In this document: one piece after another, positions 1-64,000 of the stretch
Layout: the number at the start of each line of letters is the position of its first letter
How positions within the stretch are numbered: position 1 is the stretch's first letter
Position numbers and translations under genes: made by a program
Origin: a phage
DNA length: 64,000 bases
Sequence record: PZ386958.1
Strand: one strand, 5' to 3'
Notes under the pieces: model-generated
The model's database searches: none
What the model was told of the DNA's origin: nothing
What the model saw: only the letters and a program-made list of their open reading frames with translations

Positions 1-211
1 TCTCACCATTCAGGAACCATAAAGCTTCCCCAATAACTTGCCGTGTAAACACCTGTTTAGATGTTAAGAGCGGGAAACCAGTCCTCATATCAAAACGAAA
101 CTGAGGTGGAGCAAAAGCAGAGATAACATCTCCAGTTCGTGTAGTACGCAGTTCGCCAACTGATAAAACATGGTTCAGGATATTTTTGTAACTTGAATCT
201 GCTTGTGACAT
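1..211 (-). CDS. Thymidylate synthase, N-terminal part (gene continues beyond window edge)
   Basis: Minus-strand translation from ATG (plus 209-211) gives MSQADSSYKNILNHVLSVGELRTTRTGDVISAFAPPQFRFDMRTGFPLLTSKQVFTRQVIGEALWFLNGE, matching the ThyA N-terminal pattern (RTGTGT..FG..RF.L..GFPL.T.K....I..ELLWFL.G). Not in the ORF track because truncated. Confidence 0.6.
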   Translation of the reverse strand, partial: MSQADSSYKNILNHVLSVGELRTTRTGDVISAFAPPQFRFDMRTGFPLLTSKQVFTRQVIGEALWFLNGE

Positions 212-212
212 A

Positions 213-758
213 TCAAAAGTGTCCTTTTACTTGTGGAGCATAAGTTTCAAAAGTTGCTTTACCATCCTCTGATGGTTTTGACTGTACCTTTGTAAATATA
301 CGGTTATCATACAACTTTTCAAAGAAGTTTTCAAAAGGTAAATGAACAGTAGCCTCTTCAGTAACTTTATGGAAAACTGTATGGAACACTACATCAGCAT
401 ACGGTAAAGCATTGACAAGAACACCTGCACCACCAATTACAAAGACATCTTCATCAATAGAGCTATCAAGATACTTCAAAAATGCTCCAAATGACTCTTT
501 AGTGGCCTTAGCATACATTATCTCATCTTTGTCAAATTCTATGCCTAAATACGGTACAGAGTTTGTTAAGATAAGGTTTGCACGTTCTGGTAAAGGTTTA
601 CTACCCAGAGTCTTAAAAGTCTCGTTACCCATCACTACTAAGTTGTTTTTAGTGAGTCTCTTAAACTCTTGCATATCCTGTTTATGTCGAGGCCACGGCA
701 TACCAGTTGGAGTACCAAACTCACCGTTTTCACCACTTGCAAATATTAGCTTAATCAT
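213..758 (-). CDS. Dihydrofolate reductase
   Basis: 181 aa; N-terminus MIKLIFASGENGEFGTPTGMPWPRHKQDMQEFKRLT and VIGGAGV match DHFR hallmark motifs; adjacent to thymidylate synthase as in T4 frd-td. Confidence 0.8.
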   Translation of the reverse strand: MIKLIFASGENGEFGTPTGMPWPRHKQDMQEFKRLTKNNLVVMGNETFKTLGSKPLPERANLILTNSVPYLGIEFDKDEIMYAKATKESFGAFLKYLDSSIDEDVFVIGGAGVLVNALPYADVVFHTVFHKVTEEATVHLPFENFFEKLYDNRIFTKVQSKPSEDGKATFETYAPQVKGHF

Positions 759-1015
759 TTTGTAAACCCTTTCTTAATGAACCAATTGATAACATTCTTC
801 ACAGCTTTATTGCTATGGTAGATTAAGTGTGGTGTGGGTTGATATGAACCATAAGCCCAGAAAGCAATGATTTCACTACACCCTGTGCACCTCGTACTCT
901 CTTCAGCAATATGACCGTTGACTATTTCACTCACCTCACCTTGTAAGTCTGTACACCCACAATGTGGACAACGGATAGGTGTTCCATCAGACTCATAGCA
1001 GTGTTCAATTTTCAT
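755..1015 (-). CDS. Small zinc-ribbon protein (CPHCGC ... CTGCSE)
   Basis: 86-aa ORF with two CxxC pairs; function unknown. Confidence 0.35.
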   Translation of the reverse strand: MKIEHCYESDGTPIRCPHCGCTDLQGEVSEIVNGHIAEESTRCTGCSEIIAFWAYGSYQPTPHLIYHSNKAVKNVINWFIKKGFTK

Positions 1016-1534
1016 CTATTTAACCTCAAAAACTGGCTCAAGAACCAATATAAAGTCTACACAGTCATCTTCTTCATCCAGAATACCATCAAAGTTCTTA
1101 GGAACGAAGTCGAAGAGGCTCATAACAAAGCAGTCAGAAGTAACCCTAATAGTGCCTCCCATATTCTCTACAGTCAACACTGTACGGCTTTCTTTTACCT
1201 CTCTCAGAAGATTACTCACAAAGTCATCTAAGAAGTACTTCATCAGTGACTTAAAACCTTTAGGGTAATCTGTACCAGAGTATGTTTCAATCTGAGGCAC
1301 AAGCTTAACATTTATGCTAGTCTTTGCTAATAAGAATGTGCTAGAGAATATGCTATCAGGTAGCTTGCAAACAATCTTTCCAGTACCTTCATGTTCAATC
1401 TCAACAAAACCAGCTTCATCGCCACATGTAACTATTTTAAAAGATGCTTCATTCTCACACTGTGAAGCCATAAACTTCTTAAGCATCACTTTAAGGAAAT
1501 CTGCATGAGCATCTTGTAAGTAGATATCAATCAT
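1016..1534 (-). CDS. Hypothetical protein
   Basis: 172-aa ORF, tightly packed in minus-strand operon. Confidence 0.4.
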   Translation of the reverse strand: MIDIYLQDAHADFLKVMLKKFMASQCENEASFKIVTCGDEAGFVEIEHEGTGKIVCKLPDSIFSSTFLLAKTSINVKLVPQIETYSGTDYPKGFKSLMKYFLDDFVSNLLREVKESRTVLTVENMGGTIRVTSDCFVMSLFDFVPKNFDGILDEEDDCVDFILVLEPVFEVK

Positions 1535-1547
1535 AGTTAATCACCTA

Positions 1548-1907
1548 TTATGGGAACAGACACTTAATGTCGTCGTTTTTGAAAACGAAACTTGTGTAGT
1601 TGTGACCGTCAACATCCAGCCAAACAGCCTGAACATCTACACCATCAAGATTTTGGTAAAGCTCTTTGATGAAGTGGTCTTTTACAATCTGACTGCTAGT
1701 TGTTTCCAGTTTAATATTCGAGATTGCTGAACCTACAGCCATATAACCCATGACACGTTTCTTCTCAGTATGCTTAATCTTTCCATCTTTGTAAGCCATA
1801 ATGAGATTGGAAAGAATTTTTACACCATAATACTTTTCAAGGTGAGTAGGTACACCATAAAAGCCTAATGCGAAATTTTCAGAGTGGATAATGTTTTCAC
1901 GTTTCAT
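1548..1907 (-). CDS. Hypothetical protein
   Basis: 119-aa ORF in operon context. Confidence 0.4.
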   Translation of the reverse strand: MKRENIIHSENFALGFYGVPTHLEKYYGVKILSNLIMAYKDGKIKHTEKKRVMGYMAVGSAISNIKLETTSSQIVKDHFIKELYQNLDGVDVQAVWLDVDGHNYTSFVFKNDDIKCLFP

Positions 1908-1908
1908 A

Positions 1909-2238
1909 TTAATCTGCCAACCTTAAATTGAAATTAACACCAAATTTTTCACATACTGCCAACATATACTCAAGGGAAACATTCCCAGTAAGGTGGATTA
2001 TGTTGGATACACGAGCCTGAGAGATACCACAAATTTTAGCAACTTGCTCTTGAGAAAGACCTCTGGATTTAATCTCTCTCTTAAAACGATGTGCAACGAA
2101 ATCTCTCATTTCGTCTACATCCATTGGACAAATATAACTCTCCATTTCATCCTCTCTATCAGCCTCCCAATCATCTTGTGGGGCATAAGGGTCAAAAACC
2201 TCATTCATCTTTCTTCTTCCGTTTGCGTGAAGTGTCAA
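1909..2238 (-). CDS. Helix-turn-helix DNA-binding protein (XRE-like)
   Basis: 109 aa; segment LSQEQVAKICGISQARVSNII is a typical HTH motif. Confidence 0.45.
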   Translation of the reverse strand: MTLHANGRRKMNEVFDPYAPQDDWEADREDEMESYICPMDVDEMRDFVAHRFKREIKSRGLSQEQVAKICGISQARVSNIIHLTGNVSLEYMLAVCEKFGVNFNLRLAD

Positions 2239-2413
2239 TCAACGAATCTATGTTTGTAGCCCTAACCTTTTCACGTTCATCGTTAAGATAATCATCAAGA
2301 GCCTTTTCAATCTGTGAATCATCTTGACAGATAACTGTAAAGACTGTAAAGCCATCTGTATCGTCAATTATCTTACCATAACCGCTTCTGGGATGTAACT
2401 TTTTAAGAGCCAT
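2201..2413 (-). CDS. Hypothetical small protein
   Basis: 70-aa ORF, basic C-terminus; overlaps upstream ORF end. Confidence 0.3.
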   Translation of the reverse strand: MALKKLHPRSGYGKIIDDTDGFTVFTVICQDDSQIEKALDDYLNDEREKVRATNIDSLIDTSRKRKKKDE

Positions 2414-2414
2414 A

Positions 2415-2798
2415 TCAAATACCTGTGCAGCTTCTGTTTTCTAAGAAATACTCAACACCATACATAGCTTTTTGCATCAAATCTTCTTTAAACTGGATAC
2501 GGTGGTTGAGCATCGCCTGTACATCAATATCATCATGGTGCTTCTCTTTAATGTTTGCAGATTGCAGGAAATACTCTGCAAGAACACGATACTGATAGTC
2601 AGTTACCTTATCAGTCATCTCTGTTAAAGACTCTTCAGAGATTGGTTTAAGTAACTCACCATTAGTCAAAGCAACACCTTTAACAATCTGGCAAGTGTCT
2701 TTTGGAACACCTGATAAGTCCACATTTGGAAGTTCTGTTGCATTGACTGGTAAATTCATTGCCATAACCATTGCAGCAGCTAATAAAGTCTTTTTCAT
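2415..2798 (-). CDS. Secreted/periplasmic protein with signal peptide
   Basis: 127 aa; N-terminus MKKTLLAAAMVMAMNLPVNATE looks like a Sec signal peptide. Confidence 0.45.
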   Translation of the reverse strand: MKKTLLAAAMVMAMNLPVNATELPNVDLSGVPKDTCQIVKGVALTNGELLKPISEESLTEMTDKVTDYQYRVLAEYFLQSANIKEKHHDDIDVQAMLNHRIQFKEDLMQKAMYGVEYFLENRSCTGI

Positions 2799-3080
2799 AA
2801 TGACCTCAAAGTTATATTAAATTTTGTATTACATTGAGTATAAAAATAAGCTATAACACCTGACTTGTCAACAGATTTTATAGCTTATTTGGCAGATTTT
2901 TTATAAGGCTACTGCCACCCTTCCATACCAGACCACACCATGCAAAACCAGACTTCACATCACCCGACCGTGCAATACATCACTTAAAAACCCTCTTAGA
3001 AGACTCTTAAGTGATGCTGGTGAGTACCCGTTGGTTTATGCTGCTCAGTATACTCACCAAATTTTCTATGTCAACAACTT

Positions 3081-4181
3081 TTATTCATAATCTCGTATAA
3101 CTAACCCAACAGGGAACTGTAAAGACCCCTTACGAGTCATCTTCTGGAACTGAACCGTTAAAGGTTTCCCGATAAACTCTTCAGGATGTTCAGCAAGATA
3201 CTGTTTCTTCTCGTGTGTAGTTTTCCATGAAACATCTACAAAGACGTTAGGAAGAGTCTCTACAACGAACTTACCATGACCACGCTTATCAGTCTTTACA
3301 CCAGTCACTTTAAACTCTTCAGTGTGCATCTTCTTGTGTTTAATCAAGAAGTATGAACGGTGACAACACTCATAGAAGGAGTCTTCAGAGATTGAACGGT
3401 ACATTGCACCTTCAAACTGAGCTTCAACCCACTTATCATGGGCTTCATCAAACTCTTCCCAAGAATTTACACGACGAGACTTAACAGGAACAACTTTACA
3501 GCCGTCTCTGAAGTCATTCAATGGTGAAGTCTCAATAATATCTCTACGCTCAGGCCATGTCTTAGTGCTGTCACAGATATCGTACCAGTAGAACTGGAGT
3601 AGATGTCGGTCTGGATTGTCAGCATTCTTAATCATAGACACAATGTCTTCTAAGTCCCAGCCATGAGCATAAATCTCGCCATCAAAGTCTTCAACTTGTG
3701 GATGTAATTTAAGCAACAAAAGCAAATCTGGGATTAGTTCTGCTGGAACGTTGTAAACAGTATTCTCACGAGAATAAGCCGTGAAACTAACTGTATCAGC
3801 ATCTCTTGAAATTCTACAACGGACACCATCAAGTTTTGGTTGAGCATCAGCAGGAAACTTCAGATACTTTGCATGGCTAACCTTTGCAGCATCATGAGCA
3901 AGCTGTACACCTACCTTCTCAGTATTCTGTGCAGACTCTTTTGTGTAAGCATAGCCTTTGCGGTCAATTTGCTTTTTATACTTAGCAGCAACTTCAAAGA
4001 GAGCTTGCTGTTCAGCATTACGCTCATTCTTTTTACCGATGTTTTTAGGTTCTGCTGTGTACTCTTCAAACATCATCTTGCCATTTTCTTTACCGTAGGT
4101 TGTAATAACTTTGTCACCTACAGCAACGCATGACCAGACGTTAAAAGAACCATCTTTATTTTGTTTGTACAGTGTTGTCAT
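3081..4181 (-). CDS. ATP-dependent DNA ligase
   Basis: 366 aa; nucleotidyltransferase motif I KLDGVR (adenylated lysine), motif III FDGEIY, motif IV EGAMYR, motif V LIKHKK. Confidence 0.75.
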   Translation of the reverse strand: MTTLYKQNKDGSFNVWSCVAVGDKVITTYGKENGKMMFEEYTAEPKNIGKKNERNAEQQALFEVAAKYKKQIDRKGYAYTKESAQNTEKVGVQLAHDAAKVSHAKYLKFPADAQPKLDGVRCRISRDADTVSFTAYSRENTVYNVPAELIPDLLLLLKLHPQVEDFDGEIYAHGWDLEDIVSMIKNADNPDRHLLQFYWYDICDSTKTWPERRDIIETSPLNDFRDGCKVVPVKSRRVNSWEEFDEAHDKWVEAQFEGAMYRSISEDSFYECCHRSYFLIKHKKMHTEEFKVTGVKTDKRGHGKFVVETLPNVFVDVSWKTTHEKKQYLAEHPEEFIGKPLTVQFQKMTRKGSLQFPVGLVIRDYE

Positions 4182-4384
4182 TTTCTCTTACCACCAATCT
4201 CTACGTCGATAACTTGAACATCGCCAGCAACATCAAACTTATGAATGATGCTTTCCACAGTGTAAGTACAACCATCAATGCGAACCAACTCACCTTCTCG
4301 TGGGACGATTGGGTTACGTTGAGCTACGGTTGCAGTGGAGTGAATAACATCATAACAGTAGATATAGTTTACTAGGACTTCCAT
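4178..4384 (-). CDS. Hypothetical small protein
   Basis: 68-aa ORF, translationally coupled in operon. Confidence 0.3.
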   Translation of the reverse strand: MEVLVNYIYCYDVIHSTATVAQRNPIVPREGELVRIDGCTYTVESIIHKFDVAGDVQVIDVEIGGKRK

Positions 4385-4393
4385 AGTTTTCCC

Positions 4394-4627
4394 TTAAAAG
4401 ACTAAGTCAATATCAATACGTTCACCCTTAAGTACTCCAGTACGGTCTTTTGCAATCTTCCCTTCAACAATAAGAATGTGTGCAGACCTTAAAGTGTCGC
4501 TGTTAAAGGCTTTTACGAACTTGCTAGGCATCACTACAATACACATCTCCTGAATCAACTCTGGAGTATAGCAATTGTCGTGAAGTTGCTGAATAACGTC
4601 TGCAAGTGTCATTTTTGATGTCTCCAA
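4394..4627 (-). CDS. Hypothetical small protein
   Basis: 77-aa ORF. Confidence 0.3.
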   Translation of the reverse strand: METSKMTLADVIQQLHDNCYTPELIQEMCIVVMPSKFVKAFNSDTLRSAHILIVEGKIAKDRTGVLKGERIDIDLVF

Positions 4628-4818
4628 TATTCAATATCTACAAGTTCTTGTGCAATGCTTTTTAGATTACCTTTCAAGAAAACCTTCTCAGAACCTGAAA
4701 GAGATGAATTGTCAATTAACCTGTTCATTCTCTCAAACAACTTCTGCTTACGGTTCTTGATAGTTTCCTTTGAAGCACCTTTCATCATCGCTGCATGGGT
4801 TCTTCCACGGTGGCTCAT
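4609..4818 (-). CDS. Hypothetical small basic protein
   Basis: 69-aa ORF. Confidence 0.3.
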   Translation of the reverse strand: MSHRGRTHAAMMKGASKETIKNRKQKLFERMNRLIDNSSLSGSEKVFLKGNLKSIAQELVDIEYWRHQK

Positions 4819-4879
4819 AAGCCCTCCTATACAAGATATAGTATAAGGTACTCTTCCATGAGCACCTTGTCAATACTAA

Positions 4880-5436
4880 TTAGTGTACCTCATACCAGCT
4901 TTTACCAACCTTACCAGTACCTGTAACAAGTGTTTCTTTCTTAAGACCTAAGTTCTTAGAAGCTTGTCCATAATACCAGTCAGTAACTGCTTTCACTTCT
5001 GCCGTCATACTTTCTGGACATTCCCAACTCGTCTCGTCGTGATAGGAGCACAATAAACGAGCACCTATAGCTGGCTTGCGACCGTTCAACTTCATCAAAC
5101 CTTCGTCAATCATACGACGGCAAGCAAGGTTAATTGCTTCATTCTGAACCTGTGCTTCCGAACTCATCAGGAGGTAGTTCAGTAGTTTATGTGGAGATTT
5201 GCACCATATCCATGCTCCAGCGACCCTGATATAACCACCTTTAGCAATTGAAGAGTTCTTCCCGAAAACCTCTTCCAGAGCCTTTTTAGACGCCTTAAAA
5301 TCGGCTTCTAAGCTATCAAGTAACTTCTTAATCTTTGGCAGACGCATATAGTAAGTTTGTTTAGTCAATGCACCTTCTTCCGTAGATGATGCCTTGATAG
5401 TTTTTGCAAACTTCTCGTCACCTGCACCGAACAATA
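4880..5436 (-). CDS. DNA polymerase (family A, T7 gp5-like), exon 2
   Basis: Begins (L)FGAGDEKFA = end of O-helix/motif B (T7: FLYGAGDEK); contains motif C YHDE and C-terminal GKVGKSWYEVH (T7: GKMGPNWAICH). The track's start M is a TTG codon inside the exon. Confidence 0.8.
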
Positions 5437-5704
5437 CATCTGGTCAATACACTCGCAAGGTGTACCAGTTCTCTTATGAACTTCTCCGCATTTCTACGGA
5501 GTGTCGGACTATATCACGTAGTAGTAATACTACCGTTGCACTTGGGAATGGTCATTAGCTTACCACCCTACTCTACTCAGTTCATACATTAAGTATGCTT
5601 TTCGATAGTCTCTGAACGTTTCTCTTAAGAGGCTTCGCTGCTGATTACCATATCTTTACAGACTTAGGCTTCCAGCAATTCACAACGTTTTACATGCGCC
5701 ACTG
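5437..5704 (-). ncRNA. Group I self-splicing intron (ORF-less, 268 nt) interrupting the DNA polymerase gene
   Basis: RNA strand contains group I R element GUUCAGAGACUA (plus 5606-5617) and S element GAUAUAGUCC (plus 5505-5514) that can pair as P7; internal guide GCGCAU pairs with 5' exon end AUGCGU (terminal U.G); intron ends in G; removal fuses ...AKNGIYA to LLFGAGDEK in frame. Confidence 0.75.
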
Positions 5705-7877
5705 ACGCATAAATGCCATTTTTGGCTTTCTTACGACCTTTTGTAATCTCGTGGAGAAGTTCCTCATCCTGTGTCTCCCTACAACGAACAATATCTTCTT
5801 CCTTGTTCAGACCAAAGTAAATACTGTTCAGTGTATGCGCATCAGTCCCTGTGTAGACTTCATAGAGGTCGTTCTCAGCATCATAACGAAGATACTTGTC
5901 AGTTTCTGGATTAAGATACTTATCGAGATGCTTGCAATAGTATCTGCCATCATCCTGTTTAGTGAACTCTACAAACTCTTTACCCTCAGTTACTGCTTTA
6001 GTGAACTCTTTATCACCCATAAAGTTACAAAGGAGAACTAGCTGGGCTGAGTTCATATCAACGGAGACTACGTTGGTTCCCTCCTCACAAATCCAAACCT
6101 CCCTCATCGGTGCTCCATAGACAGCAGCACCAGACGGTACGTTTACAATGCCATATTGTGTCATACGTCCAGTTGAAGTACCAAACACCATTGCACCAGC
6201 ACTAAGGCGACCATCAGGACGAATCTGGTTCAACCAACCTTTTTCATCATCCTTTGAGTTCTCAATAGTTCTGCGTCGGTGCATCAAAGTGTAGTATTTA
6301 GCAATCTTCTGTCCAAGCTCACCTTCAATCGTATCATAAGATGATTCAGTAAGTTTTGGTGAAGTACGGATTAAGCAAGGCTCAAGCAAATCTGTGTATT
6401 TCTTCACAGACCAGTTATGCTCAATGTACTGTACACCTTCATGTTCAACATAACTCAAACCACACCGCTCAACCATTTCCTGCCACTTAGGATGTTTTGT
6501 AATCATCTTTTTATTGTCTTTGAAACGACAAACTTTGACAGGACGACCATCTGAGTCTTTCTTGTAGTTCCAGTCATCTGGAATCCAACCAACTGATTTC
6601 AAGTAGTCTTTAACAACGGCTACCTGAGTCATACGAGAAACTTCAAACTCAATTGGTGTATATGGTGCATCAATCAAACCTGTGTAGCGACTTGACTCAA
6701 GTTCAAAGTGGTTAACAACGTGGCTGTTATAGTACTTCACAGTCTTGACTGTTTTTACTGGTTTCCAGTCTTTGCATTTTTTGCCAATCTTTGCATTCAA
6801 CTCGTTGCAGATTGCACGAGCATCCTTCATTGCTACAAAGCCTTCCTTGTATTCTTCACCAGTTACAGTGTTGGTTGGCGTATAGCAATTCCTTTTTTCA
6901 ATGTTAAAAATCTTTGTAGTTGGCTTACCAAATGGCTTGATTTCATATGTCTGCATCTCACCGTTACGTACCTGCTGACGATACTTTGTCTTAGGGTACT
7001 TGGTAATTCTCTTCAGTCCATCTGCGTGACCAAATGCTTCAACATACTCATTCCAAGCTTTTGCAAACTCTTCTCCAGTAACTTTACCTTTGGTCTTAAT
7101 AGTTGGAGGTAGATGTGGTTCAACCTCTGAAGCAAGCTCATTAGTCAACTTGTCAAGTTCCTTTACATGGAACTCCATAAGCTCTTTATCAGCTTTCCAA
7201 CCATTGATAGCTTGTTGACTCATCCAGAAAGATGTTTCTTTAGCTCGCATGTAGGTTTCATAAGTGTCTATGCCACACTTCTTAAGCTTGAGATACTCGT
7301 TATCAAGTGCCCGTTTAGTTTTGGCGTTAATACGGATATCTTCTACAACACGAGTGAAGATTTCTGCATTCCACACACCCCAATGCTCAATCTCTGGCTT
7401 ACGAACACCAACACGAGCACCCCATGCAGCCAAGCCATGAGCACCTTTATAACCCTTTGGAGTTGGTCTATCCATCCACTGAACACGAGACTGAATAAGA
7501 GAATCCTGAAAGAAATTACTCCACGGCTTACATTTTGGATTATCAAAGTTCCATAAATCAGGTGCAATGTGATTGAAAACCCACCAGTCATAGCCGAGAC
7601 CATTATGGATGCAAAGACGTTTTGCCTTTAACGCAAATTCAACACCTTCACGTAAGCCGCCCTTGATGTACTTGGTATACTTGTGACCGAGGATAGGCTC
7701 GTCTGTAAAGACCCATACAGGCGGCTCTTCATCGTCAGATTTATAATCTGCGAAAGCCATTACGTGCACTTTAGTGAACTCAAGGAGTAAACCATCAGTT
7801 TCTGTATCACCAACCAAATGTAAGTTTTTAAAATCTACGTTTTCCATTTTTACTCCCTCTAAAATCATTAACCACAT
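5705..7877 (-). CDS. DNA polymerase (family A, T7 gp5-like), exon 1 (3'-5' exonuclease plus N-terminal polymerase domain)
   Basis: Exo I motif DTETDGL near N-terminus; ends with O-helix RKKAKNGIY (T7: RDNAKTFIYG). The track ORF reads 13 codons into the intron before a stop. Confidence 0.8.
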
Positions 7878-7907
7878 ACATTACTGCAAAAAATTATAAA
7901 AAGCAAG

Positions 7908-7930
7908 TTGACAATGTACTTGACAAGGTG
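7908..7930. promoter_or_regulatory. Conserved tandem -35-like element TTGACAATGTACTTGACAAGGTG in divergent intergenic region
   Basis: Two overlapping TTGACA hexamers in AT-rich region between divergent operons; near-identical 23-mer recurs at 56503-56528. Confidence 0.4.
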
Positions 7931-8104
7931 TTAATCTTTGCGAAGTGGGTTTTTACTTAAAAGGTTACTTAACAGTTTAACTATACAGATACTTTAAAAC
8001 TCTTAAAAGATTATTTAATAGCTTTTAAAAAGCTTTAAAGTATAACGTATAGAATACGTTAAGATAAAAGATTAAAACTTAATAGTTACTTAAAAGAGGC
8101 TTAC

Positions 8105-8527
8105 ATGCAGAAAATGTTTGTTCACCCAGACATAGCTGACTTTGTTAGAGCTTTGCAGAAGTTGGAAGAACTTGACATTGCTGCTCAACGAGAATATGCT
8201 CACCATCACAGGAGAATGGTTGATATACAACATGAAATAGAGTTGTCTGAAAACTATGAAGATGACTTAAAATGCTCTGTGTTTGAGCATATGAAAGATG
8301 TTGCTACAGCTAGACGTAAAGCTAAAGACACAGTTGCTTTACTAGATTCTCTTAAAAAGAGGTTGCAAAGTGGTACAGACCTGTGTAATCTAGCATCACT
8401 GATTAATGATGTTGAAACTTCTTGGGATAGACACTACTATCCACGTTCTGAAAAGACACTTGACTTTTCTTCATCTGAAAACTTAAAATGTTCTAGAAAG
8501 AAACTTAACCAACTGAGAGAGAAATAA
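8105..8527 (+). CDS. Hypothetical protein
   Basis: 140-aa ORF, first gene of rightward block. Confidence 0.4.
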   Translation: MQKMFVHPDIADFVRALQKLEELDIAAQREYAHHHRRMVDIQHEIELSENYEDDLKCSVFEHMKDVATARRKAKDTVALLDSLKKRLQSGTDLCNLASLINDVETSWDRHYYPRSEKTLDFSSSENLKCSRKKLNQLREK

Positions 8528-8528
8528 T

Positions 8529-9341
8529 ATGAATATCGATGTAGAAAAGATGCTTGAAGAGAAAGGTATTGACGAAGCGTTCTTAATCAATGCCGTAGAA
8601 AGCATGGCTATGATTCTTCGTGGGAACAACTACACAGAACAGTTTATGCCTGCAAGCTATAACTTGCCTGAAGACAAGTCTGATAACGGTGCTTTTGCAG
8701 AACAGGTTAACATGATGTTGTGTGATAAAACACTTGCTTTAGCATCTATCGTTGTAGGTGTTGATGCTCTTGCAGAGTTCATTTTTTATGAGATGCAGAA
8801 AAATGACTATATTGCCATGACCTCTGAAGAAAAAGACTCGCTACTGCTCTTAGGTTATGATGAGCTAGTTAACCTATTAATTTCGTCAACGAGTGCTGTT
8901 ATGGCTGCTCTTGAGAAGCGAATGGAAGAGAAGCTGTCACGATATGAAAAGCTTGATTGGGGTGTAGAAGAGTTAAACCCACGAATCAAAGAGATTATCC
9001 AGCAAACAAAAGATTCTTTGGAAGAAGCTGTGAAAAATGATTCTGTAGCTGACATAGAGCCACTTCAGGTGAAAGTTGCATTGATGATTCCAGCCATCTC
9101 CACGATGATGAATATCGTTGCACTAATCCAGCTTTCACAGATGATGGGCACAAGCATTGAGTTCATTGAGAGTATGACTTGTGGTGTGAGTATGCAAGCA
9201 ATCAATGATGTTCTGGTGAGCATTGGTGCTTCAATCATTGAAGAGAAGCTGCGCATTAACTTTGGTGATGATTTTGTGAAGCAAATCTCAGCTATGGCTG
9301 AAAAAGAGTATTCACAGACTAATACTGACCAACTGCACTAA
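8529..9341 (+). CDS. Hypothetical protein
   Basis: 270-aa ORF, start overlaps upstream stop. Confidence 0.4.
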   Translation: MNIDVEKMLEEKGIDEAFLINAVESMAMILRGNNYTEQFMPASYNLPEDKSDNGAFAEQVNMMLCDKTLALASIVVGVDALAEFIFYEMQKNDYIAMTSEEKDSLLLLGYDELVNLLISSTSAVMAALEKRMEEKLSRYEKLDWGVEELNPRIKEIIQQTKDSLEEAVKNDSVADIEPLQVKVALMIPAISTMMNIVALIQLSQMMGTSIEFIESMTCGVSMQAINDVLVSIGASIIEEKLRINFGDDFVKQISAMAEKEYSQTNTDQLH

Positions 9342-9402
9342 GTCTTTATAAATCTTACAAGCCTCCTTAGTTGGGGGCTTTTTAGTAATTAATGGAGATA
9401 AA

Positions 9403-10146
9403 ATGAGTAATATTATCGCGTTTACTGGAAAGGCACGTTCTGGAAAGGACACCTCTTGTTCTATTGTGAAGAACATCTTAGAAGATGAATACGGCTATAA
9501 TGTTGCTGTAATGGCTTATGCAGACAACCTTAAGCTATCTGCATCAAAGATATTTGACCTGACTTGGAATGACCTGTACGGTGAAACTAAAGAGACTCCA
9601 CAGGTTTTTGATTTAACATACTCTGAACTTATGCCTAAAGTTACGGAGGCTATCGAGTTCACCTTCAGAGATGAACGTTACCATATGGACTTTAAGCTTA
9701 TGTCAGAGTTAACCGGACGATTAGTCATGGAGCTTAAGAAGGTCGCTAAACCGACTCTATTGACACGTCTAGGGTTTAGTAAAAAGTATAAATTCTCATC
9801 AAGGCAAATTCAACAGATTTGGGGTACTGAAGTCATCCGTAAAGTTATGGGTGACAAATTCTGGGCTAAAGACCTTGAAAAACGAATGGCTCGCTTCTTT
9901 GAATCTTGTTCACTTATGAATCAAGAGGGTGTTGTTTTAATCAGTGACTTAAGGTTTGACTCTGAAGCTGAGTGGCTGAGTAGATTTGCACACCAGACTA
10001 TTGAAGTAAAAAGATACAATGTGGACAAAGTTTCATCACATGTTTCAGAAAATGGGATTTCTACAAAATATGAGCGTGACATTATTCATAATAATGGTAC
10101 TCTTGCAGACCTTGAGAGCAAGCTAAGAGCTATCCTTAAAATTTAA
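9403..10146 (+). CDS. P-loop kinase, likely deoxynucleoside monophosphate kinase (T4 gp1-like)
   Basis: N-terminus MSNIIAFTGKARSGKDT resembles T4 gp1 start (LSGVKRSGKDT), Walker A. Confidence 0.5.
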   Translation: MSNIIAFTGKARSGKDTSCSIVKNILEDEYGYNVAVMAYADNLKLSASKIFDLTWNDLYGETKETPQVFDLTYSELMPKVTEAIEFTFRDERYHMDFKLMSELTGRLVMELKKVAKPTLLTRLGFSKKYKFSSRQIQQIWGTEVIRKVMGDKFWAKDLEKRMARFFESCSLMNQEGVVLISDLRFDSEAEWLSRFAHQTIEVKRYNVDKVSSHVSENGISTKYERDIIHNNGTLADLESKLRAILKI

Positions 10147-10154
10147 AAGAGAGA

Positions 10155-10355
10155 ATGAAGATGAGAGTAAAAGACAATTTTAAAGTTATTGACCACCGTT
10201 TAGTGGAACTCTCATCTCTTTCCAATGAGGTAATGATTGAACGTCTTAAGAGAGTTGAATCACGAAGGAAAGAGATTGCAGATGAAATTCATGAACTGGA
10301 CAAGATTGAAAACGGATTGAAGGCAGAACTACAACGAAGAGGTGCTAATGTCTAA
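10155..10355 (+). CDS. Hypothetical small coiled-coil protein
   Basis: 66-aa ORF. Confidence 0.3.
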   Translation: MKMRVKDNFKVIDHRLVELSSLSNEVMIERLKRVESRRKEIADEIHELDKIENGLKAELQRRGANV

Positions 10356-12333
10356 AGGTCGTAAATTGAAAGAGGCTGGTCAGTTTATTGGTCATTGTGC
10401 ATGTCCACGTTGTGGTTCATCAGATGCTGGTTCAATCTACCACCATGACGATGATTCTTATTCGATGACTTGCTTTAGCTGTAACAAAGGTTTCCCAGAG
10501 TGGGATTTTGATAAAGGACAAATCGTGAGCACTTATTCTACTGGTTCAGATAACAAAAGCCGTACTTTCCGTGGAATGGATTTAGACGATGTAAAAGAAA
10601 ACCTAGAAGCAATGGACTTGAAAGATAGGAAGATTCCTGCAAAAGTCCTTGAACGCTTAGGTATCAAGGTTGACATTGACAGTGACGGTGAAATTGATGC
10701 GCACTTCTATCCAACTTACAAACGTAATGAAGATGGTAAGCTAGAACATGTTGGCTACCGTGTTCGTCACCGTTACCCAGAAGACCATCCAAAAGAGCAC
10801 CTACGTGGTAAGCTAAAAGACTTTTCTGGTGGTGTTGGGGACATTAAAGGTGAACTGGCAATGTTCGGTTCATGGATTGCTCCAGAAGGTGGTAACCGTC
10901 TATTCATTTGGGAAGGTGAGATGGAATGTGCGACAGCAATCTATATGACTTCTCTTGCGATTAAGGACAAATCTCGTCGTAAGAATTACTGTCACGTATC
11001 TGTTCCATCAGGTGCAAACATTAAGTCTATCAAAGACAACTATCAGTACATCACATCATTTGACGAGATTTACTTGTGTTTTGATAACGATGAAGCAGGT
11101 GCTAAAGCTACCAAAGAAGCTGCTGGTATCCTACCTATTGAGAAGGTTCGTTTATTCCAGTATCCAGAGGGTGTAAAAGACCTTAACGAATGGTGGACAA
11201 AGTTTTATAAAGAGAAAGATACAGTTCTGGAAGGATTCAAGCAGCGTATCTACAATGCACCTCGTTACTGCCCTGCTGGTATCAAGAACTTTGCAGACGG
11301 TTTTGAGGCAATGAAGAATCGTGGTCAGATTCCATTGATTCCTTTCCCAGAATCTTTCGGGGATTTGAACAGACTGACTTATGGTGGTTACGGTTTAGGC
11401 GAGATTACGACTATTGCAGCACCATCTTCAGTAGGTAAGTCAGCTTACACCCGTGAGATGATTTATTCAGCTTGGAAAGAAACTGATTATAATATTGGTG
11501 TAATTCCTGTAGAAGATACCTATGAAGAGTTGATGGAGATGCTCTGTGCAATCCACCTTAGCAAGCAGATTTCTGAGATTCCTTATGATGAACGTGATTG
11601 GGATGAATTGAAGGTGGCACACGCAGAGCTATCTAAAGGTCGTCGTATCCATATCGTTGACCATCAAGGGGCAATTGACCAAGATAACCTGCTGGAGTTT
11701 GTTGACTATCTTGTTAATAGTTTAGACTGTAAGATTATTATTCTTGACCCTATTACGTTAGCTCTGTCACGTTCTGATACGGATGAAGAGGAAGTATTGT
11801 CTGAACTATTGCGTCGTTGCAAACGCTACCAGTATGCACAGGTAAACGTCTGTCACGTTCGTAAGAGTGCAGGTGGTCAGAAAGCTAACTCTGAAGGTGG
11901 AGATATCTCTGAAGAGGATATTAAGGGTTCTGGTGCGTATTTCCAGATTTCCATGAACAACATTCTGTTAATGCGTAACAAGGTTGACCCAGACCCTGTT
12001 AAGAAAAACTTGACAAAAATCAAGTTAACTAAGTGTCGTCGTCATGGTAAGTCAACAGGTATTGCTGGTCATACTTGGTACAATCCAGACACAGGGCGTC
12101 TTATCAAAGCTTCTGGGTGTGGTGTTGACATTGATGGTGCAGCAGAAAATATCCGTCAACAGTTTGGTATTGGTGAAGCTGAAGACCATTATGACGACTC
12201 TTTACCTCATTATGAGGATGAAGTGTTTGACCGTGAGACTGGTGAAGTCTATACTGAAGAACAGCGTCAAAGCTCAATGATTCCACCTGTATTAAGCGAG
12301 GATGCAGATGACTGCCCATTCGAAACTGAGTGA
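10342..12333 (+). CDS. Bifunctional DNA primase-helicase (T7 gp4-like)
   Basis: N-terminal Cys4 zinc ribbon (CACPRCGSSD ... CFSCNKG), TOPRIM-like middle, C-terminal DnaB-type helicase with Walker A GLGEITTIAAPSSVGKSAYT. Confidence 0.8.
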   Translation: MLMSKGRKLKEAGQFIGHCACPRCGSSDAGSIYHHDDDSYSMTCFSCNKGFPEWDFDKGQIVSTYSTGSDNKSRTFRGMDLDDVKENLEAMDLKDRKIPAKVLERLGIKVDIDSDGEIDAHFYPTYKRNEDGKLEHVGYRVRHRYPEDHPKEHLRGKLKDFSGGVGDIKGELAMFGSWIAPEGGNRLFIWEGEMECATAIYMTSLAIKDKSRRKNYCHVSVPSGANIKSIKDNYQYITSFDEIYLCFDNDEAGAKATKEAAGILPIEKVRLFQYPEGVKDLNEWWTKFYKEKDTVLEGFKQRIYNAPRYCPAGIKNFADGFEAMKNRGQIPLIPFPESFGDLNRLTYGGYGLGEITTIAAPSSVGKSAYTREMIYSAWKETDYNIGVIPVEDTYEELMEMLCAIHLSKQISEIPYDERDWDELKVAHAELSKGRRIHIVDHQGAIDQDNLLEFVDYLVNSLDCKIIILDPITLALSRSDTDEEEVLSELLRRCKRYQYAQVNVCHVRKSAGGQKANSEGGDISEEDIKGSGAYFQISMNNILLMRNKVDPDPVKKNLTKIKLTKCRRHGKSTGIAGHTWYNPDTGRLIKASGCGVDIDGAAENIRQQFGIGEAEDHYDDSLPHYEDEVFDRETGEVYTEEQRQSSMIPPVLSEDADDCPFETE

Positions 12334-12585
12334 TAGTTATAAAAGAGAGGGGTTTATACCCTTCTTTGAAGAAAAAAGTTTAAATAAATTTCAGGAAGAG
12401 TGTTTGACAAAGATTGATAGGTTCTATAGAATGCTCCACATGAAATGCGATGGAGAAGTTGAAATAGAACAACAGTTCCATCAAAGTATAATTACAGTCA
12501 TCATTACACTGCCTCAGCATAATATTGGTTGGCTGTTTATAATGAAAGAAAATGTGTTTGAATATCAAGTATATCGGAGAATATC

Positions 12586-12735
12586 ATGAAACACTCTAAA
12601 GCATTTGAAAAAGTTTTTGGGGATTCCTTAAAAGCCACTGCTGGTAAACCAGCAAAATACTATGAAGAGAAGCGTGTAAGAACTGGAAAAACTGCACGTA
12701 AAGCAGCTTCTAAAGATAAGCACAACTTCCAGTAA
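12586..12735 (+). CDS. Small basic protein (49 aa), not in ORF track
   Basis: ATG preceded by GGAG; MKHSKAFEKVFGDSLKATAGKPAKYYEEKRVRTGKTARKAASKDKHNFQ; fills intergenic gap. Confidence 0.3.
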   Translation: MKHSKAFEKVFGDSLKATAGKPAKYYEEKRVRTGKTARKAASKDKHNFQ

Positions 12736-12807
12736 TTAATGTTTGACAATAGAGTATCAACAAATTAGAATTGGTACTCTTCATAAATTGAGATAGAGGT
12801 TTAAATA

Positions 12808-13665
12808 ATGTCTAAAGTTGTTAAAATGAAAGCTCCGGTAGAGAAGTACAATGGTACTGAACGTCAAACTCTGCGTTACCTTCTGAAAGATGTTTGGTTT
12901 TATTACCTGAACACTTCACCACGTCCGGGAAAAGGTAAATCCATTGACAAGAAATTCCCAGGCAAAGACTGTAACTACAGTGTTTCAATTCTGGCAGAAG
13001 ATGGTAATAAACTATTTAAAGAGTTTACTAAGTCTAAGAAAAACCCAGAAGGTTGGGATAAAGTTACTACTGAAGCAGTTGATGCAGATGACTTCGAAGA
13101 GAAGTTTGGTTGCAAACCACCATTTGAAGCAGACACTTACTACATCTTGAAAGTAAGTCGTGCAGCAGCTTATAAGGATGGTGCTGTGTGGACAGCTAAA
13201 CAGTCATTCCCTGTAATGCTGATTGAAGAAGTAAATGGTAAGCGTGTAGCTGTTAAACAGCCGATGAAGAAAATCAAAGCTCAAGCATCTGATAAACATG
13301 AAGATGACAAGAACTATGATGTAATTCATCCAGATATTGCAGTTGGTAACGGTTCTTTCGGTAGTGTGATTCTCTCTACTCACTTCTACACTTTTGAGAA
13401 CAATGTTCTGACAAAACCTATTCAGGAACAGTTTATCATTGACACTCTTGTACCTTACACTGGTGGTAACGGTGCTAATGGTGAACCTGAACTGGATGAA
13501 GATGAACTGGCTATGCTTGGTCTTGATGGTGTTGAAGATAACGGTGAAATCACTGAAGAAGATGCAAAAGACCACAAACCTTCGAATGATTCTGATGATG
13601 GTGACGATGAAGACTTGCCAGACCCAGACGACGAAGAAGATGAAGACTTCGATACAGAAGACTAA
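12808..13665 (+). CDS. Single-stranded DNA-binding protein-like (T7 gp2.5-like acidic tail)
   Basis: 285 aa; very acidic C-terminus DDGDDEDLPDPDDEEDEDFDTED as in gp2.5-type SSBs; sits between helicase and exonuclease. Confidence 0.45.
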   Translation: MSKVVKMKAPVEKYNGTERQTLRYLLKDVWFYYLNTSPRPGKGKSIDKKFPGKDCNYSVSILAEDGNKLFKEFTKSKKNPEGWDKVTTEAVDADDFEEKFGCKPPFEADTYYILKVSRAAAYKDGAVWTAKQSFPVMLIEEVNGKRVAVKQPMKKIKAQASDKHEDDKNYDVIHPDIAVGNGSFGSVILSTHFYTFENNVLTKPIQEQFIIDTLVPYTGGNGANGEPELDEDELAMLGLDGVEDNGEITEEDAKDHKPSNDSDDGDDEDLPDPDDEEDEDFDTED

Positions 13666-13683
13666 TCTTTAAAAGTTACTTTA

Positions 13684-13712
13684 AAGCCCTGTACTTAGTA
13701 TGGGGCTTTTTC
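13684..13712 (+). terminator. Hairpin plus T-run (aaagccctgtacttagtatggggcttttt)
   Basis: GC stem followed by TTTTT downstream of SSB-like gene. Confidence 0.4.
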
Positions 13713-13727
13713 ATATGGAGAGCCACA

Positions 13728-14774
13728 ATGGAGAAGTACACGCTAACAAAACTTCCCGATTCAGTTACACATGTCTTTATTGACTCTGATAGTATTGCCT
13801 ATAAAGGTGCTTGTGTAGTTGAGAAAGCAAAATATAAGTATGTCAATAAACTCACAGCAGAAGAATCTGAACCATTTGATAATGCAAAAGATGCCGCAAG
13901 ATGGTTAGCAGACCAGAGAATCCTTGTAGAAGAGCTTGGCCTAGCATTTGATGAAGATGAATGGGAAAGACAGACTTGGAAAGAAGCTAAGAGTGAAAAA
14001 GAAGCTATCATGGCTACTCAGCAGGTTCTTCAGGAATGGCTTAAGGTTGTTGGTAAAGAAAGAACTTGGGTAGGTTATTTAACAGAGAAGGGTGTGCATA
14101 AACATAAAGACATTAAAGGTCTTGAGCACCAATATCAAGGTAACCGTAAAGATGCCGTCACACCAACACACTTAGTCGCTTGTCGTGAATACCTTCTGTC
14201 AAGACCAGAGTTTAAGCTGATTCTTGATGGATTTGAAGCTGACTCTATCGTAATTGCTAAAGCTGAAAAGATGGGTAAAAAGGCTGCCTTAATGAGTATT
14301 GATAAAGACCTTCGACAAGCTGAAGGTACTTACTGCATTGATATGACCTATGAAAAATCACCTTTAATTTTTATTGCTGATAACAACGTTGGTGAAATTT
14401 GGGATTGCCCAATAAAATCGACACCAAAAGCTAAGAAGACAGTTGGGGTAGGTTTTAAATTTCTTTGTTATCAAGCTGTGTCTGGTGATAATGCAGATAA
14501 CTATTTTGGTTTAAAGGGCGTTGGTAAGGTTGCTGTAATGAAAGCCCTTGAGGGTAAAACCACTTACAAAGAGTGTCTTGATGCAATTTATGAGCTTTAT
14601 GCTAAGAAAGAGTCATACACTTATGTCTCGTGGGATGGTCAAACAATTACCAGAACACCCTTAGAGCTAATGCAGCAACATTTCTGGATAGCTTATCAGG
14701 AAAGAAATAAGAAAGATGATTTCACTTTTGATAAGTATGGGTGGACACCAAATGTTAACTCAACAAACTCTTAA
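13728..14774 (+). CDS. 5'-3' exonuclease / flap endonuclease (T7 gp6 / T5 D15-like)
   Basis: 348 aa; acidic clusters VFIDSDSIAY, SIDKDL and GDNADNYFGLKGVG resemble FEN-family metal-binding motifs. Confidence 0.55.
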   Translation: MEKYTLTKLPDSVTHVFIDSDSIAYKGACVVEKAKYKYVNKLTAEESEPFDNAKDAARWLADQRILVEELGLAFDEDEWERQTWKEAKSEKEAIMATQQVLQEWLKVVGKERTWVGYLTEKGVHKHKDIKGLEHQYQGNRKDAVTPTHLVACREYLLSRPEFKLILDGFEADSIVIAKAEKMGKKAALMSIDKDLRQAEGTYCIDMTYEKSPLIFIADNNVGEIWDCPIKSTPKAKKTVGVGFKFLCYQAVSGDNADNYFGLKGVGKVAVMKALEGKTTYKECLDAIYELYAKKESYTYVSWDGQTITRTPLELMQQHFWIAYQERNKKDDFTFDKYGWTPNVNSTNS

Positions 14775-15252
14775 AGAGTACCTACACTATGACCCCGAAA
14801 CAGGGGTCTTTACTTGGTTAGTTGATAGAAAAGGTAAGGCCAAAGCTGGTTCAGTGGCAGGTGTTAAACACCATAGTGGTTATATCTATATAAAACTCCT
14901 CGGAAAAAGATATGGAGCACACAGGCTGGCCTTCTTATACATGAAAGGCTACCTCCCAAAATTTGTTGACCATAAGAATTGTATCAGGTATGACAACTGG
15001 TTCGACAATTTGAGAGAATGTAGCAGGTCAGATAATAACTGTAATGCAGTCAAAAGAAGGGATAATAAGTCTGGCGTGAAGGGTGTATACTACCACAAGC
15101 TAACAGGTAGGTGGGCTGCACAAGTTAAGCATAATAAGGTTTGCTATCATCTAGGTCTGTTTGACTCTGTTGCTGATGCTGAATCAGTTGTCAAAAAGAA
15201 AAGAGAAGAACTACATAAAGAGTTTTCAAATCACGGAGAAGCTTATGAATGA
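14752..15252 (+). CDS. HNH homing endonuclease with AP2-type DNA-binding domain
   Basis: Start chosen at MLTQQT (track ORF begins 14716, overlapping exonuclease); LKEYLHYDPETGVFTW ... SGVKGVYYHKLTGRWAAQVKHNKVCYHLGLFDSVADAESV is the HNH_3/AP2 architecture. Confidence 0.6.
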   Translation: MLTQQTLKEYLHYDPETGVFTWLVDRKGKAKAGSVAGVKHHSGYIYIKLLGKRYGAHRLAFLYMKGYLPKFVDHKNCIRYDNWFDNLRECSRSDNNCNAVKRRDNKSGVKGVYYHKLTGRWAAQVKHNKVCYHLGLFDSVADAESVVKKKREELHKEFSNHGEAYE

Positions 15253-15746
15253 AGATTAAAGGATTTGGTAATTGCCCCACCTATGGTCATTGGGTATCTT
15301 TATGTGGGGAAGTTGACCCCACTAAACATTTTGGTTTTGTCTATTTAGTACACTGTAAGAAAACCGGACAATACTATATCGGAAAGAAACAGCTTAATAG
15401 TGTGACCAAAAGAAAAGTTGCTGGCAAGACTCGGAAGAAGGTAGTCACTAAGGAAAGTGATTGGATGACTTATGAGACTTCTTCTGAGTATATTAAAAAA
15501 GATATTGAGAGCTTTGGAAAAGAATTTTTTGACTTTTACATTATTCAGACCTACTACACAAAAGGTGGTCTAGTTTATGGTGAAGCAAACCTTCAACATA
15601 AGTTCGATGTAATGACAAAAAGGATTGACTCGAAGCTCAGACTCTTCTACAATGCCAATATTGCAGCAATTAAGTTTATTACTAAAGAAACTTATGAAGA
15701 TGCTGAAAAAAGAATCCATAAGGTAATGAAAGCAAATTGTACTTGA
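15249..15746 (+). CDS. GIY-YIG-like endonuclease
   Basis: 165 aa; FGFVYLVHCKKTGQYYIGKK resembles GIY-x10-YIG motif. Confidence 0.4.
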   Translation: MKIKGFGNCPTYGHWVSLCGEVDPTKHFGFVYLVHCKKTGQYYIGKKQLNSVTKRKVAGKTRKKVVTKESDWMTYETSSEYIKKDIESFGKEFFDFYIIQTYYTKGGLVYGEANLQHKFDVMTKRIDSKLRLFYNANIAAIKFITKETYEDAEKRIHKVMKANCT

Positions 15747-15752
15747 CAACTA

Positions 15753-16016
15753 TTGAGAGAGAATAAAATGTTTAACAAAAGTAAAGCTGTGAGTCATGTA
15801 GCAAAGGTTGACAGCAAGATTGAAGAACTTGAGCGCATTCTTGCAAATGCCAGAGAGTCAATAATTAAAGAGGTTGAAGCTGTTGAATCTCAAATGCAGC
15901 ACCTAATGCTTAAACGTCAAGAACTACGTGAGCATCTAGAATATATTGAAACACGAGAGCTAAAGGTTAACAAATATTTTAAGGAGTCCGAATGTTTAAC
16001 TCAAGAGAATCAGTAA
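15753..16016 (+). CDS. Hypothetical coiled-coil protein
   Basis: 87-aa ORF. Confidence 0.3.
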   Translation: MRENKMFNKSKAVSHVAKVDSKIEELERILANARESIIKEVEAVESQMQHLMLKRQELREHLEYIETRELKVNKYFKESECLTQENQ

Positions 16017-16747
16017 AAAACTGGAACCTGCGTTGTGGAAACACTCAAAAGCAACCTTACAGTAATGAGTATTGGGAATCTTTAAAATCTCAATCTCTGT
16101 GTATGCTTGAAGAAGCAAAAGAGCTTGTAAAAGCAATTGAAGAGAAAGACCCCATTGAGACACTGGATGCTCAGGCAGATTTGCAATATGTTCTTGACGG
16201 CTTGATTTATCTGTCACAACATGACCATAACGGTGCTATGAAAGCTGTTTGCCATAATAATGACCTGAAGTACACAGATGACTATGAAGAAGCTTTAAAA
16301 CGTCTTGCAGACATTGAAAAGCGTACTGGTCAAGAGTGTATTATCAGGATGTCAGTAGTTGACGGTAAAGAGTGGTATGCGATTGTTCGTGCAGCCGATG
16401 GGAAGACTATGAAGCAATCAAATCTACCTAAAGTACAGCTTGGTGAATACATTGTAGAACTTGAAAGCCAAGAACTTTTTGTGGTAGTATCTGAGACATG
16501 CGTTATCTGCAAAGGTATTGTAGGTAGCTTAAAGGATTTGGGTGTAGATGGTTTTGTAGAAGTTAATCCAATTACCTCTAAAGCAGATAAAGACTTCTGT
16601 AAAGAGAACGGACTATGGATTGCAGATATTGTCTACTATGATGGTGAGCAGTTCCATGTAACCTCATACCCGAAACTGAATTATGATGCTAATAACCTGA
16701 AGTGCTGGTTAAAAGGGGTTGGTTATAATGGATTCACAGAACATTAA
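15992..16747 (+). CDS. Hypothetical protein, possible MazG-like NTP pyrophosphohydrolase
   Basis: 251 aa; LEEAKELVKAIEEKDPIETLDAQADLQYVLDGL resembles MazG EExxE..D motif; weak. Confidence 0.3.
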   Translation: MFNSRESVKNWNLRCGNTQKQPYSNEYWESLKSQSLCMLEEAKELVKAIEEKDPIETLDAQADLQYVLDGLIYLSQHDHNGAMKAVCHNNDLKYTDDYEEALKRLADIEKRTGQECIIRMSVVDGKEWYAIVRAADGKTMKQSNLPKVQLGEYIVELESQELFVVVSETCVICKGIVGSLKDLGVDGFVEVNPITSKADKDFCKENGLWIADIVYYDGEQFHVTSYPKLNYDANNLKCWLKGVGYNGFTEH

Positions 16748-17051
16748 TAAAGAGGGTGTGGCTCAGAAGAGCCACTTCTCAAACTACAATATCTCTATGA
16801 CGGTGTTTATGAATGACCCGTTACTTGAGAAGTATGGTGAGACTCCAGATACACTTCTGGACAATGAACAAGTTTTAAAAGCAGTTCTGTACAAATACGG
16901 GATTGATATTGAGAAAGAGTATTCTTTTGAAATCTGTCAACACAGGAATACTTTTGGTAAAGTTGTGATGGCTCCACTTTTTATGGGTGTAGAAAGGACT
17001 GACTACGGTTGGTTATATCTAAAAAGAAACTTGGAGAAATACCGTGTTTAA
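16719..17051 (+). CDS. Hypothetical protein
   Basis: 110-aa ORF. Confidence 0.3.
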   Translation: MVIMDSQNINKEGVAQKSHFSNYNISMTVFMNDPLLEKYGETPDTLLDNEQVLKAVLYKYGIDIEKEYSFEICQHRNTFGKVVMAPLFMGVERTDYGWLYLKRNLEKYRV

Positions 17052-17379
17052 AGCAAAGAAGTTAGATTACGATGCCATTATCTCTGGTGCTAAATTAGGT
17101 GTTGACAGTCTCGGACGGGACGTTAAACACGGAGACACAGTTATGTACTGTGATGACCGAAGAGGAAGAAGTTCAATCTTGTTTGGAAAAGTTGTATGTA
17201 AAATACGCGGTAATTATGTTGTTTCAGATATGGATGGCAACGTCGCACAAAAGCTCAAAATAATCATGGATAGCAAGACTCCATCATGGCTCTTAAATTG
17301 TATGCACGCTTCGTCTATCACAAAAGTAAGTGATAAGTTTTACGATATGTGGCAGAATGAGCAAATTTTCAAGATTTAA
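17044..17379 (+). CDS. Hypothetical protein
   Basis: 111-aa ORF. Confidence 0.3.
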   Translation: MFKAKKLDYDAIISGAKLGVDSLGRDVKHGDTVMYCDDRRGRSSILFGKVVCKIRGNYVVSDMDGNVAQKLKIIMDSKTPSWLLNCMHASSITKVSDKFYDMWQNEQIFKI

Positions 17380-17383
17380 ACTA

Positions 17384-17409
17384 GGGAGCCTCTTCGGAGG
17401 CTCTTTTCA
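17384..17409 (+). terminator. Intrinsic terminator (gggagcctcttcggaggctcttttc)
   Basis: Perfect stem with TTCG tetraloop and T-run. Confidence 0.6.
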
Positions 17410-17425
17410 TCTGTAGGATTCGAAA

Positions 17426-19660
17426 ATGATTAAGACAATTAAAAAATCAAATGGTACAGTAGTAAGCTTTGACCCAGAAAGACTGAATAAGTGGGCATCA
17501 TGGGCAGATAAACGTGGAATTATCTGGTCAGAAGTCACTATGGAAGCTATGAAACGTGTCTATGAGGGTTGCACTACAAAAGAGATGCACCAAGCCATGA
17601 TTGATGTTTGTGTTGATAAACAAACTCAAGAGTACTCAGATATGGCTGGACGACTGCTTTTGGGTATTATCTACAAAGAAGCCTTTGGAGGCTTTACTAA
17701 GGTTCCTACGCTGATTACCTTCGTTAAAAATATGGAGAGAGCAGGACTTTGGGAGAAGATGGATTATTCACAGGAAGAGCTTGAATACCTGCAAGGTTAC
17801 ATCGTGCACTCAAAAGATATCTCTTACGGTTATGCAGTCCTGAAACAGTTCAGAGACAAGTATGGTATCCGTGATATTAAAACGGGAAGACTTTTTGAGT
17901 CACCACAATTTATGTTTATGGGTATGGCTATGAAAGCCTTTGAGAAGCAACCAAAGCACCGTAGACTGCAAGATGTTATCAAGCTGTACACTTACCTATC
18001 TGACCTGAAGATTAATGCTCCTACGCCTTATCTGAATGGTTTAAGAGCTACTAAATCAGGTTATGCGTCATGCTGTTTGATTAAAGCGAATGATACCGCT
18101 GAATCACTTGGTATTGCTGCAAAGGTTGCTTATGATATGACTACAAAGCAAGCTGGTATTGGTATGCTGATGGAGACTCGTACTATTGGTGATGGTATCC
18201 GTCAAAACACTATTGAGCACATGGGTAAGCTACCTTATTATAAGCTTGTACGTTCATCTGTAGAGGCAAATAAACAGAAGAGTCGTGGTGGTTCAGCTAA
18301 TAACTTCTACACTGCTCTAGACCCGCAGATTGAAGATTTACTGCGTTTGAAGCACCCTACAACGGTTCCTTCTAAACGTATTAACGAGATGGACTACTCA
18401 TTCGGTACAAACGATTATTTCTGGCAGTGTGTTCAGTATGATACAGATTGGTTGCTATTCTCTTACAAAGATGCACCAAAACTTTATGATATGTTCTACA
18501 CCGCATCTGCCGATGAGTTTGCTATGGCAGTTGGTCACGCAGTACATTCTGGTGTTAAACACAGACGAGTAAAGGCTCGTGAAATTGCTAAACTGTTTAT
18601 CCAGCAACGTTATGCAACAGGTCGTGTGTATCCATTCTTCACAAATAATGCAAACACACATACACCATTTAAAGAACCTTTGAAGATGTCAAATCTTTGT
18701 ATGGAAATTGTGTTGCCAGTGTACGGCTTTGAGAAGGAGACAGACCTTTACAGAGATGATGCTGTGAAAGAGGATGGTGAGGTGGCTCTTTGCTTCCTAG
18801 CTAGTTTGGTTGCAGGGAGAATTTCAGAAGATGAATACGCTGACGTTGCTTATTATGCTCTGGCAATGGTTGATTCCGTTATTGACCTTATGGATTATCC
18901 GTATCCGTCGATGCGTAACCATGTTCAGAAGCGTCGCTCTGTTGGCATTGGCCTTACAAATGTGGCTCATTACCTTGCGAAAAACTACGTGAACTATTCT
19001 TCAAGAGCAGGTAAGACAAAGCTTCACGAACTTGCAGAGATGCACTCTTACTATCTGCATGAAGCTTCTTTAAGACTTGCTAAAGAACGTGGTGTACCTG
19101 AGTATATGCAGTTCACTAAGTACCCTGAAGGCTGGGTTCCTCCGAAGACAGCTAACAAGAAGATTGATGAAAAGCATGATGCAAAACTACGATATGATTG
19201 GGATGACTTAGCACAACGTATCAAAGAAAATGGTGGAATCCGAAACTCTGTATTAGAGGCTTACATGCCTAATGAGAGTTCTTCACTAGCAACTAATACG
19301 ACAAATGGCTTGTACCCAATTCGTGACTTTATTTTAACTAAAAAGTCTGCAACTGGTAACGTGCTGTTTATTGTTCCAGATTATGAAGAGTTGAAGTATG
19401 TCTATGAAATTGCTTGGGATATCAACACCTTTGATATGATTGATTGTTATGCAATTGTTCAAAAGTTCACTGGTCAAGCTATCTCTTCGGATTTCTATGT
19501 TGACTATGCAAAGTCTAAGAAGGTATCATTGGCTCAAGCTCTGAAGTACATGATTTATGCCAACTCGGTAGGTATGAAAACCATGTACTACCTTAACAGT
19601 CGCATTGGTGTAGGCAAATCTGCACTGCAAGATGCTTATTGCGAGGGTTGTGGTGTTTAG
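17426..19660 (+). CDS. nrdA: Ribonucleotide reductase class Ia large subunit
   Basis: 744 aa; N-terminal ATP-cone (MIKTIKKSNGTVVSFDPERL), C-terminal cysteine pair CEGCGV. Confidence 0.85.
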   Translation: MIKTIKKSNGTVVSFDPERLNKWASWADKRGIIWSEVTMEAMKRVYEGCTTKEMHQAMIDVCVDKQTQEYSDMAGRLLLGIIYKEAFGGFTKVPTLITFVKNMERAGLWEKMDYSQEELEYLQGYIVHSKDISYGYAVLKQFRDKYGIRDIKTGRLFESPQFMFMGMAMKAFEKQPKHRRLQDVIKLYTYLSDLKINAPTPYLNGLRATKSGYASCCLIKANDTAESLGIAAKVAYDMTTKQAGIGMLMETRTIGDGIRQNTIEHMGKLPYYKLVRSSVEANKQKSRGGSANNFYTALDPQIEDLLRLKHPTTVPSKRINEMDYSFGTNDYFWQCVQYDTDWLLFSYKDAPKLYDMFYTASADEFAMAVGHAVHSGVKHRRVKAREIAKLFIQQRYATGRVYPFFTNNANTHTPFKEPLKMSNLCMEIVLPVYGFEKETDLYRDDAVKEDGEVALCFLASLVAGRISEDEYADVAYYALAMVDSVIDLMDYPYPSMRNHVQKRRSVGIGLTNVAHYLAKNYVNYSSRAGKTKLHELAEMHSYYLHEASLRLAKERGVPEYMQFTKYPEGWVPPKTANKKIDEKHDAKLRYDWDDLAQRIKENGGIRNSVLEAYMPNESSSLATNTTNGLYPIRDFILTKKSATGNVLFIVPDYEELKYVYEIAWDINTFDMIDCYAIVQKFTGQAISSDFYVDYAKSKKVSLAQALKYMIYANSVGMKTMYYLNSRIGVGKSALQDAYCEGCGV

Positions 19661-19716
19661 TTTTAACAACTATGAGGGTCGTAAAAGACCCTCTAAAAAT
19701 AACTTTGGAGAGACCA

Positions 19717-19973
19717 TGAAAGATTTAATAGAAAAACATGAGCGACCTATATACTTGCTCCACAAGCCTCGGAAAACGATGTACTATGTGAGTAGCACAG
19801 ACATGATGATAAAACAAAATGATGACTCATGGGTTGCTGGTATCTCTTACATCTCTACAGCAGATGGTAAAATCTACGCAAGACCTTATGAGATGTTTAA
19901 CAAAGAAAATTGGGAAGTTTTAGACAGAAAACAAGCCTTAGAAATGATAAAGAAAGGAGAAATCACGCTATGA
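19717..19973 (+). CDS. Hypothetical small protein
   Basis: Track ORF 19632-19973 overlaps nrdA; internal start MKDLIEK at about 19717 more plausible. Confidence 0.3.
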
Positions 19974-21043
19974 TTAACCAGCACCCAATCTTTTTAGGTG
20001 GTGAGAGAAAAACTTTTGACTCACTTAATAAGCACTACCCAAAAATCTTTGAACTTTATAAACAACAAAAAGCACAAGATTGGTCAGAAGATGAGTTCCC
20101 TTTTGAACAATCACGTCTTGATTTTGAGAGTGTACCAGCATCAATGTCAGGTGTAATGCTTGAGATTCTTAAGTGGCAGTGGGAAGCAGATACTCAAGTT
20201 GCTAAGAGCTTGGCATTTGCCTTTGCACCATTTATCTCTGATGACATCTATGCAACTGCAATTATGAAGCAGTCTGAGATTGAAAACCTACATGCTCTTA
20301 CTTACTCAGAGATTGTAAGGCAATGTATTAAAAACCCTGAAACAATCTTAGATGAGATTAACCAGAATGTTGCTGTACAAGACCGATTAAAAACTGTGAA
20401 TCGTGTTCTTGAAGAATTACTGGATGAAGGTATAAACTATCGTCTGAGTTATGTGCGTGATTCACTTCTGGACAAAGACCCTTTACACTTCCATAAAGTG
20501 ATTCTGAAAGGGCTATTTGCAGTGACTGCACTTGAAGGTATATCTTTTATGGCATCCTTTGCATGTACTTTTGCACTTGATGCTCAAGATAAATTTCAGG
20601 GTATTGCTCAAGCGGTACAAAAAATTATGCTTGACGAAATCCTTCACACCAAAATTGATATTGAAGTTTTAAAAGAAACTTTAAGAGATGATGAGTGGCA
20701 GAAAGCTTTTCAACAAATTCTTCCAGAGATTAAAGTAATCTTAGATGAAGTAGTTGAAAGTGAAGAGAAATGGTCGTATTATATCTTCTCCGAAGGGCGT
20801 GCTGTAGTTGGCTTAAATACAAAGCTTCTTCATGAGTGGGTTTACTATAATGCTGCCCCACTGTATGATATGTTTGGCATTCAAAGAGATTTTGTAGCTC
20901 CTAAAGAACCACCTTTGAAGTACATGATTAAGAAGATGGAAATTGATAAAGAGCAGAATGCTAATCAGGAGCAGCAGAACGGTGCGTATTTATTGAATAC
21001 TGTTGTAGATGATTTGAATAGTGGATTTTTAGAGGTTCCTTAA
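19970..21043 (+). CDS. nrdB: Ribonucleotide reductase class Ia small subunit
   Basis: Start MINQHPIF after AAAGGAGA RBS; ferritin-like di-iron protein length; follows nrdA. Confidence 0.75.
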   Translation: MINQHPIFLGGERKTFDSLNKHYPKIFELYKQQKAQDWSEDEFPFEQSRLDFESVPASMSGVMLEILKWQWEADTQVAKSLAFAFAPFISDDIYATAIMKQSEIENLHALTYSEIVRQCIKNPETILDEINQNVAVQDRLKTVNRVLEELLDEGINYRLSYVRDSLLDKDPLHFHKVILKGLFAVTALEGISFMASFACTFALDAQDKFQGIAQAVQKIMLDEILHTKIDIEVLKETLRDDEWQKAFQQILPEIKVILDEVVESEEKWSYYIFSEGRAVVGLNTKLLHEWVYYNAAPLYDMFGIQRDFVAPKEPPLKYMIKKMEIDKEQNANQEQQNGAYLLNTVVDDLNSGFLEVP

Positions 21044-21285
21044 TGACTTATGTAATTTACTCCAAAACTGGATGCCCTCAGTGTGAGACTGCAAAGAATT
21101 TTGCAAAGGCTCGTGGTATTGACCATGTTGTGAGAATGTTAGGGCAGGATTATGAGTTATCAGACCTGATGGATATTGCACAGATGCCAGTTCGTCAGAT
21201 GCCATTCATCATGAGAACTGATGGTCAAAATCTAAAACCTGTTGGAACACTACAGAATTTTATGGCAGAGGTGAATAATGCTTAA
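21043..21285 (+). CDS. Glutaredoxin-like redoxin (NrdH/Grx)
   Basis: 80 aa; CPQC active site near N-terminus, coupled to nrdB. Confidence 0.65.
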   Translation: MTYVIYSKTGCPQCETAKNFAKARGIDHVVRMLGQDYELSDLMDIAQMPVRQMPFIMRTDGQNLKPVGTLQNFMAEVNNA

Positions 21286-21484
21286 ACGCCTTTGGGAAGG
21301 TTTGGTTGTTGATGCGCCAGCTATTGTGATTGGTATGCTTGTTGTTAACCTATTTACTGATTTTGAACAAGGTTCATTGTTTGGAGCCATGTTACTATGG
21401 GTTATCTTTGAAATATTAGAGATACAGCTAGGCATTACTGAAAAACTAAGAAAACTCGTTTCAAAGTTTTCTAAAAAGATTTAA
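21278..21484 (+). CDS. Small membrane protein
   Basis: 68 aa with hydrophobic helices. Confidence 0.3.
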   Translation: MLKRLWEGLVVDAPAIVIGMLVVNLFTDFEQGSLFGAMLLWVIFEILEIQLGITEKLRKLVSKFSKKI

Positions 21485-21491
21485 AATGAAA

Positions 21492-21514
21492 GGGTCTCTT
21501 CGGAGACCTTTTTA
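21492..21514 (+). terminator. Intrinsic terminator (gggtctcttcggagacctttt)
   Basis: Stem, TTCG loop, T-run. Confidence 0.6.
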
Positions 21515-21532
21515 GCATGTAAAGGGGCAATA

Positions 21533-23677
21533 ATGAACAAAGTACAGATTATTAAAAAGAATGGCTCACTTGAAGAACCTGATATCAAAAAAGTTTTAGC
21601 AGCAGTAACTAAGTCAGCTAACAGGGTTGGTTATAAAGAACTTCCACCAGATGTTACCCAAGCTCTTGAGTCAGCATTTATGAGGATTCTGGTAAAGTCC
21701 ACTAAGCAGAATAATTTGCTCATCTCGGTAAATGACATTCACAGTATTGTTGAGGGTGCTTTGGCAGAAGTCAACCACGAGATTTACGAGTCTTACTCAA
21801 CATATAGAAATTACCGTAAAGAGGTTGCTCAAAATTGGGATGAGCTTTACCAAAAGACTAGAGATACACTCTTCTTAGGTGACCGTGAAAATGCTAACTT
21901 TGACAGTAGTCTAATTTCTACAAAAGGTTCAATTATTCGTGGTTATCTGACTAAAGAAATCTTTAAGCAGTACCATTTAACACCAGAGGAACTTGAAGCC
22001 ATTGAAAAAGGGTTTATCTATATTCATGATTTAAGAGACCTTATTTTTGGTGGTATCAACTGTTGCCTGTTTGACATTGGTAAAGTACTAAAAGGTGGCT
22101 TTGAGATGTCTGGAATTGAATACTGTGAACCGAAGTCTGTGCTGTCAGCCTTACAGGTTATTGGTGATGTAGTTCTTTCAGCAACTGCACAGCAATTTGG
22201 CGGCTTTACTTTAGCAGAGCTTGATAAGGTACTTGTACCGTATGCTAAGAAGTCTCTACGTTACCATGCTGAGAAAGCAGCATCTTATGGTATTCCTAAA
22301 GAACATTACCATAATTATGTCATGGAGCAGCTACAGCTTGAATTGACTCAAGGTTTTCAATCACTTGAGATGAAACTAAATACTGTACCTTGCAGCCGTG
22401 GTGATTTTGCATTCACAACTTTAACATTTGGTTTACTTGACTCAGACATGTCTAATGAAGACAACCGGCTACAATACATGATTGCAAACACTATTCTTGA
22501 TGTTCGTATGAATGGACAAGGTAAGAGTAAGAAGCCTGTTGTATTCCCTAAACTGGTTTATATTTATGACCAGAAGAGACACGATGAGAATATCTGTCAA
22601 GGCCAACTGTACAGTAAAGCTATTGAGTGTTGCTCTAAAGCAATGTATCCAGATTTCTTAAGTGTATCTGGTCATGGTGCTGTAGCAGAGGCTTTTGAGC
22701 GTTCTGGCAAGGTAATTTCACCGATGGGTTGCAGAGCTTTCTTATCCCCATATCTTAACGAGAATGGAGAAGAGTTCTACGTTGGTCGTGCTAACATTGG
22801 TGCTGTATCTTTGAACTTACCAATGATTTACCAGTATTCTAAAGAGAATGGTTTAGATTTCTGGAAAGAGCTTGATAAGTACCTAGAGATGATTCGCAGC
22901 TTCCACAAGAAACGCTACGAAATGATTGCTAATATGCCAGCAAGTTCTAACCCTCTTGCATTCACACAAGGTGGTCTGTACAAAGGGACTAAGAAACCTA
23001 CTGACAAGGTTGGTTGGGATATCGTGAAGTCCTTCACAGCTTCTTTTGGGGTTACTGCGCTTGATGAGTTATCTGTTCTTGCTGAAGGTAAACGACTTCA
23101 TGAAGTTGGAAGTTCTAGTTTTGCATACGATGTTCTGGCATACATTAACATGAAAACTGAAGAGTTTAAGAATGAAGATGGCTTCCTGTATGCAGTATAT
23201 GGCACTCCAGCAGAGTCATTGTGTGGAACTCAGCTAAAACAGTTCAGAGATATGTTTGGCGTTATCAAAGGTGTTTCTGATAAGGAATACTTTACAAACA
23301 GTTTCCATATGAATGTTGCAGCAGATATCTCACCATTTGAGAAGCAGGACTTAGAAGAACCATTCTTCCATATCTGTAGAGGCGGCAGAATCCAGTATGT
23401 AAGGGTAGCTAACCCAGAAAACTTAACAGCACTTAAAAGTTGTATTACAAGAGGGATGTTGAAAGGTTTCTATCAGGGACTTAACTTTGACTTAGCAATC
23501 TGCGAACATTGTGGCAACAGACCAAAGGCTGATGTTGAAGAATGTGAGGTTTGCCATTCACATGACATCTCTGTGATTAACAGAGTGTGTGGGTATCTTG
23601 GGTGGACTAAGATTAAAGGTGAATCCCGAATGAATGATGCAAAAATTGCTGAGATTCGTGATAGGGTTTCTATGTAA
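21533..23677 (+). CDS. nrdD: Anaerobic ribonucleoside-triphosphate reductase (class III)
   Basis: 714 aa; N-terminal ATP-cone, C-terminal Zn ribbon CEHCGN..CEVCHS and glycyl-radical motif RVCGYLG. Confidence 0.85.
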   Translation: MNKVQIIKKNGSLEEPDIKKVLAAVTKSANRVGYKELPPDVTQALESAFMRILVKSTKQNNLLISVNDIHSIVEGALAEVNHEIYESYSTYRNYRKEVAQNWDELYQKTRDTLFLGDRENANFDSSLISTKGSIIRGYLTKEIFKQYHLTPEELEAIEKGFIYIHDLRDLIFGGINCCLFDIGKVLKGGFEMSGIEYCEPKSVLSALQVIGDVVLSATAQQFGGFTLAELDKVLVPYAKKSLRYHAEKAASYGIPKEHYHNYVMEQLQLELTQGFQSLEMKLNTVPCSRGDFAFTTLTFGLLDSDMSNEDNRLQYMIANTILDVRMNGQGKSKKPVVFPKLVYIYDQKRHDENICQGQLYSKAIECCSKAMYPDFLSVSGHGAVAEAFERSGKVISPMGCRAFLSPYLNENGEEFYVGRANIGAVSLNLPMIYQYSKENGLDFWKELDKYLEMIRSFHKKRYEMIANMPASSNPLAFTQGGLYKGTKKPTDKVGWDIVKSFTASFGVTALDELSVLAEGKRLHEVGSSSFAYDVLAYINMKTEEFKNEDGFLYAVYGTPAESLCGTQLKQFRDMFGVIKGVSDKEYFTNSFHMNVAADISPFEKQDLEEPFFHICRGGRIQYVRVANPENLTALKSCITRGMLKGFYQGLNFDLAICEHCGNRPKADVEECEVCHSHDISVINRVCGYLGWTKIKGESRMNDAKIAEIRDRVSM

Positions 23678-23688
23678 AACTTGACAAG

Positions 23689-23701
23689 GTGGTGTGAGTC
23701 T
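23689..23701 (+). promoter_or_regulatory. CTTGACAAGGTGG promoter-like element
   Basis: Same TTGACAAGGTG core as at 7918 and 56517. Confidence 0.3.
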
Positions 23702-23830
23702 TGATAGGCTTACATCACCTTTTTATTGGATGTTAGATATGGCAGAGAGCATCATTGGCCTGTTCATAGGTTCTGTCTTACTGGGGTTCTTTTTAGGACT
23801 CTCTTATTGTGAGTTGAGAGATAAGTTAAA

Positions 23831-24031
23831 ATGTTTAAAATATCAAAAACGTTGATATACATACTTCACATTCTAATCTTCTTCTTTGGAGTTAGTGTTA
23901 TGGTATGGGGTTTTTCAGACCCACAATGGAGTTTCACATATCATGGTCAGATGGATTTATGGTCATGCTTCAAACCATTTTTAGGGTTAGCTATAGCATT
24001 CAGTGTATTGCCAACTAAGGTGAAATTATGA
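23831..24031 (+). CDS. Small membrane protein
   Basis: 66 aa, hydrophobic N-terminal half. Confidence 0.3.
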   Translation: MFKISKTLIYILHILIFFFGVSVMVWGFSDPQWSFTYHGQMDLWSCFKPFLGLAIAFSVLPTKVKL

Positions 24032-24423
24032 TTAAGTTGAACAAAAAACAGTTAGAGTGGATTAAAGATTACGCCTCAGAGTGTGACTCTTGCGAAAAGA
24101 ATCACGTAAGATACTCAACATTCCATACGGTCTTCACATTGTACATAGGTGACAACGTTCTAAGTGATTCCGTAGAAGATGGTGTAGCGTTGCCTAATGA
24201 ATTGCTTGACAAATTAGCTATAGTCACTGGAACTTGGTCTGAAGAAGACGGTCATGAATTATTTGACAATGTTGTCTTCTACACCATTGAAAATATTATG
24301 AATCCAGAGTACATTATGCTAATGACGTGTGCACAAGACTGTGTGCCATTACAAAACTTCATTAAAGAACACTGTGAAGAATTTATTACTAAACAAGTTC
24401 CTTGTCAGGTAGTGTTTGAATGA
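24028..24423 (+). CDS. Hypothetical protein
   Basis: 131-aa ORF. Confidence 0.35.
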   Translation: MIKLNKKQLEWIKDYASECDSCEKNHVRYSTFHTVFTLYIGDNVLSDSVEDGVALPNELLDKLAIVTGTWSEEDGHELFDNVVFYTIENIMNPEYIMLMTCAQDCVPLQNFIKEHCEEFITKQVPCQVVFE

Positions 24424-24458
24424 GTAAAACAATTAAATAATATTGGTGAGGTAACGAG

Positions 24459-24944
24459 ATGAATTACATGGAGATTCGACCATTTGACACAGCTAATGGT
24501 GAAGGGGTTCGGATAAGCCTCTTCGTAGCTGGCTGTAAACATCACTGTGAAGGCTGCTTTAACAGGGAGTCTTGGAAGTTTAATGCTGGTAAAGGGTTTA
24601 CTTATGCAAACCTCTACGGCATCATTAAGTTAATGGATGATGAGGCCATAAGTGGGTTGTCAATACTCGGTGGAGAACCTCTGGATGATAGAAATATTCG
24701 AGAGGTCACCAACATTTGTAAACGTATTAAAACTGTTTACCCAGAAAAGTCTATCTGGCTCTGGACAGGTTTCCAGTTACACGAAAAAATCCACCTAGAT
24801 GTGATGAAATATGTTGACGTGGTGATTGATGGTAAGTATGATTCATCTAAACCAACAGTTAAACCATATCGTGGTTCAGACAACCAAAACTTGTGGAGAA
24901 AAGAGTATGGATGGCAAGGTGATTGTCAATGGCGAGCAGAATAA
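24459..24944 (+). CDS. nrdG: Anaerobic RNR activating protein (radical SAM)
   Basis: 161 aa; CKHHCEGC cysteine cluster; downstream of nrdD. Confidence 0.75.
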   Translation: MNYMEIRPFDTANGEGVRISLFVAGCKHHCEGCFNRESWKFNAGKGFTYANLYGIIKLMDDEAISGLSILGGEPLDDRNIREVTNICKRIKTVYPEKSIWLWTGFQLHEKIHLDVMKYVDVVIDGKYDSSKPTVKPYRGSDNQNLWRKEYGWQGDCQWRAE

Positions 24945-25284
24945 ATCTCGTCGTAAAATTGGCTACGGTAAAGGTGAGATAATGATTATCTCTTTTAATA
25001 GTGCTTTATTAGGCACTTATAAGGTCAAGACCGAACTCCTTGATGAGTGGAAAAAGTATACAAACTCACTGTTCGGTAATGTTGGAATGGAAGCTTTAGC
25101 AGAGATTGAGAAGGCGGGAACATTCGAAGTTGTTGGTAAAGGCCACTTTACAATGTTCTACAGAACAAACCTAAACGTTGGTGACAGTATTGTTGGTGTC
25201 ACTGAAGAAGAACTTAAAACATTTTGTGAAAAGATTGAGAGAGATACGAAATGGGAATCTGGAACAGTTTTAAATCAAAAATAA
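24826..25284 (+). CDS. Hypothetical protein (true start probably internal)
   Basis: 152-aa ORF overlapping nrdG 3' end. Confidence 0.3.
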   Translation: MMVSMIHLNQQLNHIVVQTTKTCGEKSMDGKVIVNGEQNKSRRKIGYGKGEIMIISFNSALLGTYKVKTELLDEWKKYTNSLFGNVGMEALAEIEKAGTFEVVGKGHFTMFYRTNLNVGDSIVGVTEEELKTFCEKIERDTKWESGTVLNQK

Positions 25285-25499
25285 AAGCAGCACTGGCATC
25301 ACTAGGTATGCTCACTGGTGTTGACGTTACTCATCTCATGCAGAACTTCAAGATGGATGAGAAACTAGCTAATGAGATTATGGAAAGCATCTACGTAGGT
25401 CGTGGAAAAGGTGGTAAAAAACAAGCACATCGACCAACTGGTGCAGCAGCAATTAAACGTGCAGCTAAGAAAGCTCGTAACCGTAAACGTAACAAATAA
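25251..25499 (+). CDS. Small protein with highly basic C-terminus
   Basis: 82 aa; C-terminus GRGKGGKKQAHRPTGAAAIKRAAKKARNRKRNK. Confidence 0.3.
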   Translation: MGIWNSFKSKIKAALASLGMLTGVDVTHLMQNFKMDEKLANEIMESIYVGRGKGGKKQAHRPTGAAAIKRAAKKARNRKRNK

Positions 25500-25510
25500 G
25501 GGTAGCTAAC

Positions 25511-25822
25511 ATGAAAAAGATTTATAACACTCGTAAGATTCAGATTGCAGTTCTGTGTCAGTTTATGGTTGAGCAACATAACGCACATTATTGTGGTACG
25601 GGATTTCTAACCTTTGGTGGTGAACACATCCCATTTAAGAAAGCTGTGAAGATGTACAATGAATCTCTTGATGGTAGTAAAGAGCTAGAACAGCTTAAAC
25701 TAACTTACAACAAGAAAGACAAGAAGATTGTATGTCTAAACCATTCTATTAAACCTACAAATTACATTATAAGCAACATTGGTGAAGAAGGATTCCTCAA
25801 AGTGTTGAAAATCTCACAGTAA
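25511..25822 (+). CDS. Hypothetical protein
   Basis: 103-aa ORF. Confidence 0.35.
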   Translation: MKKIYNTRKIQIAVLCQFMVEQHNAHYCGTGFLTFGGEHIPFKKAVKMYNESLDGSKELEQLKLTYNKKDKKIVCLNHSIKPTNYIISNIGEEGFLKVLKISQ

Positions 25823-25834
25823 GACTATATGATT

Positions 25835-25862
25835 AGGGAACTGTAAAGGTTCCCTTTTTATT
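25835..25862 (+). terminator. Intrinsic terminator (gggaactgtaaaggttcccttttt)
   Basis: Stem-loop plus T-run. Confidence 0.5.
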
Positions 25863-25876
25863 TTTATGGAGGCACT

Positions 25877-26392
25877 ATGTATCTGTCAAACCTGAAACGT
25901 TCGGCTGCAATGTCAGTTCTAAGACTCAGTTTTGAGGAACGTCAAGAGTTCATTGACTCCCACCAATACGACCCTTCTAACTCAAATCACATGATTCTTT
26001 GGAATCGTGATAACTTCCGTGAAAGAGCACTTGTCCGTTATTACCCACACTACACAATAGACAACCTGTATGAATGGTGTGTCGTGAAGAACACTATTGC
26101 AACACTGAACAATCTTTGCAGGTATACAGGTAAGCAAACATTCACACTAGGCCATCATAAACCTGTTACAAAAGGTGGTGAGCATCACTGTGCGAACTGG
26201 TTTATCCAAACTAAAGCTGATAACCAGAAGCAAGGAGATAACCTCCTAAGCACTCCTAAGATGACCTATGAAGAGCAAGAGAAATATATCAAAAATAATA
26301 TGCCAGATGTGCTTGACAACAACTATACAGATTTGGCAATATCTCTCCTGTTGAAGTTCGAGACAGTTTATAGGGCAACTTACAATGGCTAA
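25877..26392 (+). CDS. HNH endonuclease
   Basis: 171 aa; LGHHKPVTKGGEHHCANW resembles HNH motif. Confidence 0.45.
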   Translation: MYLSNLKRSAAMSVLRLSFEERQEFIDSHQYDPSNSNHMILWNRDNFRERALVRYYPHYTIDNLYEWCVVKNTIATLNNLCRYTGKQTFTLGHHKPVTKGGEHHCANWFIQTKADNQKQGDNLLSTPKMTYEEQEKYIKNNMPDVLDNNYTDLAISLLLKFETVYRATYNG

Positions 26393-26663
26393 AGAGAAGT
26401 GGGAGATTTTACCACTAGTCAGTGAGGGTGGGAATGGTTGTGAAATGTACATAATACGTGGTCATGTTCCAGAACCAATTGCACTTGAGATGATAAACAA
26501 TTTTACAGATGGTTCTTACAAAGATTTAGGAGAGCCAACTATAAAGCATCAATGGGTCAAACCTGTACCAGACAGCACAGGTAACTGTAGTGTACTTTAT
26601 CACGTTGTAGACCCTGCAAAATGCAAATCTGCAATGGCAGTAACAAACATAACCTTTGATTGA
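26385..26663 (+). CDS. Hypothetical protein
   Basis: 92-aa ORF. Confidence 0.3.
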   Translation: MAKEKWEILPLVSEGGNGCEMYIIRGHVPEPIALEMINNFTDGSYKDLGEPTIKHQWVKPVPDSTGNCSVLYHVVDPAKCKSAMAVTNITFD

Positions 26664-27556
26664 GAGAGAAAACTATGAAAACTGTTATTGAAGTCGTTGT
26701 CACCGCACAAGAGAAATTCTTCCACACAGAAAAATTTAATATCATCCAATTCCCATCTGGAGAAATTGGTGGAAACTTCTCTGAAGATTTTGTTAAGTTT
26801 ACTGAGCGTAATGCTGGTAAGGTTGACAATGTTATACTTACTGTGCAGGGATATGATAAAGATACACTGTTTGCATTAGCTTTGGCTAAGGATGCCGTTG
26901 ACAGTCTTGTCCCACATAAATCAGCGATGAAAACCGTTGTTTTCGGGTTCTTACCGAATGCTCGATATGACCGACATATGTTCAAAGGTGATTCAGCAGC
27001 ACTGAAAGCTTTTGCCAACCTCGTTAATGCAATGGGCTTTGATGCAGTATGTGCTCTTGACCCTCACAGTAATGTTGCAGAAAACTTATTTAAGTGCTTT
27101 CAGAGCATGAAGCAAAAAGATGTGGCAGTACACTTTGCAAGTGACCCGCGCATTGATTTCTTGGTAGCCCCAGATGCAGGTGCAGCTAAGAAGACTGAAG
27201 AGACTGCTAAAGAGGTGGATAAACCATACATCACAATGACTAAAATGCGTAACCTTAAGACTGGTGAAATTACTGGTATGCGAATCCTTGATGATGTTGA
27301 TTTGACCGATAAAACTGTTATGATTCTCGACGATATCTGTGATGGTGGTCGAACCTTCATAGAAGCAGCTAAACATCTTCGTGAAGCAGGTGCAAAACGT
27401 GTGGAACTCTATGTAACTCATGGCATTTTCTCTAAAGGTGTTGAAAGCTTACTTGACAATGGCATTGACCATATCTACACTACAAACACTTTAGGTGAAG
27501 CTAAAGACCGTGGCTTAACACATTATGGCCAAGTTACTGTAGCAACCATTGATTAG
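26660..27556 (+). CDS. Ribose-phosphate pyrophosphokinase (PRPP synthetase)-family protein; candidate ADPR-pyrophosphate synthetase
   Basis: 298 aa; PRPP-binding loop VMILDDICDGGRTF and RVELYVTHGIFS resemble Prs (VDDMIDTGGT ... RVFAYATHPIFS). Confidence 0.7.
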   Translation: MREKTMKTVIEVVVTAQEKFFHTEKFNIIQFPSGEIGGNFSEDFVKFTERNAGKVDNVILTVQGYDKDTLFALALAKDAVDSLVPHKSAMKTVVFGFLPNARYDRHMFKGDSAALKAFANLVNAMGFDAVCALDPHSNVAENLFKCFQSMKQKDVAVHFASDPRIDFLVAPDAGAAKKTEETAKEVDKPYITMTKMRNLKTGEITGMRILDDVDLTDKTVMILDDICDGGRTFIEAAKHLREAGAKRVELYVTHGIFSKGVESLLDNGIDHIYTTNTLGEAKDRGLTHYGQVTVATID

Positions 27557-27564
27557 GTAACAGT

Positions 27565-28056
27565 ATGAATAAGGGTTATTTTGAAAAATACCTAATATAT
27601 GAACCAGATACAGGTTTATTAATTTGGAGAGTAACCCTTTGCAGTACCGCTATTGCTGGTAATGTGGCTGGCACAAGGTCTAAGAAGGGTTATATCCAAG
27701 TCCAGATAAATAAGAAGAGGTACTATGCACATAATATTGCATGGATTATGTCTGGAGGTGAGATACCAAGTGGATATGAGGTAGACCACATAGACCTTGA
27801 TAAAGCTAATAATAAGTTGGAGAACTTAAGACTTAGCACAAAGTCACAAAATCAGAGGAATAGAGGTATATACAAGAATAATAAAACTGGTGTGAAGGGT
27901 GTAAGTTTTTGTAAACAAACAGGTCTTTACAAAGCAAGAGTCATGCTTTACCATAAAGAATACTTTTGTGGAAGATTTAAAACGGTAGAAGAAGCAAAAG
28001 AAGCTGTAATTAAAAAGCGAATAGAACTTCATGGTGAGTTTGCAAGACATAACTAA
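27565..28056 (+). CDS. HNH homing endonuclease with AP2-type domain
   Basis: 163 aa; paralog of 14752-15252 (YEPDTGLLIWRV ... TGVKGVSFCKQTGLYKARV); inserted between Prs-like and NAMPT-like genes. Confidence 0.6.
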   Translation: MNKGYFEKYLIYEPDTGLLIWRVTLCSTAIAGNVAGTRSKKGYIQVQINKKRYYAHNIAWIMSGGEIPSGYEVDHIDLDKANNKLENLRLSTKSQNQRNRGIYKNNKTGVKGVSFCKQTGLYKARVMLYHKEYFCGRFKTVEEAKEAVIKKRIELHGEFARHN

Positions 28057-28070
28057 GAGAGAGATAAAAT

Positions 28071-29852
28071 ATGAGTAAGTCACTTTACGCAGTACCAGCA
28101 GGTCTTAATGCAGATGCTTACAAGGCATCACATATATATCAGTATCCAGATGCTACGCAATATCTTATGTTGAACCTGACACCACGTAGTGACAAATGGT
28201 TTAACAGTCCCTTAGCAATTGATGGTGTAGTGGCTTTTGGTATTCAACGTTTTGTTAAAGATTACTTGATAGACCACTGGAATACCACCTTCTTTGAACG
28301 TGACAAAAAAGAAGCAATTGACGAAATCTTAGAAGTCATGAATGGTGTTCTGGGTAAAGATGCTATTGGTCGAGAACATTGGGAAGCACTTCACGACTTA
28401 GGTTATCTACCAGTTGAAGTATACGCTGTAGAAGAAGGCACAGTTGTCCCTATGCGTGTACCAATGATTGTCTTCCAGAACACTGTTTCGGGTTTCCATT
28501 GGGTAGCGGGGTATCTGGAAGATGCTTTCTCTGCTGAGATTTGGAAGGCTTGTACCATTGCAACTATTGCATTGCACTACAAACGTATCTGTAAGAAGTG
28601 GGCTGACCTTACTTGTGACAACGCCTTACATTTACCTTACCAGTGCCATGACTTTGCCATGCGTGGTATGTCTGGCTTTACTGATGACGCATTTAACGCT
28701 GTAGGTCACTTAACCAGCTTTAAAGGGACTGATAGCTTCCCTGCTGTGTATACAGCTAAACGCATCTATGGACAGTCCTACCCAATCTCTGATATTGGTA
28801 GTTCTGTACCAGCCACTGAACACTCTGTAATGTGTGCAAACATTGCTTGGGAAGGTGGTAACGAGTTGATTGAAGAAGAAAGACGCTTTAAAGGTGAGTT
28901 ACAAACCTTCCGTCGTTTCTTAACAGAGACTTACCCGACTGGTATTGCAAGTGTTGTTTCAGACACTTATAACTTCTGGAGAACTGTATCAGTCATATTA
29001 CCAGAACTCCGTAAAGAGATTATGGAACGTGATGGAAAACTGGTAATTCGTCCTGACTCTGGAGACCCTGTACATATTGTCACAGGCTATAAAGCAATCC
29101 ACTTAGAGTGTGCTAAAAAGGCTTATTACGAACACCTAAGCAAGCTGGAAGCCAGCGACACAATGTTGAATGCTGTTCTGAACATGAAGCTTGAAAACAT
29201 CAATTATGGTATTGCTGGATGGCTATTGTCAGAAGGCTACGAAATGGTTGTTGACAGAGAAGACTTTGAAGTTGCTGATACAGTGCTGTTGAAAAATGCT
29301 TATATGGTTGGTTCTGCAAACGTTGTAACACGTCCTGTAGCGGAGATTGATGGAGCTATCAAGACACTGTATAACATCTTTGGAGGAACTATCAACGCTA
29401 AAGGTTTTAAAGTACTGGATGAGCATATCGGACTTATTTATGGTGACTCTATCACGTTGGAACGTGCAAACGAAATCCTGAAGCGTTTGTATGAAATGGG
29501 TTTTGCAAGCTCTAACGTAGTGTTTGGTGTAGGTTCTTACACTTACCAGTACATGACTCGTGACACCTTTGCATTTGCTGTCAAAGCAACTCTTGCAAGC
29601 ATTGGTGGTAAAGAGATTATGCTTGCAAAAGACCCTAAAACAGATAGCGGTGTTAAGAAGTCTGCTTTTGGTGGTGTAGCACCTATGTGGGATGGTGATA
29701 AACTGAAAGCTGTAGATGGCTATGGATTCCAGAGCTTTGCAGATGTGCTTGAACATCCAGCTTGTGCTTTACGTTTAGTCTTTAGCGACTCTGAGCAGTT
29801 CGGTTACACAACTCTTGGTGATATTCGAAATAATATTGACAAGCAACTTTAA
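28071..29852 (+). CDS. Nicotinamide phosphoribosyltransferase (NAMPT)-family protein
   Basis: 593 aa; N-terminal YKASHIYQYPD..T and overall architecture resemble NAMPT/NadV; longer than typical. Confidence 0.65.
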   Translation: MSKSLYAVPAGLNADAYKASHIYQYPDATQYLMLNLTPRSDKWFNSPLAIDGVVAFGIQRFVKDYLIDHWNTTFFERDKKEAIDEILEVMNGVLGKDAIGREHWEALHDLGYLPVEVYAVEEGTVVPMRVPMIVFQNTVSGFHWVAGYLEDAFSAEIWKACTIATIALHYKRICKKWADLTCDNALHLPYQCHDFAMRGMSGFTDDAFNAVGHLTSFKGTDSFPAVYTAKRIYGQSYPISDIGSSVPATEHSVMCANIAWEGGNELIEEERRFKGELQTFRRFLTETYPTGIASVVSDTYNFWRTVSVILPELRKEIMERDGKLVIRPDSGDPVHIVTGYKAIHLECAKKAYYEHLSKLEASDTMLNAVLNMKLENINYGIAGWLLSEGYEMVVDREDFEVADTVLLKNAYMVGSANVVTRPVAEIDGAIKTLYNIFGGTINAKGFKVLDEHIGLIYGDSITLERANEILKRLYEMGFASSNVVFGVGSYTYQYMTRDTFAFAVKATLASIGGKEIMLAKDPKTDSGVKKSAFGGVAPMWDGDKLKAVDGYGFQSFADVLEHPACALRLVFSDSEQFGYTTLGDIRNNIDKQL

Positions 29853-29865
29853 AAGTATATGATAA

Positions 29866-29889
29866 GAGGCTCCTACGGGAGCCTTTTTA
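29866..29889 (+). terminator. Intrinsic terminator (gaggctcctacgggagccttttt)
   Basis: Stem-loop plus T-run. Confidence 0.6.
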
Positions 29890-29905
29890 ATTTCTGGAGA
29901 AGATT

Positions 29906-30241
29906 ATGAAAATCAAAGAGATGAACATCAACATTGTCTTAGAAGAACGTTGGGAGAACATCAAGAAGCCTGAAGATGGTCATAAGTTCCTTAACAAAAT
30001 CTTGGTAGCAGCTAAAGAAGAACTGACTGGCAAGGTCTCAGCAGCAATCACAATAAAGGTCTGCGTAAAAGGTCTTCCGCAACATCACCAATTTGCACTT
30101 GACGAGTTTAAAGAGAGCTTCTATAATCCAAACAAACAGATGCTTGAAAGTAACTTTGCAGTGTCTACAAGTATCGTCCATGACAGAAGCTTTATCCTTT
30201 ACAAAAATATGAGAGGTGAGTCATGCAAGCATATTGGATAG
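29906..30241 (+). CDS. Hypothetical protein
   Basis: 111-aa ORF. Confidence 0.35.
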   Translation: MKIKEMNINIVLEERWENIKKPEDGHKFLNKILVAAKEELTGKVSAAITIKVCVKGLPQHHQFALDEFKESFYNPNKQMLESNFAVSTSIVHDRSFILYKNMRGESCKHIG

Positions 30242-30399
30242 AAATTTTACTGTCACTTGGTAGTGTAGCAGTATTTGTTTACCTTCTTTGCAAGTACTAT
30301 GCAGAACACAAAAAATGTGACTTCTGTAATGGGGAAGGTTATACAAGAGCAGGTTGCTGCCCTATGTGTGGTGGTTCTGGTAAAATGTTTAATAAGTAA
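30223..30399 (+). CDS. Small membrane-anchored zinc-finger protein (58 aa), not in ORF track
   Basis: MQAYWIEILLSLGSVAVFVYLLCKYY then CDFCNGEGY...CCPMCGGSG (DnaJ-type CxxCxGxG repeats). Confidence 0.3.
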   Translation: MQAYWIEILLSLGSVAVFVYLLCKYYAEHKKCDFCNGEGYTRAGCCPMCGGSGKMFNK

Positions 30400-30427
30400 T
30401 TTAACAGTAAACTAAGAGGAAAGTATT

Positions 30428-32794
30428 ATGCGCATGGTAAACGACCACGCAGAAGTGATTAAGAGTTCAACTTCTTTAGAGACGTCTCAAGCACAGATTA
30501 CAATGACACCTGAAATGTTCAGCCTTTTGAGTTCTGGTGTATATACCTTTAAAGAAAGGGCAGTGATTCGTGAACTGTCATGTAACGCAGTAGATGCTCA
30601 GAAAGAAGCTGGAAAAGAGAATATTCCGTTCCATGTGCATTTACCTACTCGTTTTGAACCTTACTTTGAAGTCCGTGATTTTGGAACTGGATTGACTCAT
30701 GATAAAGTTATGAGTTTGTACCTAAACTACGGGGCTTCTACGAAGAATGACTCTAATGACTACATTGGTGCAATGGGTATCGGCTCAAAATCACCATTTG
30801 CAATTGCTCAGTCATTCACAGTGTCTAGCTATGTTGACGGTGTTGTTAATAAGTACTCTGTTTATCTTGAGAATGGTATCCCTCAAGTAACTAAACTGAC
30901 CACTAACCCAACAAAAGAACCTAATGGTTTAGCTGTACGTGTAGCAGTTGCTGACCACCGTATCTCAAAGTTCTTTGAAGAAGCTGGTCATGTATACTCA
31001 TACTTTGCTGTAAAACCAGAAAGTAATATCGAGTATGATGATGTATTAGCAGATATGAATGTCATTGCCCGTGAAGAAGGTGTTTATGATGCCATGATTC
31101 ATAAGCAAAGCTGGCGTTCTAGTGGTAACAGGACAGAGTTTAACGTGGTAATGGGTAACATTGCCTATCCAGTGAATATGGAAGCATTACTTGGTGATGA
31201 TTTCTTCAAAGTATTGCCAGAATTTTTCCGTAGGAGCGTAGACCTTGTAAACATATACATGCCTATTGGTTCAGTTGCTATCGCAGCTTCTCGTGAAGCA
31301 TTGCAGATGAATGACACGACAAAAAATGTTATCATCGAGGCTACTAAAAAGATAACTGAAGCAATTACAAAGGATGTTATCAAGAAAGTTAACAGTCAAC
31401 CTACACTCATGGATGCTGCACAGGCTTATGCTGAGTTACGTTTGAACTCACGAGAGATGTTTAATGCTGTGTGTCCAAAGCTAGAGTGGGGAGGCGTTAA
31501 GCTTGATTCTCTGGAAGAAGAATTGCTAAACATTCGTCGTGGAATTATCTACGCAGAAGACGGCTCAGTCATCTATGAACGTGATGGTAAGGGTAATATT
31601 AAGGTTGACAGCAAAGGAAACAATATCCCTAAAGTTGACTACCTATACAATCCAGTTGCTTATGTTAAGTTTAACTCTTTAGAGAGTAAGATTCGTGCAA
31701 CAGCACTTTCCTACACTCAAGAGGCGAGCATGTTCAATATCTTTGGTGCAATGCGTAAAAGCCAAATTGAACAGTTTTTGTTCGTGATTAATGACCGTCG
31801 CAATAAAAACGGTACTGAGAAGACTGTAGGCCGCAATCAGATTCTGCGTGGTGCATGTCGAGACTACGCCAGTGAGTCCAGTCTGTTTCACAGATATAAT
31901 GGTATTGTGTTTGTATTCTCGACTGAAAAAGAGTTAGATGATTTAATCAATCTACACAAACTTGATAAAAGCTTGCTAAAGATTGTGAAAATGTCTGATA
32001 AGGAACACCATTACCAGCGTAAAGAAGCTGTAAGAGGTGTTGTAAAACTCTGGAAAGCTGTTCCAGCAGAAGGTGTAGCCTCCTACAAAGAGGTGTCAGA
32101 GGACTTAGACACAATTGAAGAACCTCAGCTTTACATTAAGGCAATTGGTGACACAGTTGATGGTGAATGTTTTTGCTCATCCCCAGAAGATGTAGCTAAG
32201 TCAGTTGCTAATGTTATTGGAAAGACAGTCTATGTTTTCCGAAAAGCAAATTGGAAAAAGATACCAGAAGACTGGATTGAAGTAGATGAGAAGCTCTTGA
32301 ACGACAGCTTAACTGATGTTCATTGGATTAATCATAACAGGTATATGACACGCATCTACATGAATGGTGTTCTTGACCTTACAAGTAGCTGGATTATTGC
32401 CAGAAACTTTACATTCAATAATAGGAAGATTTCTCGTGGTTATTGCTATTCACGGGATACAAACAAAACTATCTTCCTAGAAGGTAATGAAGAGGCTGTA
32501 GAGGCAATGTTCGGTAAAATCCAATACGTTGCTGCACCGTTTGCATACACTTACACTGTTAGTAGATTGCAAACTTTGAAAGAATGCCTTGACAATGATA
32601 CAAAGCTGTACAAGAAAATTAAGAAAGCTGGTGACCGTATGGTCATTAAGGTGACAAACTATCTTTCAAAAAGAAAACAAGAAAACTTCTTGCTTTCTCA
32701 TTTAGATTGGAATAAAGTGTCACCCATCGAAGTGAGTAAGTTCTTAGGTTTTGATGTGAAGTGTGTTCCAGAGGGGACTACAATTTACGATTAA
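30428..32794 (+). CDS. rIIA-like protein (GHKL ATPase-fold N-terminus)
   Basis: 788 aa; PEMFSLLSSGVYTFKERAVIRELSCNAVDAQ, RDFGTGL and SNDYIGAMGIGSKSPF parallel T4 rIIA N-terminal motifs as recalled. Confidence 0.65.
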   Translation: MRMVNDHAEVIKSSTSLETSQAQITMTPEMFSLLSSGVYTFKERAVIRELSCNAVDAQKEAGKENIPFHVHLPTRFEPYFEVRDFGTGLTHDKVMSLYLNYGASTKNDSNDYIGAMGIGSKSPFAIAQSFTVSSYVDGVVNKYSVYLENGIPQVTKLTTNPTKEPNGLAVRVAVADHRISKFFEEAGHVYSYFAVKPESNIEYDDVLADMNVIAREEGVYDAMIHKQSWRSSGNRTEFNVVMGNIAYPVNMEALLGDDFFKVLPEFFRRSVDLVNIYMPIGSVAIAASREALQMNDTTKNVIIEATKKITEAITKDVIKKVNSQPTLMDAAQAYAELRLNSREMFNAVCPKLEWGGVKLDSLEEELLNIRRGIIYAEDGSVIYERDGKGNIKVDSKGNNIPKVDYLYNPVAYVKFNSLESKIRATALSYTQEASMFNIFGAMRKSQIEQFLFVINDRRNKNGTEKTVGRNQILRGACRDYASESSLFHRYNGIVFVFSTEKELDDLINLHKLDKSLLKIVKMSDKEHHYQRKEAVRGVVKLWKAVPAEGVASYKEVSEDLDTIEEPQLYIKAIGDTVDGECFCSSPEDVAKSVANVIGKTVYVFRKANWKKIPEDWIEVDEKLLNDSLTDVHWINHNRYMTRIYMNGVLDLTSSWIIARNFTFNNRKISRGYCYSRDTNKTIFLEGNEEAVEAMFGKIQYVAAPFAYTYTVSRLQTLKECLDNDTKLYKKIKKAGDRMVIKVTNYLSKRKQENFLLSHLDWNKVSPIEVSKFLGFDVKCVPEGTTIYD

Positions 32795-32876
32795 AAATGT
32801 TTGACAAGGGGCTTCAAAGCCCCTTAGAATAACCTCACAAAATGATTTATTAACTAACAAAAGAGAGAGTAACAAG

Positions 32877-33986
32877 ATGACTACTAAAACTAAAGCACAG
32901 ATTGACGCAGAAATTTACAAACTGGTTAAAGAAGGCAAGCTGACTAAAACAGCTATTGCACAGAAGTTCAATACTTCAACCCGTTCAGTTGGTCGTGCTG
33001 TAGAGCGTCATGAAGCAACCTTAAAGGGTAAGAAAAAGGCAACTTCTACACCAGCTACGAAGACTTTGAAACAAGTTGCTAAGACTTTTAAAAAGAAAGC
33101 TGGCAAACCAGTTGAAAAGGTTGTTAAAGATGCTGTACAGAAAGCTCCAGTAAATAAACTGCATGAAGCTATGCAGAATGGCGACCAGATTGAGTACATG
33201 ATTACTGGTGACTCTGTTATCATGACTTTCGGTGCAGATTCTGAAATTGTTGAATCTACCCATCCGAACTACAAAGAAATCGTGATGGCTGTTGTATCCG
33301 GTGAGTATAAGAAAGCTTTCGAACTGATGAACATTCGTAAGTCTATCGAAAACTTCACTCAGGGTGCTATCACCATCAAAGGTGACAAGTTATTCTACGG
33401 TGCTGTTGAGATGCGTTCTACTCTGGTTGACCGTATTCTTCACATGATGAAGACTGGAGATAAAGGTTTTGAACGCCTTGTGATGTTCTTCGAAAAACTG
33501 ATGGAAAACCCATCTAAAGATTCTGTAGAACAACTTTGGGGATTCGTATCTCACCTTGATGTTGAAATTGATGAAGAAGGTTACATCATTGGTTGGAAGA
33601 AAGTCTCTACTCATGAAGGCAAGCTGGTTGACTCCCACACCTACAGAGTACCTAATGATTTGGGTAACATTGTAGAAATGCCACGTTGGATGGTTGATAA
33701 TAACCGTAACGTGACTTGCTCTCAGGGTCTTCACGTTGGTGCTTGGGATTATGTTCGTTGCTTCTCAGGTGATACAATCCTGAAGGTTCGTGTCCATCCA
33801 CGAGATGTTGTATCTGTTCCAACTGATTACAACGATATGAAGATGCGTTCGTCTCGTTATGAAGTTGCAGCAATCGTTGATAATCAACGTAAAGTGCTGA
33901 AAGAATGGGATGGCAAGACTGAAGCTTTGCATGTCATCGTTGGCACTGCTGGTGAACTAATCTCCCAACGTAAACGTGAAATCTAA
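32877..33986 (+). CDS. rIIB-like protein (by position after rIIA; lysine-rich N-terminus)
   Basis: 369 aa; assignment mainly by synteny. Confidence 0.35.
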   Translation: MTTKTKAQIDAEIYKLVKEGKLTKTAIAQKFNTSTRSVGRAVERHEATLKGKKKATSTPATKTLKQVAKTFKKKAGKPVEKVVKDAVQKAPVNKLHEAMQNGDQIEYMITGDSVIMTFGADSEIVESTHPNYKEIVMAVVSGEYKKAFELMNIRKSIENFTQGAITIKGDKLFYGAVEMRSTLVDRILHMMKTGDKGFERLVMFFEKLMENPSKDSVEQLWGFVSHLDVEIDEEGYIIGWKKVSTHEGKLVDSHTYRVPNDLGNIVEMPRWMVDNNRNVTCSQGLHVGAWDYVRCFSGDTILKVRVHPRDVVSVPTDYNDMKMRSSRYEVAAIVDNQRKVLKEWDGKTEALHVIVGTAGELISQRKREI

Positions 33987-34002
33987 TAAGTAATTTCTTA
34001 AA

Positions 34003-34027
34003 AGGCTGCTTCGGCGGCCTTTTTTAT
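34003..34027 (+). terminator. Intrinsic terminator (aaaggctgcttcggcggccttttttat)
   Basis: Stem, TTCG loop, T-run. Confidence 0.6.
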
Positions 34028-34086
34028 TTGTATTTTGTGCAGAGTGCTGTATAATTGTTGTCACGATAAACTAAACAGGAGAACCA

Positions 34087-34635
34087 ATGAAGAAATTGAT
34101 TCTAGGTTTGTGCTTAATGTTTACAGCACACTTATCTTATGCAGTTGACTGCCCAGAGCTATCAATTAGTCAAAAAGTAAACATGTTAAAAGCTTACCAG
34201 TATGGTGAGAATAACATGGGCAAAGGTTGGGGTATCACTCTAGCTGCTATAGCCTTACAAGAGTCAGAGTTAGGTCTGAAGGTAGAGAATAAAAAGACAC
34301 ATGATTATGGTATTTTCCAGAATCACTTGAAGACTGTTGTAAAGCGTAACAAAATTAGTCCTAATGTGGCTAAAAAGAAACTTTTAAAAGACTTTGACTA
34401 TGCTGCGAAGGAAACCCACAAAGAACTTGAGTTTTGGACAAAGGTGCATGGTCAGCCAAAGTCAAAGAAAACTTTACAAAAAGTTTTAGCATCATATAAT
34501 GCTGGGTATTCGTACAGAATCCCTAAAGCTAAGAAATATTCTCAAGATGTTTATAACAACATGAAAGTTATTGCCCAATGTGAATTTGCAACAAACATTT
34601 CTAAGGTAAACCATGAAAAAATTAAGAAAGTCTGA
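34087..34635 (+). CDS. Secreted protein, possible lytic transglycosylase-like
   Basis: 182 aa; signal peptide MKKLILGLCLMFTAHLSYA; ALQESELG...YGIFQ resembles SLT catalytic region; weak. Confidence 0.35.
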   Translation: MKKLILGLCLMFTAHLSYAVDCPELSISQKVNMLKAYQYGENNMGKGWGITLAAIALQESELGLKVENKKTHDYGIFQNHLKTVVKRNKISPNVAKKKLLKDFDYAAKETHKELEFWTKVHGQPKSKKTLQKVLASYNAGYSYRIPKAKKYSQDVYNNMKVIAQCEFATNISKVNHEKIKKV

Positions 34636-35308
34636 TGAAGTATTGTGCCATGCTTATGACTTGCATCCTCATGAGTTAGGTCTTGATTCCTGTGTATGGA
34701 CTCCAGAACAGTGTAGGGATTTTGAAGACACCGCAAGAGAAGTTGTATGCTCACTTGAAGAGTTCCACACATCAGAACCAATTGTGAACGTTGTGGACAA
34801 AGAGACTGGACAATCCATAGGTGTAAAACGTGACAGTTTAGTCATAGTCAATAAAGACCTTGTAGAAAAAGGGAATCTTATCTTAGCAGATATTGATGGT
34901 GTTCTTACAAATTTTAATCACGAAGATTGTTCAACAGAATTGACTGATGGTTCATTTTCACAGTACACTAATCTTCTTGACTCTGTAAGAGCAAAACCAA
35001 CGTATGTTTTCAATATCATTGATGCAATTGCTAATCATGCTGCTGTTGGACTCTTGACAGCCAGAGGTGATTCTCAGAGAATACCTACTGAGATGTTCTT
35101 GAGGCACAATATAGAGCATGATTACATGCTTTTTATGCGTGGTTTTGGAACTAACTCTCTAAGTGCAGAAAGTTTAAAAGTGAGGATGATTCAGTCTTGC
35201 ATTCTTCCTTACTTTAATATAGTATGTTTTATAGAAGATACAGAGAAGAATGTTCAGAAGGTAAACAGAATCCTTCCACACATCAAAACCATGTTAGTTA
35301 AACATTGA
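34613..35308 (+). CDS. HAD-superfamily hydrolase-like protein (possible nucleotidase)
   Basis: 231 aa; LADIDGVLTNFN resembles HAD motif I DxDGxL. Confidence 0.35.
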   Translation: MKKLRKSDEVLCHAYDLHPHELGLDSCVWTPEQCRDFEDTAREVVCSLEEFHTSEPIVNVVDKETGQSIGVKRDSLVIVNKDLVEKGNLILADIDGVLTNFNHEDCSTELTDGSFSQYTNLLDSVRAKPTYVFNIIDAIANHAAVGLLTARGDSQRIPTEMFLRHNIEHDYMLFMRGFGTNSLSAESLKVRMIQSCILPYFNIVCFIEDTEKNVQKVNRILPHIKTMLVKH

Positions 35309-35318
35309 GAGAAAACTT

Positions 35319-35783
35319 ATGAACAATATCATTACGGTAGCACTGGACGTTACGGAAAACAAATCTGAAGTAGTTCGTAACATTATCAAGAGCAACTTTG
35401 AGGGTAAAATCTTCCGCGCTGTCAATGTAAAAGCAGACGGCAATATCCGAGAGTATCGTGCTCTTCTGAATGTTAAGAAACACGTCAAAGGTGCTGGTTC
35501 AACGACAGCACACAAAGAAAATTTGATGACAATCTATGATATGGGTATGGCTTCAGAGTTAGGTGCTGAAGGTATCGTTAAAGAAGGTGCTCCGTATCGC
35601 TCTTTCAATCTGGAAACTGCTCTTATGCTTTCCTTTACAAGTGGTTCTAAAACAACTACTTATCTCTTTACTGATGCTGCAACGGTATCTGCTATTAAGG
35701 ATAGCACTGTCAAAGCTGGGGTAGCTGCTGCTGCAAAAGCTTCTTCGATGGCTGCAAATGTCCTTGCTAAAGTCCTCAGTTAA
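35319..35783 (+). CDS. Hypothetical protein
   Basis: 154-aa ORF. Confidence 0.35.
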   Translation: MNNIITVALDVTENKSEVVRNIIKSNFEGKIFRAVNVKADGNIREYRALLNVKKHVKGAGSTTAHKENLMTIYDMGMASELGAEGIVKEGAPYRSFNLETALMLSFTSGSKTTTYLFTDAATVSAIKDSTVKAGVAAAAKASSMAANVLAKVLS

Positions 35784-35794
35784 GGTTAAGATAC

Positions 35795-35817
35795 AGGCTC
35801 CTTCGGGAGCCTTTTTA
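35795..35817 (+). terminator. Intrinsic terminator (caggctccttcgggagccttttt)
   Basis: Stem, TTCG loop, T-run; same hairpin recurs at 37549. Confidence 0.6.
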
Positions 35818-35834
35818 AATTTCAAGGAGTATTA

Positions 35835-36719
35835 ATGAAACCAATGTTCAAATATCTTGGTGGTAAAACAAGAATATTAAAAGAGTATGAGCGTTTAGGT
35901 GTCTTTCCAGACAACTGTAAAAACTTCTATGACCTGTTTTCAGGTGGTGGTTCAGTAGCTATCTGGGCTTATAACAGATACCCAGAGGCAAAAGTGTTTA
36001 TTAATGAGATAAATAAACATATTATAGGTCTTTACACAACTTTCAGAGATGACTATGAAAACTTCATGGAAGAATTTGAGTACTTGTCAAAGAGGTACTT
36101 AGCCTTACCTATGCAGGAAGAGTATGCCGTGAAAGGCCAGCGTCATAACCGTCTACGCTATAAAATGTATTACAGTGTAAGAGAAGAACTTCTTTTGCTT
36201 GGTGAAGAAGGAACATATGACTACAGGTACTATGCCAGACAGTTTTTCCTTCAAAAACTAAGTTTTGGTGGAGTATGGCAGACTACTAAAGAGATGAGAG
36301 GTCACTATGCAACACCTTGTGGGTATTTACTGGAAGAAGAGATTTTCTTCACAAAAACTAAAAAATCACTATCCGAGTTTTACAGTTTTATCACCGATGA
36401 AAGGGTAATACTTAGCAGTGAACCTTATGACAGGGTTGACATAAAACATGGAGAAGACACAGTTATTTACTGTGACCCTCCATATATCAACACCAACCAG
36501 AAATATGGTGTAAAGTTTGACATTGAGATGTCTGTAAAATTATGCGAAGATATGGTTTCTTGGGGGGAGTTAGGCTCTAAAGTTTTGATGTCAAACTCTC
36601 AGTGGGATGGATGGGCAAACCTAATTCCTGAAAATTTTAACTTGACAGAGGTTAGTCATTCATACACAATACATGCACAGAGAAGCAAAGATATTAGCGA
36701 AGTAATTATTCACAACTAA
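35835..36719 (+). CDS. DNA N6-adenine methyltransferase (Dam-like)
   Basis: 294 aa; N-terminal FKYLGGK and catalytic DPPY (VIYCDPPYINT). Confidence 0.65.
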   Translation: MKPMFKYLGGKTRILKEYERLGVFPDNCKNFYDLFSGGGSVAIWAYNRYPEAKVFINEINKHIIGLYTTFRDDYENFMEEFEYLSKRYLALPMQEEYAVKGQRHNRLRYKMYYSVREELLLLGEEGTYDYRYYARQFFLQKLSFGGVWQTTKEMRGHYATPCGYLLEEEIFFTKTKKSLSEFYSFITDERVILSSEPYDRVDIKHGEDTVIYCDPPYINTNQKYGVKFDIEMSVKLCEDMVSWGELGSKVLMSNSQWDGWANLIPENFNLTEVSHSYTIHAQRSKDISEVIIHN

Positions 36720-36730
36720 GGTATCAAGTT

Positions 36731-37543
36731 ATGGCAAACAGCATCAATGTAGCACTGAATGGCAAGGTTGTTAAAATTCACACTAAGATTATCAGTGTCG
36801 AGGATTTTCTTAATGAAAAACGTTACAAAGAAAACCCTCGTCAACGAAATACACTTAAGCGTCTGAAAAGCAAACACCTTAATGGTGACGTATCACCAGA
36901 CCAAACAGTAGTTCATGTGGCTAAGTTCGGTAGTTCACTGTTCATCATTGATGGGCACTCACGTCGAGAGGCATGGAAAGTTGGTAACCTGACACGACCA
37001 GAAAACTTGATTGCAGTTATATACCATGTGAACTCCATATTGGATGTCACAGATTTGTACACTCATTTTGACTCTGAGTTAGCAAGAGAAAAACCTTCAG
37101 AAGTTTATTACGGAAATATGAAGATGATTTCTTTCAACCCAGAGTCAGAACTGATGAAAGCATCTTGGGCAACTGCTATTAAGTATGTTGCTGCATATTA
37201 CGGTGTGCAACAAGTCTCTAACACTGAAACAGTTAAATACCTTAATGACTTTAAAAATGAGCTGGAACAAATTGATTCTCTTGAAGTACAGCTTAAAGGT
37301 GTAGTAAACGCAAAACGGAAGTATTCTTCTGGGATTCGTGCAGCAATGTTAATTACACTACGCCTATATGGTGATGCTGCATTTTCCTTTTGGGAAGACT
37401 ATAATGACTACTGTGAAGGTATGTCTAACAAATATGTTACAGAGGCATACCAACTTGCATTACAAGCTGGTCGCGGAGCACAGGCTGATAAGTTGTTGAT
37501 GAATCAAGCGATTTCACTTGTCAACTATTACAGTCAAGAATAA
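36731..37543 (+). CDS. ParB/Srx-like nuclease domain protein
   Basis: 270 aa; FIIDGHSRREAW resembles ParB-type DGxHR motif. Confidence 0.4.
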   Translation: MANSINVALNGKVVKIHTKIISVEDFLNEKRYKENPRQRNTLKRLKSKHLNGDVSPDQTVVHVAKFGSSLFIIDGHSRREAWKVGNLTRPENLIAVIYHVNSILDVTDLYTHFDSELAREKPSEVYYGNMKMISFNPESELMKASWATAIKYVAAYYGVQQVSNTETVKYLNDFKNELEQIDSLEVQLKGVVNAKRKYSSGIRAAMLITLRLYGDAAFSFWEDYNDYCEGMSNKYVTEAYQLALQAGRGAQADKLLMNQAISLVNYYSQE

Positions 37544-37548
37544 TACAC

Positions 37549-37571
37549 AGGCTCCTTCGGGAGCCTTTTTC
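37549..37571 (+). terminator. Intrinsic terminator (caggctccttcgggagcctttttc)
   Basis: Stem, TTCG loop, T-run. Confidence 0.6.
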
Positions 37572-37589
37572 ATTTCAGGAGATTGTTAA

Positions 37590-37937
37590 ATGACATTTAA
37601 AGAGTTCTGTCAAGCTACTTTCATAATTGTTTTCTTAGTTGGTGCAGGTGTCTGGGGAGGATACTCTTACAGAGACTATCAAGTTGCTGAAACTGAGCTA
37701 AACAATCAAAAGCTCATAAGTGTTGCTAAAGATGCTTATCAGGAAGGATTAGTTACACTGAGCACCAATTACAAAAATGATTTGAAAGATGTGCTTGCTA
37801 AGAATAAGCATACAAAAGAGGTACTAACATATGAAAAAACTAAGCCAGAGTTTTATAATGTTTGTGTTACTGATAACTATGTCAGGGTGTTCAACGAACA
37901 AAGTGAGCAGTACATTCAAAAACTCCCAAGTAAGTGA
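37590..37937 (+). CDS. Membrane-anchored protein (N-terminal TM helix)
   Basis: 115 aa; FIIVFLVGAGVWGG hydrophobic segment. Confidence 0.35.
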   Translation: MTFKEFCQATFIIVFLVGAGVWGGYSYRDYQVAETELNNQKLISVAKDAYQEGLVTLSTNYKNDLKDVLAKNKHTKEVLTYEKTKPEFYNVCVTDNYVRVFNEQSEQYIQKLPSK

Positions 37938-38100
37938 GAGCGATAAGTACACTCAAGAAGAATCACGGTATATCATCAAAGGCAACACAGGCAGCGATGT
38001 AGCAGCAGCCCTTGAGTTCTATCGTGACGGCTTTTACCAGTGCACAATCAAAGCTAATAACCTTATTGATATGATTTTATTAGGAAACAAACAGCAATGA
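37831..38100 (+). CDS. Putative lipoprotein (overlaps preceding gene in another frame)
   Basis: 89 aa; signal and lipobox-like LITMSGCS. Confidence 0.35.
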   Translation: MKKLSQSFIMFVLLITMSGCSTNKVSSTFKNSQVSESDKYTQEESRYIIKGNTGSDVAAALEFYRDGFYQCTIKANNLIDMILLGNKQQ

Positions 38101-38366
38101 CAGAGAATGAAGACACTTTCTATGTAGAAGGGTACTTACTGCTACCACGACCAAAAGAAACTTATATGCGGTTTGATTTCTCACCAACCATTATGGATAA
38201 TGTGATGTGTCATATCTTTATGCAAGGTGTCACAGCACAGCTTAAGCATGTTGGTAAAGAGTGCAAAATAAAGGTTGACACTCATCCAGAAATCAAAGAG
38301 AATCACTACACATGGTTCTTACCAGACTCTAAAGAAATCTTAGCAGTTCTAAAAACGAGGAAGTAA
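38097..38366 (+). CDS. Hypothetical small protein
   Basis: 89-aa ORF. Confidence 0.3.
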   Translation: MTENEDTFYVEGYLLLPRPKETYMRFDFSPTIMDNVMCHIFMQGVTAQLKHVGKECKIKVDTHPEIKENHYTWFLPDSKEILAVLKTRK

Positions 38367-38368
38367 CT

Positions 38369-38692
38369 ATGCAGATTAATGGAAGAGACTTTGTAGCCGT
38401 TTACTATGAGAACGATAAAGAAGTTGGTGTAGCACAGGTAACCTATGGCAATGGTAAGTGGCTATATGGAACAATCGCAGTAGTTGGAACAAGAAGTGAT
38501 ACAAAAACTTTTAAAGATTGTGTTGACCTTCTTGAAGAATCCATCCACAATCATTGGTGTCTGATATGGATGACTGATAACGAAGTGATAGAACGCTTCA
38601 AAAAGATTGGTATCAACATTGATAGCATTGAGCATGTTGATTTGTATGAGCTAACTGAGAAGGTAAGCTATGAAAGCTCTAGAGGTAATTGA
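38369..38692 (+). CDS. Hypothetical small protein
   Basis: 107-aa ORF. Confidence 0.3.
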   Translation: MQINGRDFVAVYYENDKEVGVAQVTYGNGKWLYGTIAVVGTRSDTKTFKDCVDLLEESIHNHWCLIWMTDNEVIERFKKIGINIDSIEHVDLYELTEKVSYESSRGN

Positions 38693-38897
38693 CAAAGATA
38701 CTGGAGAAGTCACGTCAGCATGTGTTTTCGTGAGTCACGACACAGTGATACCATTTTACAGCCTCGACAGTTTTAGTTTTACAGGGACAACTCCAGAGGA
38801 ATACTTTGAAGACCTCACCTTTGCCAGAATCTCTATAGACACATTCTATAAATGCTTCTATGATGAAGGTAAAGAATTACGAGAAACTGAACTATAA
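38670..38897 (+). CDS. Hypothetical small protein
   Basis: 75-aa ORF. Confidence 0.3.
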   Translation: MKALEVIDKDTGEVTSACVFVSHDTVIPFYSLDSFSFTGTTPEEYFEDLTFARISIDTFYKCFYDEGKELRETEL

Positions 38898-38909
38898 GGT
38901 GTATATTAT

Positions 38910-39110
38910 ATGGCTGACTTCTGCAAAGACTGTTCTATCGAAATGTTCGGACGTGATACAGGTGACTTAAAAGGTCTCATCACTGAAGATGACTTTAAAG
39001 CTGGTTATGCAATGCCAGTAATCTGTGAAGGTTGCGGGTGTATCTGGGTAGACCACGAAGGACAACGTGTAAAACCTTCAGAAGATAAAGAATCTTGGGA
39101 GAGATGTTAA
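38910..39110 (+). CDS. Small cysteine-containing protein
   Basis: 66 aa; CKDC ... CEGCGC. Confidence 0.3.
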   Translation: MADFCKDCSIEMFGRDTGDLKGLITEDDFKAGYAMPVICEGCGCIWVDHEGQRVKPSEDKESWERC

Positions 39111-39896
39111 ATGGGTATTGTAAAAATCATCAATGGGGATATCTTCTCCGCATTTGATAAAGGTAAGTTTGATATCATTGGTCACGGTTGCAACTGTATG
39201 AACTTAATGGGTTCAGGTATCGCTGACAAGATTTCTAAACTTTACCCAAAAGTGTATGATACTGACACAGAAGTTTACCTGTTTGCAGGCGGCATTCGTC
39301 ACAAACCCTGTGAAAATTTACTAGGTAATTTATCTGTAGCACGTTTAAAACAAGGTCGTATAGCTAACCTTTACACCCAACTTCATACTGGTAAAGATGC
39401 CCGATATAGTGCTTTAGAGTCATCTTTGAAACAGCTTAACAGATACTGTGAAGTCAATCAGTTGAAGAAAGTCGGGTTACCTATGATTGGTGCAGGCATC
39501 GGTGGGCTAGACCCTCAAGCCGTCACAGTTATCATTAATCAAGTGATGAAGAGTGTAGATGTGTATCTGTATGTCTATGAAGGAGAGATGTACCACAAGT
39601 TACGCTCAGGTTGGAAGAACTACTGTGAACCAGAATACTTTGCAGGTGTAGTAACGTTCACAGACAATACAGTTACCCTCTTCAGACGAAGAAAAGGTAA
39701 GATACATCAAAGTAACCCTCCGGTTGAAAAGATGTCTCTTAGTAACGCTCTAGTTACCCACCTGTCGAAGAGCAATCACAGGATTGCAGTAACATTTGGT
39801 AGTGATGCAGACACTTATATCTATGCAAGAACTGATGAGGATATCGAGACAGTTTTCTCTTCGCCAGAAGTTACCTTCTTAGACGCAAAGAACTAA
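39111..39896 (+). CDS. Macrodomain protein (TARG1/OARD1-like ADP-ribose hydrolase fold) with C-terminal extension
   Basis: 261 aa; GDIFSAFDKGKFDIIGHGCNCMNLMGSGIADKI parallels the TARG1-type segment (EGDLF...LAHCIS.DC.MGAGIA). Confidence 0.5.
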   Translation: MGIVKIINGDIFSAFDKGKFDIIGHGCNCMNLMGSGIADKISKLYPKVYDTDTEVYLFAGGIRHKPCENLLGNLSVARLKQGRIANLYTQLHTGKDARYSALESSLKQLNRYCEVNQLKKVGLPMIGAGIGGLDPQAVTVIINQVMKSVDVYLYVYEGEMYHKLRSGWKNYCEPEYFAGVVTFTDNTVTLFRRRKGKIHQSNPPVEKMSLSNALVTHLSKSNHRIAVTFGSDADTYIYARTDEDIETVFSSPEVTFLDAKN

Positions 39897-39974
39897 GAAA
39901 CTCTGTAGAGTATTCACAATAGACTAAGCCTTTCTTATCTGGTAAATTTTTCAGGTAAGGAGGGCTTTTTCATT

Positions 39975-40180
39975 TCAGGATTGTGCAGGTAGAGTTCTGT
40001 AGAGAAATCTGTAGAGAGAATTTTGAACTCCAAAGAGAAAATTCATTTTCAAACTGTGCAGGTAATCTCCAAAGAGCTTTTTCATTTTCAAAACGTGCAG
40101 ACCCCGCTCAGGTCGGGCAAGAAAAATCATTTTAGAATTGTGCAGGTAGGTGGGTGCAGGTGGGGATGTCGCCATTTCTC
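39975..40180. repeat. Direct-repeat (iteron-like) cluster: about 4 copies of TCATTTTCA(A/G)(A/G)N(T/C)GTGCAGGTA plus TCTGTAGAG triplet
   Basis: Visible at about 39962-39995, 40043-40075, 40080-40105, 40125-40170 inside a 508-bp gene-free region. Confidence 0.5.
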
Positions 40181-40379
40181 ACAAGGCTACCACATCTGGA
40201 AATAAAAGTCAACAGAAAAATTTGTAGTGGATTGAAAAATAATTCTTGATTGTAGTTCTGTTTTGTGGTAGTCGCGCGCACCCGTTTCATTACAATCTTT
40301 GCAAAAAATATTTTTAAAATTCCTATTGACTCTTTGAGTATGGTTATCTAATATTTGCATCAGACGGGCAATCAAGCCC

Positions 40380-40404
40380 ACTTCCTAAACTGGAGAATCT
40401 AAAA
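40380..40404 (+). promoter_or_regulatory. Conserved translation-initiation module CCTAAACTGGAGAATCTAAAAATG (first copy)
   Basis: Same 3' module as the cassette-array repeat units. Confidence 0.4.
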
Positions 40405-40611
40405 ATGCTTTACAGTCGCGAATTGATGGTTACAACTAACGTTAACACAAAGGCAAAACGTTTTTACATGCAAATCTGTGGCGTATGGTCCAGAATATCA
40501 GAAGCTGACTATTGCAACTATGTAGAAACGGCTATTAATTCTAATTGCTATCTGACAAGAAATACAAGAAAGTACATAAGACAGACAGCAATTTACTACT
40601 ACGATAAATAA
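40405..40611 (+). CDS. Cassette-array small protein
   Basis: 68 aa; followed immediately by repeat unit. Confidence 0.4.
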   Translation: MLYSRELMVTTNVNTKAKRFYMQICGVWSRISEADYCNYVETAINSNCYLTRNTRKYIRQTAIYYYDK

Positions 40612-40697
40612 AGTACTTTACAATGGGCTTATAGTTCGATAAAGTAAGCCCCAGATAAAGAGCTTTACCACTCAATCCTAAATTGGAGAACTAAAAA
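40609..40697 (+). repeat. Cassette repeat unit, class A (hairpin GGGCTTAT..ATAAGCCCC plus RBS)
   Basis: TAAAGTACTTTACAATGGGCTTATAGTTCGATAAAGTAAGCCCCAGATAAAGAGCTTTACCACTCAATCCTAAATTGGAGAACTAAAAA; begins at stop codon of upstream gene. Confidence 0.7.
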
Positions 40698-41078
40698 ATG
40701 GCATATCGTGCACCTAAATTCATCAACAAAGACAACTTTCGCAACGCACTGGAGAAGTCACTTGATGAAAATTTTAAAGGTAACATTATTGTTGTTCACT
40801 CGTTTAATTTCAAGTATGATATCAACGGGAATAGAATCAACCATTACACGGCAACCATGTTAGATGGCACACTATCAAGTGAAAAAGCCGTACTGAATGC
40901 ACTTGCTGGACGTGGTAAAAACCTGATAAAATGCGATAAGAGACGTTATCAGGGTGGCGCATATGGTTATGATGATGCTGTTTATCATCTTGAAAATATG
41001 GGCTATCAAGTAGAAAAAGCTGGAGTGTCTCAAATAATCGGTAGTGATGGTTATGTAACAATCTTCAAAATTAAATAA
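40698..41078 (+). CDS. Cassette-array small protein
   Basis: 126 aa. Confidence 0.4.
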   Translation: MAYRAPKFINKDNFRNALEKSLDENFKGNIIVVHSFNFKYDINGNRINHYTATMLDGTLSSEKAVLNALAGRGKNLIKCDKRRYQGGAYGYDDAVYHLENMGYQVEKAGVSQIIGSDGYVTIFKIK

Positions 41079-41164
41079 AGTACTTTACAAGGGGCTTATA
41101 GTTCGATAAAGTAAGCCCCAGATAAAGAGCTTTACCACTCAATCCTAAATTGGAGAACTAAAAA
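41076..41164 (+). repeat. Cassette repeat unit, class A
   Basis: Near-identical to 40609-40697. Confidence 0.7.
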
Positions 41165-41422
41165 ATGGCTATTATCAAAAACGTTGTAATTGCTGCAAAA
41201 ACTCGTGATGACGCTCGCGTTATGGCTAAAAAGTTATGCGGAAAAGTGGTTGACAACGGAAAACAATCTGCTGTAAGGTGGGGCGTGAAGGCTGATAAAC
41301 AGTTAACTTTAAAACGCAGTTCAAACAACCTTTTTAAAGGTGTAAAATCACTCGGTAAAGTGAACGTTTTTACCAAAAAAGGCTATAAAATGCACTTATC
41401 ATTAACTGGCAATTTAATCTGA
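41165..41422 (+). CDS. Cassette-array small basic protein
   Basis: 85 aa. Confidence 0.4.
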   Translation: MAIIKNVVIAAKTRDDARVMAKKLCGKVVDNGKQSAVRWGVKADKQLTLKRSSNNLFKGVKSLGKVNVFTKKGYKMHLSLTGNLI

Positions 41423-41510
41423 TAAAGTACTTTACAAGGGGCTTAAAAGTTGATATCTTAAGCCCCAGATAAAGAGCTTTACCACTAAATCCTAAACTGG
41501 AGATTCAAAA
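41420..41510 (+). repeat. Cassette repeat unit, class A variant
   Basis: Hairpin GGGGCTTAAAAGTTGATATCTTAAGCCCC then CAGATAAAGAGCTTTACCACTAAATCCTAAACTGGAGATTCAAAA. Confidence 0.65.
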
Positions 41511-42023
41511 ATGAAAACTGTAGACGCTACCTTTGAAGTTGTAAAAGAAAAATTCACCATTATTTATGAAGCTGTCAATTGCTTTGAAGCAAGCCATAAT
41601 CTTGATAATTGGAAGTTTACAGATGACCATCAAGGCGGTGTGACGATTAAAAATCCTAACTGTCAGCGTAATGATTTTAAATATGCAATTCCTTTAAATT
41701 ATAGCCTTAAGCAGCTTTCTAGTGACTATGCAAAACAAGGCCGGGAAAACCCATCAAAAGAGGCTTATATCAGCTTACAGAAAGAACTAGAAAGAGATTT
41801 AGAGGCTTCAGAGTACAACCTTGCCGCGAAAGTTGTGGATGCAAACGGTAACACGGTTTTAGAAAGTTTTTATCTTGGTTATGCTTTCGATTGGTGCTAT
41901 CGTGACGGCGATGATTTAGAGGATAGACTAAAAGAAGAGGTGAGCAATTCAGACGCAGAAACTGAAGTATTAGAACGTTTGGAATCGTTGAAAGACTCAG
42001 TGATGAATATCTTTAAGAACTAA
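41511..42023 (+). CDS. Cassette-array protein (acidic)
   Basis: 170 aa. Confidence 0.4.
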   Translation: MKTVDATFEVVKEKFTIIYEAVNCFEASHNLDNWKFTDDHQGGVTIKNPNCQRNDFKYAIPLNYSLKQLSSDYAKQGRENPSKEAYISLQKELERDLEASEYNLAAKVVDANGNTVLESFYLGYAFDWCYRDGDDLEDRLKEEVSNSDAETEVLERLESLKDSVMNIFKN

Positions 42024-42115
42024 ATAGATTTCTTTACACGGGGCTAACAAGCTGATATAATAGCCCCAGATAAAGAGATTTATCAAATAAAACCCTTAAA
42101 CTAGGAGATTCTAAA
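42021..42115 (+). repeat. Cassette repeat unit, class A variant
   Basis: Hairpin GGGGCTAACAAGCTGATATAATAGCCCC then CAGATAAAGAG...CTTAAACTAGGAGATTCTAAA. Confidence 0.6.
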
Positions 42116-42412
42116 ATGAAATTATCAAATCAAGTGCGTGAAAATCTGAGCAAATTACTCAACAAAATTGATTTCATTGAAACATCAAGAAATAGTCATG
42201 ATGTTATGGAATGGTTACACGGCAAAATAAAAGGCCGTCGTGTAGTGATTTGTTTATGGAATAGTTGCAGGGAGTATAAAAAACCTGTATTGCAAGTAAA
42301 TATTTATGATGATACTTTTAAAAGTCCAGTAAAGTCTAAAAGCGATTTATTAGAATCCTATGAGATAACTTTAAATGGCAAAGTATCACGTAAAGAGGAA
42401 ACACCATGTTAA
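42116..42412 (+). CDS. Cassette-array small protein
   Basis: 98 aa. Confidence 0.4.
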   Translation: MKLSNQVRENLSKLLNKIDFIETSRNSHDVMEWLHGKIKGRRVVICLWNSCREYKKPVLQVNIYDDTFKSPVKSKSDLLESYEITLNGKVSRKEETPC

Positions 42413-42738
42413 TGACTGGTATCACTGCAATCATTGCCATTTTCGCGCTATATAAGGCATATAAAGCCTATAATCTAGCAAATAAGGCAATCACACAGCA
42501 GGTTAGCAATAACCTTGTAGAAAGCTTTCTAGGGCGCCTCAGTGATGAGCAAATAAAGCGGCTAGAGATGAGCTTTAGATTTAAAGCGAAAACCTATCAG
42601 ATTAGTGACATTTTCAAAGATGACTATCAACTTATTGATGATTATAATTCACTGATAAACGCTTTAAATATCAGTGACTTAAAAGACTACTACGCTGTAA
42701 TTGTTCAAGAATTGAGCAAACGAAAACAAAGTGTTTGA
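42406..42738 (+). CDS. Cassette-array small membrane protein
   Basis: 110 aa; N-terminal hydrophobic helix; overlaps previous stop. Confidence 0.4.
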   Translation: MLMTGITAIIAIFALYKAYKAYNLANKAITQQVSNNLVESFLGRLSDEQIKRLEMSFRFKAKTYQISDIFKDDYQLIDDYNSLINALNISDLKDYYAVIVQELSKRKQSV

Positions 42739-42827
42739 CACTGATTTTTAGATAGGCTAAATTACACATCAACGGGGAGGGAATGACCTTCCCCACTAAA
42801 TAAAGTCCTAAACTGGAGATTCTGAAA
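42736..42827 (+). repeat. Cassette repeat unit, class B (TTGACA box plus GGGGAGGGAATGACCTTCCCC hairpin plus RBS)
   Basis: TGACACTGATTTTTAGATAGGCTAAATTACACATCAACGGGGAGGGAATGACCTTCCCCACTAAATAAAGTCCTAAACTGGAGATTCTGAAA. Confidence 0.7.
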
Positions 42828-43100
42828 ATGTATACTACTAACAACGGTCGCACCTTAAATGTCACCTTGCGTCACTATGTAGACGGTGTGATGTGCTTTG
42901 AAGATTTACGGGCTGAGCAACACATCTTAAATTGGCAAGTTGCAGGACTCCAAAAAACTGCTACAGGATACGGGAAAAAGATTCCAACCAGTTGGAAAGT
43001 ATACTACGAAGGACGTTTGCGCAGAATTTATCAGGATGTGCAAAGCAATAGTGCATCTAGTTACATCATAGTAAAAGGTAAAAAGCTGCATTTAGTATAA
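42828..43100 (+). CDS. Cassette-array small protein
   Basis: 90 aa. Confidence 0.4.
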   Translation: MYTTNNGRTLNVTLRHYVDGVMCFEDLRAEQHILNWQVAGLQKTATGYGKKIPTSWKVYYEGRLRRIYQDVQSNSASSYIIVKGKKLHLV

Positions 43101-43186
43101 AGTACTTTACAAGGGGCTTATAGTTCGATAAAGTAAGCCCCAGATAAAGAGCTTTACCACTCAATCCTAAATTGGAGAACTAAAAA
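43098..43186 (+). repeat. Cassette repeat unit, class A
   Basis: Near-identical to 40609-40697. Confidence 0.7.
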
Positions 43187-43591
43187 ATGGCTATTAATAA
43201 CCGTGAATTATCAATTTTAAAAGCACGTTTGACCGTTAACCGGATTAATGTTATCACATCATCAGCACCAGATAAAACACTGCAAAACATTATTGGGAAG
43301 ATTCAAAGTGTTATCTTAGACGTTGAAAGCGTAAAAAATTCATTGGCTGACGTTGCAGCAGGTATCACACTAGACGGTGCGCAATATGAAATGTCCGACA
43401 TGTTAGGCAAATCTAAGGTAATGAATATAGAGTTAGATTTGAAAATGTTCCGATTTGCTGTTAAAGTGTGGCTATCTGTCGAGTATGATGCTAACTTTGC
43501 AATCGCTGACTTTTTCGCCACTTGGTTGCAGCGTAATTTGACTAATCATGACTTCCGCGATATCTGTGATGCAATTTATGCAGAACTCTAA
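43187..43591 (+). CDS. Cassette-array protein
   Basis: 134 aa. Confidence 0.4.
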   Translation: MAINNRELSILKARLTVNRINVITSSAPDKTLQNIIGKIQSVILDVESVKNSLADVAAGITLDGAQYEMSDMLGKSKVMNIELDLKMFRFAVKVWLSVEYDANFAIADFFATWLQRNLTNHDFRDICDAIYAEL

Positions 43592-43699
43592 AAAAAAAAA
43601 AATTTTGTTGACACTGATTTTTAGATAGGCTAAATTACACATCAACGGGGAGGGAATGACCTTCCCCACTAAATAAAGTCCTAAACTGGAGATTCAAAA
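43589..43699 (+). repeat. Cassette repeat unit, class B (preceded by A13 run)
   Basis: Identical core to 42736-42827. Confidence 0.7.
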
Positions 43700-43903
43700 A
43701 TGGCTATTATTAATGGTTTAACCATTGAAACTACACACATCAAAGATGTCAAAGTTGGTGATATAGTCCTTTCCCACGGCGTAGAAAAAACTGTCACTGC
43801 AAAGGATATCAAAGAGGATTCTTTCATGGGTAGGACTCTCTTCGGTGATTCTTATTGCTTAGGCTATCTTGCAGTTTTAAAAGTTGTCAAAAATAACAAA
43901 TAA
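43700..43903 (+). CDS. Cassette-array small protein
   Basis: 67 aa. Confidence 0.4.
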   Translation: MAIINGLTIETTHIKDVKVGDIVLSHGVEKTVTAKDIKEDSFMGRTLFGDSYCLGYLAVLKVVKNNK

Positions 43904-43990
43904 AGTACTTTACAAGGGGCTTATAGTTCGATAAAGTAAGCCCCAGATAAAGAGCTTTACCACTCAATCCTTAAACTAGGAGATTCAAAA
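43901..43990 (+). repeat. Cassette repeat unit, class A
   Basis: Near-identical to 40609-40697 (3' part CCTTAAACTAGGAGATTCAAAA). Confidence 0.7.
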
Positions 43991-44239
43991 ATGATGAACT
44001 ATTTCAATATCCCTGATACCTGCCGACTGTTGACACAAGAAGAAAATTTGGGTAAACCTTTTCTTTACCACATGCCAGATAGCACACCAAAAACTTATAG
44101 TTACAATGTTAACCGTTTTACCGCATACGCTGCAAAGAACGGTTATAAGTTGGTTACTCAAAAAGTAATGCTGGTTACAAGCGCTGACGAGATTCCTACG
44201 GTTGCAGTTAAACTAATTTTCTCAAAGAAAGTTAAATAA
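43991..44239 (+). CDS. Cassette-array small protein
   Basis: 82 aa. Confidence 0.4.
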   Translation: MMNYFNIPDTCRLLTQEENLGKPFLYHMPDSTPKTYSYNVNRFTAYAAKNGYKLVTQKVMLVTSADEIPTVAVKLIFSKKVK

Positions 44240-44326
44240 AGTACTTTACAGGGGGCTTATAGTTCGATAAAGTAAGCCCCAGATAAAGAGCTTTACCACT
44301 CAATCCTTAAACTAGGAGATTCAAAA
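44237..44326 (+). repeat. Cassette repeat unit, class A
   Basis: Near-identical to 43901-43990. Confidence 0.7.
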
Positions 44327-44868
44327 ATGAAATGTTTTCACGGTACTACTCAAGAAAATTTCCTCAACCTTATTAATAACGGTGATAAACCATCAGGCGC
44401 ATGGAATTGTTCTGATATGGATGGGAATTTTTACGTTTACCAGAGAATAAAATCTATGGCGACGATGAGGAAGAAATAATCTTTGAAGGTATCCAGCAAG
44501 CTCTGGGCAATGCCACTATCACCGCAGCTTTTCAGATGAAAACTCAAAACATTGTTATCTTGGAACTTGAGATTCCAGAAGATGAGCTAAACGATGATTA
44601 TTCTTGTGATAATATGTCGAGCGTGGCAAGTTTTACAGAATATTTCGATTTAAATTGGATTAAAAAGGTTTACATCACTGAATTTAATGCTATGTATTCG
44701 CCTTTTTGTCTTCCTTCACTGGATAACCCAAATATGAATTATCTTGATGAGACATTAGAACTACTTGCTAAAAGTGTTCAACAATCGGACAGTATTCAGG
44801 TTTTTTGTGACATCATGGACACACTAACGGAAAACATCGCAGAAGAGGATTTAAAGAGCTTTTTCTAA
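44327..44868 (+). pseudogene. Cassette gene split across two frames (frameshifted gene or programmed -1 frameshift candidate)
   Basis: ATG at 44327 opens a 50-codon frame (MKCFHGTTQENFLNLINNGDKPSGAWNCSDMDGNFYVYQRIKSMATMRKK) that stops at 44479; the -1 frame is open from about 44393 to the stop of the track ORF 44536-44868; no repeat unit between the parts. Confidence 0.4.
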
Positions 44869-44899
44869 AAACCTATGCAATCACCTTATAAACACTATT

Positions 44900-44920
44900 C
44901 AGCCCCTTGTAGGGGCTTTT
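44900..44920 (+). terminator. Hairpin (cagccccttgtaggggctttt)
   Basis: GC stem followed by T-run. Confidence 0.45.
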
Positions 44921-44934
44921 AAGAGGCTTAAATC

Positions 44935-45168
44935 ATGCTTACAACCGTTTATCTTATCCTTTCTATATGTAATGGTCATTCATGCGATTTTAAAGGGCTT
45001 GAAGAGTTTACAGGAAGTAAAGAAAATGCTATTCAAGTTTGCCAGATAGCGAGACAAGACTACCCCGCCAGTGATGACATACAATGCTACTTTAAGACAG
45101 AAGATGAAGACGGTATCTATTTCGATAGTGTAGATGGTCAATATGAAATAATTATAGAAAAAGACTAG
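44935..45168 (+). CDS. Cassette-array small protein
   Basis: 77 aa. Confidence 0.4.
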   Translation: MLTTVYLILSICNGHSCDFKGLEEFTGSKENAIQVCQIARQDYPASDDIQCYFKTEDEDGIYFDSVDGQYEIIIEKD

Positions 45169-45257
45169 ACAAGCCTGATAAAAATCTGTAAATTATCAAT
45201 CAACGGGGAGGGGATGACCTTCCCCACTAAATAAAATCCTAAACTGGAGATTCTAAA
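45166..45257 (+). repeat. Cassette repeat unit, class B variant
   Basis: ...ATCAATCAACGGGGAGGGGATGACCTTCCCCACTAAATAAAATCCTAAACTGGAGATTCTAAA. Confidence 0.65.
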
Positions 45258-45599
45258 ATGGCTTATGTAACTGTAATTACCAATAAAGAAAATTCATCTT
45301 GGTCAACTCAAGTCAGTGATAAGATGTCACCTATGCAGTGCCTAAAATACTTTGAGCAGTGGAACAAAGGCGAGGATGTCAGCCCCTTTCAAGTAATGCA
45401 GATTATCCATACAGATAACGAAGGAAACAAAACGACACTTAATAGCGAGTATTACGCAAATCGTTTTGAGAGTCGAGTTGAAACGATGAAGGGGCTGCGT
45501 GAGGCCGGATATGGGCACATTGCCGCCTTGTTATGGGATAGCCTGCTAAAAAATCAGCGTATCAGCTATGTAAAACCTGAAAAAATATTCATCAGTTAA
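45258..45599 (+). CDS. Cassette-array protein
   Basis: 113 aa. Confidence 0.4.
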   Translation: MAYVTVITNKENSSWSTQVSDKMSPMQCLKYFEQWNKGEDVSPFQVMQIIHTDNEGNKTTLNSEYYANRFESRVETMKGLREAGYGHIAALLWDSLLKNQRISYVKPEKIFIS

Positions 45600-45628
45600 T
45601 CAACAACTTACAAAAAACTTTTAAAAAA

Positions 45629-45665
45629 GTGTTGACAATACCCCTTGACATTGGTAACTTTGTTC
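45629..45665 (+). promoter_or_regulatory. Promoter-like tandem TTGACA boxes (gtgttgacaataccccttgacattggtaact)
   Basis: Two -35-like hexamers in intergenic region. Confidence 0.35.
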
Positions 45666-45749
45666 GAGGGGGTTTATCTAAAAGGGATTCACTTAAAAGA
45701 TTCTTTATAGATAAGCTCAAAAAATTACTTGCAATCAACTATCAAAACA

Positions 45750-45819
45750 AGTAAATTACTAATCAACGGGGAGGGATAACCTCCCTACTAAGTAAAGTCC
45801 TTAAACTAGGAGATTCAAA
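45750..45819 (+). repeat. Cassette repeat unit, class C (GGGGAGGGATAACCTCCC hairpin plus RBS)
   Basis: GTAAATTACTAATCAACGGGGAGGGATAACCTCCCTACTAAGTAAAGTCCTTAAACTAGGAGATTCAAA. Confidence 0.65.
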
Positions 45820-46350
45820 ATGAACAAGTTCAAAGCTATCAACTTCATTCGTTCAAATGCTGTAATGTCAAAGCCTGTTAAAGATACCTATGAATTTCGT
45901 TGCAATGGTGTACACTTTGCAACCATCACTAAATCAGAAAACGGGGCTTATTACGTCCATCGTCGTAATGTTTCTACTGTTGTAGTTTCTCATTTTATGC
46001 AAGCTGTCGCGGAACTTCTCCCGATGTTTTTAGGTCTTTACTTAGATGAGTGTAAAAACGTTCACAACCACGTTAAAAACCTTTTAAACGGTTATAAAAT
46101 GGCTTATGAACGTTCTATCAAGTCACTAAACAAGTTTTACAATGCACCTGAAAATACTGTATCAATAGCCTATGCTGCAAATGGTGAGATGGTAAACTTA
46201 TCCAATGTGGAAGAAATCAAGCTGCATGATTTACGCCCTAGCGGTTACTCTAAGACTCTCGGTGAAGGTTTAACGTTCAATATCAAGAACTTAGAGAAAA
46301 CTTTAAAAGATATTGAAAAAGATATTGACGAGACAACCAAAAATCTGTAA
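45820..46350 (+). CDS. Cassette-array protein
   Basis: 176 aa. Confidence 0.4.
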   Translation: MNKFKAINFIRSNAVMSKPVKDTYEFRCNGVHFATITKSENGAYYVHRRNVSTVVVSHFMQAVAELLPMFLGLYLDECKNVHNHVKNLLNGYKMAYERSIKSLNKFYNAPENTVSIAYAANGEMVNLSNVEEIKLHDLRPSGYSKTLGEGLTFNIKNLEKTLKDIEKDIDETTKNL

Positions 46351-46416
46351 ATTGTCAATCAACGGGGAGGGAATGACCTTCCCCACTAAATAAAGTCCTA
46401 AACTGGAGTTATCAAG
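46346..46416 (+). repeat. Cassette repeat unit, class B
   Basis: CTGTAAATTGTCAATCAACGGGGAGGGAATGACCTTCCCCACTAAATAAAGTCCTAAACTGGAGTTATCAAG. Confidence 0.65.
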
Positions 46417-46680
46417 ATGGAAAACGTAGAATTAACCACACTTTTACAAATTGCAACCGATAAAGAAGACGTAGCTTTATTTCACCGCATCGAAAGTGAT
46501 TTGTTCAATGGTGAAATCATCAAAGAATCTTACGAAGTTGTCGGATTCAAAGACGGTAAAGCGTTTGGCTTTTTTGACCTCGACAAAGGCAAAGCGGTTA
46601 CAAAATATGATGTTTTATCTTGTGAAATTCTGACAAAATACAACGAAAAAAGGCTTGCAACATACGCCAATATGCAGTAA
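46417..46680 (+). CDS. Cassette-array small protein
   Basis: 87 aa. Confidence 0.4.
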   Translation: MENVELTTLLQIATDKEDVALFHRIESDLFNGEIIKESYEVVGFKDGKAFGFFDLDKGKAVTKYDVLSCEILTKYNEKRLATYANMQ

Positions 46681-46746
46681 ATTACTAATCAACGGAGAGG
46701 GATAACCTCCCTACTAAGTAAAGTCCTTAAACTAGGAGATTCAAAA
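46678..46746 (+). repeat. Cassette repeat unit, class C
   Basis: Near-identical to 45750-45819. Confidence 0.65.
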
Positions 46747-46995
46747 ATGGCAACTATCCGCGCAACTGTCAATGCTTATGGCTGTTATACTCTGGATGTT
46801 AAATTCGATATTGGTGGGACTGACGAGTGTTTTTCATTAGTGAAGACAGTTATCAAGCAAGTTATCCCAGATTATAACCCTACTGATGACTTCTGGAAAG
46901 ACGCCGTAAAAGAGGCATTAAACGACGAGCATCACTATCATTACTGGGGTGACTTGATTATCTCACTGTACTACAATAAACAAGGTTACAACTAA
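46747..46995 (+). CDS. Cassette-array small protein (last gene of rightward block)
   Basis: 82 aa. Confidence 0.4.
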   Translation: MATIRATVNAYGCYTLDVKFDIGGTDECFSLVKTVIKQVIPDYNPTDDFWKDAVKEALNDEHHYHYWGDLIISLYYNKQGYN

Positions 46996-47002
46996 TCGAC
47001 GC

Positions 47003-47060
47003 AGCGGGGCTAAATAGCCCCAGATACCTGAACAGCCCCTATTTAAAGGGGCTTTTTTAC
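47003..47060 (+). terminator. Tandem hairpins ending in T-run (cggggctaaatagccccag ... cagcccctatttaaaggggctttttt)
   Basis: Two GC-rich stem-loops, second followed by TTTTTT. Confidence 0.55.
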
Positions 47061-48720
47061 GTCTATGTAATAACCTCTATACAATCCCTTTCCTTTCCTT
47101 TCCAGAATCTATCCCACTAATTCGATAGAATCTATCTCGTACCTTAAAAAGCAATAACTCTATAGTCTACTCTATAACCTTTTATCAAATCAACTTAAAT
47201 ATAAGCCCATAACCCGAAAGGGAAGGGCAACCGTTTAAACGCTCTATAAAGCCCTATAACAGCCTTATCAACCTAACTTAAGGGATTGCATTAACTCACC
47301 CTTAAAAGCTCTTTACAGGGCTTTATAGAGGCTTAAAAGAATCTTATAAGGTTATAAGCTTTATTATCTCGTTAGTATCTTGTGAATATCTAAAAAGGGC
47401 TTGTTAGTGTCTTAAAAGTATGTTATAGGGGCTTAAAAGTTACTTTGAAGTAGCTTAAAAGTTACGTAAAAGGGGCTATAAAGTTACGTAAATACTAGCC
47501 CCCTTAACATTTTCTTAACAATTTCTTAACAAACCCTACATAGTTATACTTTTAAGGCACTTGTTAGCAACTTGTTAGCCCCTTGTTAAATCTCTGTTAA
47601 GACCACGTAAAAGCCTTGTAAGAGTCTTTGACATAGCCTTTAAAGCTCCTGTAAAGCCCTATAAAGAGCTTTCTTCATAGTTGGGGTGTAATTACTAGGA
47701 AGAGGCTTAAAAGAGCTTACAAAGAGCTATAGAGAGCTTTTAAGAGGTATGTTTAGAGAATCACTAAGAGGGAAAGGGAACGATAAGAAAAGAGATAGTG
47801 ACCATGTTAACAGCTTGTTAAAAAGATTAAACACTTGTTAGAAACTTGTTAATTATCTTAATTGGTATTGTTACCAATCCCTACAAAATAACTCTTAAAA
47901 ATTAACTTGTTAGCTCTTGTTAGTCATCTGTTAAGATTCTGTAAAGACTATGTATCAACTGTTAAGAAACTGTTACACCCTTGTTAGTTCTGTTAAGAAT
48001 CTGTTAAGACCTTTGAAGAGTTGTTAAGAAGGTGTGAGAACTGTTAAGAGATTGTTAATGATATTTTAAAATTTTGCAAAGGGGGTGTTAAGGAGCTGTT
48101 AAGGGCTACCAAGCAGATATACATCTTCTACAGATATTTTTCAGTTCCTTCAAAGACCATAAAAAATGACTTGACAGTCTTATTTTATAAAAATTTTAAG
48201 ATTCTGAATAATTACCTATACAGTCTTTCAAAAATACAGGTAGGAACAGGCTTATAAGATACCTTGTTAGTACCGTGTTAGACCTTGTGAGATAAGGTCT
48301 GTAAAGATATTCCTGTTAAGTTTATTAAAACAGTCTATATAGAGGCTTAGTAATACCTAGTGAACAACTATAGAGAGTCACATAGCTAACCTAATGGGTT
48401 ACTGTTAAGTAACACAGGTAACCTAGAGATTAAGAGGTGTATAGGAGCTTCTAAGAGGCTATAGAGAGATGGTTAAGGTGATTGTATAGGTTGTTAAGAA
48501 GGCTTGTTAGAGGGCTTGTTAGAAGGGTTATACAGAGGGCTATTAAGACCACTAGATAGCTACTAAGATACTATATAGTACTATATAACTATATAGAGAG
48601 TAAGATTAAGAAGGTTGTTAAGAAGGATAGATATTTTGTTCACATATGATGGTGACCCAGAGGTTGGGACAACCGATAAAATTTTATAAAAAATATAAAT
48701 TTCGTAAATTTTACTCAATA
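47061..48720. repeat. Non-coding repeat-dense region: 30 or more degenerate copies of (C/T)TGTTA(A/G) plus purine-rich AGAG/TAAGAG and TATATAG runs
   Basis: No ORF of 60 aa or more on either strand; motifs CTTGTTAG, CTGTTAAGA, GGGCTTAAAAGTTAC recur throughout, often in tandem. Confidence 0.6.
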
Positions 48721-48754
48721 AAAAGCCCCCAATTAAGGAGGCTCTTAAGATATT

Positions 48755-49348
48755 TTAAATCAGTGTTTCCAGAACTGTTTTTAGGGATGACTTAGTTGTC
48801 TGATAAAAATGAGTAAAGCCATTGTTGTTATCAAATACCTGCATCATGATATCATCTCCCTTGATTGGGTACACTCGGATATCATAGTGAAAACCACTAA
48901 AGACAGTAGAACCATTACAGAACACACTAAAATCACTTGCTGAGATATACTCTTCATGACCTGTGATTTTTATACAGACACCTTTACTCGGTCTCTTAGG
49001 GTTGATATCTTCCATAATAGACATACTCTGTCCACCAAGAGATACCATAGTGACCACTTTACGGTTCTTCTGTTTAAAGTACATTTTAACTTTCTGTAAA
49101 GTACCTTCATAGAACGGATAAGACTTCTCTACAAAGATTCCTTCAAGTGGCTCTTTACCATTTTTAACTTCTCTGATATGTCTTACTGAGAAGACAAGCT
49201 GCTCTAGTATGTCAAGGCTTTCTTTGGATAATGCTTCTCGAACATCACTCCAGTCAAGGACTAGGTAGTTACCTTCAACTTCTTTTAAGTTATCTTTTTC
49301 CATATCTATCACACCATTATCGTAAAACTTGGTAAGCTGGTACTGCAA
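48755..49348 (-). CDS. Hypothetical protein
   Basis: 197-aa ORF; last gene of leftward block. Confidence 0.4.
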   Translation of the reverse strand: MQYQLTKFYDNGVIDMEKDNLKEVEGNYLVLDWSDVREALSKESLDILEQLVFSVRHIREVKNGKEPLEGIFVEKSYPFYEGTLQKVKMYFKQKNRKVVTMVSLGGQSMSIMEDINPKRPSKGVCIKITGHEEYISASDFSVFCNGSTVFSGFHYDIRVYPIKGDDIMMQVFDNNNGFTHFYQTTKSSLKTVLETLI

Positions 49349-49781
49349 ACTTGTTGCTATTGTTCCTAATAAGGTCTTCTTCTGTTACTAAGAATGTAAT
49401 CCCACATAAGTGCGTATAGTGGCTGTCATACTCGAATATTTTAAGTAAGTATTTACCATCATGATAAACAGATTCTACTACACCTTTTGCAACAATCTTT
49501 CCAGTCTTGAAGTCTTTAAGAGGGTATGTATTACCAATTTTAGGGACTGTTTTCATCTCAGGTTCTTTTAGTTTCTCACCAGCTTCTACATCACCTAGTA
49601 AGTGAGAACTTTCAAATGCTACATATTGCATATAAGCTTCTGAGCATTCCCAAATAAAGCAATGTACAAGAACCTTAGCAGCATGTCTTGAACAGTTCAA
49701 CTTATCACAAATTTCTGTGTACATTTCATCTTTAGTTGAGTTGTCAAGCATTGCTTTTTGGACTACTTCTTTAATTTTCAT
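49317..49781 (-). CDS. Hypothetical protein
   Basis: 154-aa ORF. Confidence 0.4.
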   Translation of the reverse strand: MKIKEVVQKAMLDNSTKDEMYTEICDKLNCSRHAAKVLVHCFIWECSEAYMQYVAFESSHLLGDVEAGEKLKEPEMKTVPKIGNTYPLKDFKTGKIVAKGVVESVYHDGKYLLKIFEYDSHYTHLCGITFLVTEEDLIRNNSNKFAVPAYQVLR

Positions 49782-50199
49782 AAGCTCTCCGAATAACCCT
49801 ATTAAGCATCTCTAAAGTCAGCTTTCCAGACTCTAAATGTGGCATAACAAGCTTTAAAGCTTTTTCAACATCATGCACAACATCTATTATACCTTCTTCA
49901 TAGGCTTCTACAAGGATATCTTTTACGTTTTGTGGATTACCTTTTTGTGGTATCACTAGGCACATATCAAACTCATTTGCTTGAGGATGGTTCTTACCTT
50001 GCCAATAACCGTCTTTGTTAAAGCTGATGTAGTCACCGTGGTAAAAGTGTACACCATTAGCTTTAAACTTCTCCAGCACAAGGCATTGAATTGGGTATTC
50101 AGTATTCCACTCCCTGACTCCTATAACCTTCACTGTTGCGATGTACTCCTGTGTTTTTGCATCTATGATGTCAAGTTCTTGACCAGCTATGATTTGCAT
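49771..50199 (-). CDS. Hypothetical protein
   Basis: 142-aa ORF. Confidence 0.4.
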   Translation of the reverse strand: MQIIAGQELDIIDAKTQEYIATVKVIGVREWNTEYPIQCLVLEKFKANGVHFYHGDYISFNKDGYWQGKNHPQANEFDMCLVIPQKGNPQNVKDILVEAYEEGIIDVVHDVEKALKLVMPHLESGKLTLEMLNRVIRRAYEN

Positions 50200-50253
50200 A
50201 TTCGCTACCTTCTAAGTTTCTACAAAGGGGCTATCAAGTAACCCCTCAAGTTA

Positions 50254-50478
50254 TTACTCAGACTTTTCAGTCTTCTTATCGGATTTCTTACTAGTCTTCT
50301 TCTCAGCTTTCTGCTCAGGTTCCTTCTCAGAAGTTGCCTTGATAACCATATCAAGAAGTTCTGATAAGTCACTCTTCAGTAAAGTAACAGGCTGCTCATT
50401 ATAGAAGTTTTTGTCAAGATAATCTTTGAACTCTTCTATAGAAGGAAATCCAAAAATTGGTACAGGTGTCTTAATCAT
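50254..50478 (-). CDS. Hypothetical small protein with lysine-rich C-terminus
   Basis: 74-aa ORF. Confidence 0.3.
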   Translation of the reverse strand: MIKTPVPIFGFPSIEEFKDYLDKNFYNEQPVTLLKSDLSELLDMVIKATSEKEPEQKAEKKTSKKSDKKTEKSE

Positions 50479-50554
50479 TACTTAGTCTCTCCATAGGCAT
50501 CTTTTAAGATTGCCTTGTTAATCATTTCAGCTATTGCAAAACGAACACATACAG

Positions 50555-51088
50555 CTATAATTGTAGGTTGCATTCTTTACTTACCTCTTCAAGTTTAACC
50601 TCAGAATCCTTAAGTCGTTTCTTATGAACTCTGAACCTTATTAGTGAGATGATGATAACAGCTAAAGGAACAGCATACAAGTACCAAACATCATATACCT
50701 TTGCAGTAATCTGTGTAATTGTCAAATCTTGAGCTATGCAGCTAATTGCTGATACTGCCAGTAGCATTGCTAAGAAGAACGCCAGTACCATAACAATACT
50801 TAGGCATCCTCTAGTATGGTGTTCATGCTTAATGCACTTATTCTTTTCGTCAACAACCCTGTTGTAGTCGTTTGTAAAGTCTCTGTAGAAAGCTTTCAAG
50901 TATTCTTTATTGTAGCCTTCAAAGCAACCTGTACCGTACCAATAATCACCACCAAAATGTGCTATGATACCGGTATCTCCATTTGGTTTAGTTACTCTCA
51001 AAGATGTGTGATGACGAGTATCTTGATAGTCTATTTTGTATCTTTCTTCGTAAATCATTTCCCAACCCCTCTCAATCGTTTGTTCCAT
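50555..51088 (-). CDS. Membrane protein (two predicted TM helices)
   Basis: 177 aa; hydrophobic stretches LSIVMVLAFFLAMLLAVSAISCIA and VWYLYAVPLAVIIISLI. Confidence 0.4.
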   Translation of the reverse strand: MEQTIERGWEMIYEERYKIDYQDTRHHTSLRVTKPNGDTGIIAHFGGDYWYGTGCFEGYNKEYLKAFYRDFTNDYNRVVDEKNKCIKHEHHTRGCLSIVMVLAFFLAMLLAVSAISCIAQDLTITQITAKVYDVWYLYAVPLAVIIISLIRFRVHKKRLKDSEVKLEEVSKECNLQL

Positions 51089-51273
51089 TCAAGGTCAACA
51101 AATCTTTGCAGGACTTTCCCTCTAGGTGTTACACCTTTTAAATCTGCATCGTAACAATGGTAAAAATCACCTTCAGCGTGCTTACCATAGCATTTTCTGA
51201 TGTTCTGACTCCTACGATACTGCTCTAATAGGGAGAGTCTGTAGTAATCTTCAACTGTAGTTAACTTTTTCAT
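51055..51273 (-). CDS. Hypothetical small protein
   Basis: 72-aa ORF. Confidence 0.3.
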   Translation of the reverse strand: MKKLTTVEDYYRLSLLEQYRRSQNIRKCYGKHAEGDFYHCYDADLKGVTPRGKVLQRFVDLEWNKRLRGVGK

Positions 51274-51935
51274 TCTTTCACCGTAGCATTTCTGAACTGA
51301 CGTTGAGTTTCTCTTGTAATTTCGTCTGGAGTAAACCCTGCTTTCAGCATATCTCTGAAAAGAACTTCTAAATGGTTCCTCTCAATGATGTAAATGGCAT
51401 TCTGAATAGCTGTTTTGCGCTCCTTCAGGTCACTACTAATCTCTTCGCACTTACTGGTAAGTTCTGTGTCAGTTTTCTTATAGACTGGCATAACATGTGC
51501 GTAGCAACCTTTATTAGTCTCCATGAAAAATTTAAAAGATTCCTCAGAGTCCTTTAAAGCAATACCTATAAAGTTCTTGTAAGCACCTGTGAAAGATAAG
51601 GACTCAATCTCAGCAGTCGAGTATACAGTTCCAGCACACAGTCTTGCAGAAGTACTAAATGTGTGGTTTGGTGTTGTGTCAAAGTCTAAGTTCTTCAGTG
51701 GCCTGAAATAAACAATACCGTTGTGTGAGATATGTGTTACAACAGCCTCAACACTCTTTGACGGATTCTGTTTAACGTACAAAATTATTTTATCTTTTTC
51801 TTTCACTGTAGCCATATATTCTCCAGAAACTAAAAAGGGAACTACCTCTCGATAGCTCCCATCATAATCAATATTGTATACTCGGTCAAGAGTATTTTTT
51901 AGGCAGTAATGCGCTACGCTTGTTACTCTCTTCAC
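51270..51935 (-). CDS. Hypothetical protein
   Basis: 221-aa ORF. Confidence 0.4.
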   Translation of the reverse strand: MKRVTSVAHYCLKNTLDRVYNIDYDGSYREVVPFLVSGEYMATVKEKDKIILYVKQNPSKSVEAVVTHISHNGIVYFRPLKNLDFDTTPNHTFSTSARLCAGTVYSTAEIESLSFTGAYKNFIGIALKDSEESFKFFMETNKGCYAHVMPVYKKTDTELTSKCEEISSDLKERKTAIQNAIYIIERNHLEVLFRDMLKAGFTPDEITRETQRQFRNATVKE

Positions 51936-52467
51936 TCAATAGTGCGATAAATTCATCACCTTTCCCTTTCCACGGACTGAATGTAGGGATGTGCTCTCTG
52001 ATAGCCTCAATCACTGTTTTCAGGGCATTGTTCTTTAACCACCAATCAGACACTGCCGAAGCTACGATGTAGTAAGCACCGTCATCTGTGAAGATTGGCT
52101 CAGAGATACATGGTGAAATCATAGTGGTGATGATAGAGCCATTATTCATGTAATATGTTCTTTTTTCAACCTTATCAAGAAGCTTGTGAAGGTCTGCAAA
52201 GAGACTTACCACCTCTTTATGGTCAATATCTTTTTCAAGATTTGCTCTATACTTTAATAGTGCAGCATCAACCTCTTTATCATTAAATTTGAAGTACTGG
52301 ACTTCTTCATTCACACATACACTGATGTTGTTGGTGTTTATCGTCAATTTGCACAGTTTGACTGGAGAGTTAATGTTGGTCTGAAAAAGTGCTACACAGC
52401 CTTCTACATTCCCGAAATGTTTGACTAATGTAACTTCTGGTTGGATGTGCTCATGTTCTTCTGACAT
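51886..52467 (-). CDS. Hypothetical protein
   Basis: 193-aa ORF. Confidence 0.4.
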   Translation of the reverse strand: MSEEHEHIQPEVTLVKHFGNVEGCVALFQTNINSPVKLCKLTINTNNISVCVNEEVQYFKFNDKEVDAALLKYRANLEKDIDHKEVVSLFADLHKLLDKVEKRTYYMNNGSIITTMISPCISEPIFTDDGAYYIVASAVSDWWLKNNALKTVIEAIREHIPTFSPWKGKGDEFIALLSEESNKRSALLPKKYS

Positions 52468-52811
52468 TATAGTTTCCTCATTAAATACTTTTTAAGTTGT
52501 GTGTTAGGTTTCTCAAAAACTTCTATAGAAGATATCTTGACAGATTCACCACGCATACCTGTATGTTTGAATATATAGTACTCTAACATCCCTATGGACT
52601 TTGCTGGTAAGTCATGCTTGACATACACCGTTACAGAATCTTCAAATTCAACAACTTTTGTACCATCTTTGTAGTTGAACTCTTTAGGATGGTCGTAGTT
52701 GTCGATATCGTACATTAAAAAGAGTCTTTTCCGTTGCATGTCAAGCTTATTGGTTAAAGACTCTTTGATGTCTGAGAAGTTTTTGTACACTGTGACATGG
52801 AGCTTACTCAT
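52467..52811 (-). CDS. Hypothetical protein
   Basis: 114-aa ORF. Confidence 0.35.
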   Translation of the reverse strand: MSKLHVTVYKNFSDIKESLTNKLDMQRKRLFLMYDIDNYDHPKEFNYKDGTKVVEFEDSVTVYVKHDLPAKSIGMLEYYIFKHTGMRGESVKISSIEVFEKPNTQLKKYLMRKL

Positions 52812-53097
52812 CGTTAAACTCTCTGACGAAGAAATAGTTGACTTTGTTATTACCTACCATAAGGTCAAAGCAGGTATTCTCAAAAGGCTTGTTGTAGGCA
52901 TCGTATGAAGTGTACGTATCAGCTACTTGTTTAGTGTTGAGCTTTTTACTTGATGGATTTAAGAGGCCACCATACAGTTTCTTGATAGCCTCTTCTACAA
53001 CAGACCAGATAATTTCGTCAGTAATTTCTTCGTACAGGTCAAGTTCACGCTCTAGTGAGAAGTCACAAATAGGGAATACAACCTGTACTTTGCTCAT
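52804..53097 (-). CDS. Hypothetical protein
   Basis: 97-aa ORF. Confidence 0.35.
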   Translation of the reverse strand: MSKVQVVFPICDFSLERELDLYEEITDEIIWSVVEEAIKKLYGGLLNPSSKKLNTKQVADTYTSYDAYNKPFENTCFDLMVGNNKVNYFFVREFNDE

Positions 53098-53492
53098 TAA
53101 CGAATAACCTGTGAGACTTGAATTGCTTCGGTTACTGACAAGTCACCTACTTTCTCTTCTTTGATAAAAGTGAAGGTAAGTTCAACAGGTTCTTGCTCTT
53201 CTTGCTCAACCGGAAGAGCATTAAGCTCATCAAAGATTGCTTGGGTAGTCCAGTCTTCCCCACCATCTGGATAATGGATTGCGTAAAGTGGAAACTCTAA
53301 ATTATACCAAGCAAAAACAGGGCAACCATCTGCATCATCTCGACATCTGTGGAGATATGTGTTTGTACCTTCAAAATGCAAATGGAGGTTACCATTCTTC
53401 TCAAAGAGAAGAGCATCTTTCAGGTCTAGTTCCTCATTTTTGCTGTAACGGCTGACATCAACTTTAACGTGAATATGACTGTTATTATTCAT
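53097..53492 (-). CDS. Hypothetical protein
   Basis: 131-aa ORF. Confidence 0.35.
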   Translation of the reverse strand: MNNNSHIHVKVDVSRYSKNEELDLKDALLFEKNGNLHLHFEGTNTYLHRCRDDADGCPVFAWYNLEFPLYAIHYPDGGEDWTTQAIFDELNALPVEQEEQEPVELTFTFIKEEKVGDLSVTEAIQVSQVIR

Positions 53493-53883
53493 AAAAACCT
53501 CTCTCTGCTTGTTCGATTTTCGCTTTTAGAACTTCACACCGTTCAATGTGATATCTGGCTTCATGTTCATGTGTCGCCAAAGTTCTTTCAAGAATGGTTT
53601 TATAGTAACCTGCAAGTTGCTCTCTTGTCAATGGGTTCTCTGAAATAATATCAAGACCACTTTCACCTAGAGTATTAAATTGCCCATGCTCATTTACATG
53701 ATAAGTCTCAAACTTGAATAAACCGTTATTAGCAGATTCAATAGATGATAGTTCAACCAACTCAACAGTGAACATTGTATGCACCCTATCACCAACTGTA
53801 ACAATGTTACTTCCAATGATGCGTACAAGCGAACCATTACGAGTGTACTTAAAAGTTCCAAAGTCACTAGCCCAAAGTTTCAT
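53485..53883 (-). CDS. Hypothetical protein
   Basis: 132-aa ORF. Confidence 0.35.
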   Translation of the reverse strand: MKLWASDFGTFKYTRNGSLVRIIGSNIVTVGDRVHTMFTVELVELSSIESANNGLFKFETYHVNEHGQFNTLGESGLDIISENPLTREQLAGYYKTILERTLATHEHEARYHIERCEVLKAKIEQAERGFYE

Positions 53884-53896
53884 AGTTTTCTCCTTA

Positions 53897-53925
53897 GAAA
53901 ATAAAAAGGCTCCCGAAGGAGCCTA
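53897..53925 (-). terminator. Intrinsic terminator on minus strand (ggctccttcgggagcctttttatttt)
   Basis: Reverse complement of plus 53897-53925 gives stem, TTCG loop, T-run. Confidence 0.55.
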
Positions 53926-53933
53926 TGAAGATA

Positions 53934-54398
53934 TTACTTTGGGTATACACTGTCAAGATAAATGTCAGCTTCCATTCTACGTCTGTTTTTCAGTCCGTTT
54001 GAAGTGACCTTCTGACCTTTGACTGTAACCTTGTTCCACCACTGCATAGCTTCTGCACAACCTACCTTATTACCAGCGTTGTGGCGCTTGATAAATGTAG
54101 AGTCCTGCATAGCTGTGATACCAATGTTGTATGTTTCACTTACAAGTGCATCAAACTCGTTCTGAGAAGTTGGAACCTTGATGGCTTTGTTCACTGCTGC
54201 AACGAACTTTTCAACATCTGCGAGAAGATACTGTTCAGCTTGTTCAGCCGTGATTCTCATACCCATCTTAACAGGTTTACCAGCAATACGGATTGTTCCA
54301 TACCCAATTGTAGGGATTCCAGCAGAATCTTCGTAAGCCTCTAGCTTAAGACCTTCAAAGAACTTAATAGCTTCTAAACCTTTTCTTGAGAGTTGCAT
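53934..54398 (-). CDS. Lysozyme (T4 e-type, glycoside hydrolase family 24)
   Basis: 154 aa; FEGLKLEAYEDSAGIPTIGYGT matches catalytic E..D..T region of T4 lysozyme. Confidence 0.75.
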   Translation of the reverse strand: MQLSRKGLEAIKFFEGLKLEAYEDSAGIPTIGYGTIRIAGKPVKMGMRITAEQAEQYLLADVEKFVAAVNKAIKVPTSQNEFDALVSETYNIGITAMQDSTFIKRHNAGNKVGCAEAMQWWNKVTVKGQKVTSNGLKNRRRMEADIYLDSVYPK

Positions 54399-55030
54399 TA
54401 TGCCCCTCCTACTGGACTAACTGTAACTGTTGCTGCATTGGATGTTACAGAGCCACCTGCACCAGTAACTACACAGGTGTAGCTTCCTGAATCAGCAGCA
54501 GTTGCACCTTCTTTGGTGTAAGTTGCAGTAGTTGCATCGAGGATGTCTTCCTCACCTTTCTTCCATTGGTAACCTGTCGCACCTGTTGCAGCCACTACCA
54601 AGTTGATGTTTCCACCCTCATTGACTGTTTGACCTGTTGGTTGCTGAGTAATTGCTGGTGGCTTAATAGCATCCTTCAACTTAGCATTCAACATTGAGAA
54701 CGGCTTAACTCTTGCCAACCATTCACAGTAAATTGTGTCAACATCTTTACCATTGATGATTGCATACTGCAAATCCATGAAGAAATCAGCAGTTCTCATC
54801 TGTGCACCAACACTGTAAAGCAATTCATCACTAAATGGAACTTTGTAGTCTGGTTTGTAGTCAAACTTCTCAACTTCTGCAATATCAGCTTCAGGCCAAT
54901 ACGAACTATAGGTGAGTGGTAAAATAATCTCTTGATATGTTCTAAAATCATATCTCTTACCAGCTTTTACGTTTGCAATGAAGCCCTTCACAAACTCTTT
55001 GAAGTCTGGGTAAGTCTTTGCTTTAATCAT
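54398..55030 (-). CDS. Hypothetical protein with C-terminal Ig-like domain; paralog of next gene
   Basis: 210 aa; N-terminal 120 aa alignable to 55027-55398 product; C-terminus PPAITQQPTGQTVNEGGNINLVVAATGATGYQWKKGEEDILDATTATYTKEGATAADSGSYTCVVTGAGGSVTSNAATVTVSP is Ig-like. Confidence 0.4.
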   Translation of the reverse strand: MIKAKTYPDFKEFVKGFIANVKAGKRYDFRTYQEIILPLTYSSYWPEADIAEVEKFDYKPDYKVPFSDELLYSVGAQMRTADFFMDLQYAIINGKDVDTIYCEWLARVKPFSMLNAKLKDAIKPPAITQQPTGQTVNEGGNINLVVAATGATGYQWKKGEEDILDATTATYTKEGATAADSGSYTCVVTGAGGSVTSNAATVTVSPVGGA

Positions 55031-55398
55031 TTCTTTTTAGCCTCTAAATGTGCGTTTAGTCTAAAATAACCTTTGTGGTGTGGAGATACATCACCAACAA
55101 CAACACCTTTAACCTTATAACCTTTACCAATTACATACTGGATATCCATAAGGAATCTACCAAGACCAACAATATGGAACATTGGATATAATAGATTCTC
55201 AGAGTCTGGAATATTGATTTCAGGTTTGTAGGTGCGTTGTTCGATTGTTGGTGTAATATCTTCTTCAGGCCATTTACTGAGTCTCCATGTCAAAGGTGTT
55301 GGGATAACATCATTAAGGTTGTACCTTTCACCATTTTTCACGGAATTGATATAGGATTGTAGGAAGCAATAAAAGTCTTTTGCACTCTTAGCTTTCAT
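55027..55398 (-). CDS. Hypothetical protein (paralog of 54398-55030 N-terminal domain)
   Basis: 123 aa; shared pattern KxKxxxDFxxFxxxxIxxVKxGxRY ... WPEEDI ... YKP. Confidence 0.4.
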   Translation of the reverse strand: MKAKSAKDFYCFLQSYINSVKNGERYNLNDVIPTPLTWRLSKWPEEDITPTIEQRTYKPEINIPDSENLLYPMFHIVGLGRFLMDIQYVIGKGYKVKGVVVGDVSPHHKGYFRLNAHLEAKKK

Positions 55399-55445
55399 TA
55401 AATATCCTTATAAATAGTTAAAGGGGCATCAGCCCCTATTCACAC

Positions 55446-56036
55446 TTAAGCTTTTGTCTTAAGTAGGTTCTTAAGTTTTTTAAGATTCATACTCTCATCA
55501 AACTTAAAACCAAATCCATTGACATAATCAATGAACTCGGATTTCTTACTTAGTGACAATGCGTAACTCATATCAAAGTTCTTACTTGTTTCTGCGTCTG
55601 GACTAGAGTTCACATCAAATGAAATTTCTGTAGGCTCTTGCTTGCTGCTTCTCATATTATCAATTAATAGGCATGTATAGTTCGCTGGATAGAAGTTTGC
55701 ACTGCCATCAACATACCCATACTTATTGTTGTGAATAAGGTTTGAAAATACCTTAAGAAATGTTTCTGAGTCGTGGCATACAAGTTTGAATTGACTGCAC
55801 TCTCCAAGAGCCACTAAAGAGTAAGGACTTTCACTATCAAAGTCATAATTTGGATTCGATGACGTCACTGTTACACGCATCAAGTTATTAGCAATAGTCT
55901 TCTGTTTAAAAGAATTTGAAACATAGTGAAGACCTCTATTGCACTGATTGACTAGCTCTTTAAGTAGGTCATTTGCATATGGTGAGTTAATTGATACAGA
56001 GCCATCACTATTGTAATTAAAACTTACTGTTAACAT
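55446..56036 (-). CDS. Hypothetical protein
   Basis: 196-aa ORF. Confidence 0.4.
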   Translation of the reverse strand: MLTVSFNYNSDGSVSINSPYANDLLKELVNQCNRGLHYVSNSFKQKTIANNLMRVTVTSSNPNYDFDSESPYSLVALGECSQFKLVCHDSETFLKVFSNLIHNNKYGYVDGSANFYPANYTCLLIDNMRSSKQEPTEISFDVNSSPDAETSKNFDMSYALSLSKKSEFIDYVNGFGFKFDESMNLKKLKNLLKTKA

Positions 56037-56263
56037 TTTTCAGTTCTCCTGCGATTTATAATTTTGCTGCAATAGAGAAACGAAGTAAACTCACTGGAAG
56101 AAACCATTAAGTGTTGTTCACTAGATTGAGCCATTGCCCTGAAATACATTCCAGTCAAAGCATCATAGTGACTATTCTTTCCAATTGAGGTTATATAGCC
56201 ATGACTCTTTGCAGTTTGATATAAATCTATAATATCTGCGATTTCTAATTGGGAACTACACAT
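56030..56263 (-). CDS. Hypothetical small protein
   Basis: 77-aa ORF. Confidence 0.3.
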   Translation of the reverse strand: MCSSQLEIADIIDLYQTAKSHGYITSIGKNSHYDALTGMYFRAMAQSSEQHLMVSSSEFTSFLYCSKIINRRRTEKC

Positions 56264-56502
56264 AGATAATCCTCTTGTCTTCTGTAATTTTGAAAGAACA
56301 GGTACAGACCAATTTCAGAGGATGAATAGTAGATTAACTCTACCCTTTTTGATTCCTTACAGTGATTGGTATTCTTACCTTTCTTCGGTTTATTTGATTT
56401 TCTCATTAAGTCTCCTTTGTAGAACAAGGCAGACCTACAGCTTTAAGTAAGATGGTACAGTAATCCATACAACAAGTCAAGAACTATTGCAAGTTAAAAA
56501 AG

Positions 56503-56528
56503 TTGTTGACAAAGTACTTGACAAGGTG
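56503..56528. promoter_or_regulatory. Conserved tandem -35-like element TTGTTGACAAAGTACTTGACAAGGTG in divergent intergenic region
   Basis: Near-identical to 7908-7930. Confidence 0.4.
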
Positions 56529-56655
56529 TAGGCTTATAAATACTTAGAAGATAACTTAAAAGGTTCCTCTAAAAAGGCTATTTAAACAGATATCTTTCTG
56601 GATATCTATCTTTTATCTTAAAAGCCTTTTAAGAGGTCTTATAAGAGGCATACCA

Positions 56656-57027
56656 ATGAAAAACAGAACAAACAAAGGCCAGTTTAAAAAAGGCCAGTCT
56701 GGAAACCCATCTGGAAGACCAAAAGGCTCTCGTAACAAAAGCTCACTCGTAAAAGCTCAACTGACCATTGATAATTCTGCTGAGTTTGCTGCAAAGTTGT
56801 TTGAAGCGATTGTTACAAGGGACGCTGCTAAGCTTGCAGAGTTCGGTTTGACGACTGACGATGTAAACCTGAAGTCGATGATGGAAGCTGGTAAAACTAT
56901 CATGACCCACTCAGCAGGTGAGATGAAAGCAATTGCAGCAGACACTAAGAAGACCCCTGATAATGGTGGTCAGTCTCAGACAGATAACAAACCAACGTTC
57001 TCTGCTGTAGCGACTCTCAAAAAATAA
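56656..57027 (+). CDS. Small protein with AT-hook-like motif (KGQSGNPSGRPKGSRNK)
   Basis: 123 aa; GRP core in basic, glycine-rich N-terminus. Confidence 0.4.
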   Translation: MKNRTNKGQFKKGQSGNPSGRPKGSRNKSSLVKAQLTIDNSAEFAAKLFEAIVTRDAAKLAEFGLTTDDVNLKSMMEAGKTIMTHSAGEMKAIAADTKKTPDNGGQSQTDNKPTFSAVATLKK

Positions 57028-57109
57028 TTTTAAAAGGTGTTGACAGACTCTACAAAGTTGCTCTAAAGTCTGTCACATCAACAAACAAAATGAGAGAAGA
57101 GAGTAAAAT

Positions 57110-58486
57110 ATGAGCGAATTATTTAAACATGCGCACCTTCATGCAGGTCGAACTGAAAATGGTGCTGTAAACCATACTTCATCAATGTCTGCTCTTGTAG
57201 ACTTTTACAAAGCTGCTGGTTCAAGCCGTAGCAACGTAGAAATCTTACCAGACCTGTTCTACAAAGCTTTGCGTGAGGATGTTGATGTTGCAGTTCGTAT
57301 TTTGCTTCATATGCGAGATGTGCGAGAAGGTATGGGTGAGCGTAAAGCCTTCAGAACTGTTTTGCTTCAAGCAATTGAAGATAAAGTTTTAGAGCCTACA
57401 CAGGTTCTTCGCATTATGGATAAGATTGCAGAACTTGGTCGTTTTGATGACTTCAAAATCTTCGTAGGTACTCGTTTCGAGACGGATGCCTTCAAACATT
57501 TAGAAGCAGCATTACTAGACCCTGCAACAGCAGGTTTGGCAGCTAAGTGGTTACCACGAGTCAAACCACGTCATAAGCAGTTTGTAAAACGTTTCTGCAA
57601 GTTTGCCAACTTGAGTGAGAAAGAGTACCGCACACTGTTATCTGCACTGTCTGATACAGTTGAGCAAAAAATCTCTGCTAATGAGTTTGGTAAGATTGAC
57701 TACAGCAAGATTCCTTCACTTGCTGCTGCACGTTACCAAAAACTGTTTAACCGTAAAGATGGAGAACGCTACAAAGCTTATATTGAGTCTTTATCAAAAG
57801 GTGAGGCTAAGATTAACGCTGGTGCTGTTTACCCATACGATGTGATTAAGTCTATCAAGCATGGTAATGCAGATGTTGCCAATGAGCAGTGGAAAGCACT
57901 ACCAAACTGGATGGCAGAAGGTGAGAACATCTTGTGTATGACTGATGTTTCAAGCTCAATGTCTTGGGTGAATCTTGGCTCAATCACCGCCCTTGATATT
58001 GGTGTATCACTTGCCTTGTATGTAGCAGAACGCAATACAGGCTGCTTTAAGAATGAGTTAATGGTTTACTCAACAAACCCTCACTTCATCGAACTGAGTG
58101 GTGATTTACGAAATCGTCATCGTCAGGTGATGCGACACGTTGAATATGGTTCAACTAACTTACAAGCAGCTTTTGACCGCATTCTTGAGGTAGGTAAGAG
58201 AAACAACTTGACTCAGAAAGATATGCCAAGTAAGCTTATTATCTTCTCTGATATGGAGTTCAATCAGGTTGATGGTGCAAATGGTCGTACAAACTTTGAA
58301 GCAATTCAGAGTAAGTACAAAAAAGCTGGATACGAAATGCCTCAACTGGTATTCTGGTACTTAGCAAACCGTAATGGTACTTGCGAAGTGTCTGTTAAGG
58401 ATAACGGTGTAGCAATGGTATCAGGGTTCTCTCCAGCCACTTTAAAAGCTCTGCTTGGTGGTGAGAAGTTTGACCAATCAGCGTAA
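57110..58486 (+). CDS. von Willebrand factor A (vWA) domain protein with N-terminal helical domain (possible TROVE/Ro60-like or DUF2828-like)
   Basis: 458 aa; MIDAS motif DVSSS in LCMTDVSSSMSW; N-terminal 270 aa helical; directly upstream of tRNA cluster. Confidence 0.45.
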   Translation: MSELFKHAHLHAGRTENGAVNHTSSMSALVDFYKAAGSSRSNVEILPDLFYKALREDVDVAVRILLHMRDVREGMGERKAFRTVLLQAIEDKVLEPTQVLRIMDKIAELGRFDDFKIFVGTRFETDAFKHLEAALLDPATAGLAAKWLPRVKPRHKQFVKRFCKFANLSEKEYRTLLSALSDTVEQKISANEFGKIDYSKIPSLAAARYQKLFNRKDGERYKAYIESLSKGEAKINAGAVYPYDVIKSIKHGNADVANEQWKALPNWMAEGENILCMTDVSSSMSWVNLGSITALDIGVSLALYVAERNTGCFKNELMVYSTNPHFIELSGDLRNRHRQVMRHVEYGSTNLQAAFDRILEVGKRNNLTQKDMPSKLIIFSDMEFNQVDGANGRTNFEAIQSKYKKAGYEMPQLVFWYLANRNGTCEVSVKDNGVAMVSGFSPATLKALLGGEKFDQSA

Positions 58487-58540
58487 TGCTCAAAGCAGTA
58501 ATGATTGACCGTTATATCTGGTAAAAAGTTTTAAAAAGGG

Positions 58541-58575
58541 TATTGACAATGTGTTTAATACCCTTTAATATGTTC
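58541..58575 (+). promoter_or_regulatory. Promoter-like element (gggtattgacaatgtgtttaataccctttaatatg)
   Basis: TTGACA then TAATAT-like box at appropriate spacing upstream of tRNA cluster. Confidence 0.35.
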
Positions 58576-58689
58576 TACATAGAAACGAAATGAGAGCTTT
58601 TCTAAGATACTGAAAAATATTTTAAAAAAGTTCTTGACAACCACTAAAAAATAATGTTAAAGTGGTTACATAGAGTTTGAAAAGTTTAT

Positions 58690-58766
58690 CTCTGTTTAGC
58701 TCAGCTTGGTAGAGCGTTCCGTTTGGGGCGGTAAGGCCGGAGGTTCAAGTCCTCCAACAGAGACCA
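58690..58766 (+). tRNA. tRNA-Pro (anticodon TGG)
   Basis: Acceptor CTCTGTT/AACAGAG, T-arm GGAGG-TTCAAGT-CCTCC, loop TTTGGGG, 3' CCA encoded. Confidence 0.6.
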
Positions 58767-58773
58767 AATTAAT

Positions 58774-58851
58774 GTTCCAGTAGACAAAATGGTATAGTCA
58801 CCACTCTTTCAAAGTGGATATCTGAGGGTTCAAATCCCTTCTGGAACGCCA
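58774..58851 (+). tRNA. tRNA-Glu (anticodon TTC)
   Basis: Acceptor GTTCCAG/CTGGAAC, anticodon stem CCACT/AGTGG loop CTTTCAA, T-loop TTCAAAT, CCA encoded. Confidence 0.6.
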
Positions 58852-58857
58852 GTTTTG

Positions 58858-58931
58858 ACAGAAGACCAATTACAGCAAACTTAATCTTATTCATCTGAAG
58901 GTAAATCGGACAAAGAAGAGATTTGGTCTGG
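58858..58931 (+). ncRNA. Bracket stem-loop element a (ACAGAAGACCaatTACAGCAA ... tTTGGTCTGG)
   Basis: 5' AGACCAA pairs with 3' TTGGTCT; conserved TACAGCAA; one of four copies with compensatory changes. Confidence 0.45.
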
Positions 58932-58942
58932 TCATTAAGAAT

Positions 58943-59019
58943 TGCGGGTATAGAGAAAGGGCGTCTCACATGTCTCATTAGCATGGTATCGGCAGGTTCG
59001 ACTCCTGCACCCGCCTCCA
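58943..59019 (+). tRNA. tRNA with CAT anticodon (Met or Ile-lysidine)
   Basis: Anticodon stem CATGT/GCATG loop CTCATTA; T-arm GCAGG-TTCGACT-CCTGC; 1-72 mismatch; CCA encoded. Confidence 0.5.
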
Positions 59020-59024
59020 AATTT

Positions 59025-59090
59025 ACAGAAGACCGTTTACAGCAATATTTATTAAATTTTTAGCGGAAAAATTGAAAGATACGGTCTGGT
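59025..59090 (+). ncRNA. Bracket stem-loop element b
   Basis: ACAGAAGACCGTTTACAGCAA ... ACGGTCTGG; AGACCGT pairs with ACGGTCT. Confidence 0.45.
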
Positions 59091-59102
59091 AATACTAAAC
59101 AT

Positions 59103-59179
59103 GGTTAGGAAGCACATAAGGTATGTGCGGTCGCCTGTTAAGCGAATGGCACAGGGTTCGAATCCCTGACTAACCGCCA
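59103..59179 (+). tRNA. tRNA-Asn (anticodon GTT)
   Basis: Loop CTGTTAA; T-arm CAGGG-TTCGAAT-CCCTG; acceptor 3' ACTAACC-G-CCA. Confidence 0.55.
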
Positions 59180-59248
59180 AATTTAGGAGAGAAGCGATTG
59201 CTCACCGATTTGTAAGGTGCAAGTCCTTAGCCTGAATAGAAATTAAAT

Positions 59249-59336
59249 GTGTCGTTATCCCGTAGATGGTAGCGGTGGGGACTGTAAATCCCTTGTCATT
59301 GAGACTCGGTAGGTTCTACTCCTACACGGCACACCA
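59249..59336 (+). tRNA. tRNA-Tyr (anticodon GTA), long variable arm
   Basis: 88 nt; anticodon stem GGGGA/TCCCT loop CTGTAAA; acceptor GTGTCGT/ACGGCAC; CCA encoded. Confidence 0.55.
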
Positions 59337-59341
59337 ATAAA

Positions 59342-59419
59342 GGTTATGTAGTTTAATTTGGTTAAAATACTCCCCTGTCACGGGAGATGATGAGGGTTCA
59401 AATCCCTTCGTAACCGCCA
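59342..59419 (+). tRNA. tRNA-Asp (anticodon GTC)
   Basis: Anticodon stem CTCCC/GGGAG loop CTGTCAC; T-arm GAGGG-TTCAAAT-CCCTT; CCA encoded. Confidence 0.6.
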
Positions 59420-59450
59420 ATTTTGAGAGGGCTATTTAGCCCCTCCCTTA

Positions 59451-59478
59451 AATGGTTCTTACGAGTATCCTTTAAAGG
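59451..59478 (+). ncRNA. Conserved small hairpin GGTTCTTACGAG(T/A)(A/G)TCCTT(T)AAA (copy 1)
   Basis: Second copy at 62447-62474. Confidence 0.3.
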
Positions 59479-59480
59479 AG

Positions 59481-59553
59481 CAGAAGACCAAATACAGCAA
59501 GAACGTATGAAATTTCAAGCCAATTTAATTTTGAAAATTTAAACTTGGTCTGG
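59481..59553 (+). ncRNA. Bracket stem-loop element c
   Basis: CAGAAGACCAAATACAGCAA ... CTTGGTCTGG. Confidence 0.45.
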
Positions 59554-59565
59554 CTCAACAAATTT

Positions 59566-59698
59566 ACAGAAGACCGTCTACAGCAAAACTTAAACAATCT
59601 ATTTCTCCGGTAAAGAAAAGGCGAAGGTTCGATTCCTTCACTCGGCAGATGTCGAGTTGGTGTAATGGTAGCACTTAAGATGATAAACAACGGTCTGG
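59566..59698 (+). ncRNA. Bracket element d enclosing a permuted tRNA-like module (T-arm, acceptor-like hairpin, D-arm); candidate Y-RNA-like ncRNA
   Basis: Closing stem AGACCGT(C)/ACGGTCT; inside: GAAGG-TTCGATT-CCTTC, hairpin ACTCGGC-AGAT-GTCGAGT, then TGGTGTAATGGTAGCAC; no anticodon arm. Confidence 0.45.
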
Positions 59699-59701
59699 TA
59701 A

Positions 59702-59841
59702 TTATCTTTGTAGATAAGTTATTAAGCTTACCTGTGAGTATGCGACCACAAAGGGTGAAAGGGTAAATTCTAGATTTAAACCCAAAAAGGCACATCGCTA
59801 CAGACCTTAAGCAAGTCTGGGTAGCTTATCTACAAAGATAA
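59702..59841 (+). ncRNA. Structured element closed by a perfect 17-bp inverted repeat (TTATCTTTGTAGATAAG / CTTATCTACAAAGATAA)
   Basis: Enclosed ~106 nt has internal hairpins (CAGACCTTAAGCAAGTCTG; AGCTTACC...GGTAGCTT); no ORF. Confidence 0.4.
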
Positions 59842-59847
59842 TTTAAT

Positions 59848-59923
59848 GGAAGTGTAGCAGAATGGTGATGCGGCAGACTTTTAATCTGACAGGCGATGGG
59901 TTCGAATCCCTCCACTTCTACCA
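59848..59923 (+). tRNA. tRNA-Lys (anticodon TTT)
   Basis: Acceptor GGAAGTG/CACTTCT; D-loop AGCAGAATGGTGATGC; loop CTTTTAA; T-loop TTCGAAT; CCA encoded. Confidence 0.55.
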
Positions 59924-59927
59924 AAAT

Positions 59928-60004
59928 GGTTCAGTCGCAGATAAGGTAATGCAGGGGTCTCATAAGCCCTATGAATGTGGGTTCGATTCCCATCTGAACC
60001 TCCA
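59928..60004 (+). tRNA. tRNA with CAT anticodon (second copy; Met or Ile-lysidine)
   Basis: Acceptor GGTTCAG/CTGAACC; anticodon stem GGGGT/GCCCT loop CTCATAA; T-loop TTCGATT; CCA encoded. Confidence 0.5.
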
Positions 60005-60006
60005 AT

Positions 60007-60081
60007 TGTGGGTTAGCATAAATGGTAATGCAAACGGCTGATAACCGTTAGAAGAGGGTTCGATACCCTCACCTACAACCA
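60007..60081 (+). tRNA. tRNA-Ile (anticodon GAT)
   Basis: Anticodon stem AACGG/CCGTT loop CTGATAA; T-arm GAGGG-TTCGATA-CCCTC; CCA encoded. Confidence 0.6.
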
Positions 60082-60095
60082 ATTTCAATAAAGTT

Positions 60096-60130
60096 GTTGA
60101 CATTAAGATGTGACTACTTTATAGTAACCT
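60096..60130 (+). promoter_or_regulatory. Sigma70-like promoter inside tRNA cluster (gttgacattaagatgtgactactttatagtaacc)
   Basis: TTGACA - 17 nt - TATAGT. Confidence 0.5.
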
Positions 60131-60328
60131 TAGTTTTCGTTGCGTAGCGTCTATTTTGCAAATTTAAAATAAATGCAAACGACAATGTTTTTCTGGCAGT
60201 AGCTTGATAGGCTAAACACCAGTGAGGTCTTCCAATCCCTCATCAAAGAATTTGGCGTACTCGCCCACGGTATGATTAATAAGGTGGGCATCTTTAAGGG
60301 CTTTCTAAGAGAGTCTTTAAAGATTAAT

Positions 60329-60403
60329 GCTCCGTTAGTCTAAAGGATAGGCATCTGTCTTCTAAACAGATTGATATAGGTTCGAGTCCTATACGGAGTG
60401 CCA
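60329..60403 (+). tRNA. tRNA-Arg (anticodon TCT)
   Basis: Acceptor GCTCCGT/ACGGAGT; anticodon stem TCTGT/ACAGA loop CTTCTAA; T-loop TTCGAGT; CCA encoded. Confidence 0.6.
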
Positions 60404-60519
60404 TATTTAGAGTGTCTCCAAATGGAGGTGGTCTGTATCTCATGTTTTCCAGAACATGTAAATAATCTGAGAAGGGGCTTTACAGTGTTGAGATAATACG
60501 GTAAGCTTCGAATTATAAT

Positions 60520-60602
60520 ATGGGACGATGTTAAGACTCTAAGGCATGAGCAACGGCTTCCAACACCGTTTCAAAGGGGTTCAACTCCTCCGTCCCATGC
60601 CA
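60520..60602 (+). tRNA. Atypical 83-nt tRNA (possible anticodon CCA, Trp) or tRNA-like gene
   Basis: Acceptor ATGGGAC/GTCCCAT and T-arm AGGGG-TTCAACT-CCTCC clear, CCA encoded; D/anticodon region too long and folds ambiguously. Confidence 0.35.
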
Positions 60603-60615
60603 AAGTCTTATTAGG

Positions 60616-60703
60616 GGTAGGTAGCGGCTAATGGTAGCCAAACTGTCTTGAAAACAGTTGCCACTGTAGAGATACGGTGAGGGTTCGACTCCTTTACTTA
60701 CCG
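60616..60703 (+). tRNA. tRNA-Ser (anticodon TGA), long variable arm; CCA apparently not encoded
   Basis: Anticodon stem ACTGT/ACAGT loop CTTGAAA; long extra arm; T-arm GAGGG-TTCGACT-CCTTT; acceptor 3' ACTTACC-G then CCT. Confidence 0.45.
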
Positions 60704-60859
60704 CCTAATAAGATTTTAAAGCCAAGCTTCATTCGGATGTTGCTTTGGCATCCCTCGTGTTGTCGTACACACTAATAAAGCACCTAGTAGGTGTCATGGA
60801 GAAGAGATAATATCAAGCTCTCCAAAGGTTCTAGTCACCGGATTAAACAAGACTATGCA

Positions 60860-60880
60860 AAGACCAATTTAGGTCTTTTT
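60860..60880 (+). terminator. Hairpin plus T-run (aagaccaatttaggtcttttt)
   Basis: Stem AGACC/GGTCT followed by TTTTT within tRNA cluster. Confidence 0.45.
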
Positions 60881-60959
60881 AGAGGGCTTCTAAGGTTATT
60901 ACAGCTTGTTGTGGAACCTTGTTGCTTAGGTTCTTAGAAGTTCTCTAAAAAGATTTAAT

Positions 60960-61036
60960 GCACCTATAGCCCAACTGGTAGAGGCAGCAGACTTAGAATC
61001 TGCTCAGTGTGAGTTCGAATCTCTCTAGGTGTACCA
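60960..61036 (+). tRNA. tRNA with anticodon TAG (Leu-decoding), short variable arm
   Basis: Acceptor GCACCTA/TAGGTGT; anticodon stem GCAGA/TCTGC loop CTTAGAA; T-loop TTCGAAT; CCA encoded. Confidence 0.45.
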
Positions 61037-61043
61037 AATTAAT

Positions 61044-61119
61044 GCAGGTGTAGCAGAATGGTGATGCGGCTGACTCTTAATCAGTAAGACGATGGGTTCA
61101 ATTCCCTCCACCTGTACCA
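61044..61119 (+). tRNA. tRNA-Lys (anticodon CTT)
   Basis: Paralog of 59848-59923; loop CTCTTAA; acceptor GCAGGTG/CACCTGT; CCA encoded. Confidence 0.55.
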
Positions 61120-61125
61120 AACATT

Positions 61126-61201
61126 GGGGATGTAGTTTACATGGTTAAAACATAAGTTTTGCAAACTTAAGTACAGGGTTCAATTCCCTGCTTCTCCACC
61201 A
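61126..61201 (+). tRNA. tRNA-Ala (anticodon TGC)
   Basis: Anticodon stem TAAGT/ACTTA loop TTTGCAA; G3:U70 wobble in acceptor; T-arm CAGGG-TTCAATT-CCCTG; CCA encoded. Confidence 0.55.
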
Positions 61202-61207
61202 ATTAGT

Positions 61208-61282
61208 GCATCCATAGTTTAAACGGGAAAATTACAGTCTTCCAAACTGAGGTTGAGGGTTCGATTCCCTCTGGATGCTCCA
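61208..61282 (+). tRNA. tRNA-Gly (anticodon TCC)
   Basis: Acceptor GCATCCA/TGGATGC; loop CTTCCAA; T-loop TTCGATT; CCA encoded. Confidence 0.6.
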
Positions 61283-61288
61283 AATAAA

Positions 61289-61365
61289 GCTGCTTTCGTA
61301 TAATTGGCTATTACACATCCCTTGTAAGGATGGAAATGCAGGTTCGAGTCCTGTGAGCAGCACCA
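61289..61365 (+). tRNA. tRNA-Thr (anticodon TGT)
   Basis: Acceptor GCTGCTT/GAGCAGC; anticodon stem CATCC/GGATG loop CTTGTAA; T-loop TTCGAGT; CCA encoded. Confidence 0.6.
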
Positions 61366-61367
61366 AT

Positions 61368-61455
61368 TCAGAGGTCAAGTGAAAGACCGCTGGTGTCAAC
61401 TGAAGACCGTAACAAATTCCACGGAGTTGAGTTAGCGGCACAACTTCAGACCTCT
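61368..61455 (+). ncRNA. Structured non-tRNA element with nested stems (CAGAGGTC...GACCTCT outer stem)
   Basis: Inner pairs TCAACT/AGTTGA and CCGCTG/AGCGG; contains bracket-like GAAGACCG; no ORF. Confidence 0.35.
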
Positions 61456-61460
61456 TTCAC

Positions 61461-61541
61461 ACTCGCTTAGTTTATATGGTAAAACATCACCCTTACAAGA
61501 TGAAGATGAAGAAAAAGGTTCAAGTCCTTTAGTGAGTACCA
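61461..61541 (+). tRNA. tRNA-like gene, atypical (possible anticodon TAC, Val) with enlarged variable region
   Basis: Acceptor ACTCGCT/AGTGAGT, T-arm AAAGG-TTCAAGT-CCTTT, CCA encoded; anticodon stem has a C-A mismatch. Confidence 0.35.
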
Positions 61542-61542
61542 T

Positions 61543-61620
61543 GTTCCAGTATCCCAATTGGCAGAGGATGCAAGCTCAAACCTTGTATTAGTGACGGTTC
61601 GAATCCGTCTTGGAACACCA
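61543..61620 (+). tRNA. tRNA with anticodon CAA (Leu-decoding), short variable arm
   Basis: Acceptor GTTCCAG/TTGGAAC; anticodon stem GCAAG/CTTGT loop CTCAAAC; T-loop TTCGAAT; CCA encoded. Confidence 0.45.
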
Positions 61621-61638
61621 ATTTAAAGAGGCTATTTA

Positions 61639-62196
61639 ATGAGATATTTGAAGTACGCTTCATGGATTTTCTTAGCTTTACTAGACCCAATTGCAGCAAC
61701 CCTAGCAGTTATCTTAGCACCTTTCGTAGTTCCATTCTACAGTGAAAAGAAAGGACACTTACCTTTTGGATTCAGATGGATGGAGACTTATGACAACCCG
61801 ATTGATGGTGATGAAGGCCACGTTAAAAGATGGGCTAAGATTAGAAAGATTGGTAAGCTTGGTGTCTACATGCAGAGAGTTGGATGGCTCTGGAGAAACA
61901 AAGCTTATAACTTCTCTTACCATGTATTAGGAAGAGATGTAAAAGATGTTACTAAGTGGAAAGGTAATATCAACGTAAGTTCTAACCCTGAAGATAATCA
62001 GACTGGTTATCTCCTAATGTGGAACAGTAATGCTTGGGGATTATTCGCTTTTATCCCATCAATTAAAGTCTTTGGTAAACAGTTTTACTGGAGAATTTAT
62101 ATTGGATGGAAACTAAAAAGTGTTGTCCCAGAAGAAAGAGCATTCTCAAGGGAAAGAGTTATGTTGGCATTCTTTATTCATCCACTGAGAAAGTAA
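61639..62196 (+). CDS. Membrane protein embedded in tRNA cluster
   Basis: 185 aa; hydrophobic N-terminus WIFLALLDPIAATLAVILAPFVVPF; flanked by tRNA genes. Confidence 0.45.
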   Translation: MRYLKYASWIFLALLDPIAATLAVILAPFVVPFYSEKKGHLPFGFRWMETYDNPIDGDEGHVKRWAKIRKIGKLGVYMQRVGWLWRNKAYNFSYHVLGRDVKDVTKWKGNINVSSNPEDNQTGYLLMWNSNAWGLFAFIPSIKVFGKQFYWRIYIGWKLKSVVPEERAFSRERVMLAFFIHPLRK

Positions 62197-62204
62197 AGAT
62201 TTAA

Positions 62205-62280
62205 AGGGGATTAGTTTACAAGGTTAAAACCTCGGTCTTTGAAATCGAAGAAGTTGGTTCAATTCCAACATCCCCCGCCA
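62205..62280 (+). tRNA. tRNA-Gln (anticodon TTG)
   Basis: Anticodon stem TCGGT/ATCGA loop CTTTGAA; T-arm GTTGG-TTCAATT-CCAAC; 1-72 mismatch; CCA encoded. Confidence 0.5.
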
Positions 62281-62282
62281 AT

Positions 62283-62361
62283 GCTCCATTACTCCAATTG
62301 GCAGAGAGGCCAGACTTAAAATCTGTGTTATGTATCGGTTCGAATCCGATATGGAGTACCA
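62283..62361 (+). tRNA. tRNA with anticodon TAA (Leu-decoding), short variable arm
   Basis: Acceptor GCTCCAT/ATGGAGT; loop CTTAAAA; T-arm ATCGG-TTCGAAT-CCGAT; CCA encoded. Confidence 0.45.
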
Positions 62362-62366
62362 AATTT

Positions 62367-62442
62367 AGCGGTATAGCATAACTGGCAATGCAGCAGTCTC
62401 TGAAGCTGTCTTATTAAGGTTCAAATCCTTATGCCGCTGCCA
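62367..62442 (+). tRNA. tRNA-Gln (anticodon CTG)
   Basis: Acceptor AGCGGTA/TGCCGCT; loop CTCTGAA; T-arm TAAGG-TTCAAAT-CCTTA; CCA encoded. Confidence 0.5.
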
Positions 62443-62446
62443 CTTC

Positions 62447-62474
62447 TAAGGGTTCTTACGAGAGTCCTTAAATG
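62447..62474 (+). ncRNA. Conserved small hairpin TAAGGGTTCTTACGAGAGTCCTTAAATG (copy 2)
   Basis: Stem TAAGG/CCTTA; same loop as 59451-59478. Confidence 0.3.
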
Positions 62475-62549
62475 TGGCCTTATCATAAATGGTAATGACC
62501 CATGCTGTGAACATGGTCTATACGGGTTCAAATCCCGTAGGTCACCCCA
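62474..62549 (+). tRNA. tRNA-His (anticodon GTG)
   Basis: Acceptor GTGGCCT/AGGTCAC; anticodon stem CCATG/CATGG loop CTGTGAA; T-arm ACGGG-TTCAAAT-CCCGT; CCA encoded. Confidence 0.6.
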
Positions 62550-62554
62550 ATTTA

Positions 62555-62631
62555 TAGTCCAAGTAGCTTATATGGTTAAAGCGCGTGTCTGAAAAACATG
62601 AGAAGAGGGTTCAAATCCCACTGGACTACCA
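62555..62631 (+). tRNA. tRNA-Phe (anticodon GAA)
   Basis: Anticodon stem CGTGT/ACATG loop CTGAAAA; T-loop TTCAAAT; acceptor AGTCCAA/CTGGACT (one mismatch); CCA encoded. Confidence 0.5.
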
Positions 62632-62647
62632 ATTTCAAAGGTGCTTA

Positions 62648-63382
62648 ATGAAAGAGATGACAGAACAAGGTAAGGAGATTTTTAATCTCTTAAAAACCGG
62701 TAGAGGGTTTTCTAATCCCCTTATTACTGGTGCAGCAGTTCTAGGTGGAACCGTGGCTGCCTCTACATCACTTGTAAGCTCTATTAGCTCTGTAACAGAC
62801 CCTACAATAAAGGATAAACTTATTGCTGCTGGACTTACAACAGTTCTGCTTAATAGCTTTACAACGAGTCTGACAAGCACTACATCAACTACTAAGACCC
62901 TAACAGACTATGGTCAAAAGTCTATTGATGAGTTTTCATCACGTATGCAGGTAGCAAAGGGATACTCCAATGTTATGGGTGCAGCAGGAGAACAAGTCGG
63001 TTGTACACCATTCAGTGGTATTATGGGTGTTGCTACAGAGTATGGTCAAAAAGCTATTGATATGATTAACAGTGCACTAGACGGTGTTAATGATGTATTA
63101 AGTGACTTACAAGACGCTATTGACAAAGGTCTTGATACTATTTCTGATTTAGCTAACCAAGCTGTTAGTAAGATTAATGAAGGTATCTCGAAGATTACAG
63201 CTTATGCAGATGAAGTTGTGCAGATGATTGAAGAAGAAGCTGCCCTTATTGCAGAGTACCTTAAAACGAATATCAATGGGTTCTTAGCAGGTATCTTACC
63301 AGACTGGTTTGATGATGCTTGTAAAACTGGTGTAATTGATACTATTGCAACACCAGAAATGAAGAACGCATTACAGAAATAA
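62648..63382 (+). CDS. Hypothetical protein embedded in tRNA cluster (Ser/Thr-rich N-terminal region)
   Basis: Start MKEMTEQGKE chosen downstream of tRNA-Phe (track ORF 62585 would overlap the tRNA); about 244 aa. Confidence 0.45.
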   Translation: MKEMTEQGKEIFNLLKTGRGFSNPLITGAAVLGGTVAASTSLVSSISSVTDPTIKDKLIAAGLTTVLLNSFTTSLTSTTSTTKTLTDYGQKSIDEFSSRMQVAKGYSNVMGAAGEQVGCTPFSGIMGVATEYGQKAIDMINSALDGVNDVLSDLQDAIDKGLDTISDLANQAVSKINEGISKITAYADEVVQMIEEEAALIAEYLKTNINGFLAGILPDWFDDACKTGVIDTIATPEMKNALQK

Positions 63383-63383
63383 T

Positions 63384-63476
63384 GGAAGATTAACCCTAAA
63401 AGGTAAGGGAGCAGTTTGCTAAACTGCCAGTAGCTGAGAAATCGGTGTACCAGTTCAAGTCTGGTATCTTCCTCCA
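63384..63476 (+). tRNA. tRNA-Ser (anticodon GCT), long variable arm
   Basis: Acceptor GGAAGAT/ATCTTCC; anticodon stem GCAGT/ACTGC loop TTGCTAA; long extra arm; T-arm ACCAG-TTCAAGT-CTGGT; CCA encoded. Confidence 0.55.
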
Positions 63477-63480
63477 ATTT

Positions 63481-63556
63481 GAATCCGTGACAGAAATGGC
63501 TATGTGCCTGTCTGCAAAACAGGTTTATAAGGGTTCGAGTCCCTTCGGATTCTCCA
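63481..63556 (+). tRNA. tRNA-Cys (anticodon GCA)
   Basis: Acceptor GAATCCG/CGGATTC (perfect); anticodon stem CCTGT/ACAGG loop CTGCAAA; T-arm AAGGG-TTCGAGT-CCCTT; CCA encoded. Confidence 0.6.
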
Positions 63557-63593
63557 ATTTATTTTACTCTCTCTCAATTAAAATAATAATAAT

Positions 63594-63653
63594 GCCCTGC
63601 TATAAGTATTCTTCCTTTCGCTACCGAAGAGTATTTTTAGACAGGGCTTTTTT
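63594..63653 (+). terminator. Long hairpin terminator (GCCCTG ... CAGGGC + TTTTTT) ending the tRNA cluster
   Basis: Outer stem GCCCTG/CAGGGC followed by TTTTTT. Confidence 0.5.
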
Positions 63654-63778
63654 ACAGAGTTATACTTTATAGGAAGACTTATACAGTATGTCTCTGACGT
63701 ACATTGTGGTTTCTCCTTGACGGTCTCTGTGCCGTCTTTTTTAAGGGGAAACAATATTAATTATTTGGAGAAAACATA

Positions 63779-63979
63779 ATGAGCGAGAACGTTTATAAAG
63801 AACTTTATGAAGCTAACAAGAAGCTAGAGTTTATGCAGAATACTATCATGGCAATTGCAGACAGACTATCTGTAGCAACAGGTATTGATATTAAAGAAGC
63901 ATCTATGGATGCACTTCTTGATGCTGTTGATGCAAAGTTCGAAGTTAAGAAAGAAGAGACTGCTACAGACTCTGAATAA
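63779..63979 (+). CDS. Hypothetical small acidic protein
   Basis: 66-aa ORF preceded by GGAG. Confidence 0.4.
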   Translation: MSENVYKELYEANKKLEFMQNTIMAIADRLSVATGIDIKEASMDALLDAVDAKFEVKKEETATDSE

Positions 63980-64000
63980 TTCTATTTGCGGAGGTGCTTA

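Follow-up and report, generated by a model that had tools for sequence, protein, structure and literature searches.

The question raised by positions 44327-44868 of phage record PZ386958.1 is whether two overlapping reading frames, both on the plus strand, represent one damaged gene, one gene expressed through a programmed frameshift, or two separate genes. The window, by which we mean the whole 64,000-nt stretch of DNA that was analysed, is a Felix O1-like myovirus genome (Ounavirinae, Felixounavirus). Translation showed that the ATG at 44327 opens a frame of 50 codons closed by a TAA at 44477-44479 (the 5′ fragment, 44327..44479), as an earlier, sequence-only reading of the locus had stated. 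That reading also described the -1 frame as open from about 44393 to 44868. The frame does run to the TAA at 44866-44868 and does hold the 110-aa ORF of the mechanical ORF list (44536..44868), but a TGA at 44413-44415 had been missed, and the frame is without stops only from 44416. The productive overlap in which a shift could join the two frames is 44416-44479, or 64 nt.

The locus matched 288 phage records, the best of them at ~91-94% identity; the window's own record was not among them. LMP25, REP5 and PHB11 each have one annotated CDS of 543 nt (180 aa) at the same position, and the corresponding stretch of the window, 44327-44868, is 542 nt long. An intact ORF of 180 or 185 aa was present in all 24 of the IMG/VR loci encoding a homologue (24/24), and tblastn gave a single-frame match in 60/60 records drawn as an even sample of the 372 tblastn-positive phage genomes. 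Full-length proteins accounted for 37 of the 39 protein clusters found, one of which holds 716 member sequences. Among the 180-aa alleles the median pairwise dN/dS was 0.064, indicating strong purifying selection. The sequence-only reading had proposed a comparison with orthologous cassettes in related phages as a check, and the relatives proved to carry a single intact CDS with one C more than the window.

The two clusters that are not full-length are alleles from ERR4623045 and from Shigella phage SFPB. In the first (Logan contig, L030:59-600), a different 1-nt deletion lies in an AAA run (CTAAAT to CTAAT) and the gene is called as 108 + 84 aa; in the second, the annotated protein (P0038) starts with 18 residues read from the wrong frame. 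The ERR4623045 and SFPB alleles are independent disruptions of the same gene. The deleted allele of the window itself was absent from 50,697 phage records when searched as a 42-mer by megablast, and from IMG/VR, metagenome contigs and genome contigs when scanned as an exact 34-mer. Neither of the window's two ORF products was found in a collection of 15 billion proteins.

In the alignment to LMP25, REP5 and PHB11 there is exactly one gap in the window, where GTTTA(C/T)CCAGAG is matched by GTTTACCAGAG. Written out, GTTTACCCAGAG in the relatives has become GTTTACCAGAG in the window, with one C fewer in the C run at 44440-44441. The 1-nt deletion site (44440..44441) was placed by the DNA alignments, by the sequence contexts of the 24 IMG/VR loci and by the blastn indel list, in which the entry stands at 44442; it falls inside the interval 44393-44479 in which a frameshift had been predicted. 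The break is at Tyr38-Pro39, a Tyr-Pro pair that is invariant in 37 close relatives. At this point the window reads CC, PHB11 (the nearest allele) reads CCC and the other relatives read TCC (TAC CCA or TAT CCA). Because a 1-nt gap occurs at a defined position against intact orthologues, the split is no chance pattern.

Alignment of the 5′ fragment to the intact orthologues divides it into authentic codons 1-38 (M1..Y38, 44327-44440) and codons 39-50 (QRIKSMATMRKK), which are out-of-frame read-through past the deletion. The indel thus breaks the frame, and the TAA at 44477-44479 is a premature stop that comes 12 out-of-frame codons on. The 3′ part, Pro39..Phe180 with its TAA, occupies the -1 frame at 44440..44868, as established by translation and by codon comparison with PHB11. 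When the C was put back, a 180-aa protein was obtained that is 99.4% identical to the PHB11 protein. The repaired gene differs from PHB11 by 4 nucleotide substitutions, all in codons 11-15, of which three are synonymous and one exchanges Leu and Ile. The 427 nt 3′ of the gap are 100% identical to PHB11, with no secondary decay. Given this near-identity, and since none of the four substitutions lies after the deletion, the lesion is either very recent or not real.

As far as can be judged from the sequence, 44327-44868 is one gene, an orthologue of Bas63 gp107, that is disrupted by a single-base deletion. The sequence-only reading had likewise proposed one gene, of about 160 aa; the single gene is upheld by the 543-nt CDS of the relatives, and the length has to be corrected to 180 codons. 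If the DNA is taken as written, one C would have been lost from the run at 44440-44441, changing TAC CCA to TAC CA. Ribosomes starting at the ATG at 44327 would then read 38 authentic and 12 wrong codons and stop at the TAA ending at 44479, and the other 142 codons would be left in the -1 frame without an initiation signal of their own. The predicted product is a 50-aa stub that would retain His5-Gly-Thr, Ser29 and Tyr36 and would lack everything from Pro39 onwards, including the long helix, the central strands and the invariant Asp91-x-Ser93-Cys94 motif. Because the stub would be without this motif and the rest of the protein from Pro39, the allele as written is probably null.

The sequence-only reading had also offered a programmed -1 shift as an option, by which ribosomal frameshifting, or slippage at a low level, would join the frames so that full-length protein is made. 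The two frames do share the 64 nt given above, and two codons within them, T-TTT at 44429 and A-AAA at 44450, would permit single-tRNA re-pairing in the -1 frame. However, a search of the overlap for X XXY YYZ heptamers found none. The gene contains a single heptamer, A AAT TTC at 44356-44362, where a shift would run into the five -1-frame stops of 44374-44415; this heptamer is not conserved, several relatives having a synonymous AAC at the codon. The RNA downstream (44440-44560, 121 nt) folds with a minimum free energy of -19.9 kcal/mol, where shuffled versions average -21.5 (z +0.47), which is no structure beyond that of shuffled sequence. The two-frame arrangement was seen in no relative; the gene is in a single frame in all relatives examined, with a local sequence equal to that of the window save for the missing base. 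Given that the relatives read this stretch in one frame, recoding has not been under selection in the past. With no heptamer in the overlap, no downstream structure and no two-frame relatives, a programmed -1 shift was rejected, and we consider it extremely improbable that the frames are joined in this way.

The reading of the 50-aa and 110-aa ORFs as two independently translated proteins was examined through the initiation signals of each. Upstream of the ATG at 44327 lies an intergenic repeat unit (44233..44326, plus strand), delimited from repeat families D1, D5, D7, D9 and D10 and from the promoter scan; a D1 copy at 44236-44335 agrees with the earlier statement that a repeat unit ends at this ATG. 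The unit contains a promoter-like site, TTTACA-17-TAAAGT, at 44245-44273 (promoter scan), a stem formed by GGGGCTTA and TAAGCCCC (about 44252-44280) that overlaps this site, and an AGGAG at 44314-44318, 8 nt before the ATG. Both ORFs begin with ATG, as separate genes would. The ATG at 44536, however, has no Shine-Dalgarno sequence (the sequence upstream is tgccactatcaccgcagcttttcag), unlike most of the neighbouring cassette genes checked, which have (A/T)GGAG 7-9 nt before the start. Between the two halves the promoter scan found no promoter-like site, and the repeat search found no repeat unit, as had been reported before. The ATG at 44536 is also the codon of Met71, an invariant internal residue of a single-domain protein that is modelled as one unit, and the 12 residues with which the 50-aa ORF ends, being out of frame, have no counterpart in any homologue. 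The 110-aa ORF was accordingly rejected as a separate gene, lacking a Shine-Dalgarno sequence and a promoter and starting at a conserved Met71, and two independent proteins have hardly any probability. A non-programmed 1-nt indel, whether it is real or a base-calling artefact, is almost certainly what splits the gene.

The earlier claim that a unit stands at every other gene boundary of the array was overstated, since ORFs 42116-42412 and 42406-42738 overlap without one. Within 40600-46800 most of the small early genes are preceded by a highly similar unit of 95-110 nt (D1, 6 copies at 79-100% identity; D2, 4 copies; D14, 2 copies at 99%). All these units are built from a promoter-like TTTACA-17-TAAAGT, a GC stem (GGGGCTTA...TAAGCCCC) that lies across the spacer of the promoter, and (A/T)GGAG as the Shine-Dalgarno sequence. 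The units resemble the promoter-stem-loop cassettes of T4-type phages. Literature searches on Felix O1 promoters and stem-loops and on Pbunavirus returned unrelated papers only. The gene that follows the split gene (ATG 44935) is unusual in having neither the standard repeat unit nor AGGAG. The spacer before it contains a GC hairpin at 44898-44920 (cagcccc ttgt aggggct), which lacks a T-run and which the terminator scan did not call.

The orthologue of the split gene in Escherichia phage JohannRWettstein (Bas63, MZ501086) is gp107 (bas63_0107, QXV81798.1). The repaired window gene is 94% identical to bas63_0107, and the genes downstream are of the same sizes in both phages. The Bas63 gene is intact, whereas the window copy is one C short and ends after 50 codons. 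On this sequence comparison the window gene belongs to the Bas63 gp107 / phrog_3303 orthologous group. In a PhageMaP study, knock-outs were recovered for most Bas63 genes, about two-thirds of which were nonessential (PMC11482910). That study singled out g107, which scored as more essential on S17-1 than on the other three E. coli hosts, BW25113, DH10B and MG1655; its knock-out was viable, with a loss of fitness only on S17-1 among the four hosts (PMC11482910). The dispensability of the gene, and a hint of its fold, are therefore already published for the Bas63 orthologue (PMC11482910).

With a non-programmed indel as the preferred reading, there remains the choice between a genuine mutation and a sequencing or assembly artefact, in which the phage would have the full 180-aa gene with CCC, one C having been lost from the consensus. 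Several results are of the kind that an artefact would give. The deleted allele is unique among the collections searched, the gap is within a homopolymer run, the sequence 3′ of it matches PHB11 completely without further decay, and the gene is intact in all other sampled relatives, under strong purifying selection. Against this, error-prone data would be expected to show several frame-breaking indels, and this one is the sole case in about 59 kb. The PHB11-alignable sequence amounts to 58.9 kb of the 64 kb (blastn), and a split across frames was unique to this locus when PHB11 stop-to-stop ORFs of at least 60 aa were compared with the window by tblastn. With only one split gene in ~59 kb, indels are no general problem of this assembly. 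Homopolymer errors are moreover little favoured by a run of three bases. The phage can tolerate a real deletion, since the gene is dispensable in a close relative, whose knock-outs are viable on ordinary laboratory strains of E. coli (PMC11482910). The other disrupted alleles, ERR4623045 and SFPB, were also counted in favour of a genuine mutation.

Weighing these points, we think it somewhat more probable than not that the deletion is a genuine, very recent loss-of-function mutation. An artefact of sequencing or assembly is the less probable reading, though a substantial one, and anything other than these two is very unlikely. On sequence alone, a real and recent null mutation looks the same as a base-calling error. 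It seems unlikely, at a stage beyond a genuine mutation, that the deletion was also selected because an NAD-using early protein was costly or defence-triggering in the isolation host. If such a selected loss were true, the phage would be a natural knock-out of a widespread, uncharacterised phage family, and the ERR4623045 and SFPB disruptions would be further instances of recurrent loss.

Further observations concern other parts of the window. The region at about 26700-29900 aligns to PHB11 68712-71419, and in relatives it encodes ribose-phosphate pyrophosphokinase and nicotinamide phosphoribosyltransferase, the enzymes of NAD+ salvage. In Bas63 the same NAD+ salvage genes, g79 and g80, counter Sir2-HerA (PMC11482910). 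These genes may be relevant if the disrupted protein, for which an ADP-ribosyltransferase-type fold is predicted (see below), uses NAD+. The stretch 47300-48700 is non-coding and contains short repeats with an 11-12-nt periodicity (of the TGTTAAGA, CTTGTTAG and GGCTTAAAAG types; D6, D8, D11 and D15). The linear PHB11 record has its two ends within this stretch (47861 corresponds to PHB11 87544, and 47893 to PHB11 position 1), which may be a terminal-repeat or origin region. ARAGORN found 25 tRNA genes clustered on the plus strand at 58690-63556, as in Bas63. Segments with no blastn counterpart in PHB11 are 35830-37532 (the largest, 1.7 kb), 14739-15243, 24943-25387, 27556-28056 and 51283-51824; accessory genes that were inserted or replaced, or homing endonucleases, may account for them.

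The repaired protein matched phrog_3303 with an E-value of 1.1e-89 over residues 1-179, a group for which the PHROGs annotation is function unknown. Sequence searches of Pfam, NCBIfam and the PDB with the repaired protein gave nothing significant, and matches to CTD12, Sak and ribosomal L16 were set aside as weak and below threshold. Searched with a profile, 1.84 billion representative proteins yielded 316 clusters at 50% identity, and nearly all of the 150 clusters listed contain proteins of ~160-240 aa. By tblastn the family ranges over Felixounavirus and over phages of Erwinia, Vibrio and Pectobacterium and PB1-like phages of Pseudomonas. Among 106 diverse members, D91 and S93 (106/106) and W26 are invariant. 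Conservation reaches at least 90% for H5 (105/106), G6 and Y36 (104/106 each), S29 (102/106), T7, C94 and M97, and N96 stands at 95/106; Glu80 is not conserved. H5, Y36 and D91 are candidate NAD-site residues.

Weak Pfam matches to PARP were obtained for 4 of these 106 members, and a weak match to Tpt1 for one. AlphaFold2 run with the 106 diverse homologues gave a model with pLDDT 96 and pTM 0.90, which supersedes an earlier, mediocre model from 37 close homologues (pLDDT 69). The fold matches in BFVD are uncharacterised proteins. On this high-confidence model, the assignment of an ADP-ribosyltransferase-type fold to the protein is solid. Catalytic competence and a substrate are putative. A literature search on Felixounavirus together with ADP-ribosyltransferase found no papers.

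For annotation, the locus is best entered as a single disrupted orthologue of Bas63 gp107; neither a recoding site nor a pair of proteins (50 aa and 110 aa) should be listed. Should the deletion prove real, the isolate offers a natural null mutant of an early gene that matters under certain conditions. H5, W26, S29, Y36, D91, S93, C94 and M97, together with the fold, are targets for functional tests. The case as a whole is an ordinary one: a known early gene, dispensable under some conditions, carries either a single-base deletion or an error.

Compared with known recoding systems, the locus shares with the lambda G/GT tail chaperone genes and with dnaX sites the presence of overlapping frames, the downstream one being in -1. 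Sites of the lambda G/GT and dnaX type have a conserved slippery heptamer, a two-frame layout that is kept across relatives, and two products that are both functional; the window locus has none of these. Among proteins with the predicted fold, the Tpt1/KptA RNA 2'-phosphotransferase aligns through its NAD-binding (ADP-ribosyltransferase) lobe only, over 77 residues. The N-terminal RNA-binding lobe of Tpt1/KptA, which carries the Arg-His-Arg-Arg catalytic tetrad, has no match in the window protein. PF01885 did not match the window protein, and it matched one of the 106 members at an E-value of 0.0054, below the curated threshold. Membership of Tpt1/KptA was therefore rejected, the NAD lobe alone matching and PF01885 giving no match. 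The ADP-ribosyltransferases of bacteria and phages (heat-labile enterotoxin A, pertussis toxin S1, Rhs TreX/TreTu, DarT, Arr and AcrIF11) stand at only 3-16% sequence identity to the protein. The best-conserved motif of its family, D91-x-S93-C94-x-N96-M97, differs from the canonical R-S-E or H-Y-E elements.

Follow-up and report, generated by a model that had tools for sequence, protein, structure and literature searches.

What does a 1.7-kb stretch of phage DNA do that holds no gene and is filled from end to end with short degenerate repeats? The stretch spans positions 47061-48754 of a 64,000-nucleotide window of phage DNA (the whole sequence analyzed, record PZ386958.1), and a literature search found no paper describing this region. 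The window matched 257 phage records, nearly all of them Felixounavirus, at identities of at most 90%, and its DNA comes from a Felixounavirus. The initial annotation had listed a replication origin, a packaging or partition site, a DNA-injection pause region, and a protein-binding array as candidate functions.

Repeat content of the gap

The region had been described as a gap without open reading frames (ORFs) of 60 aa or more at the convergence of two transcription blocks, and both points were borne out. Neither strand of 47061-48754 contains an ORF of at least 60 aa, the longest being 30 to 49 aa, and terminator-like hairpins stand on both sides of the gap. The rightward gene block ends at 46995 and the leftward ORF ends at 48755; both neighboring gene blocks run toward the region and halt at terminators. 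The leftward block closes with a minus-strand hairpin at 48726-48740. The terminators of both blocks are annotated in AYO145A, that of the rightward block as rho-independent. A hidden coding gene was rejected on the basis of these short ORFs and of indels between relatives whose lengths step by 11, 22, and 33 bp instead of by multiples of 3. A promoter cluster was also rejected: sigma-70-like sites numbered 12, compared with 7.4 ± 2.8 in shuffled sequences, and none was strong. A TTGACA at 48172 is without a usable -10 element and reads TTGATA in Felix O1, UAB_Phi87, wV8, and SP116. Finally, a structured RNA was rejected after an Rfam search at a permissive threshold returned one sub-threshold chance match, and RNA folding of the most conserved block (48150-48365) gave z scores of -1.5 and -0.6, with no significant fold.

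The dense iteration of short motifs noted initially was confirmed, with TGTTA(A/G) units recurring at a period of about 11 bp, far more often than expected by chance. The motif (C/T)TGTTA(A/G) occurs 26 times on the plus strand and 3 times on the minus strand of the region, a density of 15.3 per kb compared with 0.4 to 0.5 per kb in the remaining window. We counted 29 TGTTA(A/G) units, while 500 first-order Markov simulations yielded 2.0 ± 1.4 (maximum, 7). The strand bias of this motif is strong, and three of the four minus-strand copies lie within 47504-47531. Self-identity at a lag of 11 bp is 0.394, compared with 0.271 ± 0.014 in 27 control windows, with echoes at lags of 21 to 22 and 32 bp; the periodicity is present in every sub-region, with a spectral peak at 11.0 to 11.75 bp. 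In line with this, Tandem Repeats Finder reported 11-bp arrays, for example, 12.8 copies at 47926-48058, and 13 successive core spacings are exactly 11 bp. Degenerate units of about 11 bp, built on a TGTTA(A/G) core, make up the entire 1.7 kb.

Unit types differ along the region (Table 1). The left arm (47061-47497) is built of units of about 11 bp of the CT(A/T)(T/A)AAAG or GCTTAAAAG type (repeat families D4, D6, and D17; lag-11 identity, 0.397) and includes three AAGTTAC elements spaced 22 bp apart (47440-47490). The GGGCTTAAAAGTTAC-type units named in the initial annotation were found again at 47425-47490, its purine-rich runs resolved into 12-bp units at 48491-48548, and its TATATAG block was placed at 48569-48597. 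The right arm has a lag-12 identity of 0.399, and Tandem Repeats Finder matches cover 48491-48597.

Table 1. Features of the region, its borders, and the candidate small-terminase gene (window coordinates)
Feature	Position	Strand	Basis or remark
Two tandem hairpins closing the rightward block	47006-47058	+	GGGGCTAAATAGCCCC at 47006-47021; 47034-47053 followed by a T-run; terminator scan
Left unique non-coding arm	47061-47497	+	In virion DNA, borders the right-end DTR copy on its inner side
Direct terminal repeat (DTR) equivalent, 613 bp	47498-48110		Homology to mapped relatives
Three outward TGTTAAG units 11 bp apart, 6 bp from the left terminus	47504-47532	-	Strongest ArcA-box matches
Four TGTTA units at exact 11-bp spacing (47562, 47573, 47584, 47595)	47560-47601	+	
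Five TGTTA units, spacings of 11, 20, 11, and 22 bp	47803-47875	+	
Longest array, about 17 units of about 11 bp (CTTGTTAG / CTGTTAAGA), reaching the right terminus	47906-48103	+	
AAGCAGATATACA, directly outside the right cut site	48111-48123	+	Identical in Felixounavirus, Mooglevirus, and Kolesnikvirus
Most conserved block of the region: AT-rich stretch, three ACAGTCT, five phased TGT(T/G/A)A (48265-48318)	48150-48365		
Right unique arm: purine-rich 12-bp units (GTTAAGAAGG / GTTAGAGGG) and three ACTATATAG	48400-48640	+	
Terminator-like hairpin closing the leftward block	48726-48745	-	Terminator scan; 88% invariant columns
123-aa DUF5681 ORF, candidate small terminase, possible trans-acting partner of the arrays	56656-57027	+	Pfam E = 7.8e-14

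Genome ends of relatives and the predicted terminal repeat

The initial annotation had called for mapping of the physical genome ends, and its packaging-site and protein-binding-array candidates pointed in the right direction: the terminal repeat and both cut sites of relatives fall inside the region. Pr103Blw carries an annotated 581-bp DTR, set with PhageTerm and present as an exact copy at each end of the record, and CRP22 has an exact 579-bp copy at each record end; both repeats align to 47498-48110. By homology to the ends of these relatives, the predicted left terminus is G47498 (GCCCCCTTAACA...) and the predicted right terminus is C48110 (...GTTAAGGGCTACC). The virion DNA of relatives starts at the equivalent of the first and ends at the equivalent of the second position, and therefore the 613 bp would stand at both ends of the packaged genome. 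We found the DTR in 241 records, with 28 extra copies, and several records start or stop exactly at its boundaries. Hafnia phage SPARTY, a Kolesnikvirus, has a 439-bp DTR with exact copies at both ends, which starts with GCCAC... and stops just before AAGCAGATATAC, at homologous positions. The sequences at both cut sites are kept across genera.

Published restriction data for UAB_Phi87 bear on the same locus. Its Bal31-sensitive SpeI fragments, reported as 4322 and 2819 bp, fit only the 6568-bp SpeI fragment that holds the DTR locus, for which terminal fragments of 4435 and 2747 bp are predicted; published and predicted sizes are off by 72 and 113 bp. The GenBank record of this phage shows an end duplication elsewhere, 542 bp at the record's own ends in the tRNA region. 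We rejected those ends because the Bal31 fragments misfit them and fit the DTR locus. The end of PC79-13 near the right boundary was discarded as evidence, as it represents a 127-bp assembler overlap. The large terminases of UAB_Phi87 and Felix O1 are reported to group with DTR-type terminases (PMC4837284). The terminal repeat itself is ordinary for such phages.

Related genomes retain the sequence, with 206 records covering at least 80% of the region, rather than the absent or unrelated sequence that the initial annotation had set against a function. Substitution conservation is about that of the flanking genes and is higher at 48150-48350; the most conserved block is about 95 to 100% conserved over 17 Felixounavirus loci and largely retained in Moogle. 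Indels between relatives cluster at 11 bp (five events), 22 bp (six events), and 33 bp (two events), and unit copy number differs among relatives by these steps. With increasing distance, 47997-48123 is the sole stretch that still aligns to Erwinia and Hafnia phages by BLAST, amounting to 117 to 127 bp between the most distant, though the core motif, the 11-bp phase, and the orientation pattern persist in three genera. At the corresponding place, Erwinia phage phiEa104 has a 1429-bp non-coding region that shares the core motif and the 11-bp period. In the Pseudomonas relative PaoP5, we detected neither 11-bp arrays nor TGTTA pairs at the presumed junction, an informative though not decisive finding.

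A probable packaging role and the candidate binders of the arrays

Taken from sequence comparison, these results suggest that a Felix O1-like myovirus with short exact direct terminal repeats probably has its genome-end (concatemer-junction) zone here, and that the repeat units may act as a scaffold for proteins that recognize the ends and package the DNA. The terminase would cut the replicated concatemer at the two DTR boundaries, and processing would duplicate the DTR, as in T7. At both boundaries of the DTR the units face outward, 6 to 8 bp from the termini; being helically phased, they would offer a bound protein one face of the helix and in this way mark the junction and position the cuts. 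The likeliest binder would be the phage's own packaging-initiation protein, with host ArcA-P as a second possible binder. A separate observation, which counts against a packaging role, is that the arrays reach about 440 bp and about 640 bp past the DTR, beyond the needs of known pac sites.

Iterated short motifs lie beside the terminase cut in the P1 pac hexamers, the lambda cosB R sites, and SPP1 pacL/pacR, where they are thought to wrap round an oligomeric small terminase. Those sites span about 100 to 250 bp with 3 to 7 motifs and belong to headful or cos packaging, not to exact DTRs. A terminal repeat beside short-repeat arrays was reportedly described for the T7/T3 concatemer junction by Dunn & Studier in 1983 and by Chung, Son & Hinkle in 1990. 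In the T7 sequence, which we read directly, about 14 (C/A)(C/T)TAAAG heptamers come after a 160-bp terminal repeat and recur every 13 bp (positions 176-356), with three heptamer units inside the terminal repeat and more ahead of its right copy. T7 and the region are alike in having a short exact DTR with one-orientation short direct repeats inside and just past it. They differ in motif and in period (13 bp in T7, about 11 bp here), and the arrays described here occupy 1.7 kb, hold more than 30 core copies, and extend to both sides of the repeat. Moreover, T7 has promoters in its junction zone, whereas the gene blocks neighboring our region converge on the junction. The terminases of T7 and Felix O1 are unrelated in detail, and the Felix O1 paper compares the portal to phage Mu gp29.

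The DUF5681 ORF at the head of the late operon is a candidate small terminase on the basis of its gene position and a medium-confidence model. In the DUF5681 family alignment, the N-terminal GNPSGRPKGSRNK motif is nearly invariant. On the contig of a distant phage, the large-terminase gene begins within the DUF5681 gene (L036/L037), and the placement of the DUF5681 gene on a prophage-like contig is compatible with a small terminase; in Felix O1-like genomes, a tRNA island lies between the two genes. In the model of the monomer (pLDDT, 67.5), the N-arm is basic and disordered and two long helices are present, and no solved-structure relative was found by sequence. PaoP5 encodes a similar small protein with an N-terminal GGRP at the same genomic position, and its presumed junction is without 11-bp arrays, so such a candidate terminase does not require arrays. 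In the phage analyzed here, the large-terminase gene is located past the window end.

Could the arrays be binding sites for the host response regulator ArcA-P, possibly alongside a role in packaging? ArcA-P binds direct repeats with a TGTTA core spaced 11 bp center to center; its natural sites contain 2 to 5 repeats, and extra repeats raise its affinity (PMC3798270, PMC4173790). The E. coli operators of icdA, astC, and acs (Park et al. 2013, 2014) resemble the region in the TGTTA core, the 11-bp spacing, and the extra repeats at 11 or 22 bp. Using a matrix derived from 115 ChIP-bound ArcA boxes (Table S3) with the 15-bit cut-off of Park et al., we predicted six boxes of at least 15 bits in the region and one in the other 62 kb, while dinucleotide shuffles gave a mean of 0.14 (maximum, 2). 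The site in the first 35 bp of the DTR (47504-47532) scored 22.7 and 22.5 bits, compared with 21.5 bits for the best training site; elsewhere in the DTR, scores reached 17.9 bits at 47583 and 16.1 and 17.2 bits in 47803-47875. The region's matrix scores match or exceed those of the best chromosomal sites. TGTTA-N6-TGTTA pairs occur 14 times in the region and not at all in the rest of the window, and PhoP-, PhoB-, and CpxR-type pairs numbered zero. In the complete UAB_Phi87 genome, 14 of the 16 TGTTA-N6-TGTTA pairs fall within one 750-bp interval at the DTR.

The box at the left terminus is also conserved, scoring 22.5 to 23.4 bits in Felix O1, UAB_Phi87, wV8, and Moogle and 19.7 to 20.3 bits in Kolesnikvirus, and both Mooglevirus and Kolesnikvirus keep ArcA-like boxes despite turnover of the neighboring sequence. 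The presumed junction of the Pseudomonas relative PaoP5 is without TGTTA-N6-TGTTA pairs; Pseudomonas is not known to have ArcAB. Neither the complete UAB_Phi87 genome nor the window yielded an OmpR-family domain. A phage-encoded OmpR/ArcA-like domain was rejected: tblastn searches of UAB_Phi87 and the window with approximate ArcA, PhoB, and OmpR queries gave nothing below E = 4, and a weak match in ORF 49771-50199 was without Pfam support. In a Salmonella RB-TnSeq screen, disruption of arcB scored as Felix O1 resistance, but the authors of the screen attribute this result to RpoS activity and do not report arcA itself (PMC8744999).

Several features of the arrays nevertheless argue against ArcA-P, and we consider its binding here doubtful. 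The phage units bear extra conserved C...G flanks (CTTGTTAG, 10 times; CTGTTAAG, 9 times), and ArcA boxes seldom have a G immediately behind TGTTA, with two examples visible in Table S3, ygbE and msrB. Units of the left and right arms (CTATAAAG, CTATAGAG, and TATATAG) are not ArcA-like. Chromosomal ArcA sites comprise 2 to 5 repeats and usually overlap promoters, whereas the region has at least 30 units at DNA ends and no promoter; its promoter-like sites are not above chance, and both gene blocks end there. Furthermore, Felix O1-like phages are routinely propagated with oxygen, a condition under which ArcA-P is low, and a literature search found no paper tying ArcA to these phages. Were ArcA-P to bind, it may act as an architectural or end-capping host factor or as an oxygen-state sensor, or the arrays may be a DNA sponge that titrates ArcA-P. 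Our tentative proposal, drawn from motif scores, is that Felix O1-like ends may be the densest natural array of putative ArcA-P boxes known, including a three-repeat site 6 bp from the left end that would be stronger than every chromosomal site of E. coli, and that the phage may use host ArcA.

Other readings and biological meaning

It is improbable that the region, listed as a candidate origin in the initial annotation, or its block at 48150-48365 is a replication origin in which the phased repeats act as iterons beside an AT-rich unwinding element. As in iteron origins, direct repeats in helical phase do adjoin an AT-rich stretch (48180-48215), and the block is better conserved than the flanking genes. 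However, iterons are usually 17 to 22 bp long and few, with an initiator gene near and with DnaA and IHF sites common; in 47000-48800, we found neither a DnaA-box nor an IHF consensus. None of the neighboring genes is initiator-like, the ORFs on either side are without Pfam matches, and 11-bp units in more than 30 copies are unlike typical iteron sets. Cumulative GC skew has its maximum at 44-50 kb, where the region lies, and its minimum near 8 kb, at divergent early and replication genes, but skew also follows the direction of transcription and so is a weak test of an origin.

We regard it as very improbable that the arrays act at DNA entry, either as an ejection pause or stop like the T5 injection-stop region or through a loaded protein that shields the ends from RecBCD. 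Genome-end DNA is the first or last to enter the cell, and the outward units close to both termini would suit such a role, but no nicks or T5-like features were seen, and nothing in the sequence separates DNA entry from packaging. We know of no two-step ejection in Felix O1-like phages.

Hardly credible, lastly, are functionless repeats, arising by slippage and unequal recombination in a transcription-free gap, and a ParB/parS-type partition site: unit copy number does vary among relatives, but motif, phase, and orientation outlast alignable sequence across three genera and substitution conservation equals that of the flanking genes, while the direct repeats, with their strong strand bias, are not palindromic, and ORF 36731-37543, flagged as ParB-like by the initial annotation, has no Pfam match, matches PHROGs of unknown function only, and retrieved no ParB among solved structures.

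With packaging as the preferred explanation, a gap that lacked an explanation can be annotated as the probable genome ends, the exact termini being predicted at 47498 and 48110. The majority of Felixounavirus records, among them the Felix O1 reference, were opened elsewhere, and the region was left blank or filled with spurious small ORFs. Decades after they became known, the arrays beside the T7 terminal repeats still have no agreed function; those described here are larger, strictly helically phased, and kept in three genera. A candidate small terminase can now also be named for a phage group said to lack one. If ArcA binding were true, it would reveal a new phage-host link, in which a global redox regulator is recruited to, or soaked up by, viral DNA ends. 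ArcA could then help process genome ends as an architectural or end-binding factor, or the arrays could form a multicopy ArcA-P sponge that derepresses respiratory metabolism in the anaerobic gut. How such phages behave in the anaerobic gut is relevant because several of them serve in Salmonella and E. coli biocontrol, typing, and therapy.

A repeat-filled gap between convergent gene blocks

The window belongs to a Felix O1-like myovirus of the genus Felixounavirus, and its rightward and leftward gene blocks converge on a 1.7-kb region (47061-48754). As the initial annotation had stated, the region contains no open reading frame of 60 or more amino acids on either strand, the longest being 30 to 49 amino acids. 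The dense short repeats described there are equally real: (C/T)TGTTA(A/G) occurs at 15.3 per kb in the region versus 0.4 to 0.5 per kb elsewhere in the window (26 copies on the + strand, 3 on the - strand), and TGTTA(A/G) was observed 29 times against 2.0 ± 1.4 expected from first-order Markov simulations. Self-identity at lag 11 was 0.394 (control windows, 0.271 ± 0.014), and echoes followed at lags 21 to 22 and 32. A periodicity peak at 11 to 12 bp was present in every sub-region, the whole region being periodic, and Tandem Repeats Finder detected 11-bp arrays, the longest of which (12.8 copies) spans 47926-48058.

The region matches 257 phage records, at identities reaching 90%, and a sensitive search found 206 records that cover 80% or more of it. 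Across 17 distinct relatives, substitution conservation was similar to that of the flanking genes. Gaps were common and clustered in length, with 5 events of 11 bp, 6 of 22 bp, and 2 of 33 bp; units have therefore been gained and lost with their phase kept. In Erwinia phage phiEa104, a gene-free stretch of 1,429 bp occupies the equivalent site between converging blocks. The Felix O1 counterpart is the ORF23-ORF24 gap, at which, according to the Felix O1 genome paper, gene blocks 97-131/1-23 and 40-24 end; the gap itself is not discussed there. Careful annotations of relatives mark only terminators or a "repeat_region" at this position, and our literature search, as far as it reached, returned no paper discussing it.

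Two further elements were observed. Block 48150-48365 is approximately 95 to 100% conserved in 17 Felixounavirus loci, exceeding the neighboring genes, and is largely retained in Citrobacter phage Moogle (Mooglevirus). It contains an AT-rich stretch, three ACAGTCT motifs, and five phased TGT(T/G/A)A units; neither an RNA fold nor promoter support was found for it. The rightward block carries at least six copies of an intergenic module of about 70 bp, laid out as GTAAATTAC..ATCAAC, a hairpin (GGGGAGGGAATGACCTTCCCC), and then GGAG and ATG. A 39-bp repeat described in Felix O1, TTGACA-N17-TAAATT, matches these modules, which are probably early cassettes combining a sigma-70 promoter with a leader.

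Features of the gene-free region and its surroundings (DTR, direct terminal repeat)
Feature	Position or length	Strand	Remarks
70-bp module copies (approximate length)	42758-42830, 43631-43699, 45188-45257, 45750-45821, 46347-46408, 46676-46746		Rightward block
End of rightward block	46995	+	Followed by two hairpins
Hairpin 1	47006-47021		After rightward block; sequence and terminator scan
Hairpin 2, with T-run	47034-47053		After rightward block; sequence and terminator scan
Left unique arm	437 bp		Left of predicted DTR equivalent
Left-arm units			CT(A/T)(T/A)AAAG type
Four units	47562-47595	+	Exact 11-bp spacing
About 17 units	47906 to 48103	+	
Right unique arm	~640 bp		Right of predicted DTR equivalent
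Right-arm units			Purine-rich 12-bp units and TATATAG block
End of leftward block	48755	-	Just beyond hairpin 48726-48740, which lies on the - strand

Physical ends of related genomes

In several related records, the first base aligns with window position 47498, and the opening sequence recurs at the opposite end. Pr103Blw has a 581-bp "short direct terminal repeat" annotated at both record ends, which was set by PhageTerm according to its paper (PMC8303462), and each end of CRP22 consists of an exact 579-bp copy; the two repeats align to window 47498-48110. A search with this interval hit 269 places in 241 records, that is, 28 extra copies, and revealed further records that begin or end exactly at the repeat boundaries. 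In the Hafnia phage SPARTY (Kolesnikvirus), an exact 439-bp terminal repeat starts with GCCACTTTTACA... and stops just before AAGCAGATATAC; the Felixounavirus repeat, which starts with GCCCCCTTAACA..., has the same sequence directly after its end.

For UAB_Phi87, Bal31-sensitive SpeI fragments of 4,322 and 2,819 bp have been published (PMC4837284). When the complete UAB_Phi87 record was cut with SpeI in silico, only the 6,568-bp fragment containing the locus fitted the sum of these terminal fragments, and ends at the homologous boundaries predicted fragments of 4,435 and 2,747 bp. The GenBank record (NC_027360.1) is opened elsewhere, in the tRNA region, and its two ends share an exact duplication of 542 bp; these were rejected as physical ends, since the terminal fragments that they imply (1,134 and 16,247 bp) do not match the published sizes. 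The record of Salmonella phage PC79-13 (OR687644.2) is marked circular and has an identical 127-bp sequence at both ends, which is typical of assembler k-mer overlap and was not accepted as a terminal repeat.

From the mapped ends of relatives, the DTR equivalent in the window is therefore placed at 47498-48110 (613 bp), and by homology the region is the terminal-repeat or concatemer-junction zone. Of the functions initially proposed for it, a packaging site is thus the one that the related terminal repeats bear out. This identity is ordinary and is already present in the database annotations of some relatives.

Phased units and their resemblance to ArcA boxes

The first 35 bp of the DTR contain three TGTTAAG units on the - strand, 11 bp apart, which face outward and stop 6 bp short of the terminus. 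Two + strand units in its last 25 bp likewise face outward and leave 8 bp to the terminus, and nearly all units between the two ends lie on the + strand. In Kolesnikvirus, the TGTTA core is kept inside the DTR and the left arm carries CTTCTAAG units; the arm motif differs between this genus and Felixounavirus, while the core of the repeat zone is retained. The left non-coding arm of Kolesnikvirus, as read in phiEa104 (1640-2160 of the stretch examined), has units of about 11 bp with a (C)TTCTAAG core, in place of the CT(A/T)(T/A)AAAG units of Felixounavirus. Two pairs of large imperfect inverted repeats are centered on the left DTR boundary (47305-47339/47638-47672, 86% complementary; 47427-47462/47548-47583, 78% complementary), and a role for them in cutting or repeat duplication is conceivable.

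The units resemble the Escherichia coli site for the phosphorylated host regulator ArcA (ArcA-P), which consists of TGTTA direct repeats 11 bp apart (minimal site ATGTTAAAAA-1-ATGTTAAAAA); natural sites have 2 to 5 repeats at 11 or 22 bp, and affinity rises with added repeats (PMC4173790, PMC3798270). Using a matrix built from 115 ChIP-bound boxes readable in Table S3, we found two overlapping boxes at 47504-47532 scoring 22.7 and 22.5 bits, above the best training site (21.5). Six sites of at least 15 bits lie in the region versus one in the other 62 kb, and dinucleotide shuffles averaged 0.14 such sites (maximum, 2). Exact TGTTA-N6-TGTTA pairs numbered 14 in the region and 0 elsewhere in the window; the same count gave 0 PhoP-, PhoB-, and CpxR-type pairs. 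Of the 16 TGTTA-N6-TGTTA pairs in the complete UAB_Phi87 genome, 14 fall within one 750-bp interval at the DTR. Felix O1, wV8, UAB_Phi87, Moogle, and two Kolesnikvirus phages each have 6 to 9 boxes of at least 15 bits, a pattern preserved despite differing sequences. A search for an OmpR-family domain in the phage was negative, and a Salmonella RB-TnSeq screen listed arcB among disruptions conferring Felix O1 resistance, although its authors ascribe the gene network containing arcB to RpoS (PMC8744999). However, additional conserved flanks (CTTGTTAG, CTGTTAAG) surround the phage units, ArcA boxes rarely have G after TGTTA, and the units of both arms are unlike ArcA boxes. Moreover, the region offers no promoter for ArcA to regulate, Felix O1-like phages grow aerobically, and our literature search gave no support for a link. 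Functional binding by ArcA, which could coexist with a packaging role, seems less likely than not.

Several other readings were considered. A replication origin is not supported: DnaA and IHF consensus sequences were absent from the region, no initiator gene lies nearby, and GC skew is at its maximum here, not its minimum. Nor is a partition site: the repeats are direct, not palindromic, and no ParB was found. The supposed "ParB-like" frame (36731-37543, + strand) has no Pfam match; its PHROG matches are all of unknown function, and those among solved structures are attributable to chance. Checks for a structured RNA gave nothing in Rfam and no significant folding. Action of the arrays in a DNA-entry pause or end protection is conceivable but found no support.

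Proposed junction marking and a candidate small terminase

In terminal-repeat phages such as T7, replication yields concatemers, terminase cleaves them at set positions, and this is accompanied by duplication of the repeat. Given this biology and the mapped ends, the concatemer would be cut at the junction zone in the same way. We propose that the phased units make up a scaffold that binds protein on one face and so marks the junction. The T7 ends are the closest known architecture, combining a terminal repeat with a short-repeat array: read directly, they comprise a 160-bp repeat followed by about 14 (C/A)(C/T)TAAAG heptamers with a 13-bp period, with further heptamers lying within the repeat and ahead of its right copy.

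A candidate phage binder of the units is the 123-amino-acid DUF5681 protein (56656-57027, + strand), encoded at the head of the late operon. Its N-terminal GNPSGRPKGSRNK motif, which resembles an AT-hook, is nearly invariant across the family, and its structure model has a disordered N-arm and two long helices (pLDDT 67). The DUF5681 gene and the start of the large-terminase gene overlap in a distant phage contig, and a second context, in a prophage-like contig, is compatible. The DUF5681 protein is a candidate for the small terminase that, according to the Felix O1 paper, could not be found. It is directly followed by a 458-amino-acid frame (57110-58486, + strand) with DUF2828 and DUF7788 domains and the PHROG label "RNA-binding protein," which precedes an island of 25 tRNA genes (58690-63556, + strand) reaching toward the window end.

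In the Pseudomonas relative PaoP5, the equivalent position is occupied by the gene for a similar small GGRP protein; this positional analogue of the DUF5681 protein, PaoP5_049, starts with MTQERNKGGRPTN. The presumed junction of PaoP5 has several copies of GATAGCTTCGCTATC/CGAAAGC-type palindromic motifs, and a search there for 11-bp arrays found none. The arrays thus appear to belong to the enterobacterial lineage and not to this candidate terminase type as a whole.

Follow-up and report, generated by a model that had tools for sequence, protein, structure and literature searches.

A hexamer decoration gene and its probable capsid-binding-domain duplicate beside the endolysin of a Felix O1-like phage

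Two small tandem genes lie beside the lysozyme gene in a 64,000-nucleotide stretch of phage DNA (PZ386958.1; this whole stretch is hereafter called the window), raising the question of whether their products assist the lysozyme at the cell wall, as the original prediction proposed, or belong to another part of the phage. The region shares 92-94% nucleotide identity with Felix O1-type phages, and the source phage is a Felix O1-like myophage (Felixounavirus). Both reading frames were found on the minus strand at exactly the predicted coordinates, directly upstream of a T4-type lysozyme gene as predicted (GH24; PF00959, E=1.1e-40 in Pfam; phrog_7 endolysin, E=2e-57 in PHROG). The locus contains the following features, all on the minus strand:

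55423..55436, minus strand: GC-rich hairpin, GGGGCTGATGCCCC then TTTAACTATTTAT, read from the sequence
55405-55409, minus strand: Shine-Dalgarno sequence AAGGA ahead of the short paralog
55027..55398, minus strand: Ig-less paralog of the Hex-Dec capsid-binding domain (CapBD), 123 aa; Felix O1 ORF37, Sf14 gp21, bas63_0125; phrog_4463
54398..55030, minus strand: ortholog of the hexamer decoration protein Hex-Dec, 210 aa, a Hoc-like capsid decoration protein with a single Ig (phmmer, PHROG, cryo-EM of orthologs)
54671..55030, minus strand: CapBD of Hex-Dec, residues 1-120, including Arg79 and Arg107 (tblastn identity to Bas63)
54401..54661, minus strand: I-set/Ig_3-type Ig-like domain of Hex-Dec, residues 124-210, for outward display (Pfam)
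53934..54398, minus strand: GH24 (T4-type) endolysin, final gene of the three-gene block (Pfam, PHROG)
53907..53924, minus strand: intrinsic-terminator-like hairpin, AGGCTCCTTCGGGAGCCT then a T-run, directly past the lysin stop (consensus scan)

The stop codon of the short paralog overlaps the Hex-Dec start codon in the sequence ATGA, and base 54398 is common to the lysozyme start codon and the Hex-Dec stop codon, of which it is the last base. The hairpin at 55423-55436 lies between an upstream gene of 196 aa and the short paralog, is kept in REP11, Z31, SP116 and CECAV041, and is identical in sequence to a listed rho-independent terminator of Felix O1 (PMC3185647). A late-promoter-like motif upstream of the short paralog, CTATTTATAAGG, was not enriched (12 matches in the window versus 8.2 expected), and a sigma-70 scan of the region did not rise above shuffles.

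The claim that the two proteins share an N-terminal domain of about 120 aa was borne out: the motifs KAK..DF..F...I..VK.G.RY, WPE.DI and YKP occur in both, BLASTP aligned the proteins with 39% identity over 101 residues (E=5e-18), and each protein matched the PHROG family of the other (E=6e-16 and 3e-17). The predicted C-terminal Ig-like domain of the longer protein was likewise recovered, with matches over the Pfam cut-offs at residues 124-205 to Ig_3 (E=2e-9), Ig_2 (E=2e-7) and I-set (E=7e-7). NCBIfam contained nothing over cut-off for either paralog or for the upstream 196-aa gene.

The identity of the longer protein was clear from searches of the PDB with phmmer, in which its residues 1-205 matched residues 1-206 of the Hex-Dec chain of Bas63 (9ncf_S, E=5.5e-212) and the protein also matched Sf14 gp20 (9c2d_S/9c3a, E=6.6e-149); it falls into phrog_3995 (E=2.9e-119), and its CapBD is 95.8% identical to that of Bas63 (tblastn) and 88% identical to that of Sf14. 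The 210-aa gene is therefore the hexamer decoration gene of the genus, known as Hex-Dec in Bas63 (JohannRWettstein; 9NCF chain S), gp20 in Sf14 (9C2D/9C3A chain S) and gp36 in Felix O1, whose products also carry the Ig region at the C terminus and whose genes are likewise flanked by the short paralog and the lysin. We found nothing that contradicted this identity. GenBank, UniRef and PHROG names would instead make both products tail proteins ('tail protein' or 'HK97 major tail subunit'), a reading to which we give next to no credence: PHROGs 158 and 3575 match residues 119-205 only and phrog_853 matches residues 96-205, that is, mainly the Ig, whereas the N-terminal domain is a CapBD and not a tail-tube domain, and cryo-EM puts the orthologs on the capsid (PMC12609058, PMC11821841).

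In the published maps, Hex-Dec/gp20 is found as monomers in the centres of 60 facet-edge hexamers of a T=9 capsid (PMC12609058, PMC11821841), and its Ig domains, numbering 1-4 across the genus, point outward (PMC12609058). The hexamer centres of Sf14 are lined with Asp, and R79 and R107 of gp20 are salt-bridged to Asp221 of the major capsid protein (MCP) (PMC11821841). Felix O1 gp36 was detected in purified virions by mass spectrometry, with 44% coverage. Both arginines are present in the 210-aa translation, and residue 221 of the Felix O1 MCP is Asp; a tblastn search of the 64-kb window with this MCP gave no match, and the MCP lies outside the window. Taking the capsid location of the window's protein from its close orthologs (cryo-EM maps for Bas63 and Sf14, virion mass spectrometry for Felix O1), we propose that its N-terminal domain of about 120 aa would sit as a monomeric plug in the acidic centres of the T=9 capsid's 60 pentamer-proximal hexamers at the facet edges, that Arg79 and Arg107 would salt-bridge Asp221 of the MCP, and that the single C-terminal Ig would stand out from the capsid like a short Hoc-type fibre. 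An internal duplication matching the two pseudo-C2 lobes, L1 and L2, of the published CapBD structure (PMC12609058) was not detectable in the sequence (hhalign of the two halves, probability 0.07).

The window phage has one Ig, compared with two in Felix O1, three in Sf14 and four in Bas63, and the Ig that it retains is of the terminal type, not Ig1. At the nucleotide level this Ig shares 90% identity with the terminal Ig of Felix O1 and 83% with Ig4 of Bas63, and its first quarter finds its best match in Ig1 of UAB_Phi87 (84%). These identities point to an origin by in-frame recombination between repeats, with loss of the internal Ig. Tandem Repeats Finder reported no array for the four Bas63 Ig repeats, which are too diverged at the DNA level.

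Hex-Dec resembles T4 Hoc in being a dispensable monomer at the hexamer centre, in which a small capsid binder carries an outward string of Ig-like domains (PMC12609058, PMC11821841). However, the capsid-binding domain of Hoc is C-terminal, so that the order is reversed in Hex-Dec, and the Hex-Dec CapBD has a distinct, larger topology with pseudo-C2 lobes and minimal sequence similarity to the Hoc binder (PMC12609058). Unlike Hoc, Hex-Dec occupies edge hexamers only. The PHROG families named 'Hoc-like head decoration' match the 210-aa protein in its Ig region alone (residues 126-207), and the protein is an analog of T4 Hoc and not a member of the Hoc family. Hoc is not known to have an Ig-less paralog. 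By analogy with Hoc, the Ig of Hex-Dec probably mediates weak adhesion or aggregation, which is compatible with the general remark in the original prediction that Ig-like domains of phages serve adhesion. Another Ig-bearing decoration protein has the same order as Hex-Dec, with the capsid binder at the N terminus and an Ig-like domain at the C terminus (PMC11821841); its Ig alone matches residues 128-207 of the window protein (E=2e-8 and 5e-8; phmmer, PDB), whereas its capsid-binding domain is unrelated in sequence to the window CapBD.

The longer gene thus encodes an already characterised Hoc-like protein, neither a tail nor a lysis protein. The proposal that the pair forms a cell-wall-targeting or lysis accessory module with the adjoining lysozyme drew on real features of the locus: the GH24 lysin is adjacent, start and stop codons overlap, the block lies between two hairpins, and the synteny with the lysin is kept even in Kolesnikvirus and Hafnia phages. 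However, cryo-EM of orthologs shows the domain common to the two proteins to be the capsid binder of a Hoc-like decoration protein, the close orthologs of the long protein are capsid components by both cryo-EM and mass spectrometry, and neither protein matched a lysis family in PHROGs or Pfam. In Felix O1, moreover, ORF36 and ORF37 are maximal at 60 min together with the morphogenesis genes, whereas the lysin, ORF35, is maximal at 25 min. No hydrophobic segment is present in either paralog (the highest 19-residue Kyte-Doolittle mean is 1.14 in the short protein and 1.04 in the long one), which argues against a holin, antiholin or spanin. The lysis-module reading is therefore largely refuted, and we regard it as scarcely credible; the adjacency to the lysin is conserved late-gene synteny and no evidence of shared function.

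The remaining question is the nature of the 123-aa protein, which ends at residue 123 with no Ig-like domain and no Pfam match. Its residues 3-118 matched the solved Hex-Dec chains with E about 1e-12, and its identity to the Hex-Dec CapBDs of the known systems is 33-38%. A first AlphaFold2 model, built from a shallow alignment of 15 sequences, reached a pLDDT of only 61, gave nothing meaningful in Foldseek and was discarded. A second model, built without a template from a 28-sequence alignment, had a pLDDT of 74.5 and a pTM of 0.76, and Foldseek matched it in the PDB to just two structures, the Hex-Dec CapBDs of Bas63 (9ncf_S, TM 0.69/0.70) and Sf14 (9c2d_S, TM 0.70/0.72), with E about 1e-5, the next match having E=0.24. 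The structure-prediction check thus indicated that the two N-terminal domains are alike (TM 0.69-0.72), with the limit that the fold match depends in part on sequence homology because the alignment behind the model contained Hex-Dec sequences. Compared with the Hex-Dec proteins of Bas63, Sf14 and Felix O1, the short paralog has the CapBD fold in common with them; it has no Ig, is basic, and has Gly at the Arg79 position. All short paralogs have Gly there (Gly78), and His, Gln or Arg where Hex-Dec has Arg107.

The order of the short and long genes is constant in Felixounavirus, Mooglevirus, Suspvirus and a divergent 87-kb metagenomic phage. We found 51 homologs of the short paralog, 88-124 aa in length and none with a Pfam domain, and wherever the locus of a copy was inspected, it proved to be this cassette. 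Outside the group with both genes, Erwinia phage Hena2 (Kolesnikvirus, 206 aa) and Hafnia phage SarahDanielle (321 aa) have a single-copy Hex-Dec whose CapBD is 39% and 27% identical to that of the window, respectively; as in the window, the gene lies between a homolog of the 196-aa gene and the lysin, but the display domains are Big_2 (PF02368), not I-set Ig, and there is no short paralog, so that Kolesnikvirus and Hafnia phages have one CapBD-plus-Big_2 gene in the slot beside the lysin. Wider searches for CapBD relatives, by profile over 5.8 billion proteins and by HMM over 1.84 billion representatives, returned only Ounavirinae-like proteins; the exhaustive HMM search yielded about ten credible cluster representatives, all of the short-paralog or Hex-Dec type. 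Additional short-stretch matches to three repetitive or giant proteins (P0107-P0109) were taken as spurious.

That the short gene is a decaying, functionless duplicate is very unlikely. It is a pseudogene with common lesions in the lineage of SP116, Z31, REP11 and CECAV041, which propagates normally, about 19 of 253 phage records are without it, and it evolves faster than its neighbours (median dN/dS 0.08 for both the lysin and the upstream gene). However, the frame is intact in about 233 of the 253 records, and the median dN/dS of 0.13 over 36 pairs (dS up to about 1.4) indicates that the gene is under purifying selection. In addition, the short copy of the 87-kb metagenomic phage persists with the signature motifs conserved at 44% identity to that of the window, and a good Shine-Dalgarno sequence precedes the gene, whose Felix O1 counterpart is transcribed late.

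We therefore considered where a conserved CapBD without a display domain might act. One proposal is that it is a second site-specific plug in the mature virion, on the 20 three-fold-axis hexamers or the pentamers, which are empty of Hex-Dec. Such a protein would have the fold of a hexamer-centre plug and, with a pI of 9.3, a charge suited to the Asp-lined hexamer centres of Sf14 (PMC11821841); Hex-Dec is confined to the edge hexamers, the Asp221 side chains are shifted in the three-fold hexamers (PMC11821841) and the paralog differs at the Arg79 contact, and both Felix O1 genes peak late. A monomer on a symmetry axis would be smeared by icosahedral averaging, and the protein is small, so that a second plug could have been overlooked. 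However, neither the Bas63 nor the Sf14 maps have density at the non-edge hexamers (PMC12609058, PMC11821841), and the Sf14 study included asymmetric reconstructions (PMC11821841). The list of 17 Felix O1 virion proteins is without the short paralog, even though the virion proteome did include smaller proteins such as gp23 (9.7 kDa) (PMC3185647), and one lineage propagates normally with the gene reduced to a pseudogene. The short paralog is unmentioned in the Sf14 and Bas63 cryo-EM papers (PMC11821841, PMC12609058) and in the virion proteomics literature searched (Sf14 supplements, VpaE1, wV8 and Felixounavirus LC-MS); the text of the VpaE1 paper, in which the protein list is a figure, names neither gp39 nor gp40, which counts as indirect evidence. 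The short paralog is probably not a stoichiometric virion component, and a second plug in the mature virion appears improbable. We give the same low standing to the related scheme in which tandem duplication produced two plugs, Hex-Dec for the 60 edge hexamers and the paralog for either the 20 three-fold hexamers or the pre-expansion hexamers of the procapsid.

A somewhat less remote but still doubtful alternative is that the short paralog has become a new non-capsid protein that acts late inside the cell, with a partner such as a host factor, nucleic acid or a defence-system decoy. The shift in pI from 5.5 in the CapBD to 9.3, the loss of Arg79 and the absence from virion proteomes and maps would all fit this alternative, as would the faster change of the short gene: between the window and the 87-kb metagenomic phage the CapBDs are 58% identical, as against 44% for the short copies, and the median dN/dS of the CapBD is 0.04, as against 0.13. 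However, the gene is predicted to be translationally coupled to Hex-Dec, with which it is co-regulated in Felix O1, its relatives are confined to the short-paralog and Hex-Dec types and to this one cassette, and Pfam, NCBIfam and PHROGs revealed no nucleic-acid-binding or other signature.

Taken together, these results favour, at a probability of roughly 0.8, the reading in which the long gene encodes the hexamer decoration protein, the short gene is a tandem duplicate of its CapBD alone, and the pair forms a late morphogenesis cassette beside the endolysin. The duplication would be old, having kept the fold and acquired a net positive charge without the display domain and Arg79. The short paralog and Hex-Dec are predicted to be translationally coupled, and this coupling, together with the late peaks of both genes in Felix O1, suggests a small late morphogenesis cassette. 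More tentatively, and at a little under even odds, we infer that the short protein has kept a role at capsid hexamers, where it would be an accessory or assembly factor that acts transiently or with low occupancy; its targets might be procapsids or sites unused by Hex-Dec. Its absence from the list of Felix O1 virion proteins, the lack of extra density in the maps, the change of Arg79 to Gly and the pseudogene lineage all argue against a capsid role.

The long gene was known already; the CapBD-only copy is not described in the literature searched. The analysis corrects the annotation of both genes, which databases label 'tail protein', and draws attention to a short paralog that is conserved, subject to purifying selection and, in Felix O1, expressed late, but that is missing from both cryo-EM papers on these phages. 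If the paralog does act on Hex-Dec-free hexamers or on procapsids, a duplicated decoration domain would have learned to tell quasi-equivalent capsid sites apart. The CapBD with its swappable display domains, I-set Ig here and Big_2 in Kolesnikvirus, in 1-4 copies, would moreover be a natural phage-display scaffold for therapeutic phages of the Felix O1 type.

The ORF listing for 51-59 kb of the window contains a run of minus-strand genes, among them the Ig-less short paralog, the longer Hex-Dec and the lysin:

55423-55436, minus strand, GC-rich hairpin preceding the short paralog
55027-55398, minus strand, short paralog, 123 aa
54398-55030, minus strand, long protein (Hex-Dec), 210 aa
53934-54398, minus strand, lysozyme (T4-type endolysin), 154 aa, PF00959 E=1e-40
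53907-53924, minus strand, terminator-like hairpin after the lysin

The short-paralog and Hex-Dec genes overlap by ATGA, and base 54398 is common to the Hex-Dec stop codon and the lysozyme start codon. The two proteins matched each other in BLASTP (E=5e-18, 39% identity across 101 residues). The long one matched Ig_3, Ig_2 and I-set at residues 124-205, all above the Pfam cut-off, and no Pfam domain was found in the short one. The original prediction of a paralog pair with shared N-terminal motifs, an Ig-like C-terminal domain in the longer member and a position immediately upstream of a T4-type lysozyme was thus borne out. Among PHROGs, the long protein belongs to phrog_3995 ('tail protein', E=3e-119) and the short paralog to phrog_4463 (unknown function, E=1e-79), and each cross-matches the other's family at E ~1e-16. 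Over 2.7 kb, the region shares 92-94% identity with ~200 Felix O1-like phages that infect E. coli, Salmonella and Shigella, its Felix O1 counterparts being ORF37 (hypothetical), ORF36/gene 12 ('tail protein', 294 aa) and ORF35/p13 (endolysin).

A 196-aa protein (55446-56036, minus strand, phrog_4034), with nothing above cut-off in Pfam or NCBIfam, always precedes the Hex-Dec locus, Kolesnikvirus and Hafnia phages included. Two genes downstream of the lysin lies a 131-aa ORF (53097-53492, minus strand), whose ortholog is labelled 'D-alanyl-D-alanine carboxypeptidase' in several GenBank records. The plus strand (56656-58486 and 58690-63556) holds a DUF5681 gene, transcribed divergently, a 458-aa protein that goes by 'RNA-binding protein' (also vWFA or DUF2828) in relatives and, after these, a 25-gene tRNA array.

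The long gene encodes a known capsid decoration protein, with a probability of about 0.97. A sequence search of the PDB matched it to 9ncf chain S ('Immunoglobulin-like domain protein', 460 aa, E=5.5e-212) and 9c2d/9c3a chain S ('putative tail protein', 372 aa, E=6.6e-149), from the cryo-EM structures of Bas63 (PMC12609058) and Sf14 (PMC11821841). This protein, Hex-Dec in Bas63 and gp20 in Sf14, is a monomeric Hoc-like decoration at the centre of capsid hexamers, restricted to the facet-edge hexamers (pentamer-proximal, quasi-three-fold) of the T=9 shell, and its Ig domains, 1-4 across the genus, form an outward-facing string that was not resolved (PMC12609058, PMC11821841). The Bas63 gene lies >10 kb away from the structural module (PMC12609058). 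In Sf14 gp20, Arg79 and Arg107 form salt bridges to Asp221 of the major capsid protein (PMC11821841); both arginines were found in the long protein of the window, whose capsid-binding domain at the N terminus (CapBD) shares 95.8% identity with that of Bas63 and 88% with that of Sf14. The Felix O1 ortholog, gp36, has been detected in purified virions with 44% coverage. We rejected the labels 'tail protein' and 'HK97 major tail subunit' as historical artefacts of the Ig domain, because the tail-protein PHROGs match mainly residues 125-205.

The proposal that the pair forms a cell-wall targeting or lysis accessory module was not supported. The Felix O1 RT-PCR table groups ORF36 and ORF37 with morphogenesis genes as a 60-min (late) class, whereas ORF35 (lysin) and ORF38 (ortholog of the 196-aa gene) fall in the 25-min class. 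The hairpin at 55423-55436 is in the Felix O1 terminator list (PMC3185647), and the short paralog has its own Shine-Dalgarno sequence, AAGGA. Neither paralog contains a hydrophobic segment (highest 19-residue Kyte-Doolittle mean 1.14 for the short and 1.04 for the long protein). Expression timing, context and the lack of a hydrophobic segment speak against accessory functions in lysis such as holin or spanin; the position beside the lysin is synteny conserved among late genes, and a lysis module is extremely improbable.

The short paralog matched residues 3-118 of the 9ncf/9c2d Hex-Dec chains (E ~1e-12) and no other PDB entry. An initial AlphaFold2 model, based on a shallow alignment, had a pLDDT of 61 and no Foldseek match. 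A second, from 28 sequences of short paralogs, Hex-Decs and Kolesnikvirus-type homologs, reached pLDDT 74.5 and pTM 0.76, and Foldseek against the PDB returned only 9ncf_S (TM 0.69/0.70, E=5e-6) and 9c2d_S (TM 0.70/0.72, E=1e-5) as matches, the next having E=0.24. The anticipated structural similarity of the two N-terminal domains was therefore recovered (TM ~0.7 to the Hex-Dec chains), with the caveat that Hex-Dec sequences were part of the alignment. By sequence and model, the short paralog is a CapBD that lacks the display domain. It is basic (pI 9.3, 18 K+R versus 13 D+E; CapBD pI 5.5), the Arg79 position is Gly (motif VGLG) in all short paralogs, and the Arg107 position is His, Gln or Arg.

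In tblastn searches of 50,697 phage records, the short paralog matched 253 records, 233 of them with at least 80% coverage and 19 only at <60% identity, that is, by Hex-Dec cross-match alone; the CapBD matched 292 (39 at <60% identity), including, by organism name, 29 Erwinia and 3 Hafnia phages. Short-paralog identity was 84-99% in Felixounavirus and 75-77% in Mooglevirus and Suspvirus. Felix O1-like DNA, 92% identical to the window region, also occurs at 141307-144260 of GU169904.1 ('Staphylococcus phage SA1', 147 kb), an assembly that is probably chimeric or contaminated. Among 1.84 billion cluster representatives, an exhaustive HMM search gave 13 matches, of which ~10 were credible, so the family is confined to an Ounavirinae-type phage group. 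An 87-kb metagenomic scaffold (ENA ERZ28599557 scaffold_93), a divergent uncultured Ounavirinae-like phage, encodes one of these matches, the 122-aa Ig-less protein P0104, and at 4368-6726 has the order 195-aa gene, short paralog, 298-aa Hex-Dec (2 Ig domains) and lysozyme. P0104 keeps the short-paralog signatures FYCFLQ and VGLG.FLMD.QYV and is 44% identical to the short paralog of the window, versus 58% for the partner CapBDs. By this order and these identities, the duplication is old and retained in at least four lineages, and its short copy evolves faster than the long one.

Median dN/dS (Nei-Gojobori, nine genomes) was 0.13 for the short paralog, 0.04 for the Hex-Dec CapBD and 0.08 for both the endolysin and the upstream 196-aa gene; selection on the short paralog is clearly purifying, though more relaxed than that on its neighbours, and a functionless remnant is very unlikely. 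In REP11, Z31, SP116 and CECAV041, however, the gene between the 196-aa homolog and Hex-Dec survives only as a pseudogene. These phages, from three continents (USA, China, Spain) and from E. coli, Shigella or Salmonella hosts, share the same lesions (ATA in place of the ATG start codon, a 1-nt deletion and a ~220-bp internal deletion), which argues for a single ancestral loss in a lineage still propagating. In Shigella phage Z31 (MN655999.1, 2498-3070), Hex-Dec is also broken up, leaving a CapBD-only ORF of 134 aa and an Ig remnant of 55 aa; the alternatives for Z31 are a natural double knock-out and a sequencing error.

The Felix O1 virion proteome comprises 17 proteins, among them ones of 9.7-13 kDa, and gp37 is absent. 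For VpaE1, with 22 virion proteins, only gp54, gp58 and gp68 are new relative to Felix O1 according to the text, which indirectly excludes VpaE1_040. The Sf14 (PMC11821841) and Bas63 (PMC12609058) papers do not mention gp21 or bas63_0125 and report no density at other hexamers. This negative evidence against a stoichiometric structural role is not decisive, because a monomer on an icosahedral three-fold axis would be averaged out and a 14-kDa protein at 20 copies is easily missed; a second plug at the three-fold hexamers is unlikely. A new, non-capsid function is somewhat less doubtful. Our tentative preference is that the short paralog may be a capsid-directed accessory of transient or low occupancy, acting, for example, on procapsids or at sites that Hex-Dec avoids. 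The gene itself is a diverged Ig-less CapBD paralog that the Felix O1, VpaE1, Sf14 and Bas63 papers covered here leave undescribed.

Among the genomes compared, Hex-Dec carries one Ig domain in the window and HMD-P8, two in Felix O1, VpaE1, SUSP1 and Moogle, three in Sf14 and UAB_Phi87 and four in Bas63. The Ig domain of the window shares 90% nucleotide identity with the last one of Felix O1 and 83-84% with the last ones of Bas63 and UAB_Phi87, and its first quarter is nearest to Ig1 of UAB_Phi87 (84%). The one-Ig form therefore looks like the product of in-frame recombination between repeats that removed the internal domain; this slightly refines the published view of repeat 1 as the conserved one (PMC12609058). 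Kolesnikvirus (Erwinia phage Hena2, 2941-3561) and Hafnia phage SarahDanielle (3001-3966) have a single gene in the Hex-Dec slot, between the 196-aa-gene homolog and the lysin, which encodes a CapBD with Big_2-type (PF02368) rather than I-set Ig domains; these copies are 39% (Hena2) and 27% (SarahDanielle) identical to Hex-Dec, versus 27% and 20% to the short paralog. In this outgroup, the display domain has been exchanged on a constant capsid anchor. The finding as a whole is mostly covered by existing knowledge, with a modest residual novelty.
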